A stretch of DNA of 64,000 nucleotides, taken from Planctomycetota bacterium (GTDB lineage Bacteria > Planctomycetota > GCA-002687715 > CAIWVZ01). Of this stretch, positions 1 to 64,000 are shown one piece after another; position 1 is the first letter of the stretch; the number at the start of each line of letters is the position of its first letter. The stretch lies in contig JBGANV010000003.1 in the NCBI GenBank assembly GCA_044222185.1, positions 640,001 through 704,000 of the forward strand. Reading direction: 5' to 3'. Position numbers and translations under genes: made by a program. A model generated the notes under the pieces. It was not told where the DNA came from and searched no databases. It saw nothing but the letters and a program-made list of their open reading frames with translations.

Positions 1-242
1 GCCGCAGGCCCGCGTCATTCATCGCGGCGGCGGCGCGTGGCCCCTTCGCACCCGTGTCCATCGTGGCCCACTGCCCGGTCCCGAAGAAAAGAGTCGGCGG
101 TCGATGCATTGAATAGACCTCAGGTCAGGTGGCCTTCGTGGCTCCATGTCCTTTGGCCCCCATTCAAACCTACCGCGGTCGGGATTGGATTGGAACGGTT
201 CGCTCCACTCGCAGAAATCACCCTGCCGGCGCCGTAATGCCG

Positions 243-1631
243 TTAACCTCCGCGCCGTCCATTCGGGCCCCACTTGCGTGTCGGGATGAAGGCTCGGCGC
301 GGGAAAGAGCGGCCAGGCCGCACCGGGTCGCGGGCGCGGACGATCCGAGCAAGAAGGCGATCGAGGAGCCGGGCAGCGTCTTCGTGGGATCGGGTGAGGA
401 GCAGGCGAACGACGTAGGCAGCGAACCCAAGACACGCGGATTTCGGCGACAGTGCGGAGTAAGGCACTCCCGTGCTTCGTGCGGCGACCGCCATCGTGGA
501 GCGAGCGATAGCCACGAACAGAGCGAGCGTCTGGATTTCCTGGTTCACGCCCTCGACGGACTCCGAGTGGAACTGGCCCTGGCCCAAGTACACGCCCTTC
601 TCGAGCTTGTAGAACGTCTCGATGTTCCAGCGCATCCGATAGAGATTCGCGATATCGGAGCGCGCGATCTCGTCCCTGTCGTGGAACGACGTGAGGAGCA
701 CGGTGCGCTCGCCCTTCGGAGGGCGGACCATGACCGCTCGCACCCGCATTGGAGCACAGTCGTGCAATGGCCCACGCGGAGGCGCGATCGACAGCAGGCG
801 ATCCTTCGCACCACTCGCTGCGAAATCGGTCACGGCTTGGAAGGTGCTTTGCGCAGGGACGCGCATCACGAAGTCGATCCCTGCGTCGGCAAGCATGAGC
901 ATGACTTTGAAGGACGGGTAGCCGCGGTCCAAGACGAGTACGTTGCCGGGTCGCACGCGGCCCAAAAGGTCGTAGAGCTGCGCGCGCTCGGCGTCGTCGA
1001 CCGGCCCGACCACGACGTCGCGCGGCATCTTGCTGACGAGCTTGAAAAGGGTGCTGACGAGCGTCTGTGGGCAGTACGCACCCTTCGGTACCCCGAACTT
1101 CGCCTGCAGTTCGGGCGCGCGCCGCAGGTTCATCTTGGTTCCATCGACAGCAAAGACCCGACGGCCGAACCAACGGTGCTCGGTGCCGAACTCGTCGTCG
1201 AACGCGTCTGCCGCCTGATGGACGAGTCCGCGGACAGCCGCGGCCGGCAGCTTCCGACGGGCCTTGGTGAAGGCGGCAGCGGAGACCGGGGACCTCGTGC
1301 GAAGTTTGAGGCCGAGGGAGGTCGCCTCGTCCCAAAACGCATCGAGCAGATGCCGGTAGCCGGAGCGGTTCCCGTCGGCCACCATGTAGAGGAGGAGCGT
1401 GACGAGCGCCTGCACCCTGAGGGGGCCGCGGCGTGTGAACGCGCCTCGCAGTCCGCAGGCATCGCAGGCATCGCAGGCATCGCAGGCATCGCAGGCATCG
1501 CAGGCATCGCAGGCATCGCAGGCATCGCAGGCATCGCAGGACTTGCGAACGATCCTCGCGCTGGAACGAACGATTCTGCTGAAGAAACTCTTGGTCGGCA
1601 GCGCGAGGCGTCGTCAGCTGTGTCGACGCAT
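243..1631 (-). CDS. IS4-family DDE transposase; in-frame TGA at codon 6 (possible pseudogene or internal restart)
   Basis: Motifs FAVDGT, VLDRGYPS and LYRMRWNIETFYKLEK (IS4 Y-2-R-3-E-6-K signature). The frame of ORF 243-1415 extends upstream to an ATG at 1631 with a GGAGG RBS, interrupted by TGA at 1614-1616. Confidence 0.85.
1455..1540. repeat. 9-bp tandem repeat (GCAGGCATC) x9.5, encoding (Cys-Asp-Ala)n in the transposase frame
   Basis: Nine perfect copies at 1455-1535, then GCAGG. Confidence 0.97.
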
Positions 1632-1893
1632 GCGCGGACCCTCCGTTTGATTGGGGGTCTAGTGAGCGGGCAAGGCTCACCTGGCATACCGCGCAACGAA
1701 GCTCCGGCCCGTCATGCGCAGCCGCCGCAGCTTCTCGCAGCCAGCGCCAGAATCTTCTTTCACCAGTCGAACCGGACGACCGCTGCGGGGCCGCGCTCGT
1801 TCGCGACGGCGGAACGGTCCGAACCCGCCGAGATCGCCAGCCCCGATCGCGCGGCGAGGCCCCCGCCGCACGCCGCGAAGGTTAACGGCATTG

Positions 1894-2759
1894 CGTAGAG
1901 GGGGCGCCCAATTCCTGAATAAGGAAAAACCCCATGCAGCCTGCATATCGGGTTGTAATTGGCGCCCGCGTAGAGGGGGCGCCCAATCCAGACGAGGAAA
2001 AACCACATGTCAAATCCGTTCGGAGTTGTAATTGGCGCCCGCGTAGAGGGGGCGCCCAATCTGGGCTTCGTGATCTGGTGGATCAAAGGCCAAGTTGTAA
2101 TTGGCGCCCGCGTAGAGGGGGCGCCCAATCCACAAGGAGGTCCCGATATGTCGTCCCAGCTCGTTGTAATTGGCGCCCGCGTAGAGGGGGCGCCCAATGT
2201 TCTTTCTCTTTTTTGAGCACTCCAAGGAGGAGTGTTGTAATTGGCGCCCGCGTAGAGGGGGCGCCCAATAATAGGAGAATCACTTGGCTATTTACGTACC
2301 AAGTTGTAATTGGCGCCCGCGTAGAGGGGGCGCCCAATAAAGAAAGGTCCGACATGCGAGTTTATTGTTTGATCGTTGTAATTGGCGCCCGCGTAGAGGG
2401 GGCGCCCAATAAGGAGACCCGCAATGGGTATCAGTTTCGTCGCAGTTCGTTGTAATTGGCGCCCGCGTAGAGGGGGCGCCCAATCGCTCCACATCGGAGC
2501 CAATGAAACAAAGGAAGTTGTAATTGGCGCCCGCGTAGAGGGGGCGCCCAATTTCAGTTAAGGAAAGAAATAGCCATGGCATATAAGGTTGTAATTGGCG
2601 CCCGCGTAGAGGGGGCGCCCAATTTATGGAGATAGACGACCAAGAACTGCTTTCAGTTGTAATTGGCGCCCGCGTAGAGGGGGCGCCCAATTCGCAGCGG
2701 AGAAATCTCCGATGTTCAAGTTCGTTGTAATTGGCGCCCGCGTAGAGGGGGCGCCCAAT
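1894..2759 (-). CRISPR. CRISPR array: 12 full identical 36-bp repeats, 1 truncated repeat, 12 spacers (32-39 bp)
   Basis: Repeat GTTGTAATTGGCGCCCGCGTAGAGGGGGCGCCCAAT (+) starts at 1952, 2025, 2094, 2163, 2234, 2303, 2375, 2449, 2517, 2588, 2656 and 2724; half repeat at 1894-1912. The - strand form has a GGCGCCC/GGGCGCC stem followed by the 3' end ATTACAAC (8-nt handle-like). It is co-oriented with the cas genes and its leader side faces cas2. Confidence 0.98.
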
Positions 2760-3027
2760 GGTCTCCTCGATCGGTTCGAGGAAATCGATGGCGTAACTTG
2801 CTTTGCCGAGGCGTGATAGGTCCCGGAACAGTCTATTCGGATTTCAAATACGGGACGGACCGCACCCTCGCGCACATTGTGCGTTTCCGGCCTGCGTTTG
2901 CCGAGGTCGAGCGCATGTCGCGCTCCCGGCGCTCGTCCGCACAGGCTGGGAGGTCGGATCCGGCGACGCCCCCGATGCCGGGAGACGTCGCGGACATGTG
3001 TCGACGAAGCATAGATCTGCGATCGGA
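2760..3027 (-). promoter_or_regulatory. Putative CRISPR leader
   Basis: Non-coding gap between the cas2 stop and the first repeat, with a small hairpin (CCTCGA-TCGGT-TCGAGG) next to the repeat. Assigned by position. Confidence 0.65.
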
Positions 3028-3303
3028 TCATTGCAACACCATCACCGCCGGCCAACGATCCGGCGGCTCTTGCCACGATAGGCGACGACGCCGGTCCCGT
3101 TCGTCAATCGGGAATAGCGCGAAGCGATCCTTCGCGGAAAGCCGCGATCCGACGTCGCGCTTGAACTTCGCCATGTCCTCCGGGTCGAGATTGACCTCGA
3201 ATACGGACTCCTGAACCCTGGCGCCGTACCGGAGAAGTACGCGTGCGAGCTTCGCGCGCCGACGGTTGTCGCTGACGTCGTAGGTTGCCACATAAAGGCT
3301 CAT
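3028..3303 (-). CDS. cas2: CRISPR-associated endonuclease Cas2
   Basis: MSLYVATYDVSDNRRRAKLARVLLRYGARVQESVFE is a canonical Cas2 N-terminus; 91 aa; ATGA overlap with the upstream cas1 fusion. Confidence 0.97.
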   Translation of the reverse strand: MSLYVATYDVSDNRRRAKLARVLLRYGARVQESVFEVNLDPEDMAKFKRDVGSRLSAKDRFALFPIDERDRRRRLSWQEPPDRWPAVMVLQ

Positions 3304-6173
3304 GGATGTTCGAACGTCCAGAAGACTGGCTCGCGGACGCAGAGGGCGCGGCGGATTGCCCGCGCCATGGCGGTCATGTGGTGCCGGTACGTCCGCGCTT
3401 CGACGCGTTCCTTCGCGCCACACACGATCGCGAACGTCGTCTGCACGTGGAGCATGAATCGCTGGATGGCATCCGGCTTCAGGTGCATGGGGAGTCCAAC
3501 GTCTTGGGTGGCCTGGAAGTCGCGGGGGCGGAGCTCGCGTGCCGCCGTCAGCACGACGCGATCCATCAGATGCCTGAAACACTCCTGGATGTCCGAGGCC
3601 AGGGCGGCGTGTCCGGCATGAGGTCGATGCAGAAGACCGATCGCCGGCGCCAGGCCTTCTTGCTGAAGGACGGCGACCAGCAGCTTGTGCAGCGAGGTTT
3701 GCGCCAAGTTTATCATCGCATTGACGGGATCGTGGGCCGCTGGCGCCTCCCGACGTCGGAACTTGAACCATGCGGGGAGCCGCGTGCCGAAGTCGCTCCA
3801 CCACGCGGCTGCGCCGGACCCTTCGAACCCGAGCAGTTCGTCCAGACTCAGTGCTCCGCTGCATTTTTCGGCCAAGGCCCTGAGTGAAGCCGGCAGGGAC
3901 TTCGAACTCCGGTCGGTCAGCGTGACTTCGGCCAGGCTGGCGCAGTTGCGAAGCTTCGACGCGACGAACAGCTTGGCGCATGCAAGCCGGAACTTCTCGT
4001 CGGCGGCCGTCGCAACCTGTGCGTCGAGGACTTCGGCATCCAAGTCAGTGTCGCGGCCCGTCAGGATCCCCCACGGCGTGCCGGCCGCGGATGAGATGTG
4101 CACGGGAATGTCGCGGGTCAGAAGTCGCGCGACCGCAGATGCTCCGAGAGTGGTCGTCCCCAGTACTACGACTTCGCGGATGCGATCGATCGGCGCGCCA
4201 ACGACGTCGCGCCCACCACGATAGGTACAGACGAGGCGCCCGTTCCGTACGCGCAGCATCGAGGCGCCGGGTCCCACGATCACGGTGGCGCCCTGCGAGA
4301 CCGGCGGTTGCCCAAGCTCGCCGGGAAGGGGCGCGAGATCGGCGGGTGGACCGAAGTCCGGTTTCGCCTCATGCCATCCGAGGTCGTCAATCAACGAAGG
4401 CGTTCCGGTCGGTGACGACCGCCATCTGTCTTTGCGTTCGAAGCGGTACCCAAGGAAAGTGAACGGTTCGACGAGATCGAGTTGCTCGGTCTTGTCTCCG
4501 TTCAACGCGAGTGAGAGGTGAGCCGCGGCTTCGGTCGCGTCGGCAAAAACGGCATCCGCTTCGGCGCGGTCCTTGTAGAGAACGAGGAAATCGTCCGCGT
4601 ATCGCACCAACACGTGAGAGTGATGGGCAATTTCCTCGTCGAATGCGTCAAGGAAGAGGTTGGCGAGCATGGGCGAGACCGGGGCACCCGTCGGCACGCC
4701 GCGATCCGGCGCCGGCGCCCCTATTCGCACCCACTTCATCAGAGCGTCGGTTAGGACCTCATCGGCCACGAAACAGCGGATCTTCGCTTCGAGTACGTCG
4801 TGGGGAATCGAGTCGAAGAAGCGGCGGAAGTCCGCGCGGAGCGCATGCCGGTACCCCCGCTGGTAGAGGACCTGGATGCGGGCCGCAGCTCGCGATCGAC
4901 TCAATCCCCGCCGGTATGCGAACGACGACTCCTCGAAGATGAGATCAAGTGCCGGAGCGAGCCGATCCACGACAAGTCGCTGAAGTGCGCGATCCAAGCG
5001 CGGCGGTATTGCGAGGGTCCGATCGGCCCCGCGCCCCTTCGGGATCTTCATGATGAAAGGCCGGCCGGGCTCGTACTCCCCTCGCGCGAGCGCCAGCGCG
5101 CTGACCTTGACGATCCCGCTTTGCAACTTGAACTCGCTAGCGACACGGTCGAGTCCTGCGGAACCCAGCGACAGGTTCAGGAGGCTTGTCGAGCGTGCGC
5201 ACCGCGTGTCATCGGGCCCCAACTCGGTGATTCTGTATGACCCGAATCCGAAACGGGTGACCTCGCCGACACGTACGTATTGTCCGCGAACGAGGGCGTC
5301 GGCCGCGTGCGGTCCGACGCCGCCGAATCGAATTCGTCCGACCGCTCCGCTGATCTTGTTGGGACCCTCAGTGAACTTGCGTCGACCCTTCGTGCTTGGC
5401 CAGGCGACGTCCAGCCACATCAGCCGGTTTTCGGCGACGAAGAGGCTCGCTGAAGCGCGGGGATCCGCCTCGGGATTGGCGTGCCGCATTCCCAACTCCC
5501 GGAGGCGGTCGAACAGACGCGTGCAGAACACGTCGGGTTCGAACCCGTCACCGTCGAAGTAGTAGTGGTAATCCGCGCGCGTCTTTTCGGTGCGGCGCCA
5601 TTTCAGTGGGGTCAAGAATTCCAGGGTCAGAGTGTCGGCGCCCCGGAGCCGCAGGATTTCGGCCTCGAGCCGGTTTTCAGAGATGGCCTGTGGTGCAGTG
5701 CCCGGTTCCAGCACCTCGCCGGCAACCAGGTCCCGCACCTCAATCACGTCGAAGTTGCCTCCGAGCTTGGGCTGGTCTGTGGGCTGATCAACGCCGAGTC
5801 GGCGGAGTCCCTTGACGAGGCGCCAGACGAGTTCCCCAGCATCCTTGGCGGTCTCACCGAGGTAGCTGAATCCGAATGCGTACTCCTCATCGGGACCGAT
5901 CACCAGGCGACATTGCTCCGGAGCGTCGACCATGATGCCTTCGGGGATCTCTGGCTTGGTTCCAGCGCTCGCCGCGTTCGAGTTCGCCAGCAACGCATAC
6001 ACAACGGGAAGGTGGTGGTAATGAAGCTCAACTCGGCGCGTGACGCGAATCAGGATGCGGATGCGGAAGACGAGCGTCCGGGGACGAGCGCTGCGAGGAG
6101 GGCGGGCATCCTTCTGGTCGGCCGGTCGGACTGCTTGGGTCGAGCCGGCCTGGCTTGGCCGATCAACGTTCAC
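3300..6173 (-). CDS. cas1: Cas6-reverse transcriptase-Cas1 fusion
   Basis: Cas6 G-loop GQYVRVGEVTRFGFGSY. RT motifs ADFRRFFDSI, GVPTGAPVSPMLANLFLD and YADD (4590-4601). Cas1 motifs LLGFEG, DPVNAMIN and GLLH...ASDIQECFR. GTG start at 6173 overlaps the upstream stop (GTGA). Confidence 0.93.
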   Translation of the reverse strand: MNVDRPSQAGSTQAVRPADQKDARPPRSARPRTLVFRIRILIRVTRRVELHYHHLPVVYALLANSNAASAGTKPEIPEGIMVDAPEQCRLVIGPDEEYAFGFSYLGETAKDAGELVWRLVKGLRRLGVDQPTDQPKLGGNFDVIEVRDLVAGEVLEPGTAPQAISENRLEAEILRLRGADTLTLEFLTPLKWRRTEKTRADYHYYFDGDGFEPDVFCTRLFDRLRELGMRHANPEADPRASASLFVAENRLMWLDVAWPSTKGRRKFTEGPNKISGAVGRIRFGGVGPHAADALVRGQYVRVGEVTRFGFGSYRITELGPDDTRCARSTSLLNLSLGSAGLDRVASEFKLQSGIVKVSALALARGEYEPGRPFIMKIPKGRGADRTLAIPPRLDRALQRLVVDRLAPALDLIFEESSFAYRRGLSRSRAAARIQVLYQRGYRHALRADFRRFFDSIPHDVLEAKIRCFVADEVLTDALMKWVRIGAPAPDRGVPTGAPVSPMLANLFLDAFDEEIAHHSHVLVRYADDFLVLYKDRAEADAVFADATEAAAHLSLALNGDKTEQLDLVEPFTFLGYRFERKDRWRSSPTGTPSLIDDLGWHEAKPDFGPPADLAPLPGELGQPPVSQGATVIVGPGASMLRVRNGRLVCTYRGGRDVVGAPIDRIREVVVLGTTTLGASAVARLLTRDIPVHISSAAGTPWGILTGRDTDLDAEVLDAQVATAADEKFRLACAKLFVASKLRNCASLAEVTLTDRSSKSLPASLRALAEKCSGALSLDELLGFEGSGAAAWWSDFGTRLPAWFKFRRREAPAAHDPVNAMINLAQTSLHKLLVAVLQQEGLAPAIGLLHRPHAGHAALASDIQECFRHLMDRVVLTAARELRPRDFQATQDVGLPMHLKPDAIQRFMLHVQTTFAIVCGAKERVEARTYRHHMTAMARAIRRALCVREPVFWTFEHP

Positions 6174-8803
6174 TTCGGTCCTCTTCGTGGATCCTTTGGC
6201 AGTCGCGACCCGGGCTCCTGGATCTCCCTGACCGGGTCGGGGAGAAGGTGGCCGCCGCTCTTCCTGTTGCTGACGAACCACTGGTAGCGCTCGTGATCCG
6301 GCTTGTTCCCCACTGGATTGGGAGGGTAGTCCGGCTTGGGCTCAGAGCTGACGTCCGCGCACATGAACTTCAACTCGTCGAGCATGGTTTTCACCCACTT
6401 CTCCTTCGTCGCGGCGTCGCCGAGGTGGGAAAGGAAATCCCGAATCGAATCGCTCGCGGTCAAGTTTCGTCGGGCAGGATCGGTCAAGGTCCGGCAACGA
6501 TGGTCCTTGTTCTTGCTCGGTTCGCTCAAGTCATCCACGACCAAGTTGGTCACCGCGATCGTGGCGCAGCCGAGGCCGAGAGGTTTACCGCGTCCCAGGC
6601 CGTGCAACCCCGATGGCGACAGCTTCCCGTCTTCGTCGGGCTCAAGCTGCAGCGTAAGCGATGTCAAAAGCGCCCCAAGCTCGAGCTTGGTGAGGTTGTC
6701 GAAGTCGACGCGGAATGTGAATTGAAGGCCCGAAGGAAGCGGCGTGATGGTCTGGTTCTGCGGCCCTTTTTCCTCATGCCTGGAAACGCGATCGGGTCGA
6801 CGTGACTGGTGAGGTCCAGCCACGCGCCGGTACATCTTCCGTCCGCTGAGCGAGGCTTCCTCGACGCGATAGTGCGGAATCGTTGACGCCCGGGCGTCCT
6901 TGAGTATTGGCGGCCATCGTGTTTCTTTCGCCGTCTCGTACGCAGGTGGCCCGACGGGCCTGAGATAGAACGCCGTCGTGGTCGGTCGCGGCGCGCCAAG
7001 GATCGGCAGAGTCCGCCACGCGATGTGACCGTCAGCCTTTGCCCAATTCGTGCTTCCGCTCGCATTCAGCATTCCGTGACTGAACCGCAGGTGGCCGGCA
7101 CTCGCTTGGCGAGACTTGTCTGAGTCCCCTTCCTGTTTCACCCATCCGAAAACGCGACAGGCCGGACACTGCCTGTCGATCGACCTGCACGGGTGCATTT
7201 CCTTACAGAGCAACTCGCCTCGTGTATTCGGGTAGGCCAGTCGGGGAAGTGCCACTGGGTAGAGACCGACAACTTTGTCACCGCGTAGCAAGGCGTAGAA
7301 CACGCTTCCCCTCTTGGGGAGAGATGGGCCGCTATCCCTACCATCCAAGAAATCGCTCGGGTAAGGAGCGTCAGGCGACGGGCTGAGGACACGAGGTGTC
7401 GGAGGGAGTGACTCGTCATATAGCGCGCGACGATGTCGATCGAAATAGCGGGTGAGTGAGCTTTTCAGGAGTTTGACGACCTCGGCATTTGCGTCGAGCC
7501 TCACCCGTGGTCTGATTGCCGTGACCGATTCAAACCAGAAGCTCTTGAGCCGCTCGTCGAAGTTCTTAAGCGAATCGGGCGCGTTGAACGGTGCCGACGC
7601 ATCGAAGAAGAGGCGCTCGTCGTGCTTCTTTTCAATGTTCGGGCCGGTCCGGTGGAGGTAGCCGAAGACGATCCACTCGTCCGCGTTGCACAGCGGTGGA
7701 GTGATGCTCTGATCACTGTCGGGCAGTGGCATGACTGCGTGTGCCCGTCGGTAGCAATACCGAAGCTTGCCGTCCGCGCCATATCTTCTGTCCGCTGTCC
7801 GTTTGATCGTCGCGACAACCGGCGCACCGTCCGGGATCGTTGGCACGTGCGCGACGATTCCCGTTGCGCTCCCGTTGTGTGCCTGGTGCTTGTGGCCGAC
7901 GCGAACTGCCCCGGCGTAGGCTGGCACGAACGCCGCTCGCAACGTCTGAGGATCATCGCCTTGCGCGCGCCCATCCAACTGTTCAAGGACGATCGAGCCA
8001 TCGTTTATGACGTCCACGACTCGCACGGGGACGTAACTCGGCCTATCGGCACTCTGCGCGCCCCCCCCCCGATGCGCTGGGTCAAAGCCAACCCGGATGT
8101 CCAGCCCGCCGTCATCGAACTGGGAGAAGCATGAGGCCGTGAGCGTCTCGAAAATCGACCGGACCATCCCGCGCAGCGAGGAGGCCGGGACGGCCGGCGT
8201 GGTGCGATCGCGGACGATGTCGTCGAGCGCCCCCGGCCTCCACTCAGGAACGTCATCGAGGGTGAACCACCCGGCGGACTTGTGGCCGTTCGCGCCTTTG
8301 TTCGCCTTCCGGGCGTCGGGGATGAACCACTCGCTCCGCGTCGTGAGGCGGCACTCGACGAAGCCGGTGAGGCGATCGGCGTGAAACCGGTCGTGGCTGG
8401 CTGGCGCGGAGCGCCCAAACAACTCGTCCGTCGCAAGTTGCCCGAGCCCCTCTCGAGGAACGCCGACGAAGTTGTACGCGTGGATGAAGCGGGTCGCGTC
8501 GGGCAACGGAGTCAGCGTCCGAATTGGTCGAGAATCCGCCGGGATTGACGACGGTTCGGCCTCTGCCGGATCAGCCAATCGCTGAACAGCGACCAACGTC
8601 GGTTCGCCGCCTTCGACGTCCACGGTGAACATCGCTTCGAGCATTGGTGGCACTTGGGCGATGAGGTGCGTCGGCACGCAGACCTCCCATTCGTCCGCGT
8701 TGCTCGGAACAGACGTCTGCCCCGCCATCTGCTCGATCACGATTCGGATCGAGCCTCGACCTTGACTGATCCGCTTCACTTTCCCACGAAACGGTTGAGT
8801 CAT
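6170..8803 (-). CDS. cas7: Type III-D Cas7 with large insertion (TIGR03986-like RAMP)
   Basis: HAYNFV, PAVPASSLRGMVRSIFETLT, CPACRVFGWV, GRKMY, FRVDFDNLTKLELGALL and the G-loop GLGRGKPLGLG. ATG at 8803 overlaps the csx19 stop. Confidence 0.92.
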   Translation of the reverse strand: MTQPFRGKVKRISQGRGSIRIVIEQMAGQTSVPSNADEWEVCVPTHLIAQVPPMLEAMFTVDVEGGEPTLVAVQRLADPAEAEPSSIPADSRPIRTLTPLPDATRFIHAYNFVGVPREGLGQLATDELFGRSAPASHDRFHADRLTGFVECRLTTRSEWFIPDARKANKGANGHKSAGWFTLDDVPEWRPGALDDIVRDRTTPAVPASSLRGMVRSIFETLTASCFSQFDDGGLDIRVGFDPAHRGGGAQSADRPSYVPVRVVDVINDGSIVLEQLDGRAQGDDPQTLRAAFVPAYAGAVRVGHKHQAHNGSATGIVAHVPTIPDGAPVVATIKRTADRRYGADGKLRYCYRRAHAVMPLPDSDQSITPPLCNADEWIVFGYLHRTGPNIEKKHDERLFFDASAPFNAPDSLKNFDERLKSFWFESVTAIRPRVRLDANAEVVKLLKSSLTRYFDRHRRALYDESLPPTPRVLSPSPDAPYPSDFLDGRDSGPSLPKRGSVFYALLRGDKVVGLYPVALPRLAYPNTRGELLCKEMHPCRSIDRQCPACRVFGWVKQEGDSDKSRQASAGHLRFSHGMLNASGSTNWAKADGHIAWRTLPILGAPRPTTTAFYLRPVGPPAYETAKETRWPPILKDARASTIPHYRVEEASLSGRKMYRRVAGPHQSRRPDRVSRHEEKGPQNQTITPLPSGLQFTFRVDFDNLTKLELGALLTSLTLQLEPDEDGKLSPSGLHGLGRGKPLGLGCATIAVTNLVVDDLSEPSKNKDHRCRTLTDPARRNLTASDSIRDFLSHLGDAATKEKWVKTMLDELKFMCADVSSEPKPDYPPNPVGNKPDHERYQWFVSNRKSGGHLLPDPVREIQEPGSRLPKDPRRGPK

Positions 8804-9276
8804 GATCCACCTTCCTCGACTCCACGCCTCCCTGCCCGGTTCAGTGTGACCCATCGGACCAACGCACCACCGTCAGCCGGATGAACCCGGACGGTCAACG
8901 TGGCCGCGCCCTCGCAACCAGCGCGTTTCGTCGCCCACTCCTTTGCGATCGAGATGTGCTGCACTTCGCCATCGCTCAGGCTGATTGCCGGGACGGAGGA
9001 TTGCGACCCGTCAACGCCGATGACCCGCACGAGCCAGGCGTCTGACGTGTCCTCAAACGATCGGCGACGGGCGAAGACCTCGACATCCGGCCCGAAGGCG
9101 CGAACCAACCAGAGACTCTCCAATGACGCGAGACCTGGGTCGGCCAAGGCGAGGAACCCGGACGACAGCGGGCCTTCGATAAAGGCATCCGTGCACGCCG
9201 TTCTCACGGACGTCAGCACCGCAACAAGGGCGGTATCGTGCATGCGTGCGGCCCAACATGATCTCGTGGCGCTCAT
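8800..9276 (-). CDS. csx19: Csx19-like small subunit (type III-D)
   Basis: 158 aa, translationally coupled between cas7-cas7 and cas7-insertion; VRAFGPDVEVFARR motif and C-terminal VRW. Mainly a synteny call. Confidence 0.72.
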   Translation of the reverse strand: MSATRSCWAARMHDTALVAVLTSVRTACTDAFIEGPLSSGFLALADPGLASLESLWLVRAFGPDVEVFARRRSFEDTSDAWLVRVIGVDGSQSSVPAISLSDGEVQHISIAKEWATKRAGCEGAATLTVRVHPADGGALVRWVTLNRAGRRGVEEGGS

Positions 9277-10793
9277 CGGCGTTCTCCACTGTTCGTTGAA
9301 CCCGCAACGCTCGGACTGGTTGGGCGTTGAATCAACTGCCACAACGCGTCGACGAAAGGTTGGCACTGATTCAAGGATCGAGCGGGTGGCTCCGCATCAG
9401 TCCGTGATCCATCCGGCACGCCGCGCACCACACAAGGCGTCACGTCGAACACCCCGTTCCCACGCGATGATGCGGCGCCAAACGCAACGCGCTTGTCCAT
9501 GAGATCCCGGGCGAAGAGCGCGAGCAACCCGAACGCAGGCTCGGTGACGTCGTTGTCGCTACCGCGCGACGCAGCGACCTCGATGCGCACCTTGAAGTGC
9601 TGCCCCATCGCGAGTCTCGCGTTGAACTTCTTGCCGTCGGCAGCGCCGCCAGTGAAACGATCGATGGCAACGTAATCGATCGGGATTGCCCTCGAACGAG
9701 GCCCATCCAGCCGCGTCACGCATACCCGCACGCACGACGCGTAGTTCTCGTTCCCGAATACCCGGCAAGCGAAACACAGTTCCGCAGGCTGGGCATCTGG
9801 CAGCGTACGGCTGCACGCTCCGGCGCCCGTCGGGTCGCATGCCGCACTCTCGTTCAGCGTGCGTAGGATTCGTTCACAGTGAGATCGCAGCACGCCGCGG
9901 AAGCTGGTACCGGGCAGCTCTGGCCGATCCCCTCCCCGTGGGGCGGAGTCGTATCCGGTGCGCACCGATTCGGTCGGATCGTTGACAAGCAACGTCGTCT
10001 GATCGGTCGACTTGAGGGCGAACTCAATCGACGGCCACCGCGACGGTTGTTGCTCGTGGAACTCAACAGCTTGCGTCTCGGTCCACGCCGTGTCGGAGTC
10101 ATCTCCATGCAGGCACGCGGCGATCAGTGCATTTGCGTTGCGCGAGTTCCTCGCGCGCACGGTAATCAGCGTGGCTTCCACTCGCCCAAGCCCCTGCGCT
10201 GTTCGCGCGCCGATTCCGACTCCTCCTCTACCGATCTCGGCAAGCGCCTTCTTCAGCGTGTCTATTTCTTCAGCCGTCAGGTCTCTTCCTTCGACCACGA
10301 TCAGGAAACGGGCACCGGGAGCGACCTCCTCGTGACTGAACAAGCGATGGTCGGCGGCACTCCGTCGAGTCCGGTCGATCGACACGTTGTCGACCACACG
10401 AACCGACGGTTGTTCGATCTGGGCGTCGTGGAACGTGAGCTTCGAGCAGCGTGCTACGGCACGATTCGTGGCCGCGTTCGCGTCCCGCGTCACGGGACGC
10501 ACGTTCCCGAAGAGCTCGCAGCACTTGCACTGACAAGGCTCGGCGCTGCCTGGCGATGCACTACCGCCCGTTGCCAATACACACTTCGCCGTCGTGCCCG
10601 TCATGCTCTCCACCACGCCACGGAGAACGCCCGCCAAAGAACTCCCAGGAATCACGCACGTCCCGTCCAGTCGACGTCGAAACGCAATGTCGGAGGACTG
10701 CGATCCGCGCCCGTTGCTCGTGAGCAACGGCGTCGTCGTCGTGCACTCCATCTTGAAGCGGTGTTCGGTGATTCCGGTCGCCGACTCGGTCAT
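9273..10793 (-). CDS. cas7: Cas7-Cas7 (tandem Csm3-like RAMP) fusion
   Basis: Two RAMP units: IPGSSLAGVLR...CELFG...IDR...GIGARTAQGLG and LPGTSFRGVLR...CFACRVFG...AIDRFTGG...FGAASSRGNG. Confidence 0.92.
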   Translation of the reverse strand: MTESATGITEHRFKMECTTTTPLLTSNGRGSQSSDIAFRRRLDGTCVIPGSSLAGVLRGVVESMTGTTAKCVLATGGSASPGSAEPCQCKCCELFGNVRPVTRDANAATNRAVARCSKLTFHDAQIEQPSVRVVDNVSIDRTRRSAADHRLFSHEEVAPGARFLIVVEGRDLTAEEIDTLKKALAEIGRGGVGIGARTAQGLGRVEATLITVRARNSRNANALIAACLHGDDSDTAWTETQAVEFHEQQPSRWPSIEFALKSTDQTTLLVNDPTESVRTGYDSAPRGGDRPELPGTSFRGVLRSHCERILRTLNESAACDPTGAGACSRTLPDAQPAELCFACRVFGNENYASCVRVCVTRLDGPRSRAIPIDYVAIDRFTGGAADGKKFNARLAMGQHFKVRIEVAASRGSDNDVTEPAFGLLALFARDLMDKRVAFGAASSRGNGVFDVTPCVVRGVPDGSRTDAEPPARSLNQCQPFVDALWQLIQRPTSPSVAGSTNSGERR

Positions 10794-13120
10794 GACTTGT
10801 CTCCTCGAGCGAGATCAGATGCGGTCGCACGGAGACGTTCAGCGGCTTCCGCGTCCCCGCAGTTCCACCCTGAAATGGAGGCGAGCAGTTTGTCCAGCGG
10901 CCGTTGACGGTCCGCGCGTGGTTCTTTTCGGCCTTCGAGTGCCTCCGTGACGGTTTTGCGCCACGTCGCTCCCCGTTGCGCCGCCAGCAACAGAAGCCGC
11001 GCGAGTCCGCTCCGCTCCGAGGCAGTCATCTCATCAGTGAATGACTCGCCATCAGCCGTGGGATCACAACTCGCGCTGCGCGACGACACCTCCGCACATG
11101 CGGTGAACGCAGCACCCGGGATGAGCGTCGCAAAGCGAGGAGACGCTAACTGGCCATGACTGACGGCCTCCTGGCCGAGCAGATTCACGACGATGCGTCC
11201 GAAACCTTCGCCGCGACGGAATCCGATGCCGCGCTCTTCGGCTGTGACGAGTAACTTCGCAACGGCAGCCCTATCGGCATCCGGACTCAAGCGGAACTCG
11301 AACATTGAACCTGCAACAATCGCCACGTCGTCGGTGCGTGGAACGCGCGGGACGCCATTGAAGCCACTGATGGTGCGCGGCGAGCTGAAAGCTGAGTTAA
11401 TTGAGAACTGCGCGGGGCCCTTGCCGCCGATCAAACTCCAGAACTCGTCGGCGCTCAGTGTGGTGAGCGGTCGCAGCATGTCGTCGCATGCGATGAGATC
11501 GCTGTAGAGCGTTACGGTGAACGATTCCCCCTTGAGATCATCGGTCGTGATCGCTCGCGAAACGAGGCCCGGGTAGGGTGAGTCCGACGCGCTCGCAGCC
11601 TCGCTCGAAGGAGCAACCGCTGCATGCGACAGGAGCGTCAGTCGAAGCCCGCCGTGACCTCGCGAGATCGCGCGGCCCACGTGCGCCTCGAAGGACGTGC
11701 CTAACTGCATCTCGATGAAATCGACGAGTTGGGCTGGCCCGTGCATATGGCCTGCGAACCACGTCCCACGTTCGATCACCTCTGTTGCATAAAGCTCGCC
11801 GTCCTTGCCGCGTTGGGTATCGGAGTCGATGGCGGTGCGTTGGATGATTCGCATCGACGGAGTGCACGCGCTGATCTCCTGACCTCCGAAGGTCCCGTTG
11901 AGTAGAGACGCAAATCCTGAAAGCGGTTGGAGCGTCTCGCCACAAAGACACGGTACCTGTGTCTCGCGCTCGCCTGGCGCGTCCGAGACGTCAGGCGCCC
12001 ACCCGCACGTGTCGTGGCCGGTCCGGAGATCTGTCACGCCGTGAGGCACATTGACCGCCCCGGGGTTCCGCCCGACACCGGGGTACAGCTTGCATGTGTG
12101 AAGATGCTGCGGCATCGGGAACGGCGCGGACTGCTCGACCTCGGGATGCGAAAGCGGGTAGAGGGGCCCAAACACGACGGCTTCGCGTGCGAAGACGGAC
12201 TCGAACTCAGATCCTGCGTCCGTGCCAACTCCCTTCGCGAGGAGTCGGGCGGCGATCGCGCCGCGCACGGATGTTCCCGGCACGTACGCAAGGCTATGAA
12301 CAACGTGTCCGGCCTCGGGTGAGCCGGCGACGGCGAGATTGGACACTGCGAACGCGACAACCACGCGGGACGTCCAGGCTGCGGGCGTCGCTGCCGCTGT
12401 ACCCGCCTGGGACGCCGCCTCGGGTACGGTTCGGCTGCGCGCGTCGTTGGCATCGCTGGTCGTTTCCGGTACGTCTCCCGGCTGCTGCAGCACCGCGCTC
12501 AGTGCACGCTCGAACTCGCCGTGGCGGACCACTATCGGCGTGCCGTTGGGTGCAGGCACCTGAAGGCCCTTGAATGGGCCCTCCACAACCCTGACGGTCA
12601 CCTTTGCCTGTCCCTTGCCGCGGCGGCGTTGCCCTCCGATCGCGCGGATGCGCCGCAGCGCAAGGATCAGCAGCGCGACCGCAACGTCCGAAAGAGGCTG
12701 ACGCGAGGTAAGCCGACATCGGAATTGTCCGGTCTCCGCGTCCTCGAAATGGAACAGGTGCCCCTTGAGCGCCCGGCCGGTGATCCGGTCGCGGCTGCTC
12801 CGCCCGGTGATCTGCGTGGTCCGCTTCGCCGGGACGCTTGCACGGATTGAACGAGCGTCGCGGAAGATGACGGCGCCGCTGCGGTCTCCGTTTCGCCCGC
12901 GGCTTCCGAAGATCTGCGTCACACGCGGATCAGCGTCGCCCTTCTCTGGGAACAACTCGGCCGCGGCAGCCCGTGCGAGGCCCTTGATCGTACTCGCCGG
13001 GATGACGGCAAGGCCGTCCTCGTCCTTGACGATCCCGGCATCGATTGTTCGGCCGACGCCGAATCCTGATCCGATGTGAAACTCCGCTTCCATCGTGATC
13101 GTCACTTCGAGATCGAGCAT
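10790..13120 (-). CDS. Cas7-Cas5-Cas11 fusion (type III-Dv-like)
   Basis: N-terminal Cas7 (FHIGSG, IDAGIVKD, IPASTIKG, IGGQRRRGKG). Central Cas5/Csx10 (YVPGTSVRGA, TAID, VGRAISRGHG, GIGFRRGEGFG). Short helical C-terminal tail assigned to Cas11 by analogy only. Confidence 0.85.
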   Translation of the reverse strand: MLDLEVTITMEAEFHIGSGFGVGRTIDAGIVKDEDGLAVIPASTIKGLARAAAAELFPEKGDADPRVTQIFGSRGRNGDRSGAVIFRDARSIRASVPAKRTTQITGRSSRDRITGRALKGHLFHFEDAETGQFRCRLTSRQPLSDVAVALLILALRRIRAIGGQRRRGKGQAKVTVRVVEGPFKGLQVPAPNGTPIVVRHGEFERALSAVLQQPGDVPETTSDANDARSRTVPEAASQAGTAAATPAAWTSRVVVAFAVSNLAVAGSPEAGHVVHSLAYVPGTSVRGAIAARLLAKGVGTDAGSEFESVFAREAVVFGPLYPLSHPEVEQSAPFPMPQHLHTCKLYPGVGRNPGAVNVPHGVTDLRTGHDTCGWAPDVSDAPGERETQVPCLCGETLQPLSGFASLLNGTFGGQEISACTPSMRIIQRTAIDSDTQRGKDGELYATEVIERGTWFAGHMHGPAQLVDFIEMQLGTSFEAHVGRAISRGHGGLRLTLLSHAAVAPSSEAASASDSPYPGLVSRAITTDDLKGESFTVTLYSDLIACDDMLRPLTTLSADEFWSLIGGKGPAQFSINSAFSSPRTISGFNGVPRVPRTDDVAIVAGSMFEFRLSPDADRAAVAKLLVTAEERGIGFRRGEGFGRIVVNLLGQEAVSHGQLASPRFATLIPGAAFTACAEVSSRSASCDPTADGESFTDEMTASERSGLARLLLLAAQRGATWRKTVTEALEGRKEPRADRQRPLDKLLASISGWNCGDAEAAERLRATASDLARGDKS

Positions 13121-13122
13121 CT

Positions 13123-14727
13123 TCAGACTCCCCAGAGGCGCTGCCCATCGCACAGGTCAGGTATGGCGGTCCACTTGGCCGATGGGACCTCGTCCGTCCA
13201 AGGGACGGCAGACGACGACGGCTCAGTCGGTGCGGACGGATCGCCGAGTGCTTTGAGGGCCGCGACCCACTGCGACTCCGCTGCAGCGAACCGTCTCAGC
13301 CGTGCACGCCACGCGGCATACGTTCTGTCCAATGTCGGCAGCAACGCCGAGAACGGGATCGCTAAGCCGGCTTCCGCTTCGATCCGCGCGACACTTCCCC
13401 ATTCGCGTGTCTCGTGCAACTTGCTCGCCGGAAAAGAGGCACCGAGTTCGCGACACGCGTCTCGGAATGCCCCGAGGCTCCGTGGCCCGGTGCCCTCTGC
13501 CTTGAATGGACGCCCCGTCAGGCGAATGGCATTGCGACCGTGCACCTTCTGCCGATCGCCAAGTACGACGCTCGCTTCAACGCCCGATTCGCTCACGATC
13601 GCGTAGTCGGCGGCACCGACGTTCCATTCGAGCCGCTTTCGCGTTGCCTTGGCCTCGCGGAGCAGGCGCGTCGCGAAGTCATACGCGATCCGGAACGGGA
13701 AATGGGGCCCGACGATCGCGATCCCGGAGGAGATCGTGAGTCCTTCGAGCGGGCTGCCGGGCTTGGAGTGCTTCGCCACGAACTCCTTTGTGAGTTCATG
13801 CACGAACGGGAGGCCGATCGAGCCTCGCGTCACGATGACGAGGTCGTCACCGGCGCAATAGATCGTTTCGGCTGGGAATTTCGCGAGATGCTTCGGCGGG
13901 TCCTCGCTGGAGAGTTTGTCGATGAGTTGTTTGACGACAGTTTCGACCGCGGACACGGCGCTGGCCTGAATTGCCGCCTGTAGGAGCTTCGAGAATTCCG
14001 ACACCTTGTCGAGGGGGGTGGCCGCGAGTTTCCTTCCTGCCCCGTCGACATCGGCGACGACGACTGCAAGCCCGAGCGGGTCATCGCCGGCGATCTCATC
14101 GAAGTCCTTGGCGCGGCGGACGTCCTCGTTCCAATCGATGGTGGCCGAGTTTCCCGCGGAAGCTTCTGGCGGCGCGAACACAACGCGCGTCCGACCGCTT
14201 CCCTTTTTCTCGCACAACGGTCCAAGCACCCGTTCAGCCGTCACTATTCCAGTCGGCGTCTTCACTGTCACGACTTCAAGGCCACAGCCGTCGCATCGCA
14301 TGGCCGTCGGGAAGTGCTGGCTGCCGACGTCGACCTGCCGTGCGCGGCGGAAGCGTTGCAATTCCTCGACCGCGGCCTCGCGGGCGCGCTCCGCACCGTT
14401 TGGGTCGGCAGCGACGATGCCGCTCACGACCAGCTTGTCCTCTCCGAGGTGCTTGGTTGCCTCGTGCCGAACGGTCGACACGAACTTCGCCGCGGTCGCC
14501 TCCAACTGGAACCCAAACAGTCCGGCGCCACCGGCGGCAAACACGACAAGGGCGTCTGTTCCAGCGTCGGCTGCGCATTTGCGCAGGATTCCGTCCGGAT
14601 CCTTGTCGAGCCCTTCGAGAAGCTGACTCGCTCCCGCAACCTCGCGCAGCTTGGTCGAACCAAGCAGGTACGCCTTGATGTGGTCGACATCAGTCGCGAC
14701 GAAGAACTTGGAGTTCGCCGGATTCAT
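13123..14727 (-). CDS. cas10: Cas10, compact, no HD domain, Palm2 motif AGDD
   Basis: TDVDHIKAYL...KLREVAGASQLL (Palm1), CDGC, VADVDGAG, IYCAGDDLVIV and LTISSGIAI...FPF. The protein starts directly at Palm1. Confidence 0.93.
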   Translation of the reverse strand: MNPANSKFFVATDVDHIKAYLLGSTKLREVAGASQLLEGLDKDPDGILRKCAADAGTDALVVFAAGGAGLFGFQLEATAAKFVSTVRHEATKHLGEDKLVVSGIVAADPNGAERAREAAVEELQRFRRARQVDVGSQHFPTAMRCDGCGLEVVTVKTPTGIVTAERVLGPLCEKKGSGRTRVVFAPPEASAGNSATIDWNEDVRRAKDFDEIAGDDPLGLAVVVADVDGAGRKLAATPLDKVSEFSKLLQAAIQASAVSAVETVVKQLIDKLSSEDPPKHLAKFPAETIYCAGDDLVIVTRGSIGLPFVHELTKEFVAKHSKPGSPLEGLTISSGIAIVGPHFPFRIAYDFATRLLREAKATRKRLEWNVGAADYAIVSESGVEASVVLGDRQKVHGRNAIRLTGRPFKAEGTGPRSLGAFRDACRELGASFPASKLHETREWGSVARIEAEAGLAIPFSALLPTLDRTYAAWRARLRRFAAAESQWVAALKALGDPSAPTEPSSSAVPWTDEVPSAKWTAIPDLCDGQRLWGV

Positions 14728-16493
14728 GAGTGTCCACTCGCATCGAGGGTCAGGCGGAGTTGGTCCGGGAGACTGTCCATCGTCTTGAAATAGGGGTCAC
14801 GCTCTTTCCGTGAGAATCCGTTCGTCGTTTCCCACGCAAGGCCATCATCCGGCCACGGCGCCGGGGTCGCGACGCGGCGAGTGGCGACGAGGAGCGCATC
14901 GAGTGCGATTTTTGTCGCGGTTCGCGCGTCCGGAAGCGAGTCTCGATCGTCCGCCGACAACGACCCGCGCATGTGCACGATCTGATGACGAAACTGAACC
15001 CAGTCAGCCCTCGCGTTGATTTTCTTGAGTGGATTACAGTAGGCAACGAGCCCAGGCTTCAGCACGACCTTCAGGCTGATTGAACGGCGCCCGCTCCCAT
15101 GATCAAAGGTAAGGACCTGGTTAGGCTCGATAATCAGCGCCGACGGCTCCGTTGTCACATCGAAGCTCACGCGGCGTGGCGCTCCGTAAATGAGCTTGAT
15201 ACGCTCCGGAGTGTTCGCACCCAGACCGACCGCGAGCGCGGCGTCCAGTGTCTTACTGACAAGGCTTTGCTCGCCTTGCGTGTAAGGTGCCGATCCTTGC
15301 TCTTTCGGGGTAAGGCTTTGGACCTCGATTCCATCCTTGGCTGCGACCACCAAAAGCGCGCTGACCGCGAGTTCGAGAAACGCGGACCGACCAACGATCT
15401 CTTCATCGAAGCGATCGGTATCCTCGAGGCTCTTGAGGCGCCACCAGTCGTCGACCAGGAACTCCGTGACCGCTTCCGTATTCTTCACGAGGCTGTTCAT
15501 CCTCTCGCTTAGTTGGAGCGTCTTTGAATTCTGCGCCCAGTTCTTCAGTGAGGTATGACAGTCCGGCAGGTCGGAATAACGCTGCTCGGCGAACGCGCGA
15601 CAGTGGCCAATACTGGCCTGGGCGAGAGCGATTGCCGTCTTGTCGGCTTTCTCGAAGTAGTCGGCCAGTTTGCCATTCGATTGATCCACGAGCTCAGTGA
15701 CGAGCACCTCAGCCGCCGCGAAGTCGCGGCGCTCTACTGCGTTGCAGATGCGCTGCCGAGACTGCAACGACAGCGCCGCCTCCGGCATCACCTGCTCCCG
15801 GTAGCTGCACGTCCACGGCTTTGGGCGACGAAGCTTGGAATCGTACTCGCCGAAATCCAGGTAGTAGGACGGTATCCCGTAGTACATCGCGAACATCGAC
15901 GCGGCGCCGTGCATGGGCTTCTGGCCCCCTGTCACATCGATGGCGAGCGAACGAACGTCCGTCAGCTCGCGGGCCCACTTGAGTAGCCGGAGGAAGATCA
16001 ACGCCTGATCCGCGCCGTCTTTCACTTCAACTTGGTCGACGATGTTCGGCATTTTGAACACAGTCGAAAGCGCCGTCTCAACCGCCCGAAGCATCGTTCT
16101 CACACGTGAACATGCATCAGTCCACGACGGCCGTGTCCCGAACGGCACGACCTCAAGCGTCCCGCCGCTCTGCATGGCATGGACGGCGATCGAGAGCGCG
16201 AGCTGTTCTTCGCTGAAGCCGGTGCAGAGCACGAGTCGCCGCGGGACCGTGTGCTCCACCGTGCTCCGCCTGGAGTCCGTCCCGGCCGTCGTCGCGTATT
16301 CGATCGGCTTGCCCTGTTTCAGTCGGTCAGCGAGGACTGCTGCGGTGGCCGGAATGTGCTTCCCGCGTAGACCCTCCCACCGCTTTTGCGCCTCGTCAGG
16401 TAACAGCGAATTGCAGAATGCGTCCTTCCAGCACTTCTGAATCGCCTTCGCATCCTCATCGCCCATGCTCGCTCCACCTGTTTGCGACGCCAT
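14724..16493 (-). CDS. CARF-HEPN ribonuclease (Csm6/Csx1/TIGR02710-like effector)
   Basis: CARF motifs LVLCTGFSEEQL and IDVTGGQKPM, then YLDFGEYD..RRPKP; C-terminal HEPN RHQIVH (14973-14990). RBS GGAGGAGG before ATG 16493; coupled to cas10 (ATGA). Confidence 0.85.
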   Translation of the reverse strand: MASQTGGASMGDEDAKAIQKCWKDAFCNSLLPDEAQKRWEGLRGKHIPATAAVLADRLKQGKPIEYATTAGTDSRRSTVEHTVPRRLVLCTGFSEEQLALSIAVHAMQSGGTLEVVPFGTRPSWTDACSRVRTMLRAVETALSTVFKMPNIVDQVEVKDGADQALIFLRLLKWARELTDVRSLAIDVTGGQKPMHGAASMFAMYYGIPSYYLDFGEYDSKLRRPKPWTCSYREQVMPEAALSLQSRQRICNAVERRDFAAAEVLVTELVDQSNGKLADYFEKADKTAIALAQASIGHCRAFAEQRYSDLPDCHTSLKNWAQNSKTLQLSERMNSLVKNTEAVTEFLVDDWWRLKSLEDTDRFDEEIVGRSAFLELAVSALLVVAAKDGIEVQSLTPKEQGSAPYTQGEQSLVSKTLDAALAVGLGANTPERIKLIYGAPRRVSFDVTTEPSALIIEPNQVLTFDHGSGRRSISLKVVLKPGLVAYCNPLKKINARADWVQFRHQIVHMRGSLSADDRDSLPDARTATKIALDALLVATRRVATPAPWPDDGLAWETTNGFSRKERDPYFKTMDSLPDQLRLTLDASGHS

Positions 16494-16637
16494 CTCGACC
16501 TCCTCCGCTGTCCGGCTCCAACCGCCACAGGGTTCGTATCCCCAGCGATAGTTCAGCCATGGATTCACCCGCGCCAACCGACTCCCCCTGCGGGCGACAT
16601 CGCCGCGGAGCTTAGGGTGGCCGGCCCGACCTGTCAA

Positions 16638-17687
16638 TCAGGGCGTCGCTCGGGTCACCTTCGGCACGTTCACCGCCACCTGGCCGATTTGCGTGGCTTG
16701 GATCGGAACGAGGAGGTCGACCACGAGAGGCAACGACTTCTCGACGACGGTCGGTGTGAGAATGAGGTTCACGATTTCGGCAGAGTCCTCGGCGTGAGCG
16801 CGGGCGAGGCCCCGGAGTTCGTTGGCAACGGAGCGAATGACGCGGGCACGGGCCGCGTGTCGATCGAACAACGCTGTGAAGTGCAAGATGCTGCTTTCCA
16901 ACGACTCCAGGCGAGCGCGATAGAGCTGATGGCGCGCCGGACTCTCCTCGCGATGGAGCGCCTTGGCGTCAGCCTCATGACGTTCGCGAAGCTGTGCGAG
17001 AACGACGCGGGCTCCGAGTTCTGCACTGCGATCGAACGCGACCGCGGCCCGCTCGAGACGAGTTGCGATTTCGTCGTGCAGCAGGCGGAGTCGTTGCTGA
17101 ACATCGTTCGCCACGATCCGCCGTTCGCGGAGCGCGCCTCCAAGTTGGGGGCCAAGGACCTTCAACGAACTGATCGAGGTTCCGACGGCTGCGGGCCAGA
17201 GATCCAATCGCTCCGCGCGGTCGACGATCGGTGACGCGCGCGCTTCGGAGGCATCGATAGGAGGGAGATCGAGGGCGAGCCATGAGGCGACCGCCGCTTC
17301 ATCGAGGGCCTTGACGATGTCGTCCTGCGGTGGCGGCGCGAGGACAGGAGCTGCCTTTGGCGCGGTCGGCAGGATGCCGCGCTGGCTGCCGCGTGCTGGA
17401 GGCGCCATACGGACGCCGCCCTGGGACTGCCCTCCGAGGGTGAGAACAACCCCCGACCGACCGTCGCCGCGAAGATTCGTGTCGATCAGGAACCCCTCCG
17501 GCGTCGACCGGAACGCTGGTGGGAGTGATGACGCCTGACGAGCGATGCCACCGCGCGAAACGTGATCCGCGACCGCGATGCAGCAAAGCGAGAAGACCAA
17601 CGGGAGGCATGTCGCAGCCCGAAACGCATTTTGAGTCATCGTAGGGATCTCCGCCTTGTTGAGCCCGTCTCGAGTCCAACCTGACAC
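16638..17687 (-). CDS. Hypothetical exported helical/coiled-coil protein
   Basis: 349-aa ORF with a hydrophobic N-terminal stretch (CLPLVFSLCCIAVA) and a helical C-terminal half. Start uncertain (MTQN likely). Confidence 0.55.
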   Translation of the reverse strand: MSGWTRDGLNKAEIPTMTQNAFRAATCLPLVFSLCCIAVADHVSRGGIARQASSLPPAFRSTPEGFLIDTNLRGDGRSGVVLTLGGQSQGGVRMAPPARGSQRGILPTAPKAAPVLAPPPQDDIVKALDEAAVASWLALDLPPIDASEARASPIVDRAERLDLWPAAVGTSISSLKVLGPQLGGALRERRIVANDVQQRLRLLHDEIATRLERAAVAFDRSAELGARVVLAQLRERHEADAKALHREESPARHQLYRARLESLESSILHFTALFDRHAARARVIRSVANELRGLARAHAEDSAEIVNLILTPTVVEKSLPLVVDLLVPIQATQIGQVAVNVPKVTRATP

Positions 17688-17777
17688 TTCGCTCGATCAG
17701 CCAAGTGTCAGGTTCCCGAATCCCGCCGACTTCTGGTTGCGATGGGCAATTTCACCCCGGACGAACGGAGACCACAC

Positions 17778-18474
17778 ATGCGATCCGGACTCTTCAGCGT
17801 GCTTGTTCCCTTCGGGTTCACAACCATCGCGCTCTTCGCGCCGGCGCCAGCACAAGAGTCACGCCCGGGGCCCGTCCGAATCCAGACGGGCGATCCGCGC
17901 GATGACGAGATGTACGACCGGACAGACCGGTTGATGAAGCAGCTCGAAACGACGCTCACCGACGTGAAGGGTGCGTCGGAAACCGTCGAGCGCAGCAAGC
18001 AGATCCTCGACGCACTCGCCGCGTGGGCGAAGGAGGGAGAAAATCAGAAGGCTGTCATCCACGCTTCGCAGTCGTTGTATGCCGAGCTCTACGGCGTGCT
18101 GTCATCCATGCAAGAGCGATCCGGTCGCGTGCTTGCCAGTCGCGCAGTCCTCATCGCGGACCTCCACGCCATGAAGGAGCGGACGGATCAAGGCTGCACG
18201 CGAGGCACTTCCAGCGAACGACGAGGATCGTCTCGAATACGAGCAACTGGAGTCGCGCGCCGCGGCCAACCTCGCGCGGGCCGAGACCTTGTTCGACGCA
18301 CTGAATGCCAAGCAGCATCGGATCAACGACGCGAAGTCGAAGGTGCTGCGACAAATCTCGAAACTGAACCTGATGATCGGCGTCCAGCTCAAATTCGAGG
18401 AGCTCCTGAAGAAGCTCGAGGATCTCAACCAGAAGATGGATGAAATCCTGCGGGCACTTCTGCCGGAAGCGTGA
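17778..18474 (+). pseudogene. Exported coiled-coil protein, frameshifted by a 4-bp duplication
   Basis: GGAG RBS and signal peptide MRSGLFSVLVPFGFTTIALFAPAPA. CGGACGGA at 18180-18187; removing one CGGA joins the frame to ...KERIKAAREALPANDEDRLEYEQ...LLPEA*. Confidence 0.7.
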
Positions 18475-18707
18475 GCCTCGTGACCCACCCGCTGAAACTC
18501 GGAATCGTGCTCCTCGCATTGGCCGGGGCCTGCAGTCCGCGGGCTTCGGAGCGGGAGCCCACGGTCGAGGAGGCGACCGCCGCCTTGCTCCGCAGGGCCC
18601 GCGGCGACCAATCGCCGGATCCGCTGCGCACGGTCCGGAGATTCCTGCGGACCGAAGGCCGCGACCTTCCGCCCTGCGAGGAGGCCAAGCCAGAGGGCGG
18701 GCGCTGA
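18471..18707 (+). CDS. Small putative lipoprotein
   Basis: KLGIVLLALAGAC lipobox-like signal; GTGA overlap with the upstream stop. Confidence 0.55.
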   Translation: MSLVTHPLKLGIVLLALAGACSPRASEREPTVEEATAALLRRARGDQSPDPLRTVRRFLRTEGRDLPPCEEAKPEGGR

Positions 18708-18828
18708 CCAGGCCCACTGGGGCCCCGGCCGAACGGGACCCCATTCGGCGTCGTGCGCGGCTCCCTTGACGCCCGTCGTTCGAAGGGCTTAGGCTCTCGT
18801 TCTGCGACCAGGGACGAATCCGAAGGCG

Positions 18829-20094
18829 ATGCCACCAAAGAAGCGAAACGCGTGGGAGGAGGCTCTCGACTACATTGGGACGATCACCGACCCTGCGGTT
18901 CGCGCCTGGGTCGACGAAACCTGCGAGGCGCTCAGGAGGGCGAGCGCGATGAAAATCAAGGCAACAGTCCCGTCGCACTGGCGGTCGCGGTCGGGGGACC
19001 CACTTCACAAATCGATGGACCCACTGAACGTGGATCTTCCCGCAAGTGTCGAGGACTTCCTTTGTCAGTGGACTCTGAAAAAGGTCGTCAAGGAGCTCAA
19101 GGAATCACGCGGGGGGACGCTCCCTAAGGCCGAGCGCGTTGCGGCGAAGTACGTGAAGCACTCCGCCCACGAGTACCTGAAGTACTGTGGCATTCAGCGG
19201 CGCGCGTCTGCTCGGACGGTTCAACCAGGCATACCGATCGAGCAGATGGGCGGTTCGATCGCACTCCCGAGCTGTGACGACAGGCGCGACGAGCCCTTCG
19301 GCGAGTCCGTCCTCAGCCTCCCGGAGGATGAACGGCTTCCGGCGCTACGAAAGCGATTCATCCGGTGTGCCAAGAACACGTTGTACATTCAGCCGCACCA
19401 TGAGGTGCTGACGAAGCTGATCACGTTGGCCGGCCCAGCGCCAGCGAGCGGGCTGTCCGGAAGAGGGCGTGGCCAGATCCCCTCAAGGGTCGGGGCTCCA
19501 ATGATGGTGGCATACGCCTGCATCCGATGGTGGCGGGTCAATTGGTCGAAACATAGACTTCGCCGCAATGGACGGGAAGCTGTGCTCTCGCTCCTGCGCT
19601 CTCGGAAGTTTGGGTGTCCTGATCCGGATCCCGTCGTCGCGCTCGACCGCGAACACGACCGCTCATTCGAGAGCTGGATCCGGGAGCACCTCAAACTCCT
19701 GACTGACTTCGTCAGCGCAGCCGCCGCCTCGGCCAAGAAGCCTCATGGTTCCAGGTCCGAGACCGGGACAGATTCCGACGATCGCCAGCCGATCGAGTGG
19801 GAGGAGATCTTTCGGCGTAGGCTCGCCGCCGTTTCTCAGCACGTGACCAAGCTGATTCGCGCCGGCGCGCCCATCCGTGGAGTCAATGCCGCTGCCGACA
19901 GGCCGCTCCACGCCGAATTCCCGATCAATCGAACCGCTCTGCATCGGATAGCCCCTGCAATCAGCGAGTCGAACTGGGACAAGACGCTCGAACGTTTGCG
20001 CAAAACCCTTCCACAGCTCGAGGACTACATCGACCAGCGACGCGGCAGCCTGTTCAGCCCGACTGATGGCGCGGACCCCGAGGCGACGCCATGA
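18829..20094 (+). CDS. Hypothetical protein, possibly a divergent sigma-70/ECF-like factor
   Basis: 421 aa. KYVKHSAHEYLK..RR resembles region 2 and IAPAISESNWDKTLERLRKTL resembles region 4.2. Weak resemblance, judged by eye. Confidence 0.45.
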   Translation: MPPKKRNAWEEALDYIGTITDPAVRAWVDETCEALRRASAMKIKATVPSHWRSRSGDPLHKSMDPLNVDLPASVEDFLCQWTLKKVVKELKESRGGTLPKAERVAAKYVKHSAHEYLKYCGIQRRASARTVQPGIPIEQMGGSIALPSCDDRRDEPFGESVLSLPEDERLPALRKRFIRCAKNTLYIQPHHEVLTKLITLAGPAPASGLSGRGRGQIPSRVGAPMMVAYACIRWWRVNWSKHRLRRNGREAVLSLLRSRKFGCPDPDPVVALDREHDRSFESWIREHLKLLTDFVSAAAASAKKPHGSRSETGTDSDDRQPIEWEEIFRRRLAAVSQHVTKLIRAGAPIRGVNAAADRPLHAEFPINRTALHRIAPAISESNWDKTLERLRKTLPQLEDYIDQRRGSLFSPTDGADPEATP

Positions 20095-21005
20095 CCACCG
20101 CGCGCAACCGCTCATCGACGCTCCGGGGATTCGAGCTCCGTGTGAAGCCCGACGAAGCCGCGGACGGAACCCGAGTGTTCGACTGCGGCGACGCCGTCGG
20201 TCTCCTGTGGAACCGTGGCGGCAAGCAGCGGTTCGAACGATTGTCGGCTTCCGTGAAGAAACTCAAGGCCCCAGGCATGTGGCTCATGCTTGGGATCCAG
20301 CGCACGGCGTTATCGCTCGCCCGGTCGAAAGGACGAGACCTCGCGCGGGACATCGCGAGCGCTCAGGGCTGGTGGGTGCTCTGGCGGCGGATGGACGACG
20401 CCGGGATTCACACTTCACCTGCGCTGATGAGGAGAGCCGCGAATCTCGCGCGCGAGGCGAGCCGCCGGCCTCTTGACGCCCAGGCGGTTTCCGAAATCGA
20501 GGCGTTGCGCGACTGGGTCCGGCTGCCAGAAAAGGACCTGATCGCCGCGTTCGCCGTGCCGATGCACGCGGCCGATGTCAAGCTTGCCGCAGATGTCCAA
20601 CACGATCTCCGCAAGGCATTCGAACGCGATCGAAAGAAGGACTCCCACCAAAGGTCGGTGCTTCGTCATTCATCGGAGCGCCACGACCCGCGGGCACGGC
20701 GAGTTCATGCGGTCGCTGCGGACACGGGGTTCGACGAGATGCGCGCCGCTCTCGAGTTCAAGGGCAAGCGGGTCGGCCCTCTTACGGTCACAAGTTCCGT
20801 CACCGCCTCATCTGTACTCAAGGTCACCATCACATCGCGACGCTCCGTGCGCCGAGTGGCATGGGGCCGCGTACCGCTCACCGCGGGCATCGCGGGAAGG
20901 TGGACGCTCAAACTGAAGCCAGACGACTTGTCTGCAGCCCAACGAAGACGGCGAAAACTCATCATCACCTGTCATGACGGGCAAACGTACACGGTCTCGT
21001 ACTGA
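20091..21005 (+). CDS. Hypothetical protein (helical middle, beta-rich C-terminus)
   Basis: 304 aa; ATGA-coupled to the upstream gene and overlapping the downstream gene. Confidence 0.65.
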   Translation: MTTARNRSSTLRGFELRVKPDEAADGTRVFDCGDAVGLLWNRGGKQRFERLSASVKKLKAPGMWLMLGIQRTALSLARSKGRDLARDIASAQGWWVLWRRMDDAGIHTSPALMRRAANLAREASRRPLDAQAVSEIEALRDWVRLPEKDLIAAFAVPMHAADVKLAADVQHDLRKAFERDRKKDSHQRSVLRHSSERHDPRARRVHAVAADTGFDEMRAALEFKGKRVGPLTVTSSVTASSVLKVTITSRRSVRRVAWGRVPLTAGIAGRWTLKLKPDDLSAAQRRRRKLIITCHDGQTYTVSY

Positions 21006-22977
21006 CTCAGTTCTCAGGAAACTCGTCGACGCGACGAGGCTCGCCGAACTGGCGTCGGCAAGCTTCGAAGACCTGCTCGCATGCGTCGCGTATGCGGACG
21101 AAAGCTCCCTCGGAGCCGACGCGTTCCTCGCCTACGTCCGCTATCGGGCCGATCTGGCCGGCAAAGCAGGAAGGTTCTCGCTGTCGCAGCTCCCACCCCG
21201 TCTCAAGAGGATCCAAGGTCAGCCGCCTCCGGGATTCCCGTTTGTCGCCCTCCCCCGCACCGGCGACGAATTGCCTCCGGTCGGCTACGTCCGGGTCGAG
21301 TCGATCGGTGGCTCTGAACACCGGTTCGCGAACGCACGGGAGGATCTTGTCGAGGCCGTCCGCTCCGCGATCGACTGGTTCAAGGAGATCGATCCCCGGA
21401 TTTCTGATGCTGTCGCGTGGCTCGACCTCGACTTTCGCGAATGGACCGGAAAGTCCGCGGCGCTCTCTGCCTTGCTGGCCGCCGTCCTGCTCAGCCTTCG
21501 CCGCAGGACTGCTCCGTTCGGCGCGGTCGCCTCCGGCGGAATCAGCAGCGATGGCAAGCGACTCCTTCCGATCGCCTCGAAACAGCTCCGGGCGAAGATC
21601 GAGATCGCCGCTCGATACGGCTTCAGCCACATGTACGTCGTTCAGGACGGAGCAGGCATCACCTCCGGCGGGAAGCGGAAGATCGAGCCCCAAGGCATCG
21701 AGCTACGCTGCCTGTCACCAGATCCGCGGCGCGCCATCCTCGACTTTCTCGAGTTCCTCGGTCCCGAGGACGGGCGGCGCGCGACCCAGGATCTCATCTA
21801 TCTCTTCGACCGGGTGTGCATGCACGACGTCGAGCGCACGTGGTCCGAAAACGAACGCGTCATATCGACGCTCGAACAGTTTCGCTCGGTCCAGGACCCG
21901 GTCGCACGAGCCCTGGCGACGTTCGGATTGAGCAAGGCGTACGCTCGTTCGGCCGACTCCGCCCGGGCCGTCGAGCTTGACCGCGCGGTTGCCAAAGACC
22001 TCCAAGCCTGCGCCGCGTCCGGCGGATTGATCCTCAGCACGGCCATCGAGTTCCACCTTCGGGTCGATCGGATCGCGCACTGTGCAATCCTTGCGATCGA
22101 CAGCGGCGAATGGAAGCAAGAAGGCCACCCATCTTGGGAGCAGTTGCACCGGGAGCTTCACGAAGCACGCGATGATGCGAACCGAGACAAGCAGCTCGAC
22201 CCCAAGGGTCATCTCGCACGCATGTACCTTGAGAACGTCGAGTCGCGCCTGATCGAGTACAAGGCTCGCGTTTGTCGCGACACGAAGGCGATCATCGGGG
22301 AGGCGAGACGACGAGTGGTGTGGCTTCGGCGGATCGGCGATCTCGCGACCTACGCTTTCGACCACCTCGGGCGTTCCGACACCACGGTCGAGCGCCAGCA
22401 GAACTTCATCATGGACGCGCTCTTCGCTGCCTGGGTTCTCGGTGCACCGCGAGATCGACTCGATCTGGTCGACTCCATCCCGTGGTTCTTCAAGGACGGC
22501 TCGGGATCGATTCCAACATCATTGACGGATCCCCGCTTCGGGAATGACTTCGACCGGCACTCCCTTCTGAAGTACTGGCTCATCACCGGCGCGATGACCG
22601 GAATGCCGAAGCTCGAGGTCCAATGTCAACGGTGGATCGAGGGTTCGGGGAAGATGGCGTCGAGTTCACCGACGCGGACGGCGATCCTGGAAACTCTGTG
22701 CCTGCATCATCCCAACGCGGGGATACGCCGGCTCGCCGCGCGTCGTCTCTCGCGAGGCCTCTTGAGGATTGCGTCGCCGCCTTCCAAGCCGGTTCTGGCC
22801 GACCTTCTCGCTCTCCGCACCCGCGCGGCCATCGCCCTCGGCACGCGTCGCGTCGCTCTTCGATCGATTCGAGAACAGCTTGCGGAATGGCGCGATTGCC
22901 CTTTGACGCGACTCGCCCGAAGAATCGCCAAGTCGGCGCGCTCCCTAAAGGACTTCGCGGTGCGCCTTCCTTATTGA
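20974..22977 (+). CDS. Lon-like (S16) protease domain protein with long helical C-terminus
   Basis: WTGKSAALSALLAA...AVASGGISSDGKRLLPI...LRAKIEIAARYGFSHMYV matches the Lon proteolytic pattern. Candidate dyad S161/K208. No AAA+ domain. Confidence 0.7.
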   Translation: MTGKRTRSRTDSVLRKLVDATRLAELASASFEDLLACVAYADESSLGADAFLAYVRYRADLAGKAGRFSLSQLPPRLKRIQGQPPPGFPFVALPRTGDELPPVGYVRVESIGGSEHRFANAREDLVEAVRSAIDWFKEIDPRISDAVAWLDLDFREWTGKSAALSALLAAVLLSLRRRTAPFGAVASGGISSDGKRLLPIASKQLRAKIEIAARYGFSHMYVVQDGAGITSGGKRKIEPQGIELRCLSPDPRRAILDFLEFLGPEDGRRATQDLIYLFDRVCMHDVERTWSENERVISTLEQFRSVQDPVARALATFGLSKAYARSADSARAVELDRAVAKDLQACAASGGLILSTAIEFHLRVDRIAHCAILAIDSGEWKQEGHPSWEQLHRELHEARDDANRDKQLDPKGHLARMYLENVESRLIEYKARVCRDTKAIIGEARRRVVWLRRIGDLATYAFDHLGRSDTTVERQQNFIMDALFAAWVLGAPRDRLDLVDSIPWFFKDGSGSIPTSLTDPRFGNDFDRHSLLKYWLITGAMTGMPKLEVQCQRWIEGSGKMASSSPTRTAILETLCLHHPNAGIRRLAARRLSRGLLRIASPPSKPVLADLLALRTRAAIALGTRRVALRSIREQLAEWRDCPLTRLARRIAKSARSLKDFAVRLPY

Positions 22978-23312
22978 TCGTGGCCAATCAGCGGCACGTT
23001 CCTCGCCGCGTGGTGCTGGCGGCCCGCGTGCAACGACCGGCACCGGGGCAGTCTGCGGCCGAAGAACGTCGTGACGATGACAGCGCGATTCCATCTCCGT
23101 TCGAAGATCACCACGAGCCAACGACGACGGTGGTCGTCACAGCAGACCGGGGACACGACGAACTCGCGCCTTCGGTCAATGCTTCCACTGAACACCGGAT
23201 TTGAGATGACCTCGTGGACTTTCTGAACTGGAACGCGACGGCGGCGCATCCGTATGAGCGCATGTCGCGAAGCGATCACGAGGGGTTCGCTTGCTTCACC
23301 GATGTGGCCCAT
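22971..23312 (-). CDS. DUF4258-like (RelE/BrnT-fold) small protein
   Basis: SRHALIRMRRRRV...VISNP...LVVIFE...VIVTTF pattern. Confidence 0.55.
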   Translation of the reverse strand: MGHIGEASEPLVIASRHALIRMRRRRVPVQKVHEVISNPVFSGSIDRRREFVVSPVCCDDHRRRWLVVIFERRWNRAVIVTTFFGRRLPRCRSLHAGRQHHAARNVPLIGHDQ

Positions 23313-23552
23313 GACTGGCTCTCGGCGGCGGACGGCGGCTCGGCACGCCTGCGGCCATCATGACCGTGGCATCCGCACCGAACGGCCACCTGCTGCTTCT
23401 GGAACAGTGAGCCAGGCATGCCATGGAACCTGACACTTTGCCGGCAAGTGTGAAGCGTGCGAGCCTGGTGCAGGCAGGACGATCCGCAGGACACCCGCCC
23501 GTTGCGATTCAATCAGTTGCGGGGCGCCGTCTGGAGCCAACAAGATCCGACA

Positions 23553-25250
23553 ATGACGACTTCGACGACGCGACCTGCAGGGGCGACGCTGGGCGTTGGC
23601 ACGCAGGCATGCCACATTGCCCAAACCACTCTCATGATCCGGTTCGACGTGCAGGGCGGGCGGGATCCCATCACGCGATGGTGCAGCGCCATGCTGGACC
23701 GGCGCGTCCGTCCGCTGAACAAGACTCAGGAGGAGGAGGAAAAGGATCGACCGCGACTCTGGAACGAGCTTCTGAGCCGCCCTGCCGAACTCGACGAACT
23801 GTTCCCAAGCTGGCGTCACGTCGCGCACCGGCGGTCGAAGAAGGAGCGCCGGACCGTTGACGAGTCGGTACACCAGACGCCTGCCGGCGATTCGATCGAC
23901 CACGCCATCACGCTCGAACTCGGGGACAGCTCCCGGAGCAAGTGCAGCGCCCCAGCTCTGGTTGTCAAGAACACTGCCTCCGCGCGATTTCTTGCCACTG
24001 GAGCAGCCGTCTCGCCGCCAGCACCGCGAGCCGGCTATCGACTCGTTCCCGCGACCCTGACGTCCGTCCGCGTAACGGTGTTCCCTTCTGGCTTCGGCGT
24101 ACTGGCAATCCAACTCGAGTGGATCGACAGTCGAGGCAATCTGAGACTTGATGCGGTCATTGACCGTGTATGCGCGGGCCGCCGGATGGATGGAACCAAT
24201 CGCACCTCCGGATGGCTTCTCCAGGGCGAGCCACTAACCGTCCAGGACGCAGAACGGTTGGAGAGTCTCCTCGTAAACCCTGCCGACGCCCAGCAAGGTG
24301 AGCTTCTCCCGAGCTATCTGGATTGGCTCGGCGAAGTTTCCCCGGCAGCGCACGGGGATAGAAAGCCCGTCGCTCTGCGGCAACTCGCCGCATGGCTGCT
24401 CGGGTGCGACCGGCCGGGTGTGCGGTCGACACTCTCCCATTCCCACTTCGCCGAACATCACACAGTCATCGTCCTGCGGCGCGAGCCCGACGGCCCCAAA
24501 ACGAACGCCGCCGTGTTCCGCCTGATGCACGGACACGACGCGACCTATCCCACGCCGCCTGATGCGCCGCAGATCCCGGGCGTCATTCGCCCACGCGGCA
24601 ACCGGATCATCGGCATCGCGCGCGAAGGAAGCGTTGCCCTTTCGTGGCTGGTCGACGGCGCCAATCCCGAATTCGAGTTGCGCCAGTGGCACACGACGTT
24701 CATGGGCGTCTACCTCTGGCTTCGCATGCACGCCATGTGCGAACTCGCCGACTATGTTGATCTTCAGCTCAAGGTAAAGACGATCGCCGCACGGATCGAT
24801 ACACGGCTCGGTTCCTCACGAATTGGCACGGTGGTCAAAGCCGTGGAACTCGCCCTCTTGCGCCAGACGCTCTTCATGTCCGTTCCCGATCTGGGCGGCC
24901 CTTCCGACTTCGTCCAGTTCTTCCGGTCCACACGGGCCTGCTTCGACGTCGAAGGGCAAGCCGCTGCCGCCCGCATTCAGATCCAGGATGCGGCGGCCCT
25001 GCTTCGCACGATTTCCGAGAAACGAGTGGAGCGAATCGTGTTCGCAATCTCGGTGCTCGCGATCCCGGCAGCAATCGTCCAGGGGTTGACGAATGCCTAC
25101 CCGCGCCTCACCGGGTGGCTCCGATCCGATCCGGACCTTAATCCCGTACTGTGCGAGCGCGGCACTCTTCTGCTCGCGGCGGCGACCGGGTTCATGATCA
25201 TCGTCGCCTTCGTTTCCTCGCTCGCATTCCGCGGGGGCCGCAGGAAATAG
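23553..25250 (+). CDS. CorA-like membrane protein (large soluble domain, two C-terminal TM helices)
   Basis: VTVFPSGFGVLAIQLEW, GVYLWL..., a helical stalk, then TMs IVFAISVLAIPAAIV and LLLAAATGFMIIVAFVSSLAF. No GMN motif. Start approximate. Confidence 0.65.
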   Translation: MTTSTTRPAGATLGVGTQACHIAQTTLMIRFDVQGGRDPITRWCSAMLDRRVRPLNKTQEEEEKDRPRLWNELLSRPAELDELFPSWRHVAHRRSKKERRTVDESVHQTPAGDSIDHAITLELGDSSRSKCSAPALVVKNTASARFLATGAAVSPPAPRAGYRLVPATLTSVRVTVFPSGFGVLAIQLEWIDSRGNLRLDAVIDRVCAGRRMDGTNRTSGWLLQGEPLTVQDAERLESLLVNPADAQQGELLPSYLDWLGEVSPAAHGDRKPVALRQLAAWLLGCDRPGVRSTLSHSHFAEHHTVIVLRREPDGPKTNAAVFRLMHGHDATYPTPPDAPQIPGVIRPRGNRIIGIAREGSVALSWLVDGANPEFELRQWHTTFMGVYLWLRMHAMCELADYVDLQLKVKTIAARIDTRLGSSRIGTVVKAVELALLRQTLFMSVPDLGGPSDFVQFFRSTRACFDVEGQAAAARIQIQDAAALLRTISEKRVERIVFAISVLAIPAAIVQGLTNAYPRLTGWLRSDPDLNPVLCERGTLLLAAATGFMIIVAFVSSLAFRGGRRK

Positions 25251-25441
25251 GCGCCTGCGGGCGGTCCGGTTTCCGCCCGAACTGTCAGGATCCCGCGCCC
25301 AGCCGGCTCTGTCCGTTGGATGGCAACGCCTGCGGAAAGCGCCGTGATCCAAGGATCCGATCCGCGGATTGGGCAACAGGCTGCTCGCGTGAGCGGTCAG
25401 GTGCCACCGCAGCGTTTCCGGAATCGTGTACGGAGGCCCTC

Positions 25442-27034
25442 ATGTCGAGATCCGCGATCCTGCCCACTCCGGCAGAGATGAAGGCACAGATGGATCGATT
25501 CGTCGTCGGGCAGCACGCAGCAAAGGAGCAACTGGCAACGGCAGTGTACGCCCACTACCTTCATCGCGCTGCGGCCGCGGCGACGGGTGAGCCGACGGTC
25601 GCAATCCACAAGGAGAACGCGTTGCTCATCGGTCCGTCTGGGTGCGGTAAGTCGCACCTCGTGCGAACGTTGGCCAACCTGCTCGGCGTCCCGGTCGCAC
25701 ACACCATCGCAACTCGGCTTTCCGAGGTCGGGTATGTGGGCGACAACCCCGAGGTCGTCGTTCAAGCCCTGTTCGACGCCGCCGGCGGCGACATCGCACG
25801 CGCCGAGTCGGGCATCGTGATCATCGACGAGATCGACAAGCTCCGCCGGCAGGAAACCGGCAGCCGCGACGTCTCAGGGCAGGGCGTGCAGCACGCCCTC
25901 CTCTCCATCATCGAGGGCAGCGGGGTCAAGGTTCAGACCAAAGACGGGCTCCGCGAGGTGAACACGACCGGTGTGCTGTTCGTTGGATTGGGGGCCTTCG
26001 TCGGGCTCGACGAGATCATCCGCGATCGCGTCAGCACGACGCCGCCTGTGGGTTTCGGTGGCTTCGGGCTCGCCGTCCAGCCAGCCGCATCCGCCGCGCA
26101 AGGCGAGCTCGATCTCGCGGAGCCCACGGACCTGATCCGCTTCGGCTTTGCACCGGAGTTCGTGGGCAGGTTCTCGACCATCGCACACCTGCAGCCACTC
26201 GGGACGGAGGAGATCGCGGCGTTGCTCGCGAGCCCCGAGGACTCGCTCATCCGCCGCGAATCACGCCTGTGCGAACTGCACGGCATCGAGTTGGAGGTGA
26301 CGCCAGATGCACTGCGGGCCATCGCCGAGCGGGCGCTTCGTGACGAGACGGGCGCACGAGGGGCAACGCGCATCACGCGCCAGATGCTCCTGTCTGTGCG
26401 GCCTCGGCTTCCCGAACTCGCGGCGAAGGGGGTGAACCGAATCACGATCTCCGACGGCGTCGTGCGAGGCGCGGCGGCTCCGTCTCTTGCGTACGGCCCG
26501 GCGAAATCCTTCCACGTCGACCTCGCCACGCTGCGCCGAACATCCTTCAGCGCAACACCGAAGGTCGTCGAGGCGACCACCCCTCGGTTCACGGACCCAC
26601 GGTCACTGACGCGCGAGCAGCTCTGCCAGTTCGTCGCGCAAACCCGTGACCGGTTGGACTGGAACTCGACGACGGGCTCGGCCCGCAAGTGGTGGCTCGC
26701 ATTCGAAAATGAACAGGCCGGCAACCTTGGGATCGTCCTTCGCCTCGCCGAGGAGCTGGCCTGGCGCAAGGCCACGATCACCGAGTTCTTCCTCGCCTAT
26801 GTGTACTCGAACACGGACAACATCCAGGCGAATCTCCACTACCTTGACTACACGCGGTTGAAGAAGGCGGAGGAACAAAAGAAGCGTGAGCAAGCCGAGG
26901 CTGTGAAGCTCCGCTCCATCGTGACTGCAGCGGTGCGCGCGACCAATCACAAGGACACGGAGGCCGATGCGAGCGACGCCCATCCCGATGCGGACGACGA
27001 AACGACGCCGGAATCGAACCGGGATCGAGGCTGA
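25442..27034 (+). CDS. clpX: ClpX-like AAA+ ATPase without the N-terminal zinc domain, with a C-terminal extension
   Basis: VVGQHAAK, Walker A GPSGCGKS, GYVG pore loop, Walker B IIDEIDK, RDVSGQGVQHALL, VGF loop, PEFVGRF and TGARG. GGAGG RBS. Confidence 0.9.
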   Translation: MSRSAILPTPAEMKAQMDRFVVGQHAAKEQLATAVYAHYLHRAAAAATGEPTVAIHKENALLIGPSGCGKSHLVRTLANLLGVPVAHTIATRLSEVGYVGDNPEVVVQALFDAAGGDIARAESGIVIIDEIDKLRRQETGSRDVSGQGVQHALLSIIEGSGVKVQTKDGLREVNTTGVLFVGLGAFVGLDEIIRDRVSTTPPVGFGGFGLAVQPAASAAQGELDLAEPTDLIRFGFAPEFVGRFSTIAHLQPLGTEEIAALLASPEDSLIRRESRLCELHGIELEVTPDALRAIAERALRDETGARGATRITRQMLLSVRPRLPELAAKGVNRITISDGVVRGAAAPSLAYGPAKSFHVDLATLRRTSFSATPKVVEATTPRFTDPRSLTREQLCQFVAQTRDRLDWNSTTGSARKWWLAFENEQAGNLGIVLRLAEELAWRKATITEFFLAYVYSNTDNIQANLHYLDYTRLKKAEEQKKREQAEAVKLRSIVTAAVRATNHKDTEADASDAHPDADDETTPESNRDRG

Positions 27035-27229
27035 CCCGGTCGATCCCCGGGTGAGGTGATCACCGGCTGCATCGCCACCCACTGCCGGTTTGAGGCCACG
27101 GCATGGGCGGTGACTCCCGGTCGAGGTGAGTGCCGAGGGCGACGGTGGTGAAACGTTTTCTTGTCGCCTCACGCGCCAACTCTATGATCAGCCGGCATCC
27201 AGTGTGCTCTATCGGAGTTCCATTCGCGC

Positions 27230-30200
27230 ATGACGGACGGCACCATCGACTACTTTCAGGCAGTCGCCGATTGCATCGACGACGACGCACGTTCGGTCGA
27301 GTGCGTCGTCCAAACTCTGCAGGCGTTGCTCAAGGAGGCAGGGGTTGTCGTGCCGGTGGTCGACCCGCTCCTCGAGTTCGCGAGCCTCGGCTGGCTAGGT
27401 CGCGGGTTCAGGAACGCGACGCGGCACGACGCGACGGCAGCCCAGGAAGCGCTTGGTGCGGTTGAGGAAGCGCTCAGGCTCCGGGAGTCGATTCCACGCC
27501 AACGCCAGAGCCCTGTGCCGCCGGAGGCCGGTGGTCTTCACGGTGCCGACGCGAGCGCACCCCAGGCTCAACGCCTGCCGCCACCCGTCAAACGCTCAAC
27601 ATCCTTCTATCTCGGCGCACGGACGATTCTCCAGACACTGCTGCACTCTGACCTGCCGGTTGACCGCAGTTCGCTGTTGCAGAGCTTACACGTTGCCGGC
27701 GTCGCGCTGATGCGACTCGAAACAACCGAGGCGGTTACCGAAGCCATTGCTACCTTTGAGGCCATCATCGAGGCTACCCCAAGAAGGAGGATGTGGCGCC
27801 CGATGTTCTTCGTAAGAGCCGCGGCCTTGGTCAACGTGAGTTGCGCGCTCAACCTTCTCGGCACACATACCGCAAGCCTCAGATCGATCTGCTTCGCATC
27901 CGAGGCCATCGAGGATCTCGACGCATCAGCCCCGGTGAATGACCTCCCCCGGCTCGAACTGCTCGTCCTTGCGCTGCTGAACAAGGGGACGGCGCTCATG
28001 GCGCGGGATGACGCTCCGTCAACGGCACAGGCGATCCGGGTCCTCGAGACGGCGGAGCAGTTCCTGTCATGCGCACGTCAGAAAACCACATCTCCCAGGT
28101 TGCGGCTTGCCCGTGGAATTGCACTGAACAACGTCGCCTTCGCCCTCATCAAGGAAGGATCCGGCGATTCCGTTCGGCGAGCCATCGAGGCGGTCAATCG
28201 CGCGCTTGGCGTCCTATCGGCCGAGGCGGAGCCCCGAACTCATGACACAGTCGTCGCGACCGCCACGGCGCTCGCGACCCGCTGTGGAGCCTTGGTTGCG
28301 CTCGGACCCGAGTTCGGACCTGATTCACTGCATGAAGCCTCGAACGCCGCGGCAGAGAGCATTGCAGTCCTCACGGAAGCCAGGCTCTCGCCGACTGTGC
28401 AGGCACAGTGTGCCCTCGCAAACGGTTGGCGACATAAGGCAGCGGCGCTCATAGCGCGCTGCCGGACTGGTGCCACGAACCTCGCCCAGGAGGCGTACGA
28501 CGCGGCCCAACAGGCCACTACCCTGAGCGCGACGCTCGCTGGTGACTCCGCCCTCACTCTGGAAGTCCTGATCGAGTCGGCTCGCTTGCAGTGCCAGGCG
28601 GCCGAACAACTCGCAGTCTCCGACCCAAGCGACTGCGAACGGTTGGTCGAAGCCATCCACAGGGCGCGCACCGCGCTCGCGTGTGTCCGCGAGGCCGAGC
28701 TTCGCGGCGTGCGGCGCTTCCGCATCGCGGCAGCGCGGCTTCTATCGGCCCTGGGAACGCTTGCCGCCGTGGCAGACCCCGAAGCAGCACTGGCCATGGT
28801 GCTCGACAACATTGACCCGCGGCGAAGTTCGGGTGCGATGCCCGAGACCTGGCAGATTCACGCTGCCGCTGACGAGACCGTCGTGCAAACGCGGAAGCAC
28901 CTCGCCCGACGCGCCGCAGCCAATCAGGACCCCGGAACAGCAAGGCAGATCGAATCTCAACTTGCCGACTCTGCCGATGTCGAAGCTCGGCTCGCCGAGC
29001 TCCGCCAAACGTATTTCGGCGAGGGCGTCGAAAGTACGCGACTGCTCGCGACGCACTACGAGCGGAGTGGCGATCTCGACGCTGCCCGCGAGTGCTGGGA
29101 AGAGATGGTCGCGTTTCATCCGACTGACATCGGCGGGTACATCGGGCTGGCTGAATGGCACGATTGCCACGGTTCTCGGGATCGTGCCCGTGAGTCATTG
29201 CGCAACGCGATCTCGAGGGTTCCGGAGTGCTTCTCACCGCGAAGAGGTTGCGAACGCGCTCAAACGGTAGAGCTCGTGGCTCGCTTGTGCCAGGAACTCA
29301 CCACCATTCACGTCCGAGCCTCGGTCCTTCCCGGACGCTCGCTCGAAGAAATCGATCGGTGTTTCGAGACCGCACGCGCCGAGCTCATCGGTCTCAAAGT
29401 CTGTGAAGGAGATCCTGTCGCCGCCCAGTGTGCCAGGGATGGCATCACGGCTGGGCTCGCGAACGTGGCCGAGCGCCGCAAGGCCTGGTTGCGTGATGTC
29501 GATGCGTCGAACAAGGCTGACCGGCGGTTGTCGGCCGAGCACGCGGTCACGACTTATGGAAACCTGGTCGAACCCGTACTCATGGCGCTGGCGAAGGACA
29601 TCCCACGAACATGGCAATGGGGCGTCGAGACGCTGAGAACCGCGAGGACCGCGCTCGTGCGACGCGTAGCTCAACTTAGGAGTGAAGGACATGACGACGA
29701 CTCCGTGATCGAAATGGCGGCTACCTCGCTCGAGCGCGTGCTCAGCCGGGTTGCTGAGAGCGTTCAGGCAGATGGTGCCGATGACGGCACGAAACAGTTC
29801 ATGGGCCTCGTCGGACCCGAGGTCTTCGAGCACATAGGCGCCGACGCGCGGCGCGAGTTGCTGTTTGCAGAACGGCTCGTCAGCGAACCAGATCTCGCCC
29901 CCTTTCGAGGTGTCGCTTTCGGCCGCACACTCGAGCGTGAGATGCTCGCAACCCTCTTCGAACCTTGTCGCGTGCGAGTTCGTGGGGAACACGAAGCATC
30001 AAGGTCGTGCGCGTTCCCGTTTGACGCGTCACATAGCCTCGAAACCAAGCTCGCGAACTTCTTCGCCGAGGCACATCCTCGTTGCTTGATCACGATCGGT
30101 GACATGGCGAGCTCTTTCGAGCTGGCGATTCTGCGTCAGCAGGATCTTCATCGACCGGCATTTCGAGTCATTCACGAAGAAGTTGTCCGAACTTTTGTGG

Positions 30201-30463
30201 ACCCACCGTCGCTCCTGGGCCTCGAGCACGAGGCCGCACGCATGCAATGCAGCAACCTCAGGTGTGTCGTTGAGCTGCGCAACCTATCCTGCCATGCCCA
30301 CGACCCCATCGCCTCGTCCGACGCCGACCGCGCGCGCGACGCACTGATAGGCCCGACGGGATTTCTTCCACTCTACGTCAAGGCGCGCACGATCCGGCAG
30401 GGTGCGCCCCAAACAACAGGGTCGGGACGTCCAGACCCAAGATCCAAGGAAGCGACGTCTTGA
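27230..30463 (+). CDS. Large TPR-like helical repeat protein with C-terminal HEPN-like domain
   Basis: Repeated A..NxG.AL / A.A...A.. helical units. C-terminal GRTLERE, TIGDM and LRNLSCH (RNxxxH, 30278-30295). Confidence 0.7.
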   Translation: MTDGTIDYFQAVADCIDDDARSVECVVQTLQALLKEAGVVVPVVDPLLEFASLGWLGRGFRNATRHDATAAQEALGAVEEALRLRESIPRQRQSPVPPEAGGLHGADASAPQAQRLPPPVKRSTSFYLGARTILQTLLHSDLPVDRSSLLQSLHVAGVALMRLETTEAVTEAIATFEAIIEATPRRRMWRPMFFVRAAALVNVSCALNLLGTHTASLRSICFASEAIEDLDASAPVNDLPRLELLVLALLNKGTALMARDDAPSTAQAIRVLETAEQFLSCARQKTTSPRLRLARGIALNNVAFALIKEGSGDSVRRAIEAVNRALGVLSAEAEPRTHDTVVATATALATRCGALVALGPEFGPDSLHEASNAAAESIAVLTEARLSPTVQAQCALANGWRHKAAALIARCRTGATNLAQEAYDAAQQATTLSATLAGDSALTLEVLIESARLQCQAAEQLAVSDPSDCERLVEAIHRARTALACVREAELRGVRRFRIAAARLLSALGTLAAVADPEAALAMVLDNIDPRRSSGAMPETWQIHAAADETVVQTRKHLARRAAANQDPGTARQIESQLADSADVEARLAELRQTYFGEGVESTRLLATHYERSGDLDAARECWEEMVAFHPTDIGGYIGLAEWHDCHGSRDRARESLRNAISRVPECFSPRRGCERAQTVELVARLCQELTTIHVRASVLPGRSLEEIDRCFETARAELIGLKVCEGDPVAAQCARDGITAGLANVAERRKAWLRDVDASNKADRRLSAEHAVTTYGNLVEPVLMALAKDIPRTWQWGVETLRTARTALVRRVAQLRSEGHDDDSVIEMAATSLERVLSRVAESVQADGADDGTKQFMGLVGPEVFEHIGADARRELLFAERLVSEPDLAPFRGVAFGRTLEREMLATLFEPCRVRVRGEHEASRSCAFPFDASHSLETKLANFFAEAHPRCLITIGDMASSFELAILRQQDLHRPAFRVIHEEVVRTFVDPPSLLGLEHEAARMQCSNLRCVVELRNLSCHAHDPIASSDADRARDALIGPTGFLPLYVKARTIRQGAPQTTGSGRPDPRSKEATS

Positions 30464-30654
30464 GGCGGCACTCCGGAACTGGCCGTCCATAGGAAGGAGC
30501 GCCTGACTCGCGCCGATCGTCACCTCTCGGTTGGCGAGAACGTCTGGCGGCCACTGCAAGTTTCGCGTCCGCGATAGGGGCCGACGACGGCGGAGCGCCG
30601 CTCCCGCCCTGCACTATCCGCTTCAAGGCGCGCGCGACCGTCCTGCCCGGGTCT

Positions 30655-32337
30655 TCAGTCATGGGTCCCGTCCCTCGTGTTCGTGTCACACGGATCCTGC
30701 GCGTGCGCTTGGCGCTTCTGGCCGAGAGGCAGCAGTGGGAACAGGAAGAACACCAGTAAGAAAACGCCGGGCAAGATGTAGAGGAGCCCGTGCTTGACGG
30801 CCTCGACCTCTCCGAAACAGAGATGGACCAGATGCGCCGCATAGAAGCTGATGATGAACCGCTCGAGCCGTGCGACATGGTCTTGCGTCTCGCGAGTCGC
30901 GCGGACGTTGTCGGCCATGTCCCGGCCGATGACGAGTTGCGTGTGGGCCAGAGCCTTCGTCTGCTCGAGGAGTGCCACCTGCCGAGTCGCCGCCTCGGCC
31001 GTCGCCCGACTGATCTCGGTCTGCCGCTGGTTCGTCCAACGTGCTTCGAAATCGGCCAGAGCGGCACGCGTGTCCGCCGCAACGGCACGGACGTCCAGCC
31101 CCTTCTGGCATGCTCGGAGATACCGGTGCAGCACGTTCCGCGTGCTGACACGATCGAAGTGACCATGCACCGACAGGTTGAGCAGGTCACCACGAAGCCG
31201 TAGCAACTCGCTCGCATTCGTATCGATGCCGGCGCCATGGCGATGGACGTCCTGAAGAATTCGACGCAGGACCAAGCTCTCGAGCTGAGTCACGAGCCAG
31301 GGCGAGAAGTACTTGATGAACCCACGAAGCGGGCGTTCGGCGTTGAAACTCGATTTCGATGCTCCTGCAACCACCGCGGGGTCATTGAACTCGGACTCGC
31401 GCTGATCAGTCATGATGTGCGCGGCGCCAAGAAGAGACACCGCGGCGGCATGCACGCGCGACAGCAACGCCACACGAACCGGAGCCTGAGCGTGGGACGC
31501 ACCGGGATGCGTGGCCTCCTCGATCTGTGCCAGCTTGAAGAGGGCCGCCTCGATGCCCGCGTCGGCGATGTCGCCGCTGTCACCCGCCGAGGCGCGCGCG
31601 ACGGCCACCGTGTAGACGGACAACTGCTCTTGCGTTCGTTCGAAGCGCAGCTCCGGAATGGCCCTGAGCGGCTTCGTCAAGGCGTCGATGATCTCCTTGA
31701 GATAAAACAACGAGCCAGGCTTTGCGGCGCACTGCAAGGGGTAGAGAGCGGGTGCTGTCCTCAGGCGGTCGCCGAGGCGCAATTCCGTTGCCTGCGAGAC
31801 TGAGAGAGTTCTGATCGCGCCGTGCTTGCGATCGGCGAGGCGCGAGAGCAGGTAGTTCGCCTGCACGCCGGCACTCGCTCGGAGCCCAAGGTCGATCTCC
31901 GTCTCGTTGGTCGGGGGCGCCGATCTGATGCACAGGTTGACACAAACGAGCCCGACGCCCTGATCCAGGAGAAAGACCTCCGCGAAGGGCAGCTTGCCGC
32001 CCTCGGGTGGGGTGACGATCACCGACCTGTTGTCGTGCAGCGCCAACTCGCCGGCCCGGAAGAGTCGCTGTTCGAGTTGAACGGATGTCCCCAGATACCG
32101 GCATCGACCGTTGGCGGCTCTGCAAAAGAGAAAGCGCGCGACGTGTCGCAGCATCTCCTCGATGTAGAGGCGGTGAGGCTTCCGCTTTGACCACAGTGGG
32201 TACGCCTCAATGCTCGAAGCGGTCGGCGCGGCGAAGTCGGCGGTCGCACCGCGCAACGCCTTCTCCGCGGCGTCGACAGAGTGGCGTTCGATCGAGAACG
32301 GAAACACGAACCGCGAGTACATCGAATCGAAGATCAT
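30655..32337 (-). CDS. CorA-like membrane protein (second copy)
   Basis: N-terminal SRFVFPF, EVFLLDQGVGLVCVNL, KYF..., FDRVST, coiled coil, then two C-terminal hydrophobic helices. No GMN motif. Confidence 0.7.
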   Translation of the reverse strand: MIFDSMYSRFVFPFSIERHSVDAAEKALRGATADFAAPTASSIEAYPLWSKRKPHRLYIEEMLRHVARFLFCRAANGRCRYLGTSVQLEQRLFRAGELALHDNRSVIVTPPEGGKLPFAEVFLLDQGVGLVCVNLCIRSAPPTNETEIDLGLRASAGVQANYLLSRLADRKHGAIRTLSVSQATELRLGDRLRTAPALYPLQCAAKPGSLFYLKEIIDALTKPLRAIPELRFERTQEQLSVYTVAVARASAGDSGDIADAGIEAALFKLAQIEEATHPGASHAQAPVRVALLSRVHAAAVSLLGAAHIMTDQRESEFNDPAVVAGASKSSFNAERPLRGFIKYFSPWLVTQLESLVLRRILQDVHRHGAGIDTNASELLRLRGDLLNLSVHGHFDRVSTRNVLHRYLRACQKGLDVRAVAADTRAALADFEARWTNQRQTEISRATAEAATRQVALLEQTKALAHTQLVIGRDMADNVRATRETQDHVARLERFIISFYAAHLVHLCFGEVEAVKHGLLYILPGVFLLVFFLFPLLPLGQKRQAHAQDPCDTNTRDGTHD

Positions 32338-32661
32338 CCCGTCCGCTCCCCTCTGTTGTAGAGGTCGGCCCAGCATACCCATGTGGAGGGAGCCTGCAAC
32401 GCCACCGGAATCGACGCTGGCGCGGCCTCCTTCAATGGCCGAACAAGCTATGAGTCGGTGACGAGGGGCAACCTGACACTTCGGCGATTGCGCGTGTGCG
32501 GGTCGGATCGCGTTTTCGCACCGCGGGTCGTGGCGATGACCCTCTGCGAACGCCGAATCCCGACGGCACATCACGAGCCGTCCCGCGTGAACTGTCAGGT
32601 CGGACCGAGGCTCCGCCTCATCTCCACAGAGAGTGGCGTTGTGCCACCAGGAGACTGCGAG

Positions 32662-34977
32662 ATGAGAACGATGTTCGCCATGCTGTACGTGGCCATGGTG
32701 ATGGTCATGAGCCCGTTCCTTTGCTCCCAGGAGACCAAGCCCGAATCGACCGTAGGAGCCGACGATTCGGCTCGCGCCGTCGAGACGGAGATCAACGACT
32801 GGACGATCGAGACCGCGGCCGCGCTCCAAAAACCAGGGTTCTCGCGCCAACTCCGCGCGCTCCTCGAAGTCATGAGCGTGCGCCCTGCGGGGTACACGAC
32901 AAACGCAGGCGAGTCGCGCATGGTATTCGACACCGTGCACGAGCGTAGTCCGTTGCGAAAGGTGCTCGATTCCCTCGGTCCACCTGTCGGAACGTGGGCG
33001 TCGAACCGCGACGCGATCGCGACGCTGGGAAAGAGAATCTCAGCACGACTGTCCCAGCTGAAAGCCGAATACGCCGGCGCCCCGCACGACGTGCGGGACG
33101 CGATCGAGGCTGATCGTCGCATCTTCGATTCGCTCGGGGAGGTGTTGCAGACGTACGACGCGATCAACTCGCTCCGCGTGTCCCACGGCCTCACGCCACT
33201 CTCGTGGCGCTGGCGGCGGGCGCGAGAAGCCGAAATGCTGCTGCGAAAGCGGCTCGCAGGCGATGGCGACGGCGCCGCGAGCCGGGCCGCGGCTGCGACG
33301 AGTGGTCAAGAAACGCGCCAGACGACGGTTCGCTTCGTCCGTTGGACGCAGATGGCACTCGCGGTCTCCGAGGGCATGGCTTCGGTCGATCTCCGGGCGG
33401 CGATCCTTGACGAGGCGGGCCGGTGGGTCGGAGTGGGAACCGTCCCGGCACAGGGAGATCCGCAGGTGATCATCGTCGAGCGAACGCCAGCATCGGCGGA
33501 ATCACGGCAAACGCTCCGGACGTCGCCGAGCGCGAATGCGAAGCGCGTGCCGGTGGCCGGTGCCGGGACTGACTCCAAGGGTTATCCGATCCTCGTACTC
33601 GGAGGCGACGCCGAGGAGCCAGGCTTCGACGCGCCGACAGCCACGGTGAGCGACGGGAAGAGCAAGATCCCTGTTCGTCTCGAGGGACTTCCGGTTTTTG
33701 ACTCGGATGGCGTGGCACGCCGCAAGCTCCTCGTCCTGACGCCGCATAGTCACCTGCCTGGCGGAGTACGCATTCACGTCGTCGTGGAGTGGACCAGCAA
33801 CAAGAATCGTCGATCGCTGTCGTGGTCGTTCCAGACTGCGGACCCGAGTATCGACGCACCCACTGAGAGGCTCGTCGCGAACGCCGACCATCCGCCATTT
33901 CTTGCGAACTACCTCAAGTTCTTCGCGGCCCAGGCCCAGGTCACCATCAATGAATTGGCAGCCGCGAAGTGCGATGGCGAGGCGCGTGCGCTTGCGCATC
34001 TGGCTGCAACTCACGATGTCGCACCCGCCGAGGCATTCGTCCAGCTGATTGCCTCGTCCCGCGGGTCGAAGTGGGAGTCCAGCGGAGGCCGAGCCACTGC
34101 GGCCCTCAAGCGGATGGGTGAGAAGGTCGCCAAGCAATTGACGGCCCTTCTCGCGGAGGCCAAGGATATTCCCGACGCGGACCGTCGCATGCTCTCCGTG
34201 GAACGCGACATGCTCGAGCACTTCGACCGGATCGTCGAGGCGTACGTGCGGCTGAACCGCCGGGTCGTCGATGCCGGTGCCCCAGAGGTCGGCTGGGTAT
34301 GGAAAGAGGCTCGAGGGGCGCGCCTCCACAGCCTCTACATGCAGCAGACCGGGACAATTGCGAGGGAGGACGCGACAAAACCAGGATTCACGCCGGAGGG
34401 ATCGGCAGCAGCCCTGGGATCGTGCCTGTCGCTCAATGATGCAGTGGGCGCTGTCGCGCAGATCTGGCGGAGCGCGAATTCGCGGCTCTTCATCCTTGGG
34501 ACACCGTGGAGGTTCGTCGGGATCGCGGACGTGACTGCGAGCGGCCAAACACAGGCGGCGACCTTTTCGTTCCGCGAGGCGATTCCATCAGACCCCTCCG
34601 CCGCGAAGCTTCTCCTGGTGCCTTCGTCCCACGCGACGGAAGTGCCGCTCTCCGGGGATGTCGTCGCCGATCCCACCGGCGCGAATCAGCGCGTCAACTG
34701 CGGCTTCCCGATCACCGTGACCGGTGCTTGCGGCTACGAACCCTTGAGCGGTGCCAATGCGACCCTAATGACAGCCAAGGGCTCAGTCTTCTGCACCTTG
34801 TGGACGCCCACGACCCCGGACGCGCCAGATTGGTTCAAAGCAAAGAACACGGTCATGCTCCTGCCAAAGGAGCCGTTGAAGCCGGCCACGCAGTACAAGG
34901 TCAATGTCTCATGGGAATCCGGGAATGGTGAACGCACCACCCGCGAGTTCACCTTCACGACGGCGCGGAGCGACTGA
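32662..34977 (+). CDS. Secreted protein with two CAP/SCP-like plus Ig-like modules
   Basis: Signal peptide; AGGAG RBS. The unit (AINSLR..GL.PL / LNRR...H..YM...GFTPEG; G[YF]PI.V; L.P...L....Y.V...W...F.T) occurs twice. Confidence 0.65.
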   Translation: MRTMFAMLYVAMVMVMSPFLCSQETKPESTVGADDSARAVETEINDWTIETAAALQKPGFSRQLRALLEVMSVRPAGYTTNAGESRMVFDTVHERSPLRKVLDSLGPPVGTWASNRDAIATLGKRISARLSQLKAEYAGAPHDVRDAIEADRRIFDSLGEVLQTYDAINSLRVSHGLTPLSWRWRRAREAEMLLRKRLAGDGDGAASRAAAATSGQETRQTTVRFVRWTQMALAVSEGMASVDLRAAILDEAGRWVGVGTVPAQGDPQVIIVERTPASAESRQTLRTSPSANAKRVPVAGAGTDSKGYPILVLGGDAEEPGFDAPTATVSDGKSKIPVRLEGLPVFDSDGVARRKLLVLTPHSHLPGGVRIHVVVEWTSNKNRRSLSWSFQTADPSIDAPTERLVANADHPPFLANYLKFFAAQAQVTINELAAAKCDGEARALAHLAATHDVAPAEAFVQLIASSRGSKWESSGGRATAALKRMGEKVAKQLTALLAEAKDIPDADRRMLSVERDMLEHFDRIVEAYVRLNRRVVDAGAPEVGWVWKEARGARLHSLYMQQTGTIAREDATKPGFTPEGSAAALGSCLSLNDAVGAVAQIWRSANSRLFILGTPWRFVGIADVTASGQTQAATFSFREAIPSDPSAAKLLLVPSSHATEVPLSGDVVADPTGANQRVNCGFPITVTGACGYEPLSGANATLMTAKGSVFCTLWTPTTPDAPDWFKAKNTVMLLPKEPLKPATQYKVNVSWESGNGERTTREFTFTTARSD

Positions 34978-35629
34978 TCCGCTGCCATAGGACCCCCCCC
35001 GGGGACGACGGCGCCCGCGCGGAATGCACGTGCGCGCGCTGGGATCTGAGATTGACATCGCCGCTCCCGCACCGTGTGGCCGCATGCGCACGGTTGCGGC
35101 CCGTCGCGACGGCGCCCAATGATCTTGCGTTCGAGGTGCCGAGTCGAACACTCCCACCACGACACCACATCCTGGCGCCGTCACGAGGGCAAAGAACGGG
35201 GTCGTCTTCATCAACGAGGTCGACGAACTTCGCCGGCAAGGGGCCGAAGGGCGCGTCACTCCACATCGTTTCACGAGTAGTCAGCTGCTCCCATGCGAAC
35301 GGGCCGAGCAGGTCAGCGTGGAGGCCTCACGAAGATGGATTGGAAGAAGATGGCTGGTTCCGCGCGCAAGTGGAGCCTTGCGTGCGAGCGTGAAAACGCA
35401 TCGAAGCGCAGTGCCGCGCCGAGGGTCGTCGAGGGACTCGTTTGGCGAAGAGCGCGATCGGGGCGCAGAGCCGGTCGGAAACACCTGCGATGTGGCGGCC
35501 GACACCGGATCCGATCCTGGCAGTCCAACCACGGAGAGCTCGAGCAGGGATCCCTCCGACAGCGTGGGCGCATGAGTTCCCCGGGTTCCGCGCGTCCGCA
35601 CGGCCTTCCCGGCCTCGACGGCCGCGCGA

Positions 35630-35785
35630 TGTCGCCCGATGATGAGGTGTGAGGCGTAAAGACCCTCGCACCGCAGAAGGGCGCCGACACCACCGGTCTC
35701 CCGCGCCGTCTCGGCATCGCGCAGGATCTTTCGCTTGTACTCGGCCGAGAACGTCCGACGGGCTGGATACGCGACGATTTCGATG
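35630..35785 (-). pseudogene. IS3-family transposase OrfA fragment
   Basis: RRTFSAEYKRKILRDAE...GGVGALLRCEGLYASHL is a typical OrfA helix-turn-helix segment. No integrase core nearby. Bounds approximate. Confidence 0.7.
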
Positions 35786-36208
35786 TAACGAGCTGATGGG
35801 TTTGTCGGCGAGGCCCGATAGGCCCCTGCGCTCCGGCCGTGCTTGCTACGCTCGCTCGTCCTCCGCTCCGGAGCCGATGGGGCCTCGGGCTTCTGGAAAC
35901 AACCGCCTGACTCGGTTGTCATTGCTGTTCAACACCTCATCGCCCTCCACAATAGACTCGGATGGGGTGGTGTCTCACGATCATTGGCACCGAGGACGAC
36001 CCCGCACGAGACGCGCGGATGCTCAACCGCCGGGTACCTTTGAAGGACACCGGCAGGGGGCGGCGACACCGCGTGACGGTCGGTTTCGACCGGGGCTTCA
36101 GCGGAGCAACTGGTTCGACGGTGCTGGAGCCCCGCCGCGCGCGATCTCGCATCGCCCGAGAGTCGCGGCGCCAGGAGTCGCTCGGCGGCCTCGTTACAAT
36201 CCCGCCCC

Positions 36209-37747
36209 ATGAAACTCGTCGAATGCGTGCCCAATTTCAGTGAAGGTCGTCGGCCCGAGGTCGTTCAGCAGATCGTCGATGCGGGCGCTGCCGTCCCAGG
36301 CGTGGCGATCCTCGGGCAGGAGATGGATCGGGATCACAACCGCTCCGTCGTCACCTTCGTCGGAACGCCCGACGCGGCGGTCGAAGCGGCCTTCCGGATG
36401 ACGGCGAAGGCCAAGGCGCTGATCGACCTCACGCAGCACCAGGGCGCCCACCCGCGCATGGGTGCGACGGACGTCATCCCATTCATCCCGCTCCAGGATC
36501 TGACGATGGACGACTGCGCGGCGCTTGCGCGCCGGCTCGGCGAACGCATCGGTCGCGAGTTGGAGATCCCCACCTACCTCTACGCACACGCGGCGGCGAA
36601 ACCCGAGCGCAAGCGCCTCCCCGACATCCGTCAGGGCGAGTTCGAAGGGCTTCGCGACCGCATCGGCACCGATCCGACGCGCACGCCGGACTTCGGCCCG
36701 AACCACATCCACCCGACGGCGGGCGCGACCGCGGTCGGCGCGCGGTTCTTCCTCATCGCCTACAACGTGAACCTGAAGACGGCGGATCCGACGCTCTCGC
36801 GCGACATCGCCCGCACGATCCGCGAGTCGGGATGGAAGGGCACGCCAGGGCTCTTCAAGGACCTTCAGGCCAGCGGCTTCGAACTGACGGAGCGCGGCCT
36901 GACCCAAGTGTCGATGAACCTCCTCGACTACCGCGTGACCGCCATCGAAGACGTGTTCGCCGAGATCGAGAAGCGGGCCACGGCCGCCGGCGTCGAGATC
37001 GCCGAGAGCGAGCTCGTCGGCCTCGTGCCTCGCGACGCGCTGCTCTCGAGCACGGCCAAGCGATTGAAGCTCGTGGGGTTCAAGCCGGAGCAGGTCATCG
37101 AGACGCACCTGGACCGCACGCGTGACGACATCTACCGATGCTTCGACCCGTTCATCGACGCGCTGCAAAGCGGCGCGCCCACGCCAGGCGGCGGATCGGC
37201 ATCGGCACTCGTGGGCTCGCTCGGCGCCGCGCTGGGCGCCATGGTCACGAACCTGACCATCGGCAAGAAGAAGTTCGCCGCGCACGAGGCCGAACTGGTG
37301 GCGATCCGCGCGCGCCTCGTCGCGGGCATCGACCGGCTGCGCAAGGGCGCGCGCGAGGACGCCGAGCTGTACGACGTCGTCATGGGCGCCTACAAGCTCG
37401 CGAAAGCGACGCCGGAAGAGGAGAAGGCTCGCGCCGCGGCGATCGAGGCGGCGTTGGTCAAGGCGGCGCGCGGCCCGCTCCACGTGATGGTGGATGCGGC
37501 TTCGCTGCTGCCTGACCTTCTGGTCGTCGCGCAGAAGGGCAATCCGAACGCGGCCTCGGACGCGGCCGTCGGCGCGCTGCTGATCCAGGCGTGCGTGCAC
37601 GGCGCCGCGTTCAACGTGTTGATCAACGTGAAGCAGCTCGCTGGCCATCCCGACGGGGCGCGTATGAAGTCCGAGTGCGAAGCCCTGCGCGCCAGGGTCG
37701 ACGTGAAGGCGCGCGCCGTGCTGTCGGCCGTGGAATCACAGCTCTGA
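36209..37747 (+). CDS. ftcD: Glutamate formimidoyltransferase-cyclodeaminase (bifunctional FTCD)
   Basis: MKLVECVPNFSEGR, DHNRSV and HQGAHPRMGATDVIPF; C-terminal PTPGGGSASAL and GNPNAASDA. Confidence 0.95.
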   Translation: MKLVECVPNFSEGRRPEVVQQIVDAGAAVPGVAILGQEMDRDHNRSVVTFVGTPDAAVEAAFRMTAKAKALIDLTQHQGAHPRMGATDVIPFIPLQDLTMDDCAALARRLGERIGRELEIPTYLYAHAAAKPERKRLPDIRQGEFEGLRDRIGTDPTRTPDFGPNHIHPTAGATAVGARFFLIAYNVNLKTADPTLSRDIARTIRESGWKGTPGLFKDLQASGFELTERGLTQVSMNLLDYRVTAIEDVFAEIEKRATAAGVEIAESELVGLVPRDALLSSTAKRLKLVGFKPEQVIETHLDRTRDDIYRCFDPFIDALQSGAPTPGGGSASALVGSLGAALGAMVTNLTIGKKKFAAHEAELVAIRARLVAGIDRLRKGAREDAELYDVVMGAYKLAKATPEEEKARAAAIEAALVKAARGPLHVMVDAASLLPDLLVVAQKGNPNAASDAAVGALLIQACVHGAAFNVLINVKQLAGHPDGARMKSECEALRARVDVKARAVLSAVESQL

Positions 37748-37771
37748 CGGCCGGCGGGCGCCCCCACTCGA

Positions 37772-39661
37772 TCACTCGAGATGGAGGCGGAACCCGCTGC
37801 TGACGCAGAAGGATCCCACGCTCGTCGGGTCGAAGACGCCCCACTGGCCCGCGAACGACAGGCCGGTGAGCCACGGCAGCGGGCGCAGGTAGAGGGGAAC
37901 GAACCCCGAACCGAACCCGTCCGCGAACGTGACGTGATCCTCGAAGATGTTGGCGGAGTCGAGCCAGAGCTTCGCCTGGTGGTTGATCGCCGCCTCCCCG
38001 CCGTACCACGCGAGCACCAGTGCCATGGCCGCGCCGGGCGGAACGTTCGAAACCGTCGCGAAGTACGTGCTTCCCAGGTAAGGCGTCACCTGGGAGATCG
38101 CCGGGTGGCTGCCACTTCCGCAGGCCGACGCGTCGCCGAACAACTCGATCCAGGGGAAGTGGATGGCGAGCAGGTCGTCGCGCAGGTCGGTCGCGGCGTC
38201 ACTCAGATTGGTGCCGCCCATGAGCGTCCAATCGTTGATGCGGACGGGGAAACCGCAATCGGTGAGCGGCGTCGTCCATTGGCGCAGCTGCGGACTCGGC
38301 GTCCCGATGTCGAGGACGTAGGACATGAGCCCCGACGAATCGAGCGCGCTGATGGCGGACGGATTGAGCTTCGCCAGCGCGACGTGATCGGAGCCGGTCA
38401 CGACCTCCAGGTACGTCGGGAAAATCGCGTGAAGGTTCTCGACGACGAGGAATCCATCGTCGTAGTTGCCAACGGTCCGGTCATGTCCCGACGACGGGAA
38501 CACCAACCGGTCGGTCGCGAGGGACACCGGCGGAACCGAGGTGTCACTCATGCCGAGGCCGACGCCCGGGCGCCACTGGGCCGACGCCGGGTTGGCACCA
38601 GGGGCGAGGAAATGAACCTTCACTTCGTCGTCGCTGTCGTGGAATTGGCGGTTCGAGCCCGAGGAGATGTAGGCGAATGCCCGACCCCCGATGTCGATGG
38701 GTGTCGGGACCATGATCCAGCCGAGCGGGAGTTCGCGCTGCGTGCCGAAGACGGTGGCCTGGACGCCTGCCTCCATGTGATCGAACGCGACGTAGAGCGG
38801 TTCATACACGTCGTTCGTGCGCGCCACGCTCGGGAAGATGAGCACGGGATCCGCGTCGGCGATCGTGACCGGGCCACGTTGCGAGAGGAATGCGCCGATG
38901 GAGATGTTGTCCACGGACCCATGCACCGTGACGGAGCCTGTCAGGACGCGGCAGACGTACAGGGAATCGTCGCCGCTGCCCGGCAACTGATCGGCCCCCA
39001 GGGCTCGGACGGCGACGAGTGAATCACCGGCGCGCGCCGTGTCGGCGGCGAGAGGAACACCGATCGCCAGTTCCTGCATGGTGATGGCGCCCGCGGCCAG
39101 TCCCTTGACGGCGACGACGAGATCGTCGTAGGTCCCGGACAGGCCATCCGCTCCGGGCGCGACCCAGGCAATCGTGTCCGCATCGAGCACGGCCACCGTT
39201 TGCTGATCGGGATCGAGCGCATGCACCTTGTCGAGGGCGAACGTGGTGACGGTGTTCGTCGCCGGGATGTCGGAGACGATCATCAGGGTCGGTGTCCCGG
39301 TCAGCACCCCGTGATCGACGTACAGGAGGCTGGTGTCACTCAACCGAGTGAGCGTGGAGGACGAGTCGCCCGTGATGCCGAGCGCGGTGTAGAAGCCCAC
39401 GTTGGCCGTGACGAGCTGGCCCGTGCGGAAGCCGCTGACGATCACGATCTGGTCGTCGGGGATGGTGGGTCCGCTGGAACCGCCGTCCGACACCACGGCG
39501 AGGACGTCGTCCGTGAGCCGAAGGGGTGGGTTCGTGATCCCGCGCATCGAGTGGCCGAGCCCGCCACCCACGTAGATCGAGCGTGTCGACTGCGCCTCCA
39601 GGCTGGAGAGCGCGATGACGGCAAAGACGAATGCGAACCGGATTGCGGCTGAGCGAGACAT
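37772..39661 (-). CDS. Secreted hypothetical protein with GxDxxxGxxDD repeats
   Basis: Signal peptide; GADGLSGTYDD, GADQLPGSGDD and GHDRTVGNYDD; beta-rich C-terminal domain; GGAGG RBS. Confidence 0.8.
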   Translation of the reverse strand: MSRSAAIRFAFVFAVIALSSLEAQSTRSIYVGGGLGHSMRGITNPPLRLTDDVLAVVSDGGSSGPTIPDDQIVIVSGFRTGQLVTANVGFYTALGITGDSSSTLTRLSDTSLLYVDHGVLTGTPTLMIVSDIPATNTVTTFALDKVHALDPDQQTVAVLDADTIAWVAPGADGLSGTYDDLVVAVKGLAAGAITMQELAIGVPLAADTARAGDSLVAVRALGADQLPGSGDDSLYVCRVLTGSVTVHGSVDNISIGAFLSQRGPVTIADADPVLIFPSVARTNDVYEPLYVAFDHMEAGVQATVFGTQRELPLGWIMVPTPIDIGGRAFAYISSGSNRQFHDSDDEVKVHFLAPGANPASAQWRPGVGLGMSDTSVPPVSLATDRLVFPSSGHDRTVGNYDDGFLVVENLHAIFPTYLEVVTGSDHVALAKLNPSAISALDSSGLMSYVLDIGTPSPQLRQWTTPLTDCGFPVRINDWTLMGGTNLSDAATDLRDDLLAIHFPWIELFGDASACGSGSHPAISQVTPYLGSTYFATVSNVPPGAAMALVLAWYGGEAAINHQAKLWLDSANIFEDHVTFADGFGSGFVPLYLRPLPWLTGLSFAGQWGVFDPTSVGSFCVSSGFRLHLE

Positions 39662-39811
39662 GGCCTCCCCCGCTAGCTGGGACGAAATGAAATGTCGTTG
39701 TGCGTGAACGCCTCAACACACTTCGTCTCAGGCCGGATCTAGCTTGAGCAGAACAATCCGTTCACCTGGGGGCGCGTCGTACGTGGTGCGAACCTGCCTG
39801 CGGGCGTGGGA

Positions 39812-40609
39812 TCAGCGCCCGGCCTGCGCGTGAACCCGTGCGGCTTCCGCAAACGAGTCGCGCGTGCGGCTGCCGAACCAGGAGAACGCCTCGCCGCTCA
39901 CGCAGATGACACGCTCCTTGGAAATCCCCGCCGCCGATGCGACTTCAGCCCGATGTGCCTCGGTGAACGGAAACGGCTCGGACGCGAGCAGCACGACGTC
40001 GGCGGACGCTGCGCGCGCGAGGTCGATGACTGGGTAGCGGCCGCCCCAACTCCGCGCCACGTTCTGGAACCCCGTCTCTTCGAGCATGGCATCGATGAAC
40101 GTGTCGCTCGATGCCGCCATCCACGGCTTGCGCCAGATCAGGTAGATGCACCCGAGGCGCGGCGTTCGCGGGTGCGCGTGAAACCGCACACGGGCCTCGG
40201 CGATTTCGTCGCGCAACCTGTCGGTTCGTCCGCGCTCGCCGAGAAGCACGCCAAGTTCCCCGAGATGATCGAGGAGGCCGTCGAGAGTACGCGGATAGGA
40301 CACGTGGACGGGTGCGAGGTGGCGCAGCCGGGCCACGTCTTCGAGCCGATTCTCCTCCTTGTTGGCGAGGATGAGATCGGGCGCGAGGGCACGAATGCGG
40401 TCGACGTCAGGGTCTTTCGTACCTCCGACCGTCGGCACGGTCGCAACGCCGCTGGCCGGGTGAATGCACCACGTAGTCCGGCCGATGACGCGATCGCCGC
40501 ATCCGAGCGCAAACAACGTTTCCGTGATGCTCGGAATCAACGAGACGATGCGACGGGCCGGGGCCGGAAGAACGACCACGTCGCCGAGTGCGTCCCCGAC
40601 TCGGATCAC
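39812..40609 (-). CDS. Helical-backbone metal/cobalamin receptor (BtuF-like)
   Basis: RRIVSLIPSITETL, VGGTKDPD, PDLILANKEEN, YLIWRKPWM and SEPFPF. GTG overlaps the upstream stop. Confidence 0.9.
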   Translation of the reverse strand: MIRVGDALGDVVVLPAPARRIVSLIPSITETLFALGCGDRVIGRTTWCIHPASGVATVPTVGGTKDPDVDRIRALAPDLILANKEENRLEDVARLRHLAPVHVSYPRTLDGLLDHLGELGVLLGERGRTDRLRDEIAEARVRFHAHPRTPRLGCIYLIWRKPWMAASSDTFIDAMLEETGFQNVARSWGGRYPVIDLARAASADVVLLASEPFPFTEAHRAEVASAAGISKERVICVSGEAFSWFGSRTRDSFAEAARVHAQAGR

Positions 40610-41241
40610 TTCGGCGTCGCGGTCTTGCGGGCGTCCGTGCTCGGGAACACCACCAGTTCGTCGTCCGGGATCGGCCGACCTTCCGCAGCACAGATGTACC
40701 GCTTCACGATGGCGTCCTTGACGGTCTTCTCGACCATCGGGTTGTTGCCCTGGAGCTGCCACTCGAACGGCACCGGTCGATTCTCCTGCGCCAATTCGAA
40801 CTGGGGAACCGGCTCGATGACGAGTGCGAGGACGCTGAGGCGCATGTCCGTCAGCGAACCGGGCTCGGGCTCGATCTTCGCCATGACGCGAGTCCGGTGA
40901 AGCATCCCGTCGCCGAACCACTCGATGACCTTCGACTCGACGTAGCGCGTCGAGCTGCCCGCCGGCGCGTTGACCGGGATGTCGCCGTTCGGCGGTTCCT
41001 CGAGCTTGAAGGCGTGCTGCATGTAGCCCTTCGTCGCTTCCCAAAGTCGCACGGGGTTCGCCTGGGCGAACGTGTGCGTGGTCGGCTGCATCGCATCGAG
41101 CTGTTCCTTGATCTTCGCCGCGGACTCGGCCTCCGTCCGCGACTGCGACGCCGGACCGCCTCCCCCGCCGCCCGCGCAGGCGACGAAGAACAGGCCGACG
41201 GAAGCGAGGCTCAAACCGATGAGACGCGTGCGGATCAGCAT
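40606..41241 (-). CDS. Putative lipoprotein
   Basis: Lipobox FFVAC after a hydrophobic signal. Confidence 0.7.
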   Translation of the reverse strand: MLIRTRLIGLSLASVGLFFVACAGGGGGGPASQSRTEAESAAKIKEQLDAMQPTTHTFAQANPVRLWEATKGYMQHAFKLEEPPNGDIPVNAPAGSSTRYVESKVIEWFGDGMLHRTRVMAKIEPEPGSLTDMRLSVLALVIEPVPQFELAQENRPVPFEWQLQGNNPMVEKTVKDAIVKRYICAAEGRPIPDDELVVFPSTDARKTATPK

Positions 41242-41336
41242 CCGAATCCCCTTGTCCGGTGACGGACCACGTTGGCGCTGATTGTCTGTCGATTGCGCCC
41301 GCCGCACAACGCGCCGAGGAACGGACCGGGGACCAC

Positions 41337-41984
41337 TCATCCCCGCTTTCGGATCTCCACGTAGAGCCAGGGCCCGCTCTCGAGGCCGCGATGGGGGTCC
41401 AGGCCCGCGACCGCGCACAGCTCCGCGATCCGCCGGCGCGCGATGGCATGGGCGGGCCATGCGTTCCCGCGCATCTGCGACTCGAGGAGGCGCCCCGCCT
41501 CCGAGTCGGCGTCCAGGAACTGGAGCCAGCCGCGGCCACCTCGGTCGAGGACGCGCGCGATCTCCGCGAGATACGACGTGACCGTCGCTTCGTCGACGGT
41601 GACGAAGCACAGAGTCGACCAGACGAAGTCGACCGAGTTCGCCGCGACGGCCGAGAGGTCAGCCCCCGCCGTCTCGATCAGTTCCACGTTGCCGACGCCC
41701 GCGAGCGCCGCCCGCGCAGAGGCGAGCGCCGCTTTCGAGACATCCACGCCGATCACGCGCCGCGCGAGGCCGGCGACCCGCTGGAGGAGCGTCCCCGTCC
41801 CGCACCCGATCTCGAGCGCGCAGGACTCGGGGCGGATGAACTGCGACAGCTCGGCGACGGCGGCATCGAGCGCCTCGCCCTGCTCGTCATGGTTCACCGC
41901 TTGCGGCGGCGACGTCGCCCGCGCGCGAAACTGCGCATCCCAGAACGATCGGGCATCTTCCGGGTTGAGGCCGTGGTCCGCCAT
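41337..41984 (-). CDS. Class I SAM-dependent methyltransferase
   Basis: LEIGCGTG, GVDVS, SVDFV and EIARVLDRGG. Confidence 0.9.
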   Translation of the reverse strand: MADHGLNPEDARSFWDAQFRARATSPPQAVNHDEQGEALDAAVAELSQFIRPESCALEIGCGTGTLLQRVAGLARRVIGVDVSKAALASARAALAGVGNVELIETAGADLSAVAANSVDFVWSTLCFVTVDEATVTSYLAEIARVLDRGGRGWLQFLDADSEAGRLLESQMRGNAWPAHAIARRRIAELCAVAGLDPHRGLESGPWLYVEIRKRG

Positions 41985-42086
41985 GGTCGCGGCGCACGAT
42001 CGCACGCGACACGGCCGGCGGTCAACCCCACCGCCGCGTCGGCGCGCGCGCGGCACCGCCGCGCAGACCTTCGGTCGAGCCGCCTC

Positions 42087-45000
42087 TCAGACTGGTATCT
42101 CGATCGTGAGCGAGCCGGCTTCCAGGCTGACTCCGTCGGGGAAGATCACGGCGGCGACACGCGGATCACGGGAATCCGGCTCGATGCGCGTGCCCGCGAG
42201 AGGCTTGCCGGCAACGGACGCCACGACGGAGGCGCGCGGCCCGCCCGGCGCGACGATCACGCGCGTGAGCCGGACGCGACCCCACGTGGCGTCGAGTTTC
42301 GCGCGGAACGTCGACCCGTCGCGTTCCTGGCGGAACGTCCCGAATCCTTCCGCGCCGGTGAACGCGGCCTCGAAGCGCTCGGGACTCACGCGGGGGTCGA
42401 ACCCGATGACGCCGGCTGGTCCGTCATGCTGGAATCCGCAGATGGCGACGAAGCAGCCCCAGCTCGCAAGAGCGCGGGCGTAGTGATCGCCGCACTCGAC
42501 CTCGTTCCACGGGTTGTGCTTTCGTCCGTCGTAGCGTTCGTGCACGCCGCGAACGACGGCCAGTCCCTCCGTGAGGAATCCCTCGTGAATGAGATTGGAG
42601 GCGAACTGGTATTCGCAGCCCGTCCACACCTCGTCGCGGTAGCGCACGCCCGCGTTGCCCGGGTGCTTCGACCTCGGCCAGGTGCAGATGAACAGCCCGG
42701 CTTCGCCCCGGCGGGCGAAGTATCGCTCCGGAACGTGTCTCGCATTCTGGGGCCCGACGTCGGGCGCCCAGTTGTAGCGGTAGATCGATTGGAGGGCCGT
42801 CCGCGTCGCGTCACGCGGATAGAGCAATCCCAGGCCGACCTGCGCCGCCCAGGCCTGCCCGAACAGCTGATCGGCGAGGCATCCGTCGGCGTATTGCCAC
42901 TCGCCGTGCCGCTCGACGTCCACGTCCTGGCGGAAGTACTCGCCGTTCCACAACCGTGCCATGGTCGCGGCCGAGCCTCGATCGAACAGCTGGCGACACT
43001 TCGTGGCGAAGGCGTCGTCGTTCATGCGGCGCGCCATCTCCTCCCCGGCGCGGAGCGCGGCGAGATAGAGGGCCCCCACGAACGTGTTCGCGCCGAAGAA
43101 GTCGATGTCGTAGGTGTTGGGCTGCGCATCCTCGAGGATGCCGTCGGCGTTGCCGTCACGCGCGATGGCGAACTCGAGAGCCTTCCTCGTTCGCGGCCAC
43201 GTCCGCTCGAGGAATCCGCGATCGGCGGAGCAGAGGTGCTCGCGGTAGATCTTGAGCACGGTGCCGCATTGACCGTCCGCCGCATAGGCGCGGTTGCCGC
43301 GGAACCCGACCAGCCCTGAAGCCTCGTCGAACCCCTCCCCCAGATCCTGGCGCTCACGCACGTTGCGCTCGAGCTCGGGGAACAGCCGCGCCATTCCATG
43401 GGCGTAGTTCCAGACGTGCGTGCAGGTGCCCGCGCAACAACCGACCCCTTCCCACGCCCACAGCCGACCATCGCCCCGCCACTCCACGAGGCTCGTCGCG
43501 AGATTCGCGATCGGCGCGTGAACGCGCTCGAGGAACCAATTCGGAAGCGTTCCGCCGTAGAACGCGCGGTGCCACGCCATCGTGCCGTCGTGAAGCCGAT
43601 CCCAGGACTCCGCGATCGCAGCGACCACGTCCTTGGCGGACTTGAAGCGGTTCGCGTAGTTCCGGCCCCGCGGGTGATTGGGGAAATGCCACGCGAGGAT
43701 GGCGATCTCCTGCGCCGATTCCTTCGGCTTAAGTTCGATGAGCGCCGTCACGGCACCGCGCGTCGGAGACACGCCGCGATCGATCGCCGTGGCCAGGTGC
43801 CCAGGGCCGGACGCGTCCTCGAGCATGGCGAGAGCGAACGTGCCGAAGTCCGCGAGCTTCGTGACGTCGTCCAGGTCGCCGGCGCGCGGGTGGTCGGAGA
43901 GCTCGATCTGATCGACGTTGACGTGCCCCCAGGGCCCGTCCGCGTCGTCGAAGATCTCGATGCGCGCGGTCTTGCCGCTCCATTTCGAGACGTCCATGCG
44001 CTGCCACGTGAGCCGCTCGTCGTTCCGTCCCTGCGCGGTCCGCACCGTCGCGCCGTCGACGACGAGGCGGAGCCCGACGTTGCGCCCCGCTCCACCACCC
44101 ATGAGGAAGTTCAGCCACCGTCGATCGACGACGAAGTCGGGCGACGTCAGCTTCCCGCGCGCGTCGTCGGTGTTGGCGTAGGAGTTCACGAGCCCTCGGC
44201 CCTTGAACCCGGTCACGCGCTGCTGCGTGGGGGCCTTGCCGCGGGCCGGCTTCGAACCCATGGCCGCGCCCTCGGCCTTCCATTCGCCCCAGTCGTCGCC
44301 CTCGAAATCGCCGAGAACGCGCGTCGGACGAGATTCGGTTCCTCCATCCGTCCGAGGCGCCGACGACGCCATCTCGAAGACCACCATGGAGGCGGCGCGC
44401 TTGCCGCCGGCCCCGCGAATCGAATCGCTCCGCGTGCGATCTTCGAGATCCAGATCCTGGCGGTTGTCGCGCAGGACGGCGTTCTCGAATCGTCCCGTGA
44501 GCTTGACGCCCACTTCCGCATCGGAAACGTTCTCGATCTTCCAGGCGAAACACGTCGCCGGGAACCCGGAAGACGCGGCATCGAGCGGGATGAATGGACT
44601 GAACACCCTGAGCGTCACCCGGACGGGGCAGGCTGGATCCGAGTAGCGGATCTCGGCCACGGGATACTGCCCCACGAACTCGACGGACGTGAATCCGCTG
44701 CGATCGAGTGTCCACGTGCGCGACGTCTTGTCGGCGCGGATCACCTCGACGTCGAAGCTCTGGGCGATCGGTGTCTCCGGCACGAGGAATTCGTAGTTGC
44801 GCAGGCCGTAGCCCGTGTCGCGATGCCGATTGAACACGTCGAATCGCCCGAGCCGCCCGTCACCGAGCAGATACACTTCGCCCGTGCCGATCCCGCCGCA
44901 GGGCATGCCCAGCGCCTCCGCCGTCTCGCCCGAGTAGATCGTGGGTTCGCCGCGCTCGGTGAGCGCGCGAACCCAGGCAGCCGGGAGTTTCTTGTCGGCC

Positions 45001-45170
45001 GGCACGAAGTGATCGATGTCCGGTCGTACGTCGGACGGCGCGAAAGGCCCCGCCGCGCCGAGCCAGCCCCCGATCGCCCCCACGGAAATGAGCTTCACGA
45101 ATTCGCGCCGATCGAGCCCGTCGCCCGTCGGCGCCGGCGAACACGTTCCACCCGGACAGCATTCGGTCAT
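42087..45170 (-). CDS. GH116 glycoside hydrolase with Tat signal
   Basis: DRREFVK Tat motif, GMPCGGIGTG, FSPFIP, WEGVGCCAGTCTHVW, ADGQCG, NTYD, DQLFGQ and NPWNEVECGDHYAR. Confidence 0.9.
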   Translation of the reverse strand: MTECCPGGTCSPAPTGDGLDRREFVKLISVGAIGGWLGAAGPFAPSDVRPDIDHFVPADKKLPAAWVRALTERGEPTIYSGETAEALGMPCGGIGTGEVYLLGDGRLGRFDVFNRHRDTGYGLRNYEFLVPETPIAQSFDVEVIRADKTSRTWTLDRSGFTSVEFVGQYPVAEIRYSDPACPVRVTLRVFSPFIPLDAASSGFPATCFAWKIENVSDAEVGVKLTGRFENAVLRDNRQDLDLEDRTRSDSIRGAGGKRAASMVVFEMASSAPRTDGGTESRPTRVLGDFEGDDWGEWKAEGAAMGSKPARGKAPTQQRVTGFKGRGLVNSYANTDDARGKLTSPDFVVDRRWLNFLMGGGAGRNVGLRLVVDGATVRTAQGRNDERLTWQRMDVSKWSGKTARIEIFDDADGPWGHVNVDQIELSDHPRAGDLDDVTKLADFGTFALAMLEDASGPGHLATAIDRGVSPTRGAVTALIELKPKESAQEIAILAWHFPNHPRGRNYANRFKSAKDVVAAIAESWDRLHDGTMAWHRAFYGGTLPNWFLERVHAPIANLATSLVEWRGDGRLWAWEGVGCCAGTCTHVWNYAHGMARLFPELERNVRERQDLGEGFDEASGLVGFRGNRAYAADGQCGTVLKIYREHLCSADRGFLERTWPRTRKALEFAIARDGNADGILEDAQPNTYDIDFFGANTFVGALYLAALRAGEEMARRMNDDAFATKCRQLFDRGSAATMARLWNGEYFRQDVDVERHGEWQYADGCLADQLFGQAWAAQVGLGLLYPRDATRTALQSIYRYNWAPDVGPQNARHVPERYFARRGEAGLFICTWPRSKHPGNAGVRYRDEVWTGCEYQFASNLIHEGFLTEGLAVVRGVHERYDGRKHNPWNEVECGDHYARALASWGCFVAICGFQHDGPAGVIGFDPRVSPERFEAAFTGAEGFGTFRQERDGSTFRAKLDATWGRVRLTRVIVAPGGPRASVVASVAGKPLAGTRIEPDSRDPRVAAVIFPDGVSLEAGSLTIEIPV

Positions 45171-45502
45171 GGCGATGATCTCCCAGCAGGGCGCAGCGTA
45201 TCCGCCTGTGATCGCACGGTCGAGGCGGTGAGCGCGGCCGTGACACGCTCGTGACGAGTGCTGGTGCGGGCGGGTGTCGACGGTCGCGGCGAGGACGAGC
45301 CTGGCGTTCCGGAGCGCTGCGTTTCACGCGGCTGGATGGCGAGGCCTCCGGACTCGCCGGGAACGACGGGTTGGCATTCATCGCGCGACGGTGCGGGCGG
45401 CGATCGGTCGACATCGCCGCACGCGGTTCCAATGCGCGTCCGCCCGCTTGGCGAGGTGGAACCTCGCCGTCCGGCCAGGCGGAGCCTGGCGCTCCGCGCG
45501 CA

Positions 45503-47413
45503 TCAGGCGAGGCGTTCCTCGAGCAACCACTGAGCGATGACGATGAAATCCTGCTCCGTCACGATCCCGACGAGGCGGCCGGCCTCGATCACCGGCAGGC
45601 AACCGACCTTCCGCTCGCGCATCACGCGGATGGCGTCCAGGGTCGGAGTGTCCGGAGTGACCGTCGCCGGGTCGCGTTTCATGATCGACTCGACCGTCAG
45701 CGGTGCCAGCGGGCGACCCGCAGAGTTGGCGACGAGCCGCACGATCGCCCGATGGGACACGACACCGACGATCCGGCCCTCCTCGTCCTCCACGGGAATG
45801 TGGCGCACGTGGCCCCAGTCCATCAGCGCGGCCACGAGGTCGACGAGGTCCCCGCGGTGCACGGTGCGCAGATCCGTCGTCATGAACTGGCCGACCGTCC
45901 GGTACGACGAGCGGAAGTCGTCTCCGGGCTGAGCGCTGGCACTCTCCCATTCGTGGACGGGGCGTCCCGTCCGCTGCTGTTCCAGAGCGGAGGCCGTGAG
46001 CGCGCGCCCCTGCTGCTCGCGCGGGACGCCAGCGGCCGTGAGTGCGTGCATGGACGCCAGCGCCCACGCGGATCCCGTGCGACCGCTGCGAACGCGCTCA
46101 CCGATCGTGCCGAGATAGCGATCGACGTCCGCCTCCACGACTCCGCGTCCTCGCAGGCCGGCGCGTGCGAGCGGAAGCAGGTGCTCGCCGATCAGCACCG
46201 CGGCGGGAACCGTTCCGATCCCGGGCCAGCGAAGCTGGGCATCGAGGCCGAATCGCGACGCCGCGAGGAAGTTCGCGCGCGCGTCGTCGAACGGGATGAG
46301 AGCGGAGACGTCGCCGTATTCGTCCGAGACGCCCGCGAGCAACCCCGTGAAGAACGCCGCGTTCGCCATCTCGTCCAGGACGGTCGGCCCCGCGGGAAGG
46401 GCGCGCGCCTCGATCCGCAGGTGCGCGACTCCATCGACGACGCCATAGCACGGCCGGTTCCACCGATAGACGGTTCCGTTGAAGAGGCGCAGCGCCCGAA
46501 GCTGCGGGGCCACGCCGCGATCCACCAGCGCGATCGGATCCTCGTCCGGATCGCACGCGAGCACGACGCGAAACCGCGAGATGTCTTCCTGGAAGATCTC
46601 GAGCACGGAGTTGCGGACCCACCGATCGCCGAAGTCGACGCGAGGACGATGCCCACGGACCTGCTGGCCCGTCGTTCGCGAGTCGATCGAATGCTGGAAC
46701 ACGGCGACGCGGGTTTCCGCCCACAGGCGCCGGTTGAGGAGCACCGGAGAGTTCACGGCCGCAGCGAGCACGGGCGCCGCGATGAGCTGCGCCGCGTTGT
46801 AGACCTTCGCGAATTCCTGGGGCGAGACCTGGTAGTGGACCTGGAAGCTCGTGTTGACGGCCTCCAGCATGACGCTGTCGGAGGTGACGTCGATCTCATC
46901 CACGCCCTTGATGTGGCAGCGGAACACACCGCCACGAAGCTTGCGAACTGCGTCGTTGAGCGCGCGATAACGAGGCCGAGGCATCATGTTCGCGAGCGTC
47001 AGATCCGCGGTGCGGATCGTGGGGAGAATGCCGCAGAGGAACGGTCGGGCTCCGCTGCGCGCGGCGGCCGCGTCGACACGGGCAAGCGCCGCGACGAGTT
47101 CGGCCTCCATCTCGCTGAGACCACACCCCGTCAGCAGACGTGGAGCCAGGTTGATCTCCACGTTGAAGCGCGCGATCTCGGGCACGACAGACGGATCGTC
47201 GACGGCGTCGAGAACGTCCGTGGCGACCGGGGCCGGATTCATCGCCTCGTCGACGAGGACGATCTCCTGTTCGGCGCCGATGCGATGGACCCCCGTCTCG
47301 AACAGCCCTGCGTCGAGCGCGCGGCGCAGGGCCTCGACGTCGCGGAGCAACGCGGCCGTGACGTTACGGACGCGCTCGTCGGAAAGTTCAGGTTCGGTGT
47401 CTTGTTCGCCCAT
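45503..47413 (-). CDS. Glutamate-cysteine ligase-family protein with C-terminal CBS pair
   Basis: IGAEQE, EIARFNVEINL, TSFQVH, GTVYRWNRPCY and HLRIEARALPAGPT; two CBS domains. Confidence 0.9.
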   Translation of the reverse strand: MGEQDTEPELSDERVRNVTAALLRDVEALRRALDAGLFETGVHRIGAEQEIVLVDEAMNPAPVATDVLDAVDDPSVVPEIARFNVEINLAPRLLTGCGLSEMEAELVAALARVDAAAARSGARPFLCGILPTIRTADLTLANMMPRPRYRALNDAVRKLRGGVFRCHIKGVDEIDVTSDSVMLEAVNTSFQVHYQVSPQEFAKVYNAAQLIAAPVLAAAVNSPVLLNRRLWAETRVAVFQHSIDSRTTGQQVRGHRPRVDFGDRWVRNSVLEIFQEDISRFRVVLACDPDEDPIALVDRGVAPQLRALRLFNGTVYRWNRPCYGVVDGVAHLRIEARALPAGPTVLDEMANAAFFTGLLAGVSDEYGDVSALIPFDDARANFLAASRFGLDAQLRWPGIGTVPAAVLIGEHLLPLARAGLRGRGVVEADVDRYLGTIGERVRSGRTGSAWALASMHALTAAGVPREQQGRALTASALEQQRTGRPVHEWESASAQPGDDFRSSYRTVGQFMTTDLRTVHRGDLVDLVAALMDWGHVRHIPVEDEEGRIVGVVSHRAIVRLVANSAGRPLAPLTVESIMKRDPATVTPDTPTLDAIRVMRERKVGCLPVIEAGRLVGIVTEQDFIVIAQWLLEERLA

Positions 47414-47622
47414 GGTTCGAGCTCCGGGACCGCGTGCAGAGTACACGGCGGCCATGGCGAAAGGGCGTCGCGAGGAATGCAGCGCTCCAGGACGTCTTTC
47501 CGCTCGAGCGATGAGAGTACGTCGCAGCCGCAGCCTGGCCAGCGCGAAACGCCCGTCGCGAATTCAAACCTCTCCTCGCCGGGTGGATTGCCTGGGCCCG
47601 GCTCACGAGCGTCGAACGGGCG

Positions 47623-48618
47623 TCACTTCACCCCAGCCGCCTTCAGGAACTCGTCCACGTTGGCCTTCGTGATCGCCTTCGTCGGAAGCGTGGTCCTCTT
47701 GGGCACGGGCTGTCCTTTCAACACCTCGGAGGCCTCGCGAATCGCCTCGGGCCCGGGCGTCGTGTAGACGAAGGTCGCCGTGAGGAAGCCATTCTTCACC
47801 CACAGGCCGCCCTCCTTCGGAATGGCGTCGATCCCCACGAAGGCGATCTTCTCGGCGCGGCCAGCCTCCTTCGCCGCGAGGTACGCGCCGTAGGCCATGG
47901 GGTCGTTGTGCGCGTACACGAGGTCGATGGCATCGAACTGGCGCAGCGCCGTCTCCATGACGGATTTCGCCTTGTCGAGCTTCCAGTCGGCGTCCTGGTT
48001 GTCGAGCAGGACCTTGATGCCCGGCTCCTTGTCGACGAACTCGCGGAAGCCCTTGTGGCGTTCCTGCGCAGCGATCACCGCCATGCCGCCCCAGATCTCC
48101 ACGATGTTGCCCTTGGCCTTTCCCACCCCGCCCAGGTGCTCGACGACGAACTTCCCGGCCTCGCGCCCGATCGCCAGGTTGTCGCCGCCGATGAACGCCG
48201 TCTTCTTGTCCGTGTTGGAGTCGCGATCGAGGACGATGACGGGGATTCCCGCATCCATCGCGCGCTCGATCGACGGCGTGAGCCCGGCCGAGTCCTTCGG
48301 CGAGATCAGGATGACGTCCACCTTCTGGCGGATGAACGCCTCCACGTCGATCACCTGCTTCTCGAGTTTGTCCTGGCCGTCGGACACCGCGAGATCGAAC
48401 TGGTCTTTGTGCTTCGCCGCCTCGCGCTCCAACTCCTCGTTGAAGAGCGCGCGCCACGGCTCGGACGTGGTGCACTGGCTGAAGCCGACGACGGGCTTGC
48501 GGTCGACGCCCTTGGGCCCGGATTCGGTCCGCCCGCATGCCACGATTCCGCATGCCAGCGCGACGAAGACGACCCACGCGACGCAACTGGACCTGGAAAA
48601 TTCCCTCATCCCCGTCAT
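47623..48618 (-). CDS. Sugar ABC transporter substrate-binding lipoprotein (RbsB-like)
   Basis: Lipobox IVAC, GIPVIVLDR, GGDN, AHNDPMAYGA and VGIDA. Confidence 0.93.
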   Translation of the reverse strand: MTGMREFSRSSCVAWVVFVALACGIVACGRTESGPKGVDRKPVVGFSQCTTSEPWRALFNEELEREAAKHKDQFDLAVSDGQDKLEKQVIDVEAFIRQKVDVILISPKDSAGLTPSIERAMDAGIPVIVLDRDSNTDKKTAFIGGDNLAIGREAGKFVVEHLGGVGKAKGNIVEIWGGMAVIAAQERHKGFREFVDKEPGIKVLLDNQDADWKLDKAKSVMETALRQFDAIDLVYAHNDPMAYGAYLAAKEAGRAEKIAFVGIDAIPKEGGLWVKNGFLTATFVYTTPGPEAIREASEVLKGQPVPKRTTLPTKAITKANVDEFLKAAGVK

Positions 48619-48622
48619 GTCT

Positions 48623-49642
48623 TCATCCCGTGCGCCTTGCGCGAATCCGGCTCCACCAGGCGCCAAGCCGATCGCCCTGCGCCACGGCGGCGACGACGAT
48701 CAGCAGGCCCTTGATCACGTACTGGATGTTCGAGTCCAGCCCTTGGAGCTGGAAGATGTTCTGCATGTATCCGAACAGCAGGACTCCGACGACCGTGCCG
48801 CCGATCGACCCATCGCCCCCGCGCAGGCTCGTTCCGCCGATCACCACGGCGGCGATGGCATCCAGTTCCTTGCCGTCTCCGGCGTCGGGTTTTCCCTGCG
48901 TGTACTGCGCAGCGTAGAGCGCACCCGTCAGTCCTGCCAGCGCGCCGCACATCGAGTAGACGAAGATCTTCACCCGTCCGACGGCGATGCCGGAATGACG
49001 GGCGGCCTCCTCGTTGCCGCCCACGGCGAAGACGTGCCGGCCGAGCGGCAGGGCGTGGATCAGGAACATCCCGACGACGATGGCCGCGACGAAGAACAGG
49101 CCCGGCACGGGCACGAGGTCGGCGAGCCGCGACGCGAGCCTGCGAAATTCCTCCGGCGCCTGCCCCGGTCCGAAGTAGATCGGGCGGACCATCTGGCCCG
49201 CGCCCGCCGCGAGCCGCGAAACGCCGAGCACGGCGACCATGGATCCGAGCGTGGCGATGAACGGCTGGAGCCCGCCGACCGCCACGAGCATGCCGTTGAC
49301 GACGCCGACGCAGGCGCCGCAGGCCGTCGCCGCGAGGAGCACCACGGTGACGCCGCCCCAGCCGCCCGGCATCCATTCCATGAGGAGTCGTGCCGAGACG
49401 ATCGACCCCAGCGCGAGCGTGGAGCCGACCGAAAGATCGATGCCTCCCGTGAACACCACGAGCGTCATGCCGATGGCGAGGATGCCCACCGATGCGATCT
49501 GGCGGAGCACGTCGCTCTGGTTCCCGGCGCCGAGGAAGATGTTGCCGCCCGCGCGATCGGTCGGAGACAGGATCGCGCCCATCGCGAAAAGCAGCACGAG
49601 CGCAACTCCCTGCATGGACACGATGCGTGACAGACCTTTCAC
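48623..49642 (-). CDS. Sugar ABC transporter permease (RbsC-like)
   Basis: GGIDLSVGS, QPFIATLG, AVGGNEEAA and ELDAIAAVVIGGTSL. Confidence 0.93.
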   Translation of the reverse strand: MKGLSRIVSMQGVALVLLFAMGAILSPTDRAGGNIFLGAGNQSDVLRQIASVGILAIGMTLVVFTGGIDLSVGSTLALGSIVSARLLMEWMPGGWGGVTVVLLAATACGACVGVVNGMLVAVGGLQPFIATLGSMVAVLGVSRLAAGAGQMVRPIYFGPGQAPEEFRRLASRLADLVPVPGLFFVAAIVVGMFLIHALPLGRHVFAVGGNEEAARHSGIAVGRVKIFVYSMCGALAGLTGALYAAQYTQGKPDAGDGKELDAIAAVVIGGTSLRGGDGSIGGTVVGVLLFGYMQNIFQLQGLDSNIQYVIKGLLIVVAAVAQGDRLGAWWSRIRARRTG

Positions 49643-51159
49643 GCCGCGCCTCCTTCCGCCGCGGCCGCGAGGAGTCCCGCTTCGGTGAGCTCGGTGGCAT
49701 CGAACGAACGCGCCACCCGGCCCCCGCGGAGCACGAGCACGCGGTCGCACAGCTCGCACAGCTCCTGCCAGTCCGAGCTGGCGATGATCATGGCTGCGCC
49801 GGCGCCGACGATTTCCCGCAGCTTCTCGTGGATCTCGCGACGCGCACCCACGTCGACTCCGCGCGTCGGCTCGTCGATGAGGAAGAGGCGCGGCTGCGCC
49901 GCCAGCCACTTCCCGACGACGACCTTCTGCTGATTGCCGCCCGACAGTTCGCCGACGCGTTGGGCCGTGCTCTTGCACCTGATTCCGAATCGGGCGACGA
50001 CCTCGTCGACGACGCGACGCTCCTCTCCACGATCGCGGAGTCCGCGTCGGGTCACCCGCGCGGGGACGGTCAGGAGGACGTTTTCGGCGATGGAGCGGCA
50101 ACCGACGATCCCCGCGACCTTGCGTTCTTCGGGAACGAACGCGATGCCGGCGCGGACCGCGTCCCTCGCGGACCGCAGCGCGAGTCGGCGGCCGTCGAGC
50201 TGAACCTCGCCGTGCACGCGGCCCGCGAGGAGTCCGAAGAGAGATTGCATCGTCGCCGTGCGCCCCGACCCGAGAAGTCCCGCCAGTCCCACGATCTCGC
50301 CCCGTCGTACGTCCAGATCCAGACCGTGGAGTGGGACCGGTCGTCCCGCGCGACGCGGGGCAAGACTCAAATCGCGAATCCGCAGCACCACGTCCCCGGG
50401 CACCGCGCGGGAGATCGCCGTCCGAGAGACCTCGCGGCCCACGAGCATCCGCACGATCTCGTCGCGCGACGTCCCGCGAACGGGGCGTGCGCCCGCGACG
50501 ACGCCGTCGCGCAGGATCACGAGTCGATCGCAGAGAGCTTCGACCTCCTCCAGCCGGTGGGAGACGTAGATCATGCCCGTCCCCGCCGTGCGGAGCTTGC
50601 GCAGCACGGTGAAGAGCGTCTCGCGCTCCGACGACGTCAGCGCGGACGTGGGTTCGTCGAGGATCAGGATGCTCGCCTGCCGCGAGAGCGCCTTGGCGAT
50701 CTCGAGAAGCTGGCGGAGGCCGACTCCGAGTGCGGAGACGGGTTCGTCCGGATCCAGGCCCGCGTGCAGCGTCGCGAGTTGCGCCTGCGCCTCGCGTCGC
50801 ATGGTGCGGCGGTCGATGAAGCCGAAGCGCGTTCGCGGCTCGCGGCCGAGAAACAGGTTCTCCGCGCACGTGAGCGAGGGAACGAGCGAGAGCTCCTGGT
50901 GGATCGTGGCGATGCCCGCGCGTTGAGCCTCCGCGGGCGCGCGGAAGTGCTGCACCTCGCCGGCCACTCGGATCTCGCCGGCGTCGGGGCGATGGACGCC
51001 CGCGAGCGCCCGGATCAACGTGGACTTGCCGGCGCCGTTTTCGCCCAGGAGCGCGACGATCTCGCCCGCGCCCACGTCGAGATCCACGCCGCGGAGCACG
51101 GAGACCGCGCCGAACGCCTTGCGGATGCCGATCGCGCGCAGTCGCGGTTCGTCAGTCAC
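49639..51159 (-). CDS. Sugar ABC transporter ATP-binding protein (RbsA-like)
   Basis: GENGAGKST, ILDEPT, LSGGNQQK and DEPTRGVDVGA. Confidence 0.95.
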   Translation of the reverse strand: MTDEPRLRAIGIRKAFGAVSVLRGVDLDVGAGEIVALLGENGAGKSTLIRALAGVHRPDAGEIRVAGEVQHFRAPAEAQRAGIATIHQELSLVPSLTCAENLFLGREPRTRFGFIDRRTMRREAQAQLATLHAGLDPDEPVSALGVGLRQLLEIAKALSRQASILILDEPTSALTSSERETLFTVLRKLRTAGTGMIYVSHRLEEVEALCDRLVILRDGVVAGARPVRGTSRDEIVRMLVGREVSRTAISRAVPGDVVLRIRDLSLAPRRAGRPVPLHGLDLDVRRGEIVGLAGLLGSGRTATMQSLFGLLAGRVHGEVQLDGRRLALRSARDAVRAGIAFVPEERKVAGIVGCRSIAENVLLTVPARVTRRGLRDRGEERRVVDEVVARFGIRCKSTAQRVGELSGGNQQKVVVGKWLAAQPRLFLIDEPTRGVDVGARREIHEKLREIVGAGAAMIIASSDWQELCELCDRVLVLRGGRVARSFDATELTEAGLLAAAAEGGAA

Positions 51160-52591
51160 GGAGTTCGACGAATTCGACGCCAAGCACGCCGGCGATGGTC
51201 CGCAGCTCCTCGATCCAGTCGCCGTAGGTGCCGTGGATGTGGTTGCAGTGGAAGTTCCCCACGAAGGTCTCGGGCGAGCAGCCGAGCCGCGCGAGCGCGT
51301 GGGGCCAGTTGTCCTGTGTCGTGAACGCAAGCGCCTGGTCGTCCGCCGATCCGAAGCTCATGAACTCGGCACGCACGGCGGTCAAGCGGTACTTCGCGGT
51401 GCCGCATCGCGTGAAGCGCCCGAGCGTGACCTTCCCCGGTGACGCGATGTGGTAGACGGCGGCCCCGCCCGCTGGGAAGTAGAAGCCCTGCGGCTTGAAC
51501 GAAACGCGGGGCAGGTTTTCACGCGGGTCGTGGCTGCGACCGGCGAAATAGGTCGCGTGGTTGCCGGAGTTGCAGAGGTCCCAGACGCCTTCGCGCTCGA
51601 AGTAGTGCCGCACGTCGGCAAACAGGCTGGGCTCGCCCGACAGAAGGTGGAAGACCTGCATCGTGAGGGCCGCGTCCATGTCGGCTTCCGTCGAGCAGAC
51701 GATGGGGTCCTTCGGTCCGTCGAAATCGTAGGGGTCGTTCAGGAACGCCTCGGCGATGTCGGCCGTCGCGTAGTGCTCGGTGAGCTCGCGCTGCCCCTTG
51801 ATGCCGCAGAAGTCGTAGCCGAACTCTGCACAGAGCTCCTTCGCGGCGTAGTACATGGAGATCTGGCGCTTGAGCAGATCCGGCGTCAGCCGTCCCTTGG
51901 AGTCGTCGGCCCACTCGATCTTGCCGACGTGCTTCTCGCACCAGCGGAACGCCGCCTCGACGCGATCCTTCGCGACGAGCCCCGCGCGACGCACGAGTTC
52001 CATCTGATCGACGTGGTCGACGTCGATGCCGAACTGTTTCATCCACAGCGCCGGATCGGCGACGGCCGTGTCGATGCCGAGCGAGCGTCCGCCGAAGAGC
52101 CCGAACGTCTGCCCGCGCAGACGATGCGCCGTGGCCACGGCGCGGATCTGGCTCACGAGGCGGCCTCTGACGTGCGCGTCGTCCGTATCGCCGAACGTCT
52201 TGAAGAACGACACGTCGGCCTGAGCCAGCGACCCGGATGCGGCGAGCATGCCCACGAGCCCCGGGTAGCGCGGGTTGACGTTGGAGAACTGAATGATCGG
52301 CTGCGGGAGGATCTGGCTCGCCACGCGTGAATACTGCGGCCAGGCCCACACCGCGTAATTGAACACCACCACGTCCACGTCCGCCGAGCGCAGCTGCTTG
52401 GCGTTCTTCTCGGCGAGGTCGTTGCGCCAGATGACGTCCTCACCCTCGACGACCTGCATGCCTTCGGCTTCGAGAACCTCGCGCAGGCCCTTCGTGAATC
52501 GCGCATTCACCTCCGAGAGGGGCCCCTGGAGAAACTCGCGGCCGTCACCGAACGTGAGAACACCGACGCGGATGGGTCGTTTCTGGCTCAT
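51152..52591 (-). CDS. fucI: L-fucose/D-arabinose isomerase family protein
   Basis: GIKGQRELTEH, EAFLNDPYD, STEADMD, FADVRHY, LCNSG, WPH and NHIH. Confidence 0.85.
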   Translation of the reverse strand: MSQKRPIRVGVLTFGDGREFLQGPLSEVNARFTKGLREVLEAEGMQVVEGEDVIWRNDLAEKNAKQLRSADVDVVVFNYAVWAWPQYSRVASQILPQPIIQFSNVNPRYPGLVGMLAASGSLAQADVSFFKTFGDTDDAHVRGRLVSQIRAVATAHRLRGQTFGLFGGRSLGIDTAVADPALWMKQFGIDVDHVDQMELVRRAGLVAKDRVEAAFRWCEKHVGKIEWADDSKGRLTPDLLKRQISMYYAAKELCAEFGYDFCGIKGQRELTEHYATADIAEAFLNDPYDFDGPKDPIVCSTEADMDAALTMQVFHLLSGEPSLFADVRHYFEREGVWDLCNSGNHATYFAGRSHDPRENLPRVSFKPQGFYFPAGGAAVYHIASPGKVTLGRFTRCGTAKYRLTAVRAEFMSFGSADDQALAFTTQDNWPHALARLGCSPETFVGNFHCNHIHGTYGDWIEELRTIAGVLGVEFVELRD

Positions 52592-52806
52592 GCTTCGTGG
52601 CTCGCTCTCGCCGGCTGAGGCGAGCGCGCAACGTACCACGGGGCGAACGATCAGGGCAACGCGGAGAGCCGGTCCTGCCCCGAGCCCCGGCGCGCGCGAA
52701 ACCTGATGGAGGACCCACGTGACTTTCGGCGGAGCGATTCCCGGCGCTTCCCTTCGCCCGACGCCTTCCGATAGGATCCGGCCGTCACGGCGGGCGCGGG
52801 CACGAC

Positions 52807-55791
52807 ATGTCGAAGCGAGCGAGAGTCTGGGTCGGCGTCGGATTGGTGGCGGCGGTTGTCGCGGCGTGGGCGTTCGTCGTCAGTCGCGAGGAGGCGCGGG
52901 CGCGGGTCGCCGTCGCACGACTTGCGGATGAAGCTCACGCGACCGAGCCCGACGGCGAGTCTCGCCCCGCATCTCGCAGCCAACTGCGGACCATCGCCTC
53001 GCCCTTCGATCCGTCCGCGGATCCTGCCAACGCGCCGGTGAAGACGCGCGTGATCCTGGGCCGACTCGTCGGTCCGGGGCGGTTCCCCGTGGTGGACGCA
53101 AGCGTCGTGGTCACGGGCGGCGATCAGTCGGTGACGACCACGAGCGATGCAGCTGGGGCATTTCACGTCGACCTTCCGTTTGCGGCCACGTCCGACGACT
53201 CGGTAACGGTCGCGGTCCACGCGCGCGCGCCGGACTCGATCGGCGCGATCACGACGTCGTGGTTCAACCCGCAGATCCCCTCCCCGCTCGACCTCGGGAT
53301 CATTCCGTGCGCACCCATGCTGACGCACGTCATTCGCGTCGTCGGCGACGAAGGAACTGTGGCCCATGCGCACGTCCGCATCGCGCCCGCCCCTTGGATG
53401 ACGCCGGTCCTGGTCGACGCTACCGCCGACGGCCATGGCGAACTGTCCTTCGGCTGGGTGCGCTCGTGGCCGTGGGTCGCACGCGTCGTGACGCGCGACG
53501 GGCGTATGGGCGTGGGCGTGCCGCCGAAGGAAATCGACGAGCCCACGTCGCTGACGGTGCGCGTCGGTGCGTCCGAGCGGATCACGGTGGACGTCCGATC
53601 GGACACGGACGACAAACCGGTGCCGGGCACCTCGGTGAGCGTGGTTATGGGCGCCGAGGGCGATCCCGTGGCTCTTTCCGCGCCCGCCGTGTCGGACGCC
53701 GACGGCCGATGTGTCTTCGACGTGTTTGCTCCACGCGCCAGGCTCTCCGTGCGTGCAGCGCCGCCCGCCGGTTGGCAACTGCCCGACCCCGCGGTCGCCG
53801 AATTCGCCTTGGGGGACAAGCGCGACTTGACGCTTCGATTGCGGCGGCACGCCGTCCCGCTCGGCATGCGGTGGCCGATCGAGCACGATGCGGCTACGCC
53901 GGCCGATGGGGCCTCCGTCGTCGTCCGACACCTGAGCTCATGGCTTCTCGGTGGCAAGTTCGCAGACGCACGCGTGCAGGGCGGAGTCCTCGTGGCGCCG
54001 ACGATTCCGCGATCGGGCGGGTGGAGTCCGTTCGCCATCGCGGTCGACGCGTCGGGCGCGGCCGCGCGGCTGACCCAGGCGGACGGACACGAGGTGGGCG
54101 AGCCGATCCGGTTCGCGCCGCTGTGCCACCTCGTCGTCCACGTCGTGGCGGAGAACAAGCCCGTCGGTGGCGCGGACGTGCAGCTCGTCGCATCCGCCGC
54201 CAACGTCGCGTTGACGCATCCGCGCACGACGAACGCGGACGGAGACGCGATCTTCGAGGCGTTGTGGCCGGACACCTACGCCGTCGACATCCACCTGCCG
54301 ACGGCTGCCCGATGGAACCGGCTACGGGCTGACTCGTTCACCATCGCCGACGGAGAGCGGTCGAAGCGCGTCGCCGTCGATCTGGGCGCGCCGCTCCAGG
54401 TCACCGCACACGTCACGGTCAACGGCGCGCGGCGGCTGCCAGACGACTTTCAGATCGACCACGACCGTTCGCAAACGATGATCACGGATTGGCGCGAGGA
54501 CCCGTCATCAGCCACCGTCACGTTCCAACTCTGGAGCCAGACGCACGACGTCGTCCCCATGTTGGAATTCAGCTCGAACGGCATGCCCAACGTGGTGATC
54601 AGAAGCGCGAGCGACTTGCCGTGGCCCGCTGGAGGTCGACTCGACGTCGCTGTCCCGTTCACCAAGGGGCTCTCGATCACGGCGACCGTCATCCCCGCAC
54701 CCGGGCTCAGCCTCCAACTACGGCTCAACGAGTGGCCTCACGTCGACGCGCACGCGTTCGTCTACTGGCGCAGCGACTCGAGTCAGCCGCCCTCGCCAGA
54801 TGGCCGGCTCCGATTCACGCTGCCGGACGTGCCCCCAGGCCGTTACTGCCTAGTCGACGCAACGACCGGGCGCCGCTCCGAAGTCGTCGAGATCGCGGAT
54901 CCGAACGCGCGATACGAGCTGTCACTCGATCTGAGCGGACTTCGCCCACAACGCGGCGTCGTCGTCGGGCCGCGGGAGCGTAGCGTCAAGGGTGCGTTGG
55001 TGCTCGTGAAGGATGCGATGAGTGAGCCGCCACGAACCGAGGATACGGTGACGACCTCGGTCGACGACGACGGCACATTCGTCGTCCCGATCCCTGTCGG
55101 GCACGAGAGCCGTGTGAGTGTATGGCATCCCGAGTTGCGCTCCTCGCCGACCCACGGCTCGGTGACGCTGACGGGGCCCGTGGACGCGCTGCAACTCGCG
55201 CTCCTGGCACCACCGCGTGCGACGCTGACTCTGACAGGTGACGTGCCGACCACGACGACCGACGCAAGCGACGCAGAGGCGCCGCGCATCGGATCGGTCG
55301 TCCTCGTCGAGCCCGGGCCAAAGGCGGCCGCCATCGATACGTTCCCCCTCTTCGCACGAGGCGGCCAGGCGTGGTTCGAATACGACGAGGGACGGACGTG
55401 CAGGATCCGCGTCCACGTGGACGGCAAACCGCTCGCGTGGATCGGCCCCGTAGCTCTCCCCGACGACGGCACCGTGGAACTCGGCCGCGTGAAGCTCGAT
55501 CCAGGTGGACGACTGCGGATCGAACTCGCTCCGAGCGCCAACGTGGAGGCGGAGTCCTACGCCGTTTGGCTTTCGTCAGACGACCCCGTGCAAAACCTCC
55601 TGAACGGCTACGAGCGGAACGTTCGCCATGACGAGCCCGTCGTGACCTTCGACCCCGTCGTCCCCGGCACCTACTTCTTGCGCATCACACCTCGACTCCA
55701 GTCGCCGCGAACCCCGAGGCCGTCCCACATCCTCACGCGCACGATCACCATCGATTCAGGCCGCGAGACGTTCGTGAGGTACGCGCCATGA
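52807..55791 (+). CDS. Membrane-anchored carboxypeptidase-regulatory-like (beta-sandwich repeat) protein
   Basis: N-terminal TM; repeated PV.GA.V...T[DN]ADG...F..L.PG.Y units. Confidence 0.8.
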   Translation: MSKRARVWVGVGLVAAVVAAWAFVVSREEARARVAVARLADEAHATEPDGESRPASRSQLRTIASPFDPSADPANAPVKTRVILGRLVGPGRFPVVDASVVVTGGDQSVTTTSDAAGAFHVDLPFAATSDDSVTVAVHARAPDSIGAITTSWFNPQIPSPLDLGIIPCAPMLTHVIRVVGDEGTVAHAHVRIAPAPWMTPVLVDATADGHGELSFGWVRSWPWVARVVTRDGRMGVGVPPKEIDEPTSLTVRVGASERITVDVRSDTDDKPVPGTSVSVVMGAEGDPVALSAPAVSDADGRCVFDVFAPRARLSVRAAPPAGWQLPDPAVAEFALGDKRDLTLRLRRHAVPLGMRWPIEHDAATPADGASVVVRHLSSWLLGGKFADARVQGGVLVAPTIPRSGGWSPFAIAVDASGAAARLTQADGHEVGEPIRFAPLCHLVVHVVAENKPVGGADVQLVASAANVALTHPRTTNADGDAIFEALWPDTYAVDIHLPTAARWNRLRADSFTIADGERSKRVAVDLGAPLQVTAHVTVNGARRLPDDFQIDHDRSQTMITDWREDPSSATVTFQLWSQTHDVVPMLEFSSNGMPNVVIRSASDLPWPAGGRLDVAVPFTKGLSITATVIPAPGLSLQLRLNEWPHVDAHAFVYWRSDSSQPPSPDGRLRFTLPDVPPGRYCLVDATTGRRSEVVEIADPNARYELSLDLSGLRPQRGVVVGPRERSVKGALVLVKDAMSEPPRTEDTVTTSVDDDGTFVVPIPVGHESRVSVWHPELRSSPTHGSVTLTGPVDALQLALLAPPRATLTLTGDVPTTTTDASDAEAPRIGSVVLVEPGPKAAAIDTFPLFARGGQAWFEYDEGRTCRIRVHVDGKPLAWIGPVALPDDGTVELGRVKLDPGGRLRIELAPSANVEAESYAVWLSSDDPVQNLLNGYERNVRHDEPVVTFDPVVPGTYFLRITPRLQSPRTPRPSHILTRTITIDSGRETFVRYAP

Positions 55792-57425
55792 AGCGGATCG
55801 TCCTGCGAAGCGCCGCGATCGTGGCGTTGATCGGTTTCGCCGCGGGCACGGCGTGGCTCGGGGAGCGATCCGCACGAGAGACGACGGCCGATACGCGGGG
55901 CGACACGGAGGCGGACGCGGCGTTGTTGGCGCTGCGGAAGCTCCCCATCACCGAACCGGTCGAGGGTGGGATCGTCGTGCGCATCGTCTCCGAATCAGGC
56001 ACGCCGTGCGGGGGCGCCGACGTCTTCTGCACGCCGGAGGCCGATCTCGTCACTCGCCATCCGGCGGAGGTGGGCTCGTTTCTCCCCGATCTCGAGAACT
56101 GGATCGCGCCCCTCGCCACGCGCTACCGCACGGACGCCTCGGGAGAGACTCGCATCGCCCACGACTCGGATCGGATCCTCATCGCCGTTCATGCGGAGGC
56201 GGGAACGAGTGCTGCGCGATGGGCCGAGGGGGAACGCGCGCCGTTCACGATCGCGGTCGGCCCGGAGCGGCGCGTGCGCGTGCTGGTGGTCGACGACGAC
56301 GACGTGGGGGTCCCAGGCATGACCGTCAGCTTGAATCCGCTGCAAGAGCTGGAGTCGGCTCGCATGACGCGCGTCACGGGAACGAACGGGTTCGTGACTC
56401 TCGGGTGCCTGTCGCGCCTCTTGCGCGGTGTCAGTCCCGGCCGCGTCGATCAGGCGACGGTGTCGATCGCCGTGCCGAGCCCGTCGGCCGGCTCGGCCTC
56501 CGTCGACCTGCGGAATCCGCCCCGCGACTTCGTGGTGCTGCGGCAGAGGGAAGGCGGCACGCTGCGGATCACCGTCGTCGATCGATCGGGCGCGCCCATT
56601 CGGGAGGAGACGCCCATCACCGTCGCGCCGCGAGGCCGGAGTCAGGACGATGGGAAGGCCGGCAGATCCTCGGGGAATCCGCCGAGAATGACGCGATCGG
56701 ACGGAACCCTGACGCTCGAACGCGTCCCGTTGGGGTTCGAAATGGAGGTCACCGTCACGGCGGACGAGTACTCGCCGGCGAAGACGAAGATCAAAGGGCC
56801 AACGCACGCGGGCGAGACGATCGACGTCGCCGTGGCCGTCGGTGCCGCCGTGCCGGTCGTCCGCTTTCGCGTCGCGGCGGTGAGCGGACGGGCCCTGGCC
56901 TCGCGGGGCTTTCAGCTTCGGTGCGAGGATCGGGACGTCTCGGGAACAGTCGTCCCACGTCGGTCGACCCCGCAGACGGACTCCGAAGGCTTTGCGCGGT
57001 TTGCGTGGCGCGATGTCTCATCCTCGCTCGCGCGTCCGCCAGCGTTCGTGGAGATCACGATGCTCGATGGCCGGTGCGGCCTCATCGAGCTCCCGGCGAC
57101 GCTCGCGGTTGGAATCAACGACCTGGCCGACGTCGTCGTGCGCGAGACCGCCGTCGTCGCGGAGGGGTGGGTGATCGACGGCGACGACCGCCCGGTCGAG
57201 GACGCGTCGGTGAGCGTCGTGCACCTGTCGGCGCGCGCCGGGGATCGGCCCCTCGAGTTCTGCTCGAAGCCGCCGACGCGAACGGGGTTGGACGGACATT
57301 TCGCGGTGCGCTCGTGGCTCCCCGATCCCTTCGCCCTGCGGATCACGAAGAGTGGCTCCCGGACGGTTCTCACGAAGCCCGTCGCGCGCAACGGCGCGCC
57401 GCAGACCTATCTCCTCGGTCGTTGA
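55788..57425 (+). CDS. Second carboxypeptidase-regulatory-like repeat protein
   Basis: N-terminal TM; same repeat type (V.V.D..G.P, TD..G); ATGA overlap. Confidence 0.75.
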   Translation: MKRIVLRSAAIVALIGFAAGTAWLGERSARETTADTRGDTEADAALLALRKLPITEPVEGGIVVRIVSESGTPCGGADVFCTPEADLVTRHPAEVGSFLPDLENWIAPLATRYRTDASGETRIAHDSDRILIAVHAEAGTSAARWAEGERAPFTIAVGPERRVRVLVVDDDDVGVPGMTVSLNPLQELESARMTRVTGTNGFVTLGCLSRLLRGVSPGRVDQATVSIAVPSPSAGSASVDLRNPPRDFVVLRQREGGTLRITVVDRSGAPIREETPITVAPRGRSQDDGKAGRSSGNPPRMTRSDGTLTLERVPLGFEMEVTVTADEYSPAKTKIKGPTHAGETIDVAVAVGAAVPVVRFRVAAVSGRALASRGFQLRCEDRDVSGTVVPRRSTPQTDSEGFARFAWRDVSSSLARPPAFVEITMLDGRCGLIELPATLAVGINDLADVVVRETAVVAEGWVIDGDDRPVEDASVSVVHLSARAGDRPLEFCSKPPTRTGLDGHFAVRSWLPDPFALRITKSGSRTVLTKPVARNGAPQTYLLGR

Positions 57426-57441
57426 ACGGGACGCTTGCGAT

Positions 57442-57640
57442 TCAGAACACGATGTCGTGCGCCGCGCTCGCCGCGTACGTTCCGTTCGCCGCGAGCGGGT
57501 GCACGGCGAAGAACTGGAGCCGCACGGTCAAGCCGCCGAGCCCCATGGGGACCACGTAGCTCAAGTCGATTCCCGTCGGCGGCAGTGGATCGCCGCCGCC
57601 GTCGAGCCACAGAGCGAAGTCCACGTCTTCGTTCGATCCC
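57442..57640 (-). pseudogene. Orphan 3' fragment of a secreted-protein C-terminal domain
   Basis: ...VPMGLGGLTVRLQFFAVHPLAANGTYAASAAHDIVF* resembles the C-termini of 37772-39661 and 60877-62979. Its 5' side abuts the 211-bp repeats. Confidence 0.5.
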
Positions 57641-57641
57641 G

Positions 57642-58210
57642 GGAACGCCAAGCTCTGCCTCGCCGGTTCGGCAGGGCTCCTGCCCTGCCGCGAACGTCGA
57701 CGACCGCGCCATCGCTGTCGACATCCCGACAACTCCACTTCCCGCACCACCGTCCGAGCGGCCGTCAGCACATCGGGCAGGGCAGAGCCCTGCCGTCCGG
57801 CCGCGTCGAAACGCGGCGCTCCCCGCGCACCGCTTCCCGTGCGTGCTGCGCCGGAACGCCAGGCTCTGCCTGGCCGGTTCGGCAGGGGTCCTGCCCTGCC
57901 GTGAACGTCGACGGCCGCGCCATCGCTGTCGACATCCCGACAACTCCACTTCCCGCACCACCGTCCGAACGGCCGTCAGCACATCGGGCAGGGCGGAGCC
58001 CTGCCGTCCGGCCGCGTCGAAACGCGGCGCTCCCCGCGCACCACTTCCCGAGCGTGCTGCGTCGGAACGCCAGGCTCTGCCTGGCTGGTTCGGCAGGGCT
58101 CCTGCCCTGCCGCGAACGTCGACGACCGCGCCATCGCTGTCGACCTCCCAACGAATCCAGCTCCGCACCACCGTCCGTCCGGCCGCGTGGAAACGCGGCG
58201 CTCCCGCGCC
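57642..58210. repeat. 211-bp tandem repeat (about 2.7 copies) carrying REP-like palindromes
   Basis: Units start at 57642, 57853 and 58064. Hairpins GGCAGGGC-TCCT-GCCCTGCC, GGCAGGGC-AGA-GCCCTGCC and GCCGCGT-CGAA-ACGCGGC. Confidence 0.9.
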
Positions 58211-58212
58211 CC

Positions 58213-58860
58213 TCACTTCGCCGCGGGATTGACCGTATCGCTGACCGCGTAATCGGCGATCTTGTAGGACTTGTCGTCGCGCACGAGGTTGACTTCCAGG
58301 AGCAACGCTCCCAGCTCGTCGTGGCGACTGTTCTCGTTCCCGAGCAGGAGCGTGTAGCCGAGCACGAACCCGCGGGGCCATTTCCGGTTGCCGCTGCGCT
58401 TGGATGCGAACCGGACGTCGCGCACGAAGCCGCGCGCGTCGAACAGCTTCGTCCAGTCCTCGACGAAGACGTCGAACGGGACGTCGAGCTGTTTCTCGGG
58501 CATCAGCATGTCCCACGCCGCGCGGAGCCCCGTGACCGGCGCATCCTCGGGCTTGGCTCCGGAGCCCTTGACATAGCCGTTCGCAAGTCCGATGCGCTGC
58601 ACGAACAGCTCGGCGACGTCCTCGTGGCGCGGGCCACGGTCACCGCGATCCCTGAACACCATGATCCCGAGCGCCGCCAGCCCCCAGAGGATTCCCACGG
58701 CGATGGCGGCCGCGATCCACGGGTTGCGTCGGGAAGGCTTGCGCGGCCCGAAGCGCGAATGCGGCGGGCGGCCGACGCCCTGCGCCATCGGGGGCGGCAC
58801 CGGTGGCGGAGTCGATGAGGGTGGCGACGGAGGCGTCGAGTTCGGAGGCACGCCAGCCAT
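58213..58860 (-). CDS. Hypothetical membrane-anchored protein
   Basis: Pro-rich N-terminus, one TM (WIAAAIAVGILWGLAALGIMVF), host-like codon usage. Confidence 0.7.
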   Translation of the reverse strand: MAGVPPNSTPPSPPSSTPPPVPPPMAQGVGRPPHSRFGPRKPSRRNPWIAAAIAVGILWGLAALGIMVFRDRGDRGPRHEDVAELFVQRIGLANGYVKGSGAKPEDAPVTGLRAAWDMLMPEKQLDVPFDVFVEDWTKLFDARGFVRDVRFASKRSGNRKWPRGFVLGYTLLLGNENSRHDELGALLLEVNLVRDDKSYKIADYAVSDTVNPAAK

Positions 58861-59018
58861 GAGGCAACAGAATACCCCCGCCGCGGGCGGGAGACGAGCC
58901 ACACCGCGCGCTCGTCGCCGCTTCCGGCCACTGCTAAGCTCGCGCCCTCCCTCGGCATGACGGCCACCTTCACACCTCCGCCGGCACCTCCCGGACCCGG
59001 GACCCGAGCATCTCGTTC

Positions 59019-59666
59019 ATGAGCGGTTGGAGCGCGTCGGCATTCATCGTCGGGTCCTACCTCGTCGGATCCATCTCGTTTGCCTACATCCTCGTGCGCC
59101 AGCTCCGTGGCATCGACTTGCGCACGGTAGGCAGCGGGAACCTCGGCGCGACGAATGCTGGCCGCGTGCTCGGGCGGAAGCTCGGGATCCTCATCTACTT
59201 CCTCGACTTCCTGAAGGGATTCGCGCCGGTCGCCATCGCCAAGGAGGCGCTCGGCGATCCGTCGTTGCCTGGCAGCCTCTCGATCCCGGTCTCACTCGCC
59301 GCCGGCTTCGCTGCCTTCCTCGGGCACTGCTACCCCCTGTGGCACCAGTTCAAGGGTGGCAAGGGCGTGGCGACGGCGTCCGGTCTCATCCTGGCCCTCG
59401 CACCGCTCGTCGGCATCGCGACGCTCGCCGTCTTCGGCCTCGTGCTCGCGATCTTCCGCATGGTCTCGCTCGGCAGTATCGTCGCCTCGATCGCGCTGCC
59501 GCTCCTCTTTTGGGCCTGGAATCGCGAGACCGCCTTCGCGCGACCGAAGTCCTGGACGCTCGCGCTCTTCGTATTCGTCTCAGTCTGGGTCGTCATCCGC
59601 CATCGAAAGAACGTGAGCCGCATCGTGAGTGGACAGGAACCGAAGATCGGAGGGAAGCGGGCGTGA
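59019..59666 (+). CDS. plsY: Glycerol-3-phosphate acyltransferase PlsY
   Basis: GSGNLGATN, DFLKG, GHCYP, FKGGKGVAT and RHRKN. Confidence 0.97.
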   Translation: MSGWSASAFIVGSYLVGSISFAYILVRQLRGIDLRTVGSGNLGATNAGRVLGRKLGILIYFLDFLKGFAPVAIAKEALGDPSLPGSLSIPVSLAAGFAAFLGHCYPLWHQFKGGKGVATASGLILALAPLVGIATLAVFGLVLAIFRMVSLGSIVASIALPLLFWAWNRETAFARPKSWTLALFVFVSVWVVIRHRKNVSRIVSGQEPKIGGKRA

Positions 59667-60658
59667 GCGCGAAGTACGCAGTGATCGGAAACGGTGGTTG
59701 GGGCACGGCCGTGGGACTTCTCCTTCTCGAGCGCGGACATCCCGTGACGATCTGGGGTCATGATGCCGACTACGTGGACGTCGTCCGGACGAAACGCGAG
59801 AACGTGAAGTACCTCCCCGGAGTGTCGCTGCCGCGTGATCTCGTGTTCACGCACGACCGGGACGAGGCTCTGAACAAGGCGGCCGTCATCATCAACGCCG
59901 TTCCCACGCAATGGGTGCGCGGGGTCTTCGGCGACTTCCAGGGCGTGGTGCGGCCCAAGCAGCTCATCCTTTCGCTGTCGAAGGGAATCGAGATCGGCAC
60001 GCTGCTTCGACCAAGCCAGGTCCTCCGCGAGTTGTTCCCACGCAACACGATCGCCGTGCTTTCGGGTCCGAGTCACGCCGAAGAGGTGGCACGGCACAGC
60101 CCCGCGTCCGTCGTCATCGCCACGCGCTCGCACCCGATCGCCCGCAAACTGCAGAACGCCCTGACGACCCCGCGCTTCCGCGTCTACACGAACGTGGATC
60201 CGGCGGGCGTCGAGCTTGGTGGTGCCCTGAAGAACGTCATCGCGATCGCGGCGGGAATCTGCGACGGGCTCGGATTCGGCGACAACACCAAGGCCGCGCT
60301 CGTCACGCGCGGGCTGGTCGAGATCTCGCGCCTCGCACGCAAGATGGGCGCCAAGCCCAACACCATGCAGGGACTCGCCGGCATGGGCGACCTCATCACC
60401 AGCGCATTCTCGCGCCACGGCCGCAATCGTTTCGTGGGCGAGCGGCTCGGCAAGGGCGTCTCGCTGCAGAAGATCCTCGGCGACATGGAAATGGTGGCCG
60501 AGGGCGTGCCGACGACGAAGTCCACGCTTGCGCTCGCCCGACGTCACCGCGTCGACATGCCGATCGTGCGCGAGGTCTACGAGATCCTCTTCGAGGAGAA
60601 GCCGCCGCTCGAAGCGCTGACGTCGCTCATGACCCGCTCGACGAAGACCGAGCTCTGA
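59663..60658 (+). CDS. gpsA: NAD(P)H-dependent glycerol-3-phosphate dehydrogenase
   Basis: IGNGGWGTA, SKGIE, LSGPSHAEEV, GGALKNVIAI, GDNTKAAL and GLAGMGDL. Confidence 0.97.
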   Translation: MSAKYAVIGNGGWGTAVGLLLLERGHPVTIWGHDADYVDVVRTKRENVKYLPGVSLPRDLVFTHDRDEALNKAAVIINAVPTQWVRGVFGDFQGVVRPKQLILSLSKGIEIGTLLRPSQVLRELFPRNTIAVLSGPSHAEEVARHSPASVVIATRSHPIARKLQNALTTPRFRVYTNVDPAGVELGGALKNVIAIAAGICDGLGFGDNTKAALVTRGLVEISRLARKMGAKPNTMQGLAGMGDLITSAFSRHGRNRFVGERLGKGVSLQKILGDMEMVAEGVPTTKSTLALARRHRVDMPIVREVYEILFEEKPPLEALTSLMTRSTKTEL

Positions 60659-60876
60659 CGGACGGGTCGGCGACGGCCCGGCTGAGCGCGGACTTCCGAC
60701 GGCGCACGCGACGAGCCTGGAGTGTCCCACCCTGAGCGTGGGCGGATGGGATCCCCGAGCGGCGGCGATCGAAAAATCGGGGTGCGCCTCGCTGACGCCT
60801 GTAAGCTGACGAGGCTTCACCGGTCCTTGCCAGGGCCGTCATGTCACTCGCCGTTTCCTACCGAAGGCGCCCTTTC

Positions 60877-62979
60877 ATGCGGAATCTCGCTGCGTCCTCC
60901 GTCGTCTCCCTCTCCCTGCTCGCAACGTCGCTCGTTGCGCAAGCCTCCGTCGGCCCCGACGTCACCGTCAGCAGCCTGACCGACGTCGGAGGCTACGGGC
61001 AGAACGCGGCCAACACGATCAGCGCGTTCGCCGTCGGTACGGTCGCGTGCAACGTCGGCACGCAGCCCGTCACCTGGATCGCCGGCAACAACCAGCATCC
61101 GGTCATCGCCCAGAACATGTACATGTACGCCAACGGGCGGTTCCGCCAGATCGGGATGTCCTGGCTCAAGCACGCGTTCTCCTCGACGAACAGCGGCGGG
61201 TGTGGCACCTGCATCCAGCCTCCGAACGGCGGGGCGCAGCTCGGGGTCGGATGCTCCGACGCGTACGGTTCGGGCCTGAACGGCAACCAAGGCGGACTGG
61301 GACCGCGCAGCGAGGTGAACGCCACGACGGGCGTCTACACGTTCCCTCACCTGATTCCGGCAGGTGATCCGACGATCGCCGGCCGCCTTCAGGTCGCGAA
61401 CGCCGACCTCGGCAACGCCGCCGCTCAGTACTTCGTCGAGGCCGAGTACATCACGGCCGATGACGCCTTCGCCGGAAACGCCACCAACAACGCCACGTGG
61501 CAGAGGATCAACACTCCGGCGGTTGGGGCACCGAACGCGAGCTTCAACGGCGCCGTCCATGCGCAGCAGCCCGCGATCTACGCCTGGCAGGCGATCGACC
61601 CCGCGGTCGTCATCACGACCTACGACATCGACGGCCGCTTCTTCATCGGCAAGCGCGCCACCCCGCTCGGCGGCGGCAACTACCACTGGGAGGTCGCCGT
61701 CCAGAACTTGAACTCCGATCGCTCGGGTGGCGGGTTCACGGTCAACTTCGCCCCGGGAACGCTCATCACGAACGCTGGCTTCCGCTCGATTCCGTACCAC
61801 AGCGGCGGGCCCTACGCGAACACGCCGTGGGCCATCACCATCACCGGGAGCTCGATCCACTGGGAGTGCCCGCACACGTCGCGCTACGAGAACGCGCTGC
61901 GCTGGGGCACGATGGACAACTTCTGGTTCGACGCCACCGCCGCGTCCGACGTCTCTGAGGTCATCGATCCGTTCAAGCCCACGACCGCGTGCCCGGCCGA
62001 TCCCAGCGCCGTGACACCGCAGACCTACGTCCTCAACGCCGCGGCGCCGTTCGACAACCCACTGCTCACCTCGCCGAGCAACGCAACGATCGGTGATGAC
62101 GTCTCGACGCTCGTGCAGCTCGGTTTCGGGTTCACCTTCTATGGCGCGACCTACACCAACGCCTATGTGTGCTCGAACGGATTCTTGAGCTTCACGTCGA
62201 ACGCGACGACGTACGCCAACACGGGGCTGCCGAACGCCGGCGCTCCCGGCGCGTGCATCTGCGCCTATTGGGATGACCTCTACCAGGCGCCGGGCACGAT
62301 CACGTACCAGACCCTCGGCGCGGCGCCGAATCGCAGGTTCGTCGCGTTCTGGAACGGGGTCGGGCACTACGGCAACACGAGCCTGATCGAGAGCTTCAAG
62401 GTCATCCTCGACGAGACCACGAACAGGATCACGACCTCGATCATCTCCTCCATGGACGGCGGCGCGAGCGCGACGCGCGGGATCCAGAACCCCACCGGAT
62501 CGGCCGGCATTCAAGCGTCCTTCAACGCAGCGGGATCGGCGCTCGCGGGCACCTCTCAGACCTACACGCCCGCCCTCGCCATCCCGCCCTCGGCGGCCCT
62601 GACGGTGACGGGCAGCACGGGCCCGAACGGCGTCCTGACGTGGTCGATCAACGCGAACGCCGGAGGGCCTGTGATCCTGGTCGCCACGCTCGATCCAGGA
62701 CCGGTGAACCTGGGAGCGCTCGGCCTCCTCAACGTCGGGCTCACGCCGGGGCAGTACTACGTCGTCGCCGATGGCACGGGCGCGTTCCAGGCGGCCAATC
62801 CTGGAGCTGCCACCGATTGGTGGTGCGGCGATTACTCGATCTCGGTGCCCCTCGGCCCCGGCGGGCTTCCGCCCGGTCTCACGATCTTCAACCAGGGCGT
62901 CGTGATCACGCCGTCGAGCCTCCCGCCGCCTCCGAACGGCCAGTTCCACATCACGAGCGCGGTGACGATCAACACGTGA
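60877..62979 (+). CDS. Secreted multi-domain protein (Cys-containing N-terminal domain, NIDO-like FTFYG...SNG...YWDDL domain)
   Basis: Signal peptide; HPVIAQNMY, QIGMSWLKH and GCSDAY; GFTFYG and AYWDDL. Confidence 0.8.
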   Translation: MRNLAASSVVSLSLLATSLVAQASVGPDVTVSSLTDVGGYGQNAANTISAFAVGTVACNVGTQPVTWIAGNNQHPVIAQNMYMYANGRFRQIGMSWLKHAFSSTNSGGCGTCIQPPNGGAQLGVGCSDAYGSGLNGNQGGLGPRSEVNATTGVYTFPHLIPAGDPTIAGRLQVANADLGNAAAQYFVEAEYITADDAFAGNATNNATWQRINTPAVGAPNASFNGAVHAQQPAIYAWQAIDPAVVITTYDIDGRFFIGKRATPLGGGNYHWEVAVQNLNSDRSGGGFTVNFAPGTLITNAGFRSIPYHSGGPYANTPWAITITGSSIHWECPHTSRYENALRWGTMDNFWFDATAASDVSEVIDPFKPTTACPADPSAVTPQTYVLNAAAPFDNPLLTSPSNATIGDDVSTLVQLGFGFTFYGATYTNAYVCSNGFLSFTSNATTYANTGLPNAGAPGACICAYWDDLYQAPGTITYQTLGAAPNRRFVAFWNGVGHYGNTSLIESFKVILDETTNRITTSIISSMDGGASATRGIQNPTGSAGIQASFNAAGSALAGTSQTYTPALAIPPSAALTVTGSTGPNGVLTWSINANAGGPVILVATLDPGPVNLGALGLLNVGLTPGQYYVVADGTGAFQAANPGAATDWWCGDYSISVPLGPGGLPPGLTIFNQGVVITPSSLPPPPNGQFHITSAVTINT

Positions 62980-63031
62980 ACCGGGGCGAGGCTGGCGCGG
63001 CTACGACGACGCATGTGCGTCGGGCGACGCG

Positions 63032-64000
63032 TCAGCGTCGCTGAAGACGGGCGTCGACTTCCGACTGGGTCGGCGCCCGCAGGTTCAGCGTCGGCGGGGG
63101 TTGCCCCTCGGTGCAGGTCACCGAGCCCTCGATACCGAGGCCAAACCGCGTGCGCGGTGACGGCGTCGCCGCCAACGGCGTGCTGGGGCGGATCTGGAGC
63201 AACATCTCGGCCCGGTACGTCCCGAACGCCGGAAGCCAGGCGAGCGCCGAGCCGTCGGGCGCAACGGCGGCCTCGGCGCTGCCGCCCTCACCATGGAGTC
63301 GCACGAGGAGTCGTGCACGACCGCGGAGCTCGGGCAGCGGTCCGGCCAGGCAGATCGCGACCGGGATGCCGCGCGGCACCACGACCTCCCGATCCGACGT
63401 GACGCCGTCGACGGTCAGCACCCGCCCGTTGCCGTACGCGATCCACACGGTCACGCCCGCATCGGTCGTCGGCACGAGGCATCGACCGCGAAGCTGGCGA
63501 ACTCCATCGGTGGAATCGGCAACGGCCCAGTCCGAGCGACACTCGGTGACGCACGCGAACTCGTCCACGGGATGACCTTCGTCGTCGACCACGGAGATCG
63601 ATGCGAGGCGGATCCGTCCCCGCAGATCGAGTCCGACGAGGCGTGGGTCATCCACATGCCCGTCGTCGCCGACGAGCACGTCGTCGATCCGCAGCGCTTC
63701 GGCGCCCGATCGCCCCAGCCGAAACCTGAGCGTCCCCACTCCGGGTGCGACCGTGGCCGAAAGCGCGACGTGATCCTGAAATGGATCGACCGGAATGCGG
63801 ACGCTGGTTCCGGCAGTGTCGCTGGGGATCCAGTCGGCCGCGACGAGCGGCGCCGCCCACGGGTCGGTGCGAACCGACAGCGAGATCCCGCGAGTTCGCC
63901 GGATCTCGAGTGTCGGCTCGGTGGATGGCTCACGTTCGATCTGAACGTCTCGTCCCTCGAATCCCAGACCGCCGAGGCGGACGTGGAGAAGACTCGACGC
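63032..64000 (-). CDS. Partial CDS (5' end outside the window), carboxypeptidase-regulatory-like repeat protein
   Basis: Frame is open from the window edge to the stop at 63032; VVDDEGHPV motif. Confidence 0.65.
   Translation of the reverse strand, partial: ASSLLHVRLGGLGFEGRDVQIEREPSTEPTLEIRRTRGISLSVRTDPWAAPLVAADWIPSDTAGTSVRIPVDPFQDHVALSATVAPGVGTLRFRLGRSGAEALRIDDVLVGDDGHVDDPRLVGLDLRGRIRLASISVVDDEGHPVDEFACVTECRSDWAVADSTDGVRQLRGRCLVPTTDAGVTVWIAYGNGRVLTVDGVTSDREVVVPRGIPVAICLAGPLPELRGRARLLVRLHGEGGSAEAAVAPDGSALAWLPAFGTYRAEMLLQIRPSTPLAATPSPRTRFGLGIEGSVTCTEGQPPPTLNLRAPTQSEVDARLQRR

What the first reader, a model, noticed from the sequence alone, without database searches (positions are those of the whole stretch)
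1913..2723. CRISPR spacers are mostly ribosome-binding sites plus start codons; predicted crRNAs are antisense to translation-initiation regions
SEEN on the + strand. S1 1913: TCCTGAATAAGGAAAAACCCC-ATG CAG CCT GCA TAT CGG. S2 1988: CCAGACGAGGAAAAACCAC-ATG TCA AAT CCG TTC GGA. S4 2130: CCACAAGGAGGTCCCGAT-ATG TCG TCC CAG CTC. S6 2270: AATAGGAGAATCAC-TTG GCT ATT TAC GTA CCA A. S7 2339: AAAGAAAGGTCCGAC-ATG CGA GTT TAT TGT TTG ATC. S8 2411: AAGGAGACCCGCA-ATG GGT ATC AGT TTC... S10 2553: TTCAGTTAAGGAAAGAAATAGCC-ATG GCA TAT AAG. S12 2692: TCGCAGCGGAGAAATCTCCG-ATG TTC AAG TTC. These 8 of 12 have an SD-like purine tract at normal spacing, a start codon and a stop-free frame, all on one strand. S5 ends in AAGGAGGAGT (SD only); S9 (GGAG-CCA-ATG) and S11 (TT-ATG GAG ATA...) are weaker cases. 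Only S3 is plain coding-like sequence (LGFVIWWIKGQ). KNOWN: type III complexes bind RNA complementary to the crRNA, RT-Cas1 fusions can acquire spacers from RNA, and initiation sites are a small fraction of any genome. INFERENCE: this RT-linked type III-D system is focused on mRNA initiation sites, by biased acquisition or by selection for guides that hit accessible, conserved RBSs and block translation. I know of no description of such a bias.
Basis: partly seen in the sequence, partly recalled or inferred. Interest (0 to 1): 0.95.

Follow-up and report, generated by a model that had tools for sequence, protein, structure and literature searches.

The report
CRISPR guides aimed at gene starts
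A bacterial RNA-targeting CRISPR system with a reverse-transcriptase spacer-capture enzyme holds twelve immune memories, and eight to eleven of them copy the ribosome-binding site and start codon of unknown foreign genes; that is far more than chance or related systems give and hints at how such enzymes sample RNA.

Summary
Window 1893-2759 is a real type III-D CRISPR array, and the genome has no other. It lies downstream of Cas6-RT-Cas1 and Cas2 and is most likely transcribed on the minus strand, which makes the crRNAs antisense to the plus-strand text.

- **Signal:** 8 of 12 spacers have a Shine-Dalgarno 4-mer 4-13 nt before a start codon and an open frame on the plus strand. The other strand has 0 of 12. 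None of 20,000 shuffles reached 8 (mean 0.75).
- **Weaker cases:** S5, S9 and S11 are partial cases of the same kind. Only S3 looks like ordinary coding sequence.
- **Source:** the spacers are foreign. GC3 is 46% against about 75% at host gene starts, and there is no match in the host.
- **Protospacers:** none were found.
- **Relatives:** 15 arrays beside related RT-Cas1 genes show only 18 of 155, so the bias belongs to this array and not to the family.

A bias towards start and stop codons is already in print for the F. saccharivorans Cas6-RT-Cas1-Cas2 system (review PMC10828431). This scan has also noted weaker versions on other DNA. The best reading is biased RNA sampling during spacer capture. 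Selection, ribosome protection or an RNA-virus source are not excluded.

The parts
235..1893 (-). IS element with 22-of-24 matching terminal inverted repeats and a DDE transposase ORF (243-1415, minus). It has cut the far end of the array inside a repeat.
Evidence: Inverted repeats printed. PF01609 DDE_Tnp_1 at E 3e-19. No second copy in the genome.
1893..1912 (-). Truncated repeat: the last 20 nt of the repeat, in plus-strand text
1913..2759 (-). CRISPR array of 12 spacers and 12 exact 36-nt repeats, read on the minus strand. Spacer S12 is the one nearest the leader.
1913..1951 (+). S1: AGGA, 8 nt, ATG at base 22, 5 more codons, stop triplets upstream
1988..2024 (+). S2: AGGA, 8 nt, ATG at base 20. 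It shares 14 of 15 bases of the SD-to-ATG core with S1.
2061..2093 (+). S3: no start-site features. It looks like coding sequence, with GC3 of 9 in 11 in frame 1.
2130..2162 (+). S4: AAGGAGG, then ATG at base 19
2199..2233 (+). S5: a T-rich stretch followed by AAGGAGGAGT at the spacer end. The SD is present but no start codon lies inside the spacer.
2270..2302 (+). S6: TAGGAG, then TTG at base 15
2339..2374 (+). S7: AAGG, 6 nt, ATG at base 16
2411..2448 (+). S8: AAGGAG, then ATG at base 14
2485..2516 (+). S9: GGAG, 3 nt, ATG at base 19. This is a weaker case because the gap is short.
2553..2587 (+). S10: TAAGGAAAG, then ATG at base 24, stop triplets upstream
2624..2655 (+). S11: ATG at base 3 followed by 9 open codons. 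Any SD would lie outside the spacer.
2692..2723 (+). S12: GGAG, 9 nt, ATG at base 21. The SD sits in a 5-bp inverted repeat (seen by eye).
2760..3027 (-). Leader between cas2 and the first repeat (GC 0.627)
   Evidence: No sigma-70-like site was found.
3028..3297 (-). cas2
   Evidence: PF09827 at 1.2e-15 on residues 229-299 of ORF 3028-3981. PADLOC Cas2_IIIb.
3300..6281 (-). Cas6-RT-Cas1 fusion with YADD at residue 561
   Evidence: Pfam Cas6, RVT_1 and Cas1. PDB 7kft Cas6-RT-Cas1 at E 2.3e-66 over residues 78-927. YADD.
6170..8854 (-). Large Cas7 (III-D type)
   Evidence: PADLOC Csm3 and Cas7_IIId, 2.4e-70
9273..10793 (-). Double Cas7 (III-D type)
   Evidence: PADLOC Cas7_IIId 4.4e-53. RAMPs 1.9e-35.
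10790..13153 (-). Cas7-Cas5 (Csx10) fusion
   Evidence: PADLOC Cas5_IIId 3.5e-26 and Cas7_IIId 2.8e-17
13123..14727 (-). Cas10d, short, with AGDD in place of GGDD and no HD motif found
   Evidence: PADLOC Cas10 4.3e-44 and Cas10d 4.2e-35. Motifs.
14724..16637 (-). CARF protein with an R-x4-H (HEPN-like) motif at residue 550
   Evidence: PADLOC CARF_HEPN 2.2e-19 and Csx1/Csm6 1.1e-13. Motif.

Best explanation
This is a working-type type III-D CRISPR array, transcribed on the minus strand and filled by a Cas6-RT-Cas1/Cas2 module. At least 8, and probably 10-11, of its 12 spacers are copies of the translation-initiation regions of foreign genes of lower GC: the SD, the start codon and the first 3-9 codons. 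They are inserted so that each crRNA pairs with the mRNA across its start codon.

The most likely cause is the capture step. The RT-Cas1 complex samples RNA, or transcribed DNA, unevenly and here takes the exposed gene-boundary segments of invader transcripts. Orientation is set by an integration preference, by loss of useless sense-oriented spacers, or by both.

On infection the crRNP would bind and cut the mRNA at the start region and switch on Cas10d. The CARF-HEPN RNase would then degrade RNA.

Shown: the array, the cas genes, the motif enrichment, the foreign composition, and the lack of this bias in relatives. Inferred: the strand of the crRNA, the RNA origin of the spacers, and the capture step as the source of the bias.
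For: - Motif: 8 of 12 on the plus strand, 0 of 12 on the minus strand, and 0 of 20,000 shuffles reach 8. The strict motif gives 6 of 12 against 0 of 12.
- Position: 9 of the 10 spacers with a start codon are centred within 6 nt of it.
- Gene junctions: stop triplets lie upstream of the SD in S1, S6 and S10, as at junctions between genes.
- Foreign composition: GC3 after the start is 23 of 50 (46%) and spacer GC is 0.47. At 1,697 confident host starts GC3 is 0.749 and the mean window GC is 0.615.
- No host match longer than 17 nt.
- The capture enzyme looks intact: Cas6, RT (YADD) and Cas1 domains, matching PDB 7kft over its length.
- Published precedent for a capture-step bias: F. saccharivorans Cas6-RT-Cas1-Cas2 takes most spacers near start and stop codons and prefers the antisense orientation (review PMC10828431, passage read). 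The V. vulnificus III-D RT-Cas1 also inserts spacers antisense without its effector genes (PMC6821258, passages read).
- These biases are said to differ between systems, which fits a bias seen in this array and not in its relatives.
Against: - No protospacer was found, so no spacer is tied to a real gene start.
- The 15 arrays beside RT-Cas1 genes of 27-44% identity show 18 of 155 on the target-sense strand and 10 of 155 on the other. The strict counts are 4 of 155 and 1 of 155.
- V. vulnificus III-D RT-Cas1 is reported to have no start or stop bias.
- An AT preference alone does not reach the observed level. Lowest-GC host windows carry the motif on either strand in only 17.5-20% of cases. 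The source looks about 47% GC overall, so start regions would not stand out there by composition.
- There are only 12 spacers. S1 and S2 share a 14-of-15 core and may not be independent samples.
- The older part of the array was lost to an IS.
- No RNA data exist for the strand of the crRNA.
- The primary paper for the precedent (Schmidt 2018) was not held.
Confidence: 0.5

Rival explanations
1. Selection, not capture. Spacers are taken evenly, but only guides that pair with start regions protect well in this host. Start regions are unstructured, so the crRNP can reach them. Binding or cutting there also stops translation of the cistron at once. Such guides would therefore be the ones retained.
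For: All 8 motif-positive spacers are in the one orientation that makes a useful type III guide. The duplex with the crRNA would cover the start codon in 10 of 12 cases. Cas10d carries AGDD in place of GGDD and has no HD motif, so direct RNA binding and cutting might matter more here.
Against: If selection favoured such guides in general, other type III arrays of the same phylum should show it, and they do not: 18 of 155. Cutting anywhere in a message also inactivates it and also triggers Cas10. In what I read, the S. thermophilus type III-A hot spots arise during capture and depend on transcription (PMC13575424).
Confidence: 0.2
2. The source explains the pattern. The spacers come from RNA replicons (ssRNA or dsRNA phages) or from very short transcripts. 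In these the only exposed or end-proximal stretches are the ribosome-binding sites, so any RNA-based capture would return start regions.
For: Spacer composition does not follow the host: GC 0.47 and GC3 46%, against a 67% GC host with GC3 of 0.749 at its gene starts. From recall, RNA phages need not follow host GC. An RT is present with YADD. The organism occurs in bioreactor and activated-sludge metagenomes; from recall, these habitats are rich in ssRNA phages. S1 and S2 share one start-site core, as genes of one small replicon might.
Against: There is no match in the phage collection, which holds RNA phage records, at E <= 10. Three spacers gave no exact match in viral contigs. Ten different start regions would need several small replicons. 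The first bases of the spacers are not purine-rich, as transcript 5' ends would be.
Confidence: 0.2
3. Chance or base composition. Purine-rich, AT-richer spacers imitate SD plus ATG.
For: The loose motif is met by 6.8% of random host windows and by 6.5% of crRNA-sense spacers of other arrays (10 of 155).
Against: None of 20,000 composition-preserving shuffles reach 8. The opposite strand of the same spacers gives 0 of 12. The binomial probability of 8 or more in 12 at the rate of other arrays is 1.1e-5.
Confidence: 0.01

Closest known systems
Fusicatenibacter saccharivorans Cas6-RT-Cas1-Cas2 (Record-seq; Schmidt et al. 2018, seen only through the review PMC10828431 and PMC13501316)
   Same: It has the same Cas6-RT-Cas1 fusion. 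Its spacers are reported to come mostly from areas near start and stop codons, to prefer the antisense orientation, and to have no PAM.
   Different: That result comes from an over-expression assay in E. coli, with host transcripts as the source and a strong AT bias. It is described as enrichment flanking gene bodies, not as spacers that straddle SD plus start. Here the pattern is in a natural array, 8-11 of 12 spacers straddle the start, and none is purely stop-proximal. Sequence relatedness to the F. saccharivorans protein was not tested, because I held no sequence for it.
Thiomicrospira Cas6-RT-Cas1 (PDB 7kft/7kfu; PMC8102632)
   Same: The three-domain architecture matches over residues 78-927 at E 2.3e-66.
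   Different: The passages I read give no information on where its natural spacers come from.
Vibrio vulnificus YJ016 type III-D RT-Cas1 (PMC6821258)
   Same: It is a type III-D system with RT-Cas1. New spacers are inserted antisense to mRNAs even without the effector genes.
   Different: It is reported to have no bias at start or stop codons and to have a GC bias. It lacks the Cas6 fusion, according to that review.
Streptococcus thermophilus type III-A adaptation hot spots (PMC8860593, PMC13575424)
   Same: Spacers are enriched close to gene starts, and this depends on transcription.
   Different: It has no RT and takes spacers from DNA. The peak lies 10-50 bp downstream of the start codon, and removing the start codon raised uptake. 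Here the spacers are centred on the start codon.

Membership tests
CRISPR array | Identical direct repeats of 24-48 nt separated by unique spacers of similar length | tested here: met
   12 exact 36-nt repeats and 12 unique spacers of 32-39 nt
CRISPR array | Adjacent cas genes including cas1 and cas2 | tested here: met
   Cas2 and Cas6-RT-Cas1 lie within 270 nt of the array
Type III-D CRISPR-Cas | Cas10 large subunit of the III-D kind | tested here: met
   PADLOC Cas10 4.3e-44 and Cas10d 4.2e-35. Pfam Cas10 palm2 7.2e-13.
Type III-D CRISPR-Cas | Csx10-type Cas5 and several Cas7 (RAMP) genes, some of them fused | tested here: met
   Cas5_IIId 3.5e-26. Cas7_IIId hits in three ORFs.
Type III-D CRISPR-Cas | Cyclase GGDD motif in Cas10, needed for signalling to CARF effectors | tested here: inconclusive
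   The motif reads AGDD. A CARF protein with R-x4-H lies next door.
Cas6-RT-Cas1 fusion | Cas6, group-II-intron-like RT and Cas1 domains in one polypeptide, with the RT active site YxDD | tested here: met
   Pfam PF10040, PF00078 and PF01867. YADD at residue 561. PDB 7kft match.
Cas6-RT-Cas1 fusion | Spacers acquired from RNA | not testable with these tools
   This needs an intron-junction or RT-mutant capture assay.
Start/stop-proximal capture bias of the F. saccharivorans kind | Spacers concentrated at gene boundaries and oriented antisense to the transcript | tested here: inconclusive
   The motif evidence is strong, but no protospacer was mapped and the crRNA strand is inferred.
S. thermophilus type III-A hot spot | Peak 10-50 bp downstream of the start codon | tested here: not met
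   Spacer centres lie -5.5 to +6 nt from the start in 9 of 10 spacers.

The most novel reading that the evidence does not exclude
The Cas6-RT-Cas1 complex of this system captures the mRNA fragments that initiating ribosomes protect, roughly from -20 to +15-20 around the start codon. These fragments would survive when the neighbouring CARF-HEPN RNase degrades cellular RNA during an infection. Immune memory would then be written specifically from translation-initiation sites. The resulting guides would both mark the invader and block its ribosome-binding sites.
Probability: 0.1. Interest if true: 0.85.

Novelty: new variant of a known kind. Interest (0 to 1): 0.55.

Why it matters
How RT-linked CRISPR systems choose which parts of which RNAs to remember is still open, and the natural spacer sets of these systems have been called enigmatic (title of PMC5513706). 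In this natural array two thirds or more of the memories straddle ribosome-binding sites. That gives a concrete, testable signature: the capture complex either sees gene-boundary RNA preferentially or is fed ribosome-protected fragments. It would also matter for RNA-recording tools built on these enzymes, because it predicts which part of a transcript gets recorded. If selection is the cause, it would show that start regions are the best targets for type III guides.

Tried and rejected
**Protospacer search: nothing found.**
- BLAST (words of 11, E <= 10) of the whole array against 50,697 phage records gave one 26-nt hit at E 3. That hit lies over the truncated repeat and the start of S1.
- The same search against 72,556 plasmids gave none.
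- The host genome gave a best match of 17 nt.
- The array used as a BLAST query against 401 genomes of the phylum gave a best E of 0.0036 for 24 nt, which is chance level for 401 genomes.
- Exact scans of S8 and S1 in viral contigs, and of S12 in metagenome and viral contigs, gave 0. The other nine spacers were not scanned in those collections.

**More copies of this array: none found.**
- The repeat pattern gave 0 in metagenome contigs and 0 in genome contigs.
- The genome has only this array.
- The search for related loci with the fusion protein found no relative.
- The closest proteins in 5.8 billion are 45% identical.
- The order and the class each hold 23 genomes, of which 4 have a match.

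**Sequencing runs.**
- No RNA holder was listed.
- The contigs of four DNA runs stop at the array edges, so they gave no new spacers and no strand information.

**Other negative results.**
- Promoter scan of the leader: 0 sigma-70-like sites. This is not informative for this phylum.
- AT bias as the sole cause is rejected as insufficient.
- The idea that starts lie in frame with the repeat: 7 of 10, P = 0.02 post hoc. By eye only 2 of 7 G032 spacers do the same, so I treat it as chance.
- I first read the far repeat as decayed. It is in fact cut by an IS.

**Literature.**
- Six full-text searches were run.
- No paper holds 'type III CRISPR' with 'Shine-Dalgarno' and 'protospacers'.
- The one paper holding 'RT-Cas1', 'ribosome binding site' and 'spacers' is an RNA-phage review, seen only in the listing.
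- The papers listed were judged by title alone.
- PMC5513706 holds none of my start-site terms.
- Schmidt 2018 and Silas 2016 were not held.
- I did not ask for supplements. The metagene plots of Schmidt 2018 and the supplementary results of PMC13501316 could narrow or remove the claim of novelty.
Full report
**What is there.**

Window 1893-2759 holds 12 exact copies of a 36-nt repeat and one truncated copy (1893-1912). They separate 12 unique spacers of 32-39 nt. It is the only CRISPR array in the 7.08-Mb, 67% GC genome.

All neighbouring cas genes lie on the minus strand:
- Cas2 (about 3028-3297).
- A Cas6-RT-Cas1 fusion (3300-6281). It has the Pfam Cas6, RVT_1 and Cas1 domains and YADD at residue 561. 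It matches the solved Thiomicrospira Cas6-RT-Cas1, PDB 7kft, at E 2.3e-66 over residues 78-927.
- Three Cas7 or Cas7-Csx10 genes of the III-D type.
- A short Cas10d with AGDD in place of GGDD and no HD motif.
- A CARF protein with an R-x4-H motif.

**Strand of the crRNA.**

The array lies downstream of cas2 on the minus strand, after a 268-nt leader. The minus-strand repeat folds into a hairpin followed by a 9-nt single-stranded tail ending in AUUACAAC, the usual shape of a Cas6 substrate with an 8-nt tag. On the plus strand the hairpin sits at the 3' end with no such tail.

The arrays of the three relatives whose fusion gene is on the minus strand (G194, G352, G167) have the same layout. I therefore take the crRNAs to be the reverse complement of the plus-strand text. 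This is an inference. No RNA run was listed, and the DNA contigs stop at the array.

I first counted the odd far repeat as a decayed terminal repeat. It is a repeat cut by an insertion sequence. The IS has 22-of-24 terminal inverted repeats at 235 and 1893 and a DDE transposase ORF at 243-1415 on the minus strand. The older part of the array is therefore lost, and the 12 spacers are the leader-proximal ones.

**The observation.**

On the plus strand 8 of 12 spacers have an SD 4-mer 4-13 nt before ATG or TTG and an open frame to the spacer end. On the minus strand 0 of 12 do. None of 20,000 shuffles reach 8; the mean is 0.75 and the maximum 7. A stricter motif (5-mer SD, ATG only) gives 6 of 12 against 0 of 12.

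| Control | Loose-motif rate |
|---|---|
| Random host windows | 6.8% |
| Host windows with GC <= 55% | 8.5% |
| Lowest-GC 35-nt window per 1-5 kb of host DNA, either strand | 17.5-20% |

Three of the four remaining spacers are partial cases:
- S9 has GGAG, 3 nt, then ATG.
- S11 opens its frame at base 3.
- S5 ends in an SD-like run.

In 9 of the 10 spacers with a start codon, the spacer centre lies within 6 nt of that start.

**Where the spacers come from.**

They are not from the host. There is no match longer than 17 nt. The composition is foreign: spacer GC is 0.47 and GC3 of the codons after the start is 23 of 50. At 1,697 confident host gene starts, GC3 of codons 2-8 is 0.749, and only 9.3% of the -19..+17 windows have GC <= 0.50. 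The cas locus itself has GC 0.635, so it is not a recent import from a low-GC donor.

S3 is different. Its GC3 is 9 of 11, which is host-like coding sequence.

I found no protospacer in phages, plasmids or 401 genomes of the phylum. Three spacers gave no exact match in viral contigs, and one of them (S12) also gave none in metagenome contigs. Mapping to real gene starts thus rests on the sequence features alone.

**Is it a family trait?**

No close relative exists. The best protein in 5.8 billion is 45% identical, and the repeat occurs nowhere else that I could search.

Among 401 genomes of the phylum, six carry a full-length Cas6-RT-Cas1 of 35-44% identity, and others carry RT-Cas1 of 27-30%. 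I fetched their surroundings and scored every array that the script found, with the strand judged from the repeat end.

| Arrays | Spacers | Loose, target-sense | Loose, crRNA-sense | Strict, target-sense | Strict, crRNA-sense |
|---|---|---|---|---|---|
| This array | 12 | 8 | 0 | 6 | 0 |
| 15 other arrays | 155 | 18 | 10 | 4 | 1 |
| 3 arrays of the G032 kind (L038, L080, L078) | 50 | 13 | 3 | 4 | 0 |

- Fisher tests of this array against the 15 others give P = 4e-5 (loose) and 6e-6 (strict).
- The three arrays that share the repeat end of genome G032 may show a milder version. Against the other arrays P is 0.02 for the loose motif but 0.10 for the strict one.
- Kin are not independent, and I set the strands by eye, so these P values are rough.

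The bias is thus extreme here, faint or absent in relatives, and not a general property of RT-linked type III systems.

**What is known.**

- The review PMC10828431 (passage read) states that the F. saccharivorans Cas6-RT-Cas1-Cas2 complex takes AT-rich spacers, mostly from areas near start and stop codons, and prefers the antisense orientation. It also states that the V. vulnificus III-D RT-Cas1 shows no start or stop bias and that the M. mediterranea system shows no sequence specificity.
- PMC6821258 (passages read) reports antisense insertion without effector genes.
- For type III-A of S. thermophilus, which has no RT, spacers peak 10-50 bp downstream of start codons. The hot spot needs transcription and not translation (PMC8860593 and PMC13575424).

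I could not read Schmidt 2018 itself. None of my six searches turned up a natural type III array described as dominated by SD-plus-start spacers.

Earlier notes of this scan report weaker versions on other DNA (e1-4317882, e1-2400113, e1-2627998, e1-4125156). I did not test those notes.

**How it most likely works.**

I put the cause at the capture step with confidence 0.5. Capture biases of this kind are documented, they differ between RT-Cas1 systems, and a general selective advantage of start-site guides should also show in the relatives. An AT preference alone is not enough.

Three readings remain open:
- **Selection (0.2).** Guides that reach unstructured start regions and block translation are the ones retained.
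- **RNA-replicon or short-transcript source (0.2).** This is suggested by the composition, which does not follow the host, and by the sludge and bioreactor habitat.
- **Ribosome protection (0.1).** As a special form of capture bias, the enzyme is fed the fragments that initiating ribosomes protect from the CARF-HEPN RNase. The spacer spans, 13-23 nt upstream and 12-25 nt from the A of the start codon in 9 of 10 spacers, are compatible with such fragments. My motif criterion itself also restricts the spans to about that range, so this is not evidence for the idea.

**Verdict.**

The system is a new, distant member of a known kind. The spacer bias is an extreme natural form of a bias already reported for one experimental system. 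The cause is unresolved because no target was found.

Noticed in passing
window 235-1912: A single-copy IS has inserted into a CRISPR repeat and removed the older part of the array. It has 22-of-24 terminal inverted repeats and a DDE_Tnp_1 transposase ORF at 243-1415 on the minus strand. A further 188-codon ORF at 1130-1696 lies in another frame. The two long ORFs at 129-1898 (+) and 19-1680 (-) have no family hits.
   Followed up: partly
window 1921-1935 and 1994-2008: S1 and S2 share a 15-nt SD-to-ATG core with 14 of 15 bases identical, while their flanks differ. Only 3 of 300 shuffles give as good a pair. They may be two genes of one invader that share a start-site motif.
   Followed up: partly
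window 1913-2723: In 7 of 10 spacers the distance from the start codon to the spacer end is a multiple of three, so the frame runs on into frame 0 of the repeat (P = 0.02, post hoc). This is also why ORF 1934-2455 (173 codons) runs through seven repeats. Probably chance.
   Followed up: partly
window 2698-2711: In S12 the SD (GGAG) lies in a perfect 5-bp inverted repeat with a 4-nt loop just before the ATG. It looks like a start site that is masked by a hairpin. Seen by eye only.
   Followed up: no
L038 2407-3706; L080 1106-2311; L078 1187-2481: Three arrays of another family of the phylum (G032, G235, G428) share a 12-nt repeat end. They may carry a milder start-site enrichment: loose motif 13 of 50 on the target-sense strand against 3 of 50 on the other. 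By eye, three G032 spacers begin two bases before an ATG, like S11 here.
   Followed up: partly
window 13123-14727: Cas10d is short (534 aa). It has AGDD where GGDD is expected and no HD motif, yet a CARF protein with an R-x4-H motif is encoded next to it.
   Followed up: no
window 16638-17687: A 349-codon ORF at the head of the cas operon has no hit in Pfam, PADLOC or NCBIfam. It has a hydrophobic N-terminus and an Ala/Arg-rich helical-looking remainder.
   Followed up: no
window 1700-3300: Pieces of the leader and cas2 region at 99% identity or more occur in activated-sludge and sludge metagenome runs of three further studies besides the bioreactor run, which probably gave the genome. The contigs are short and of low depth.
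   Followed up: partly
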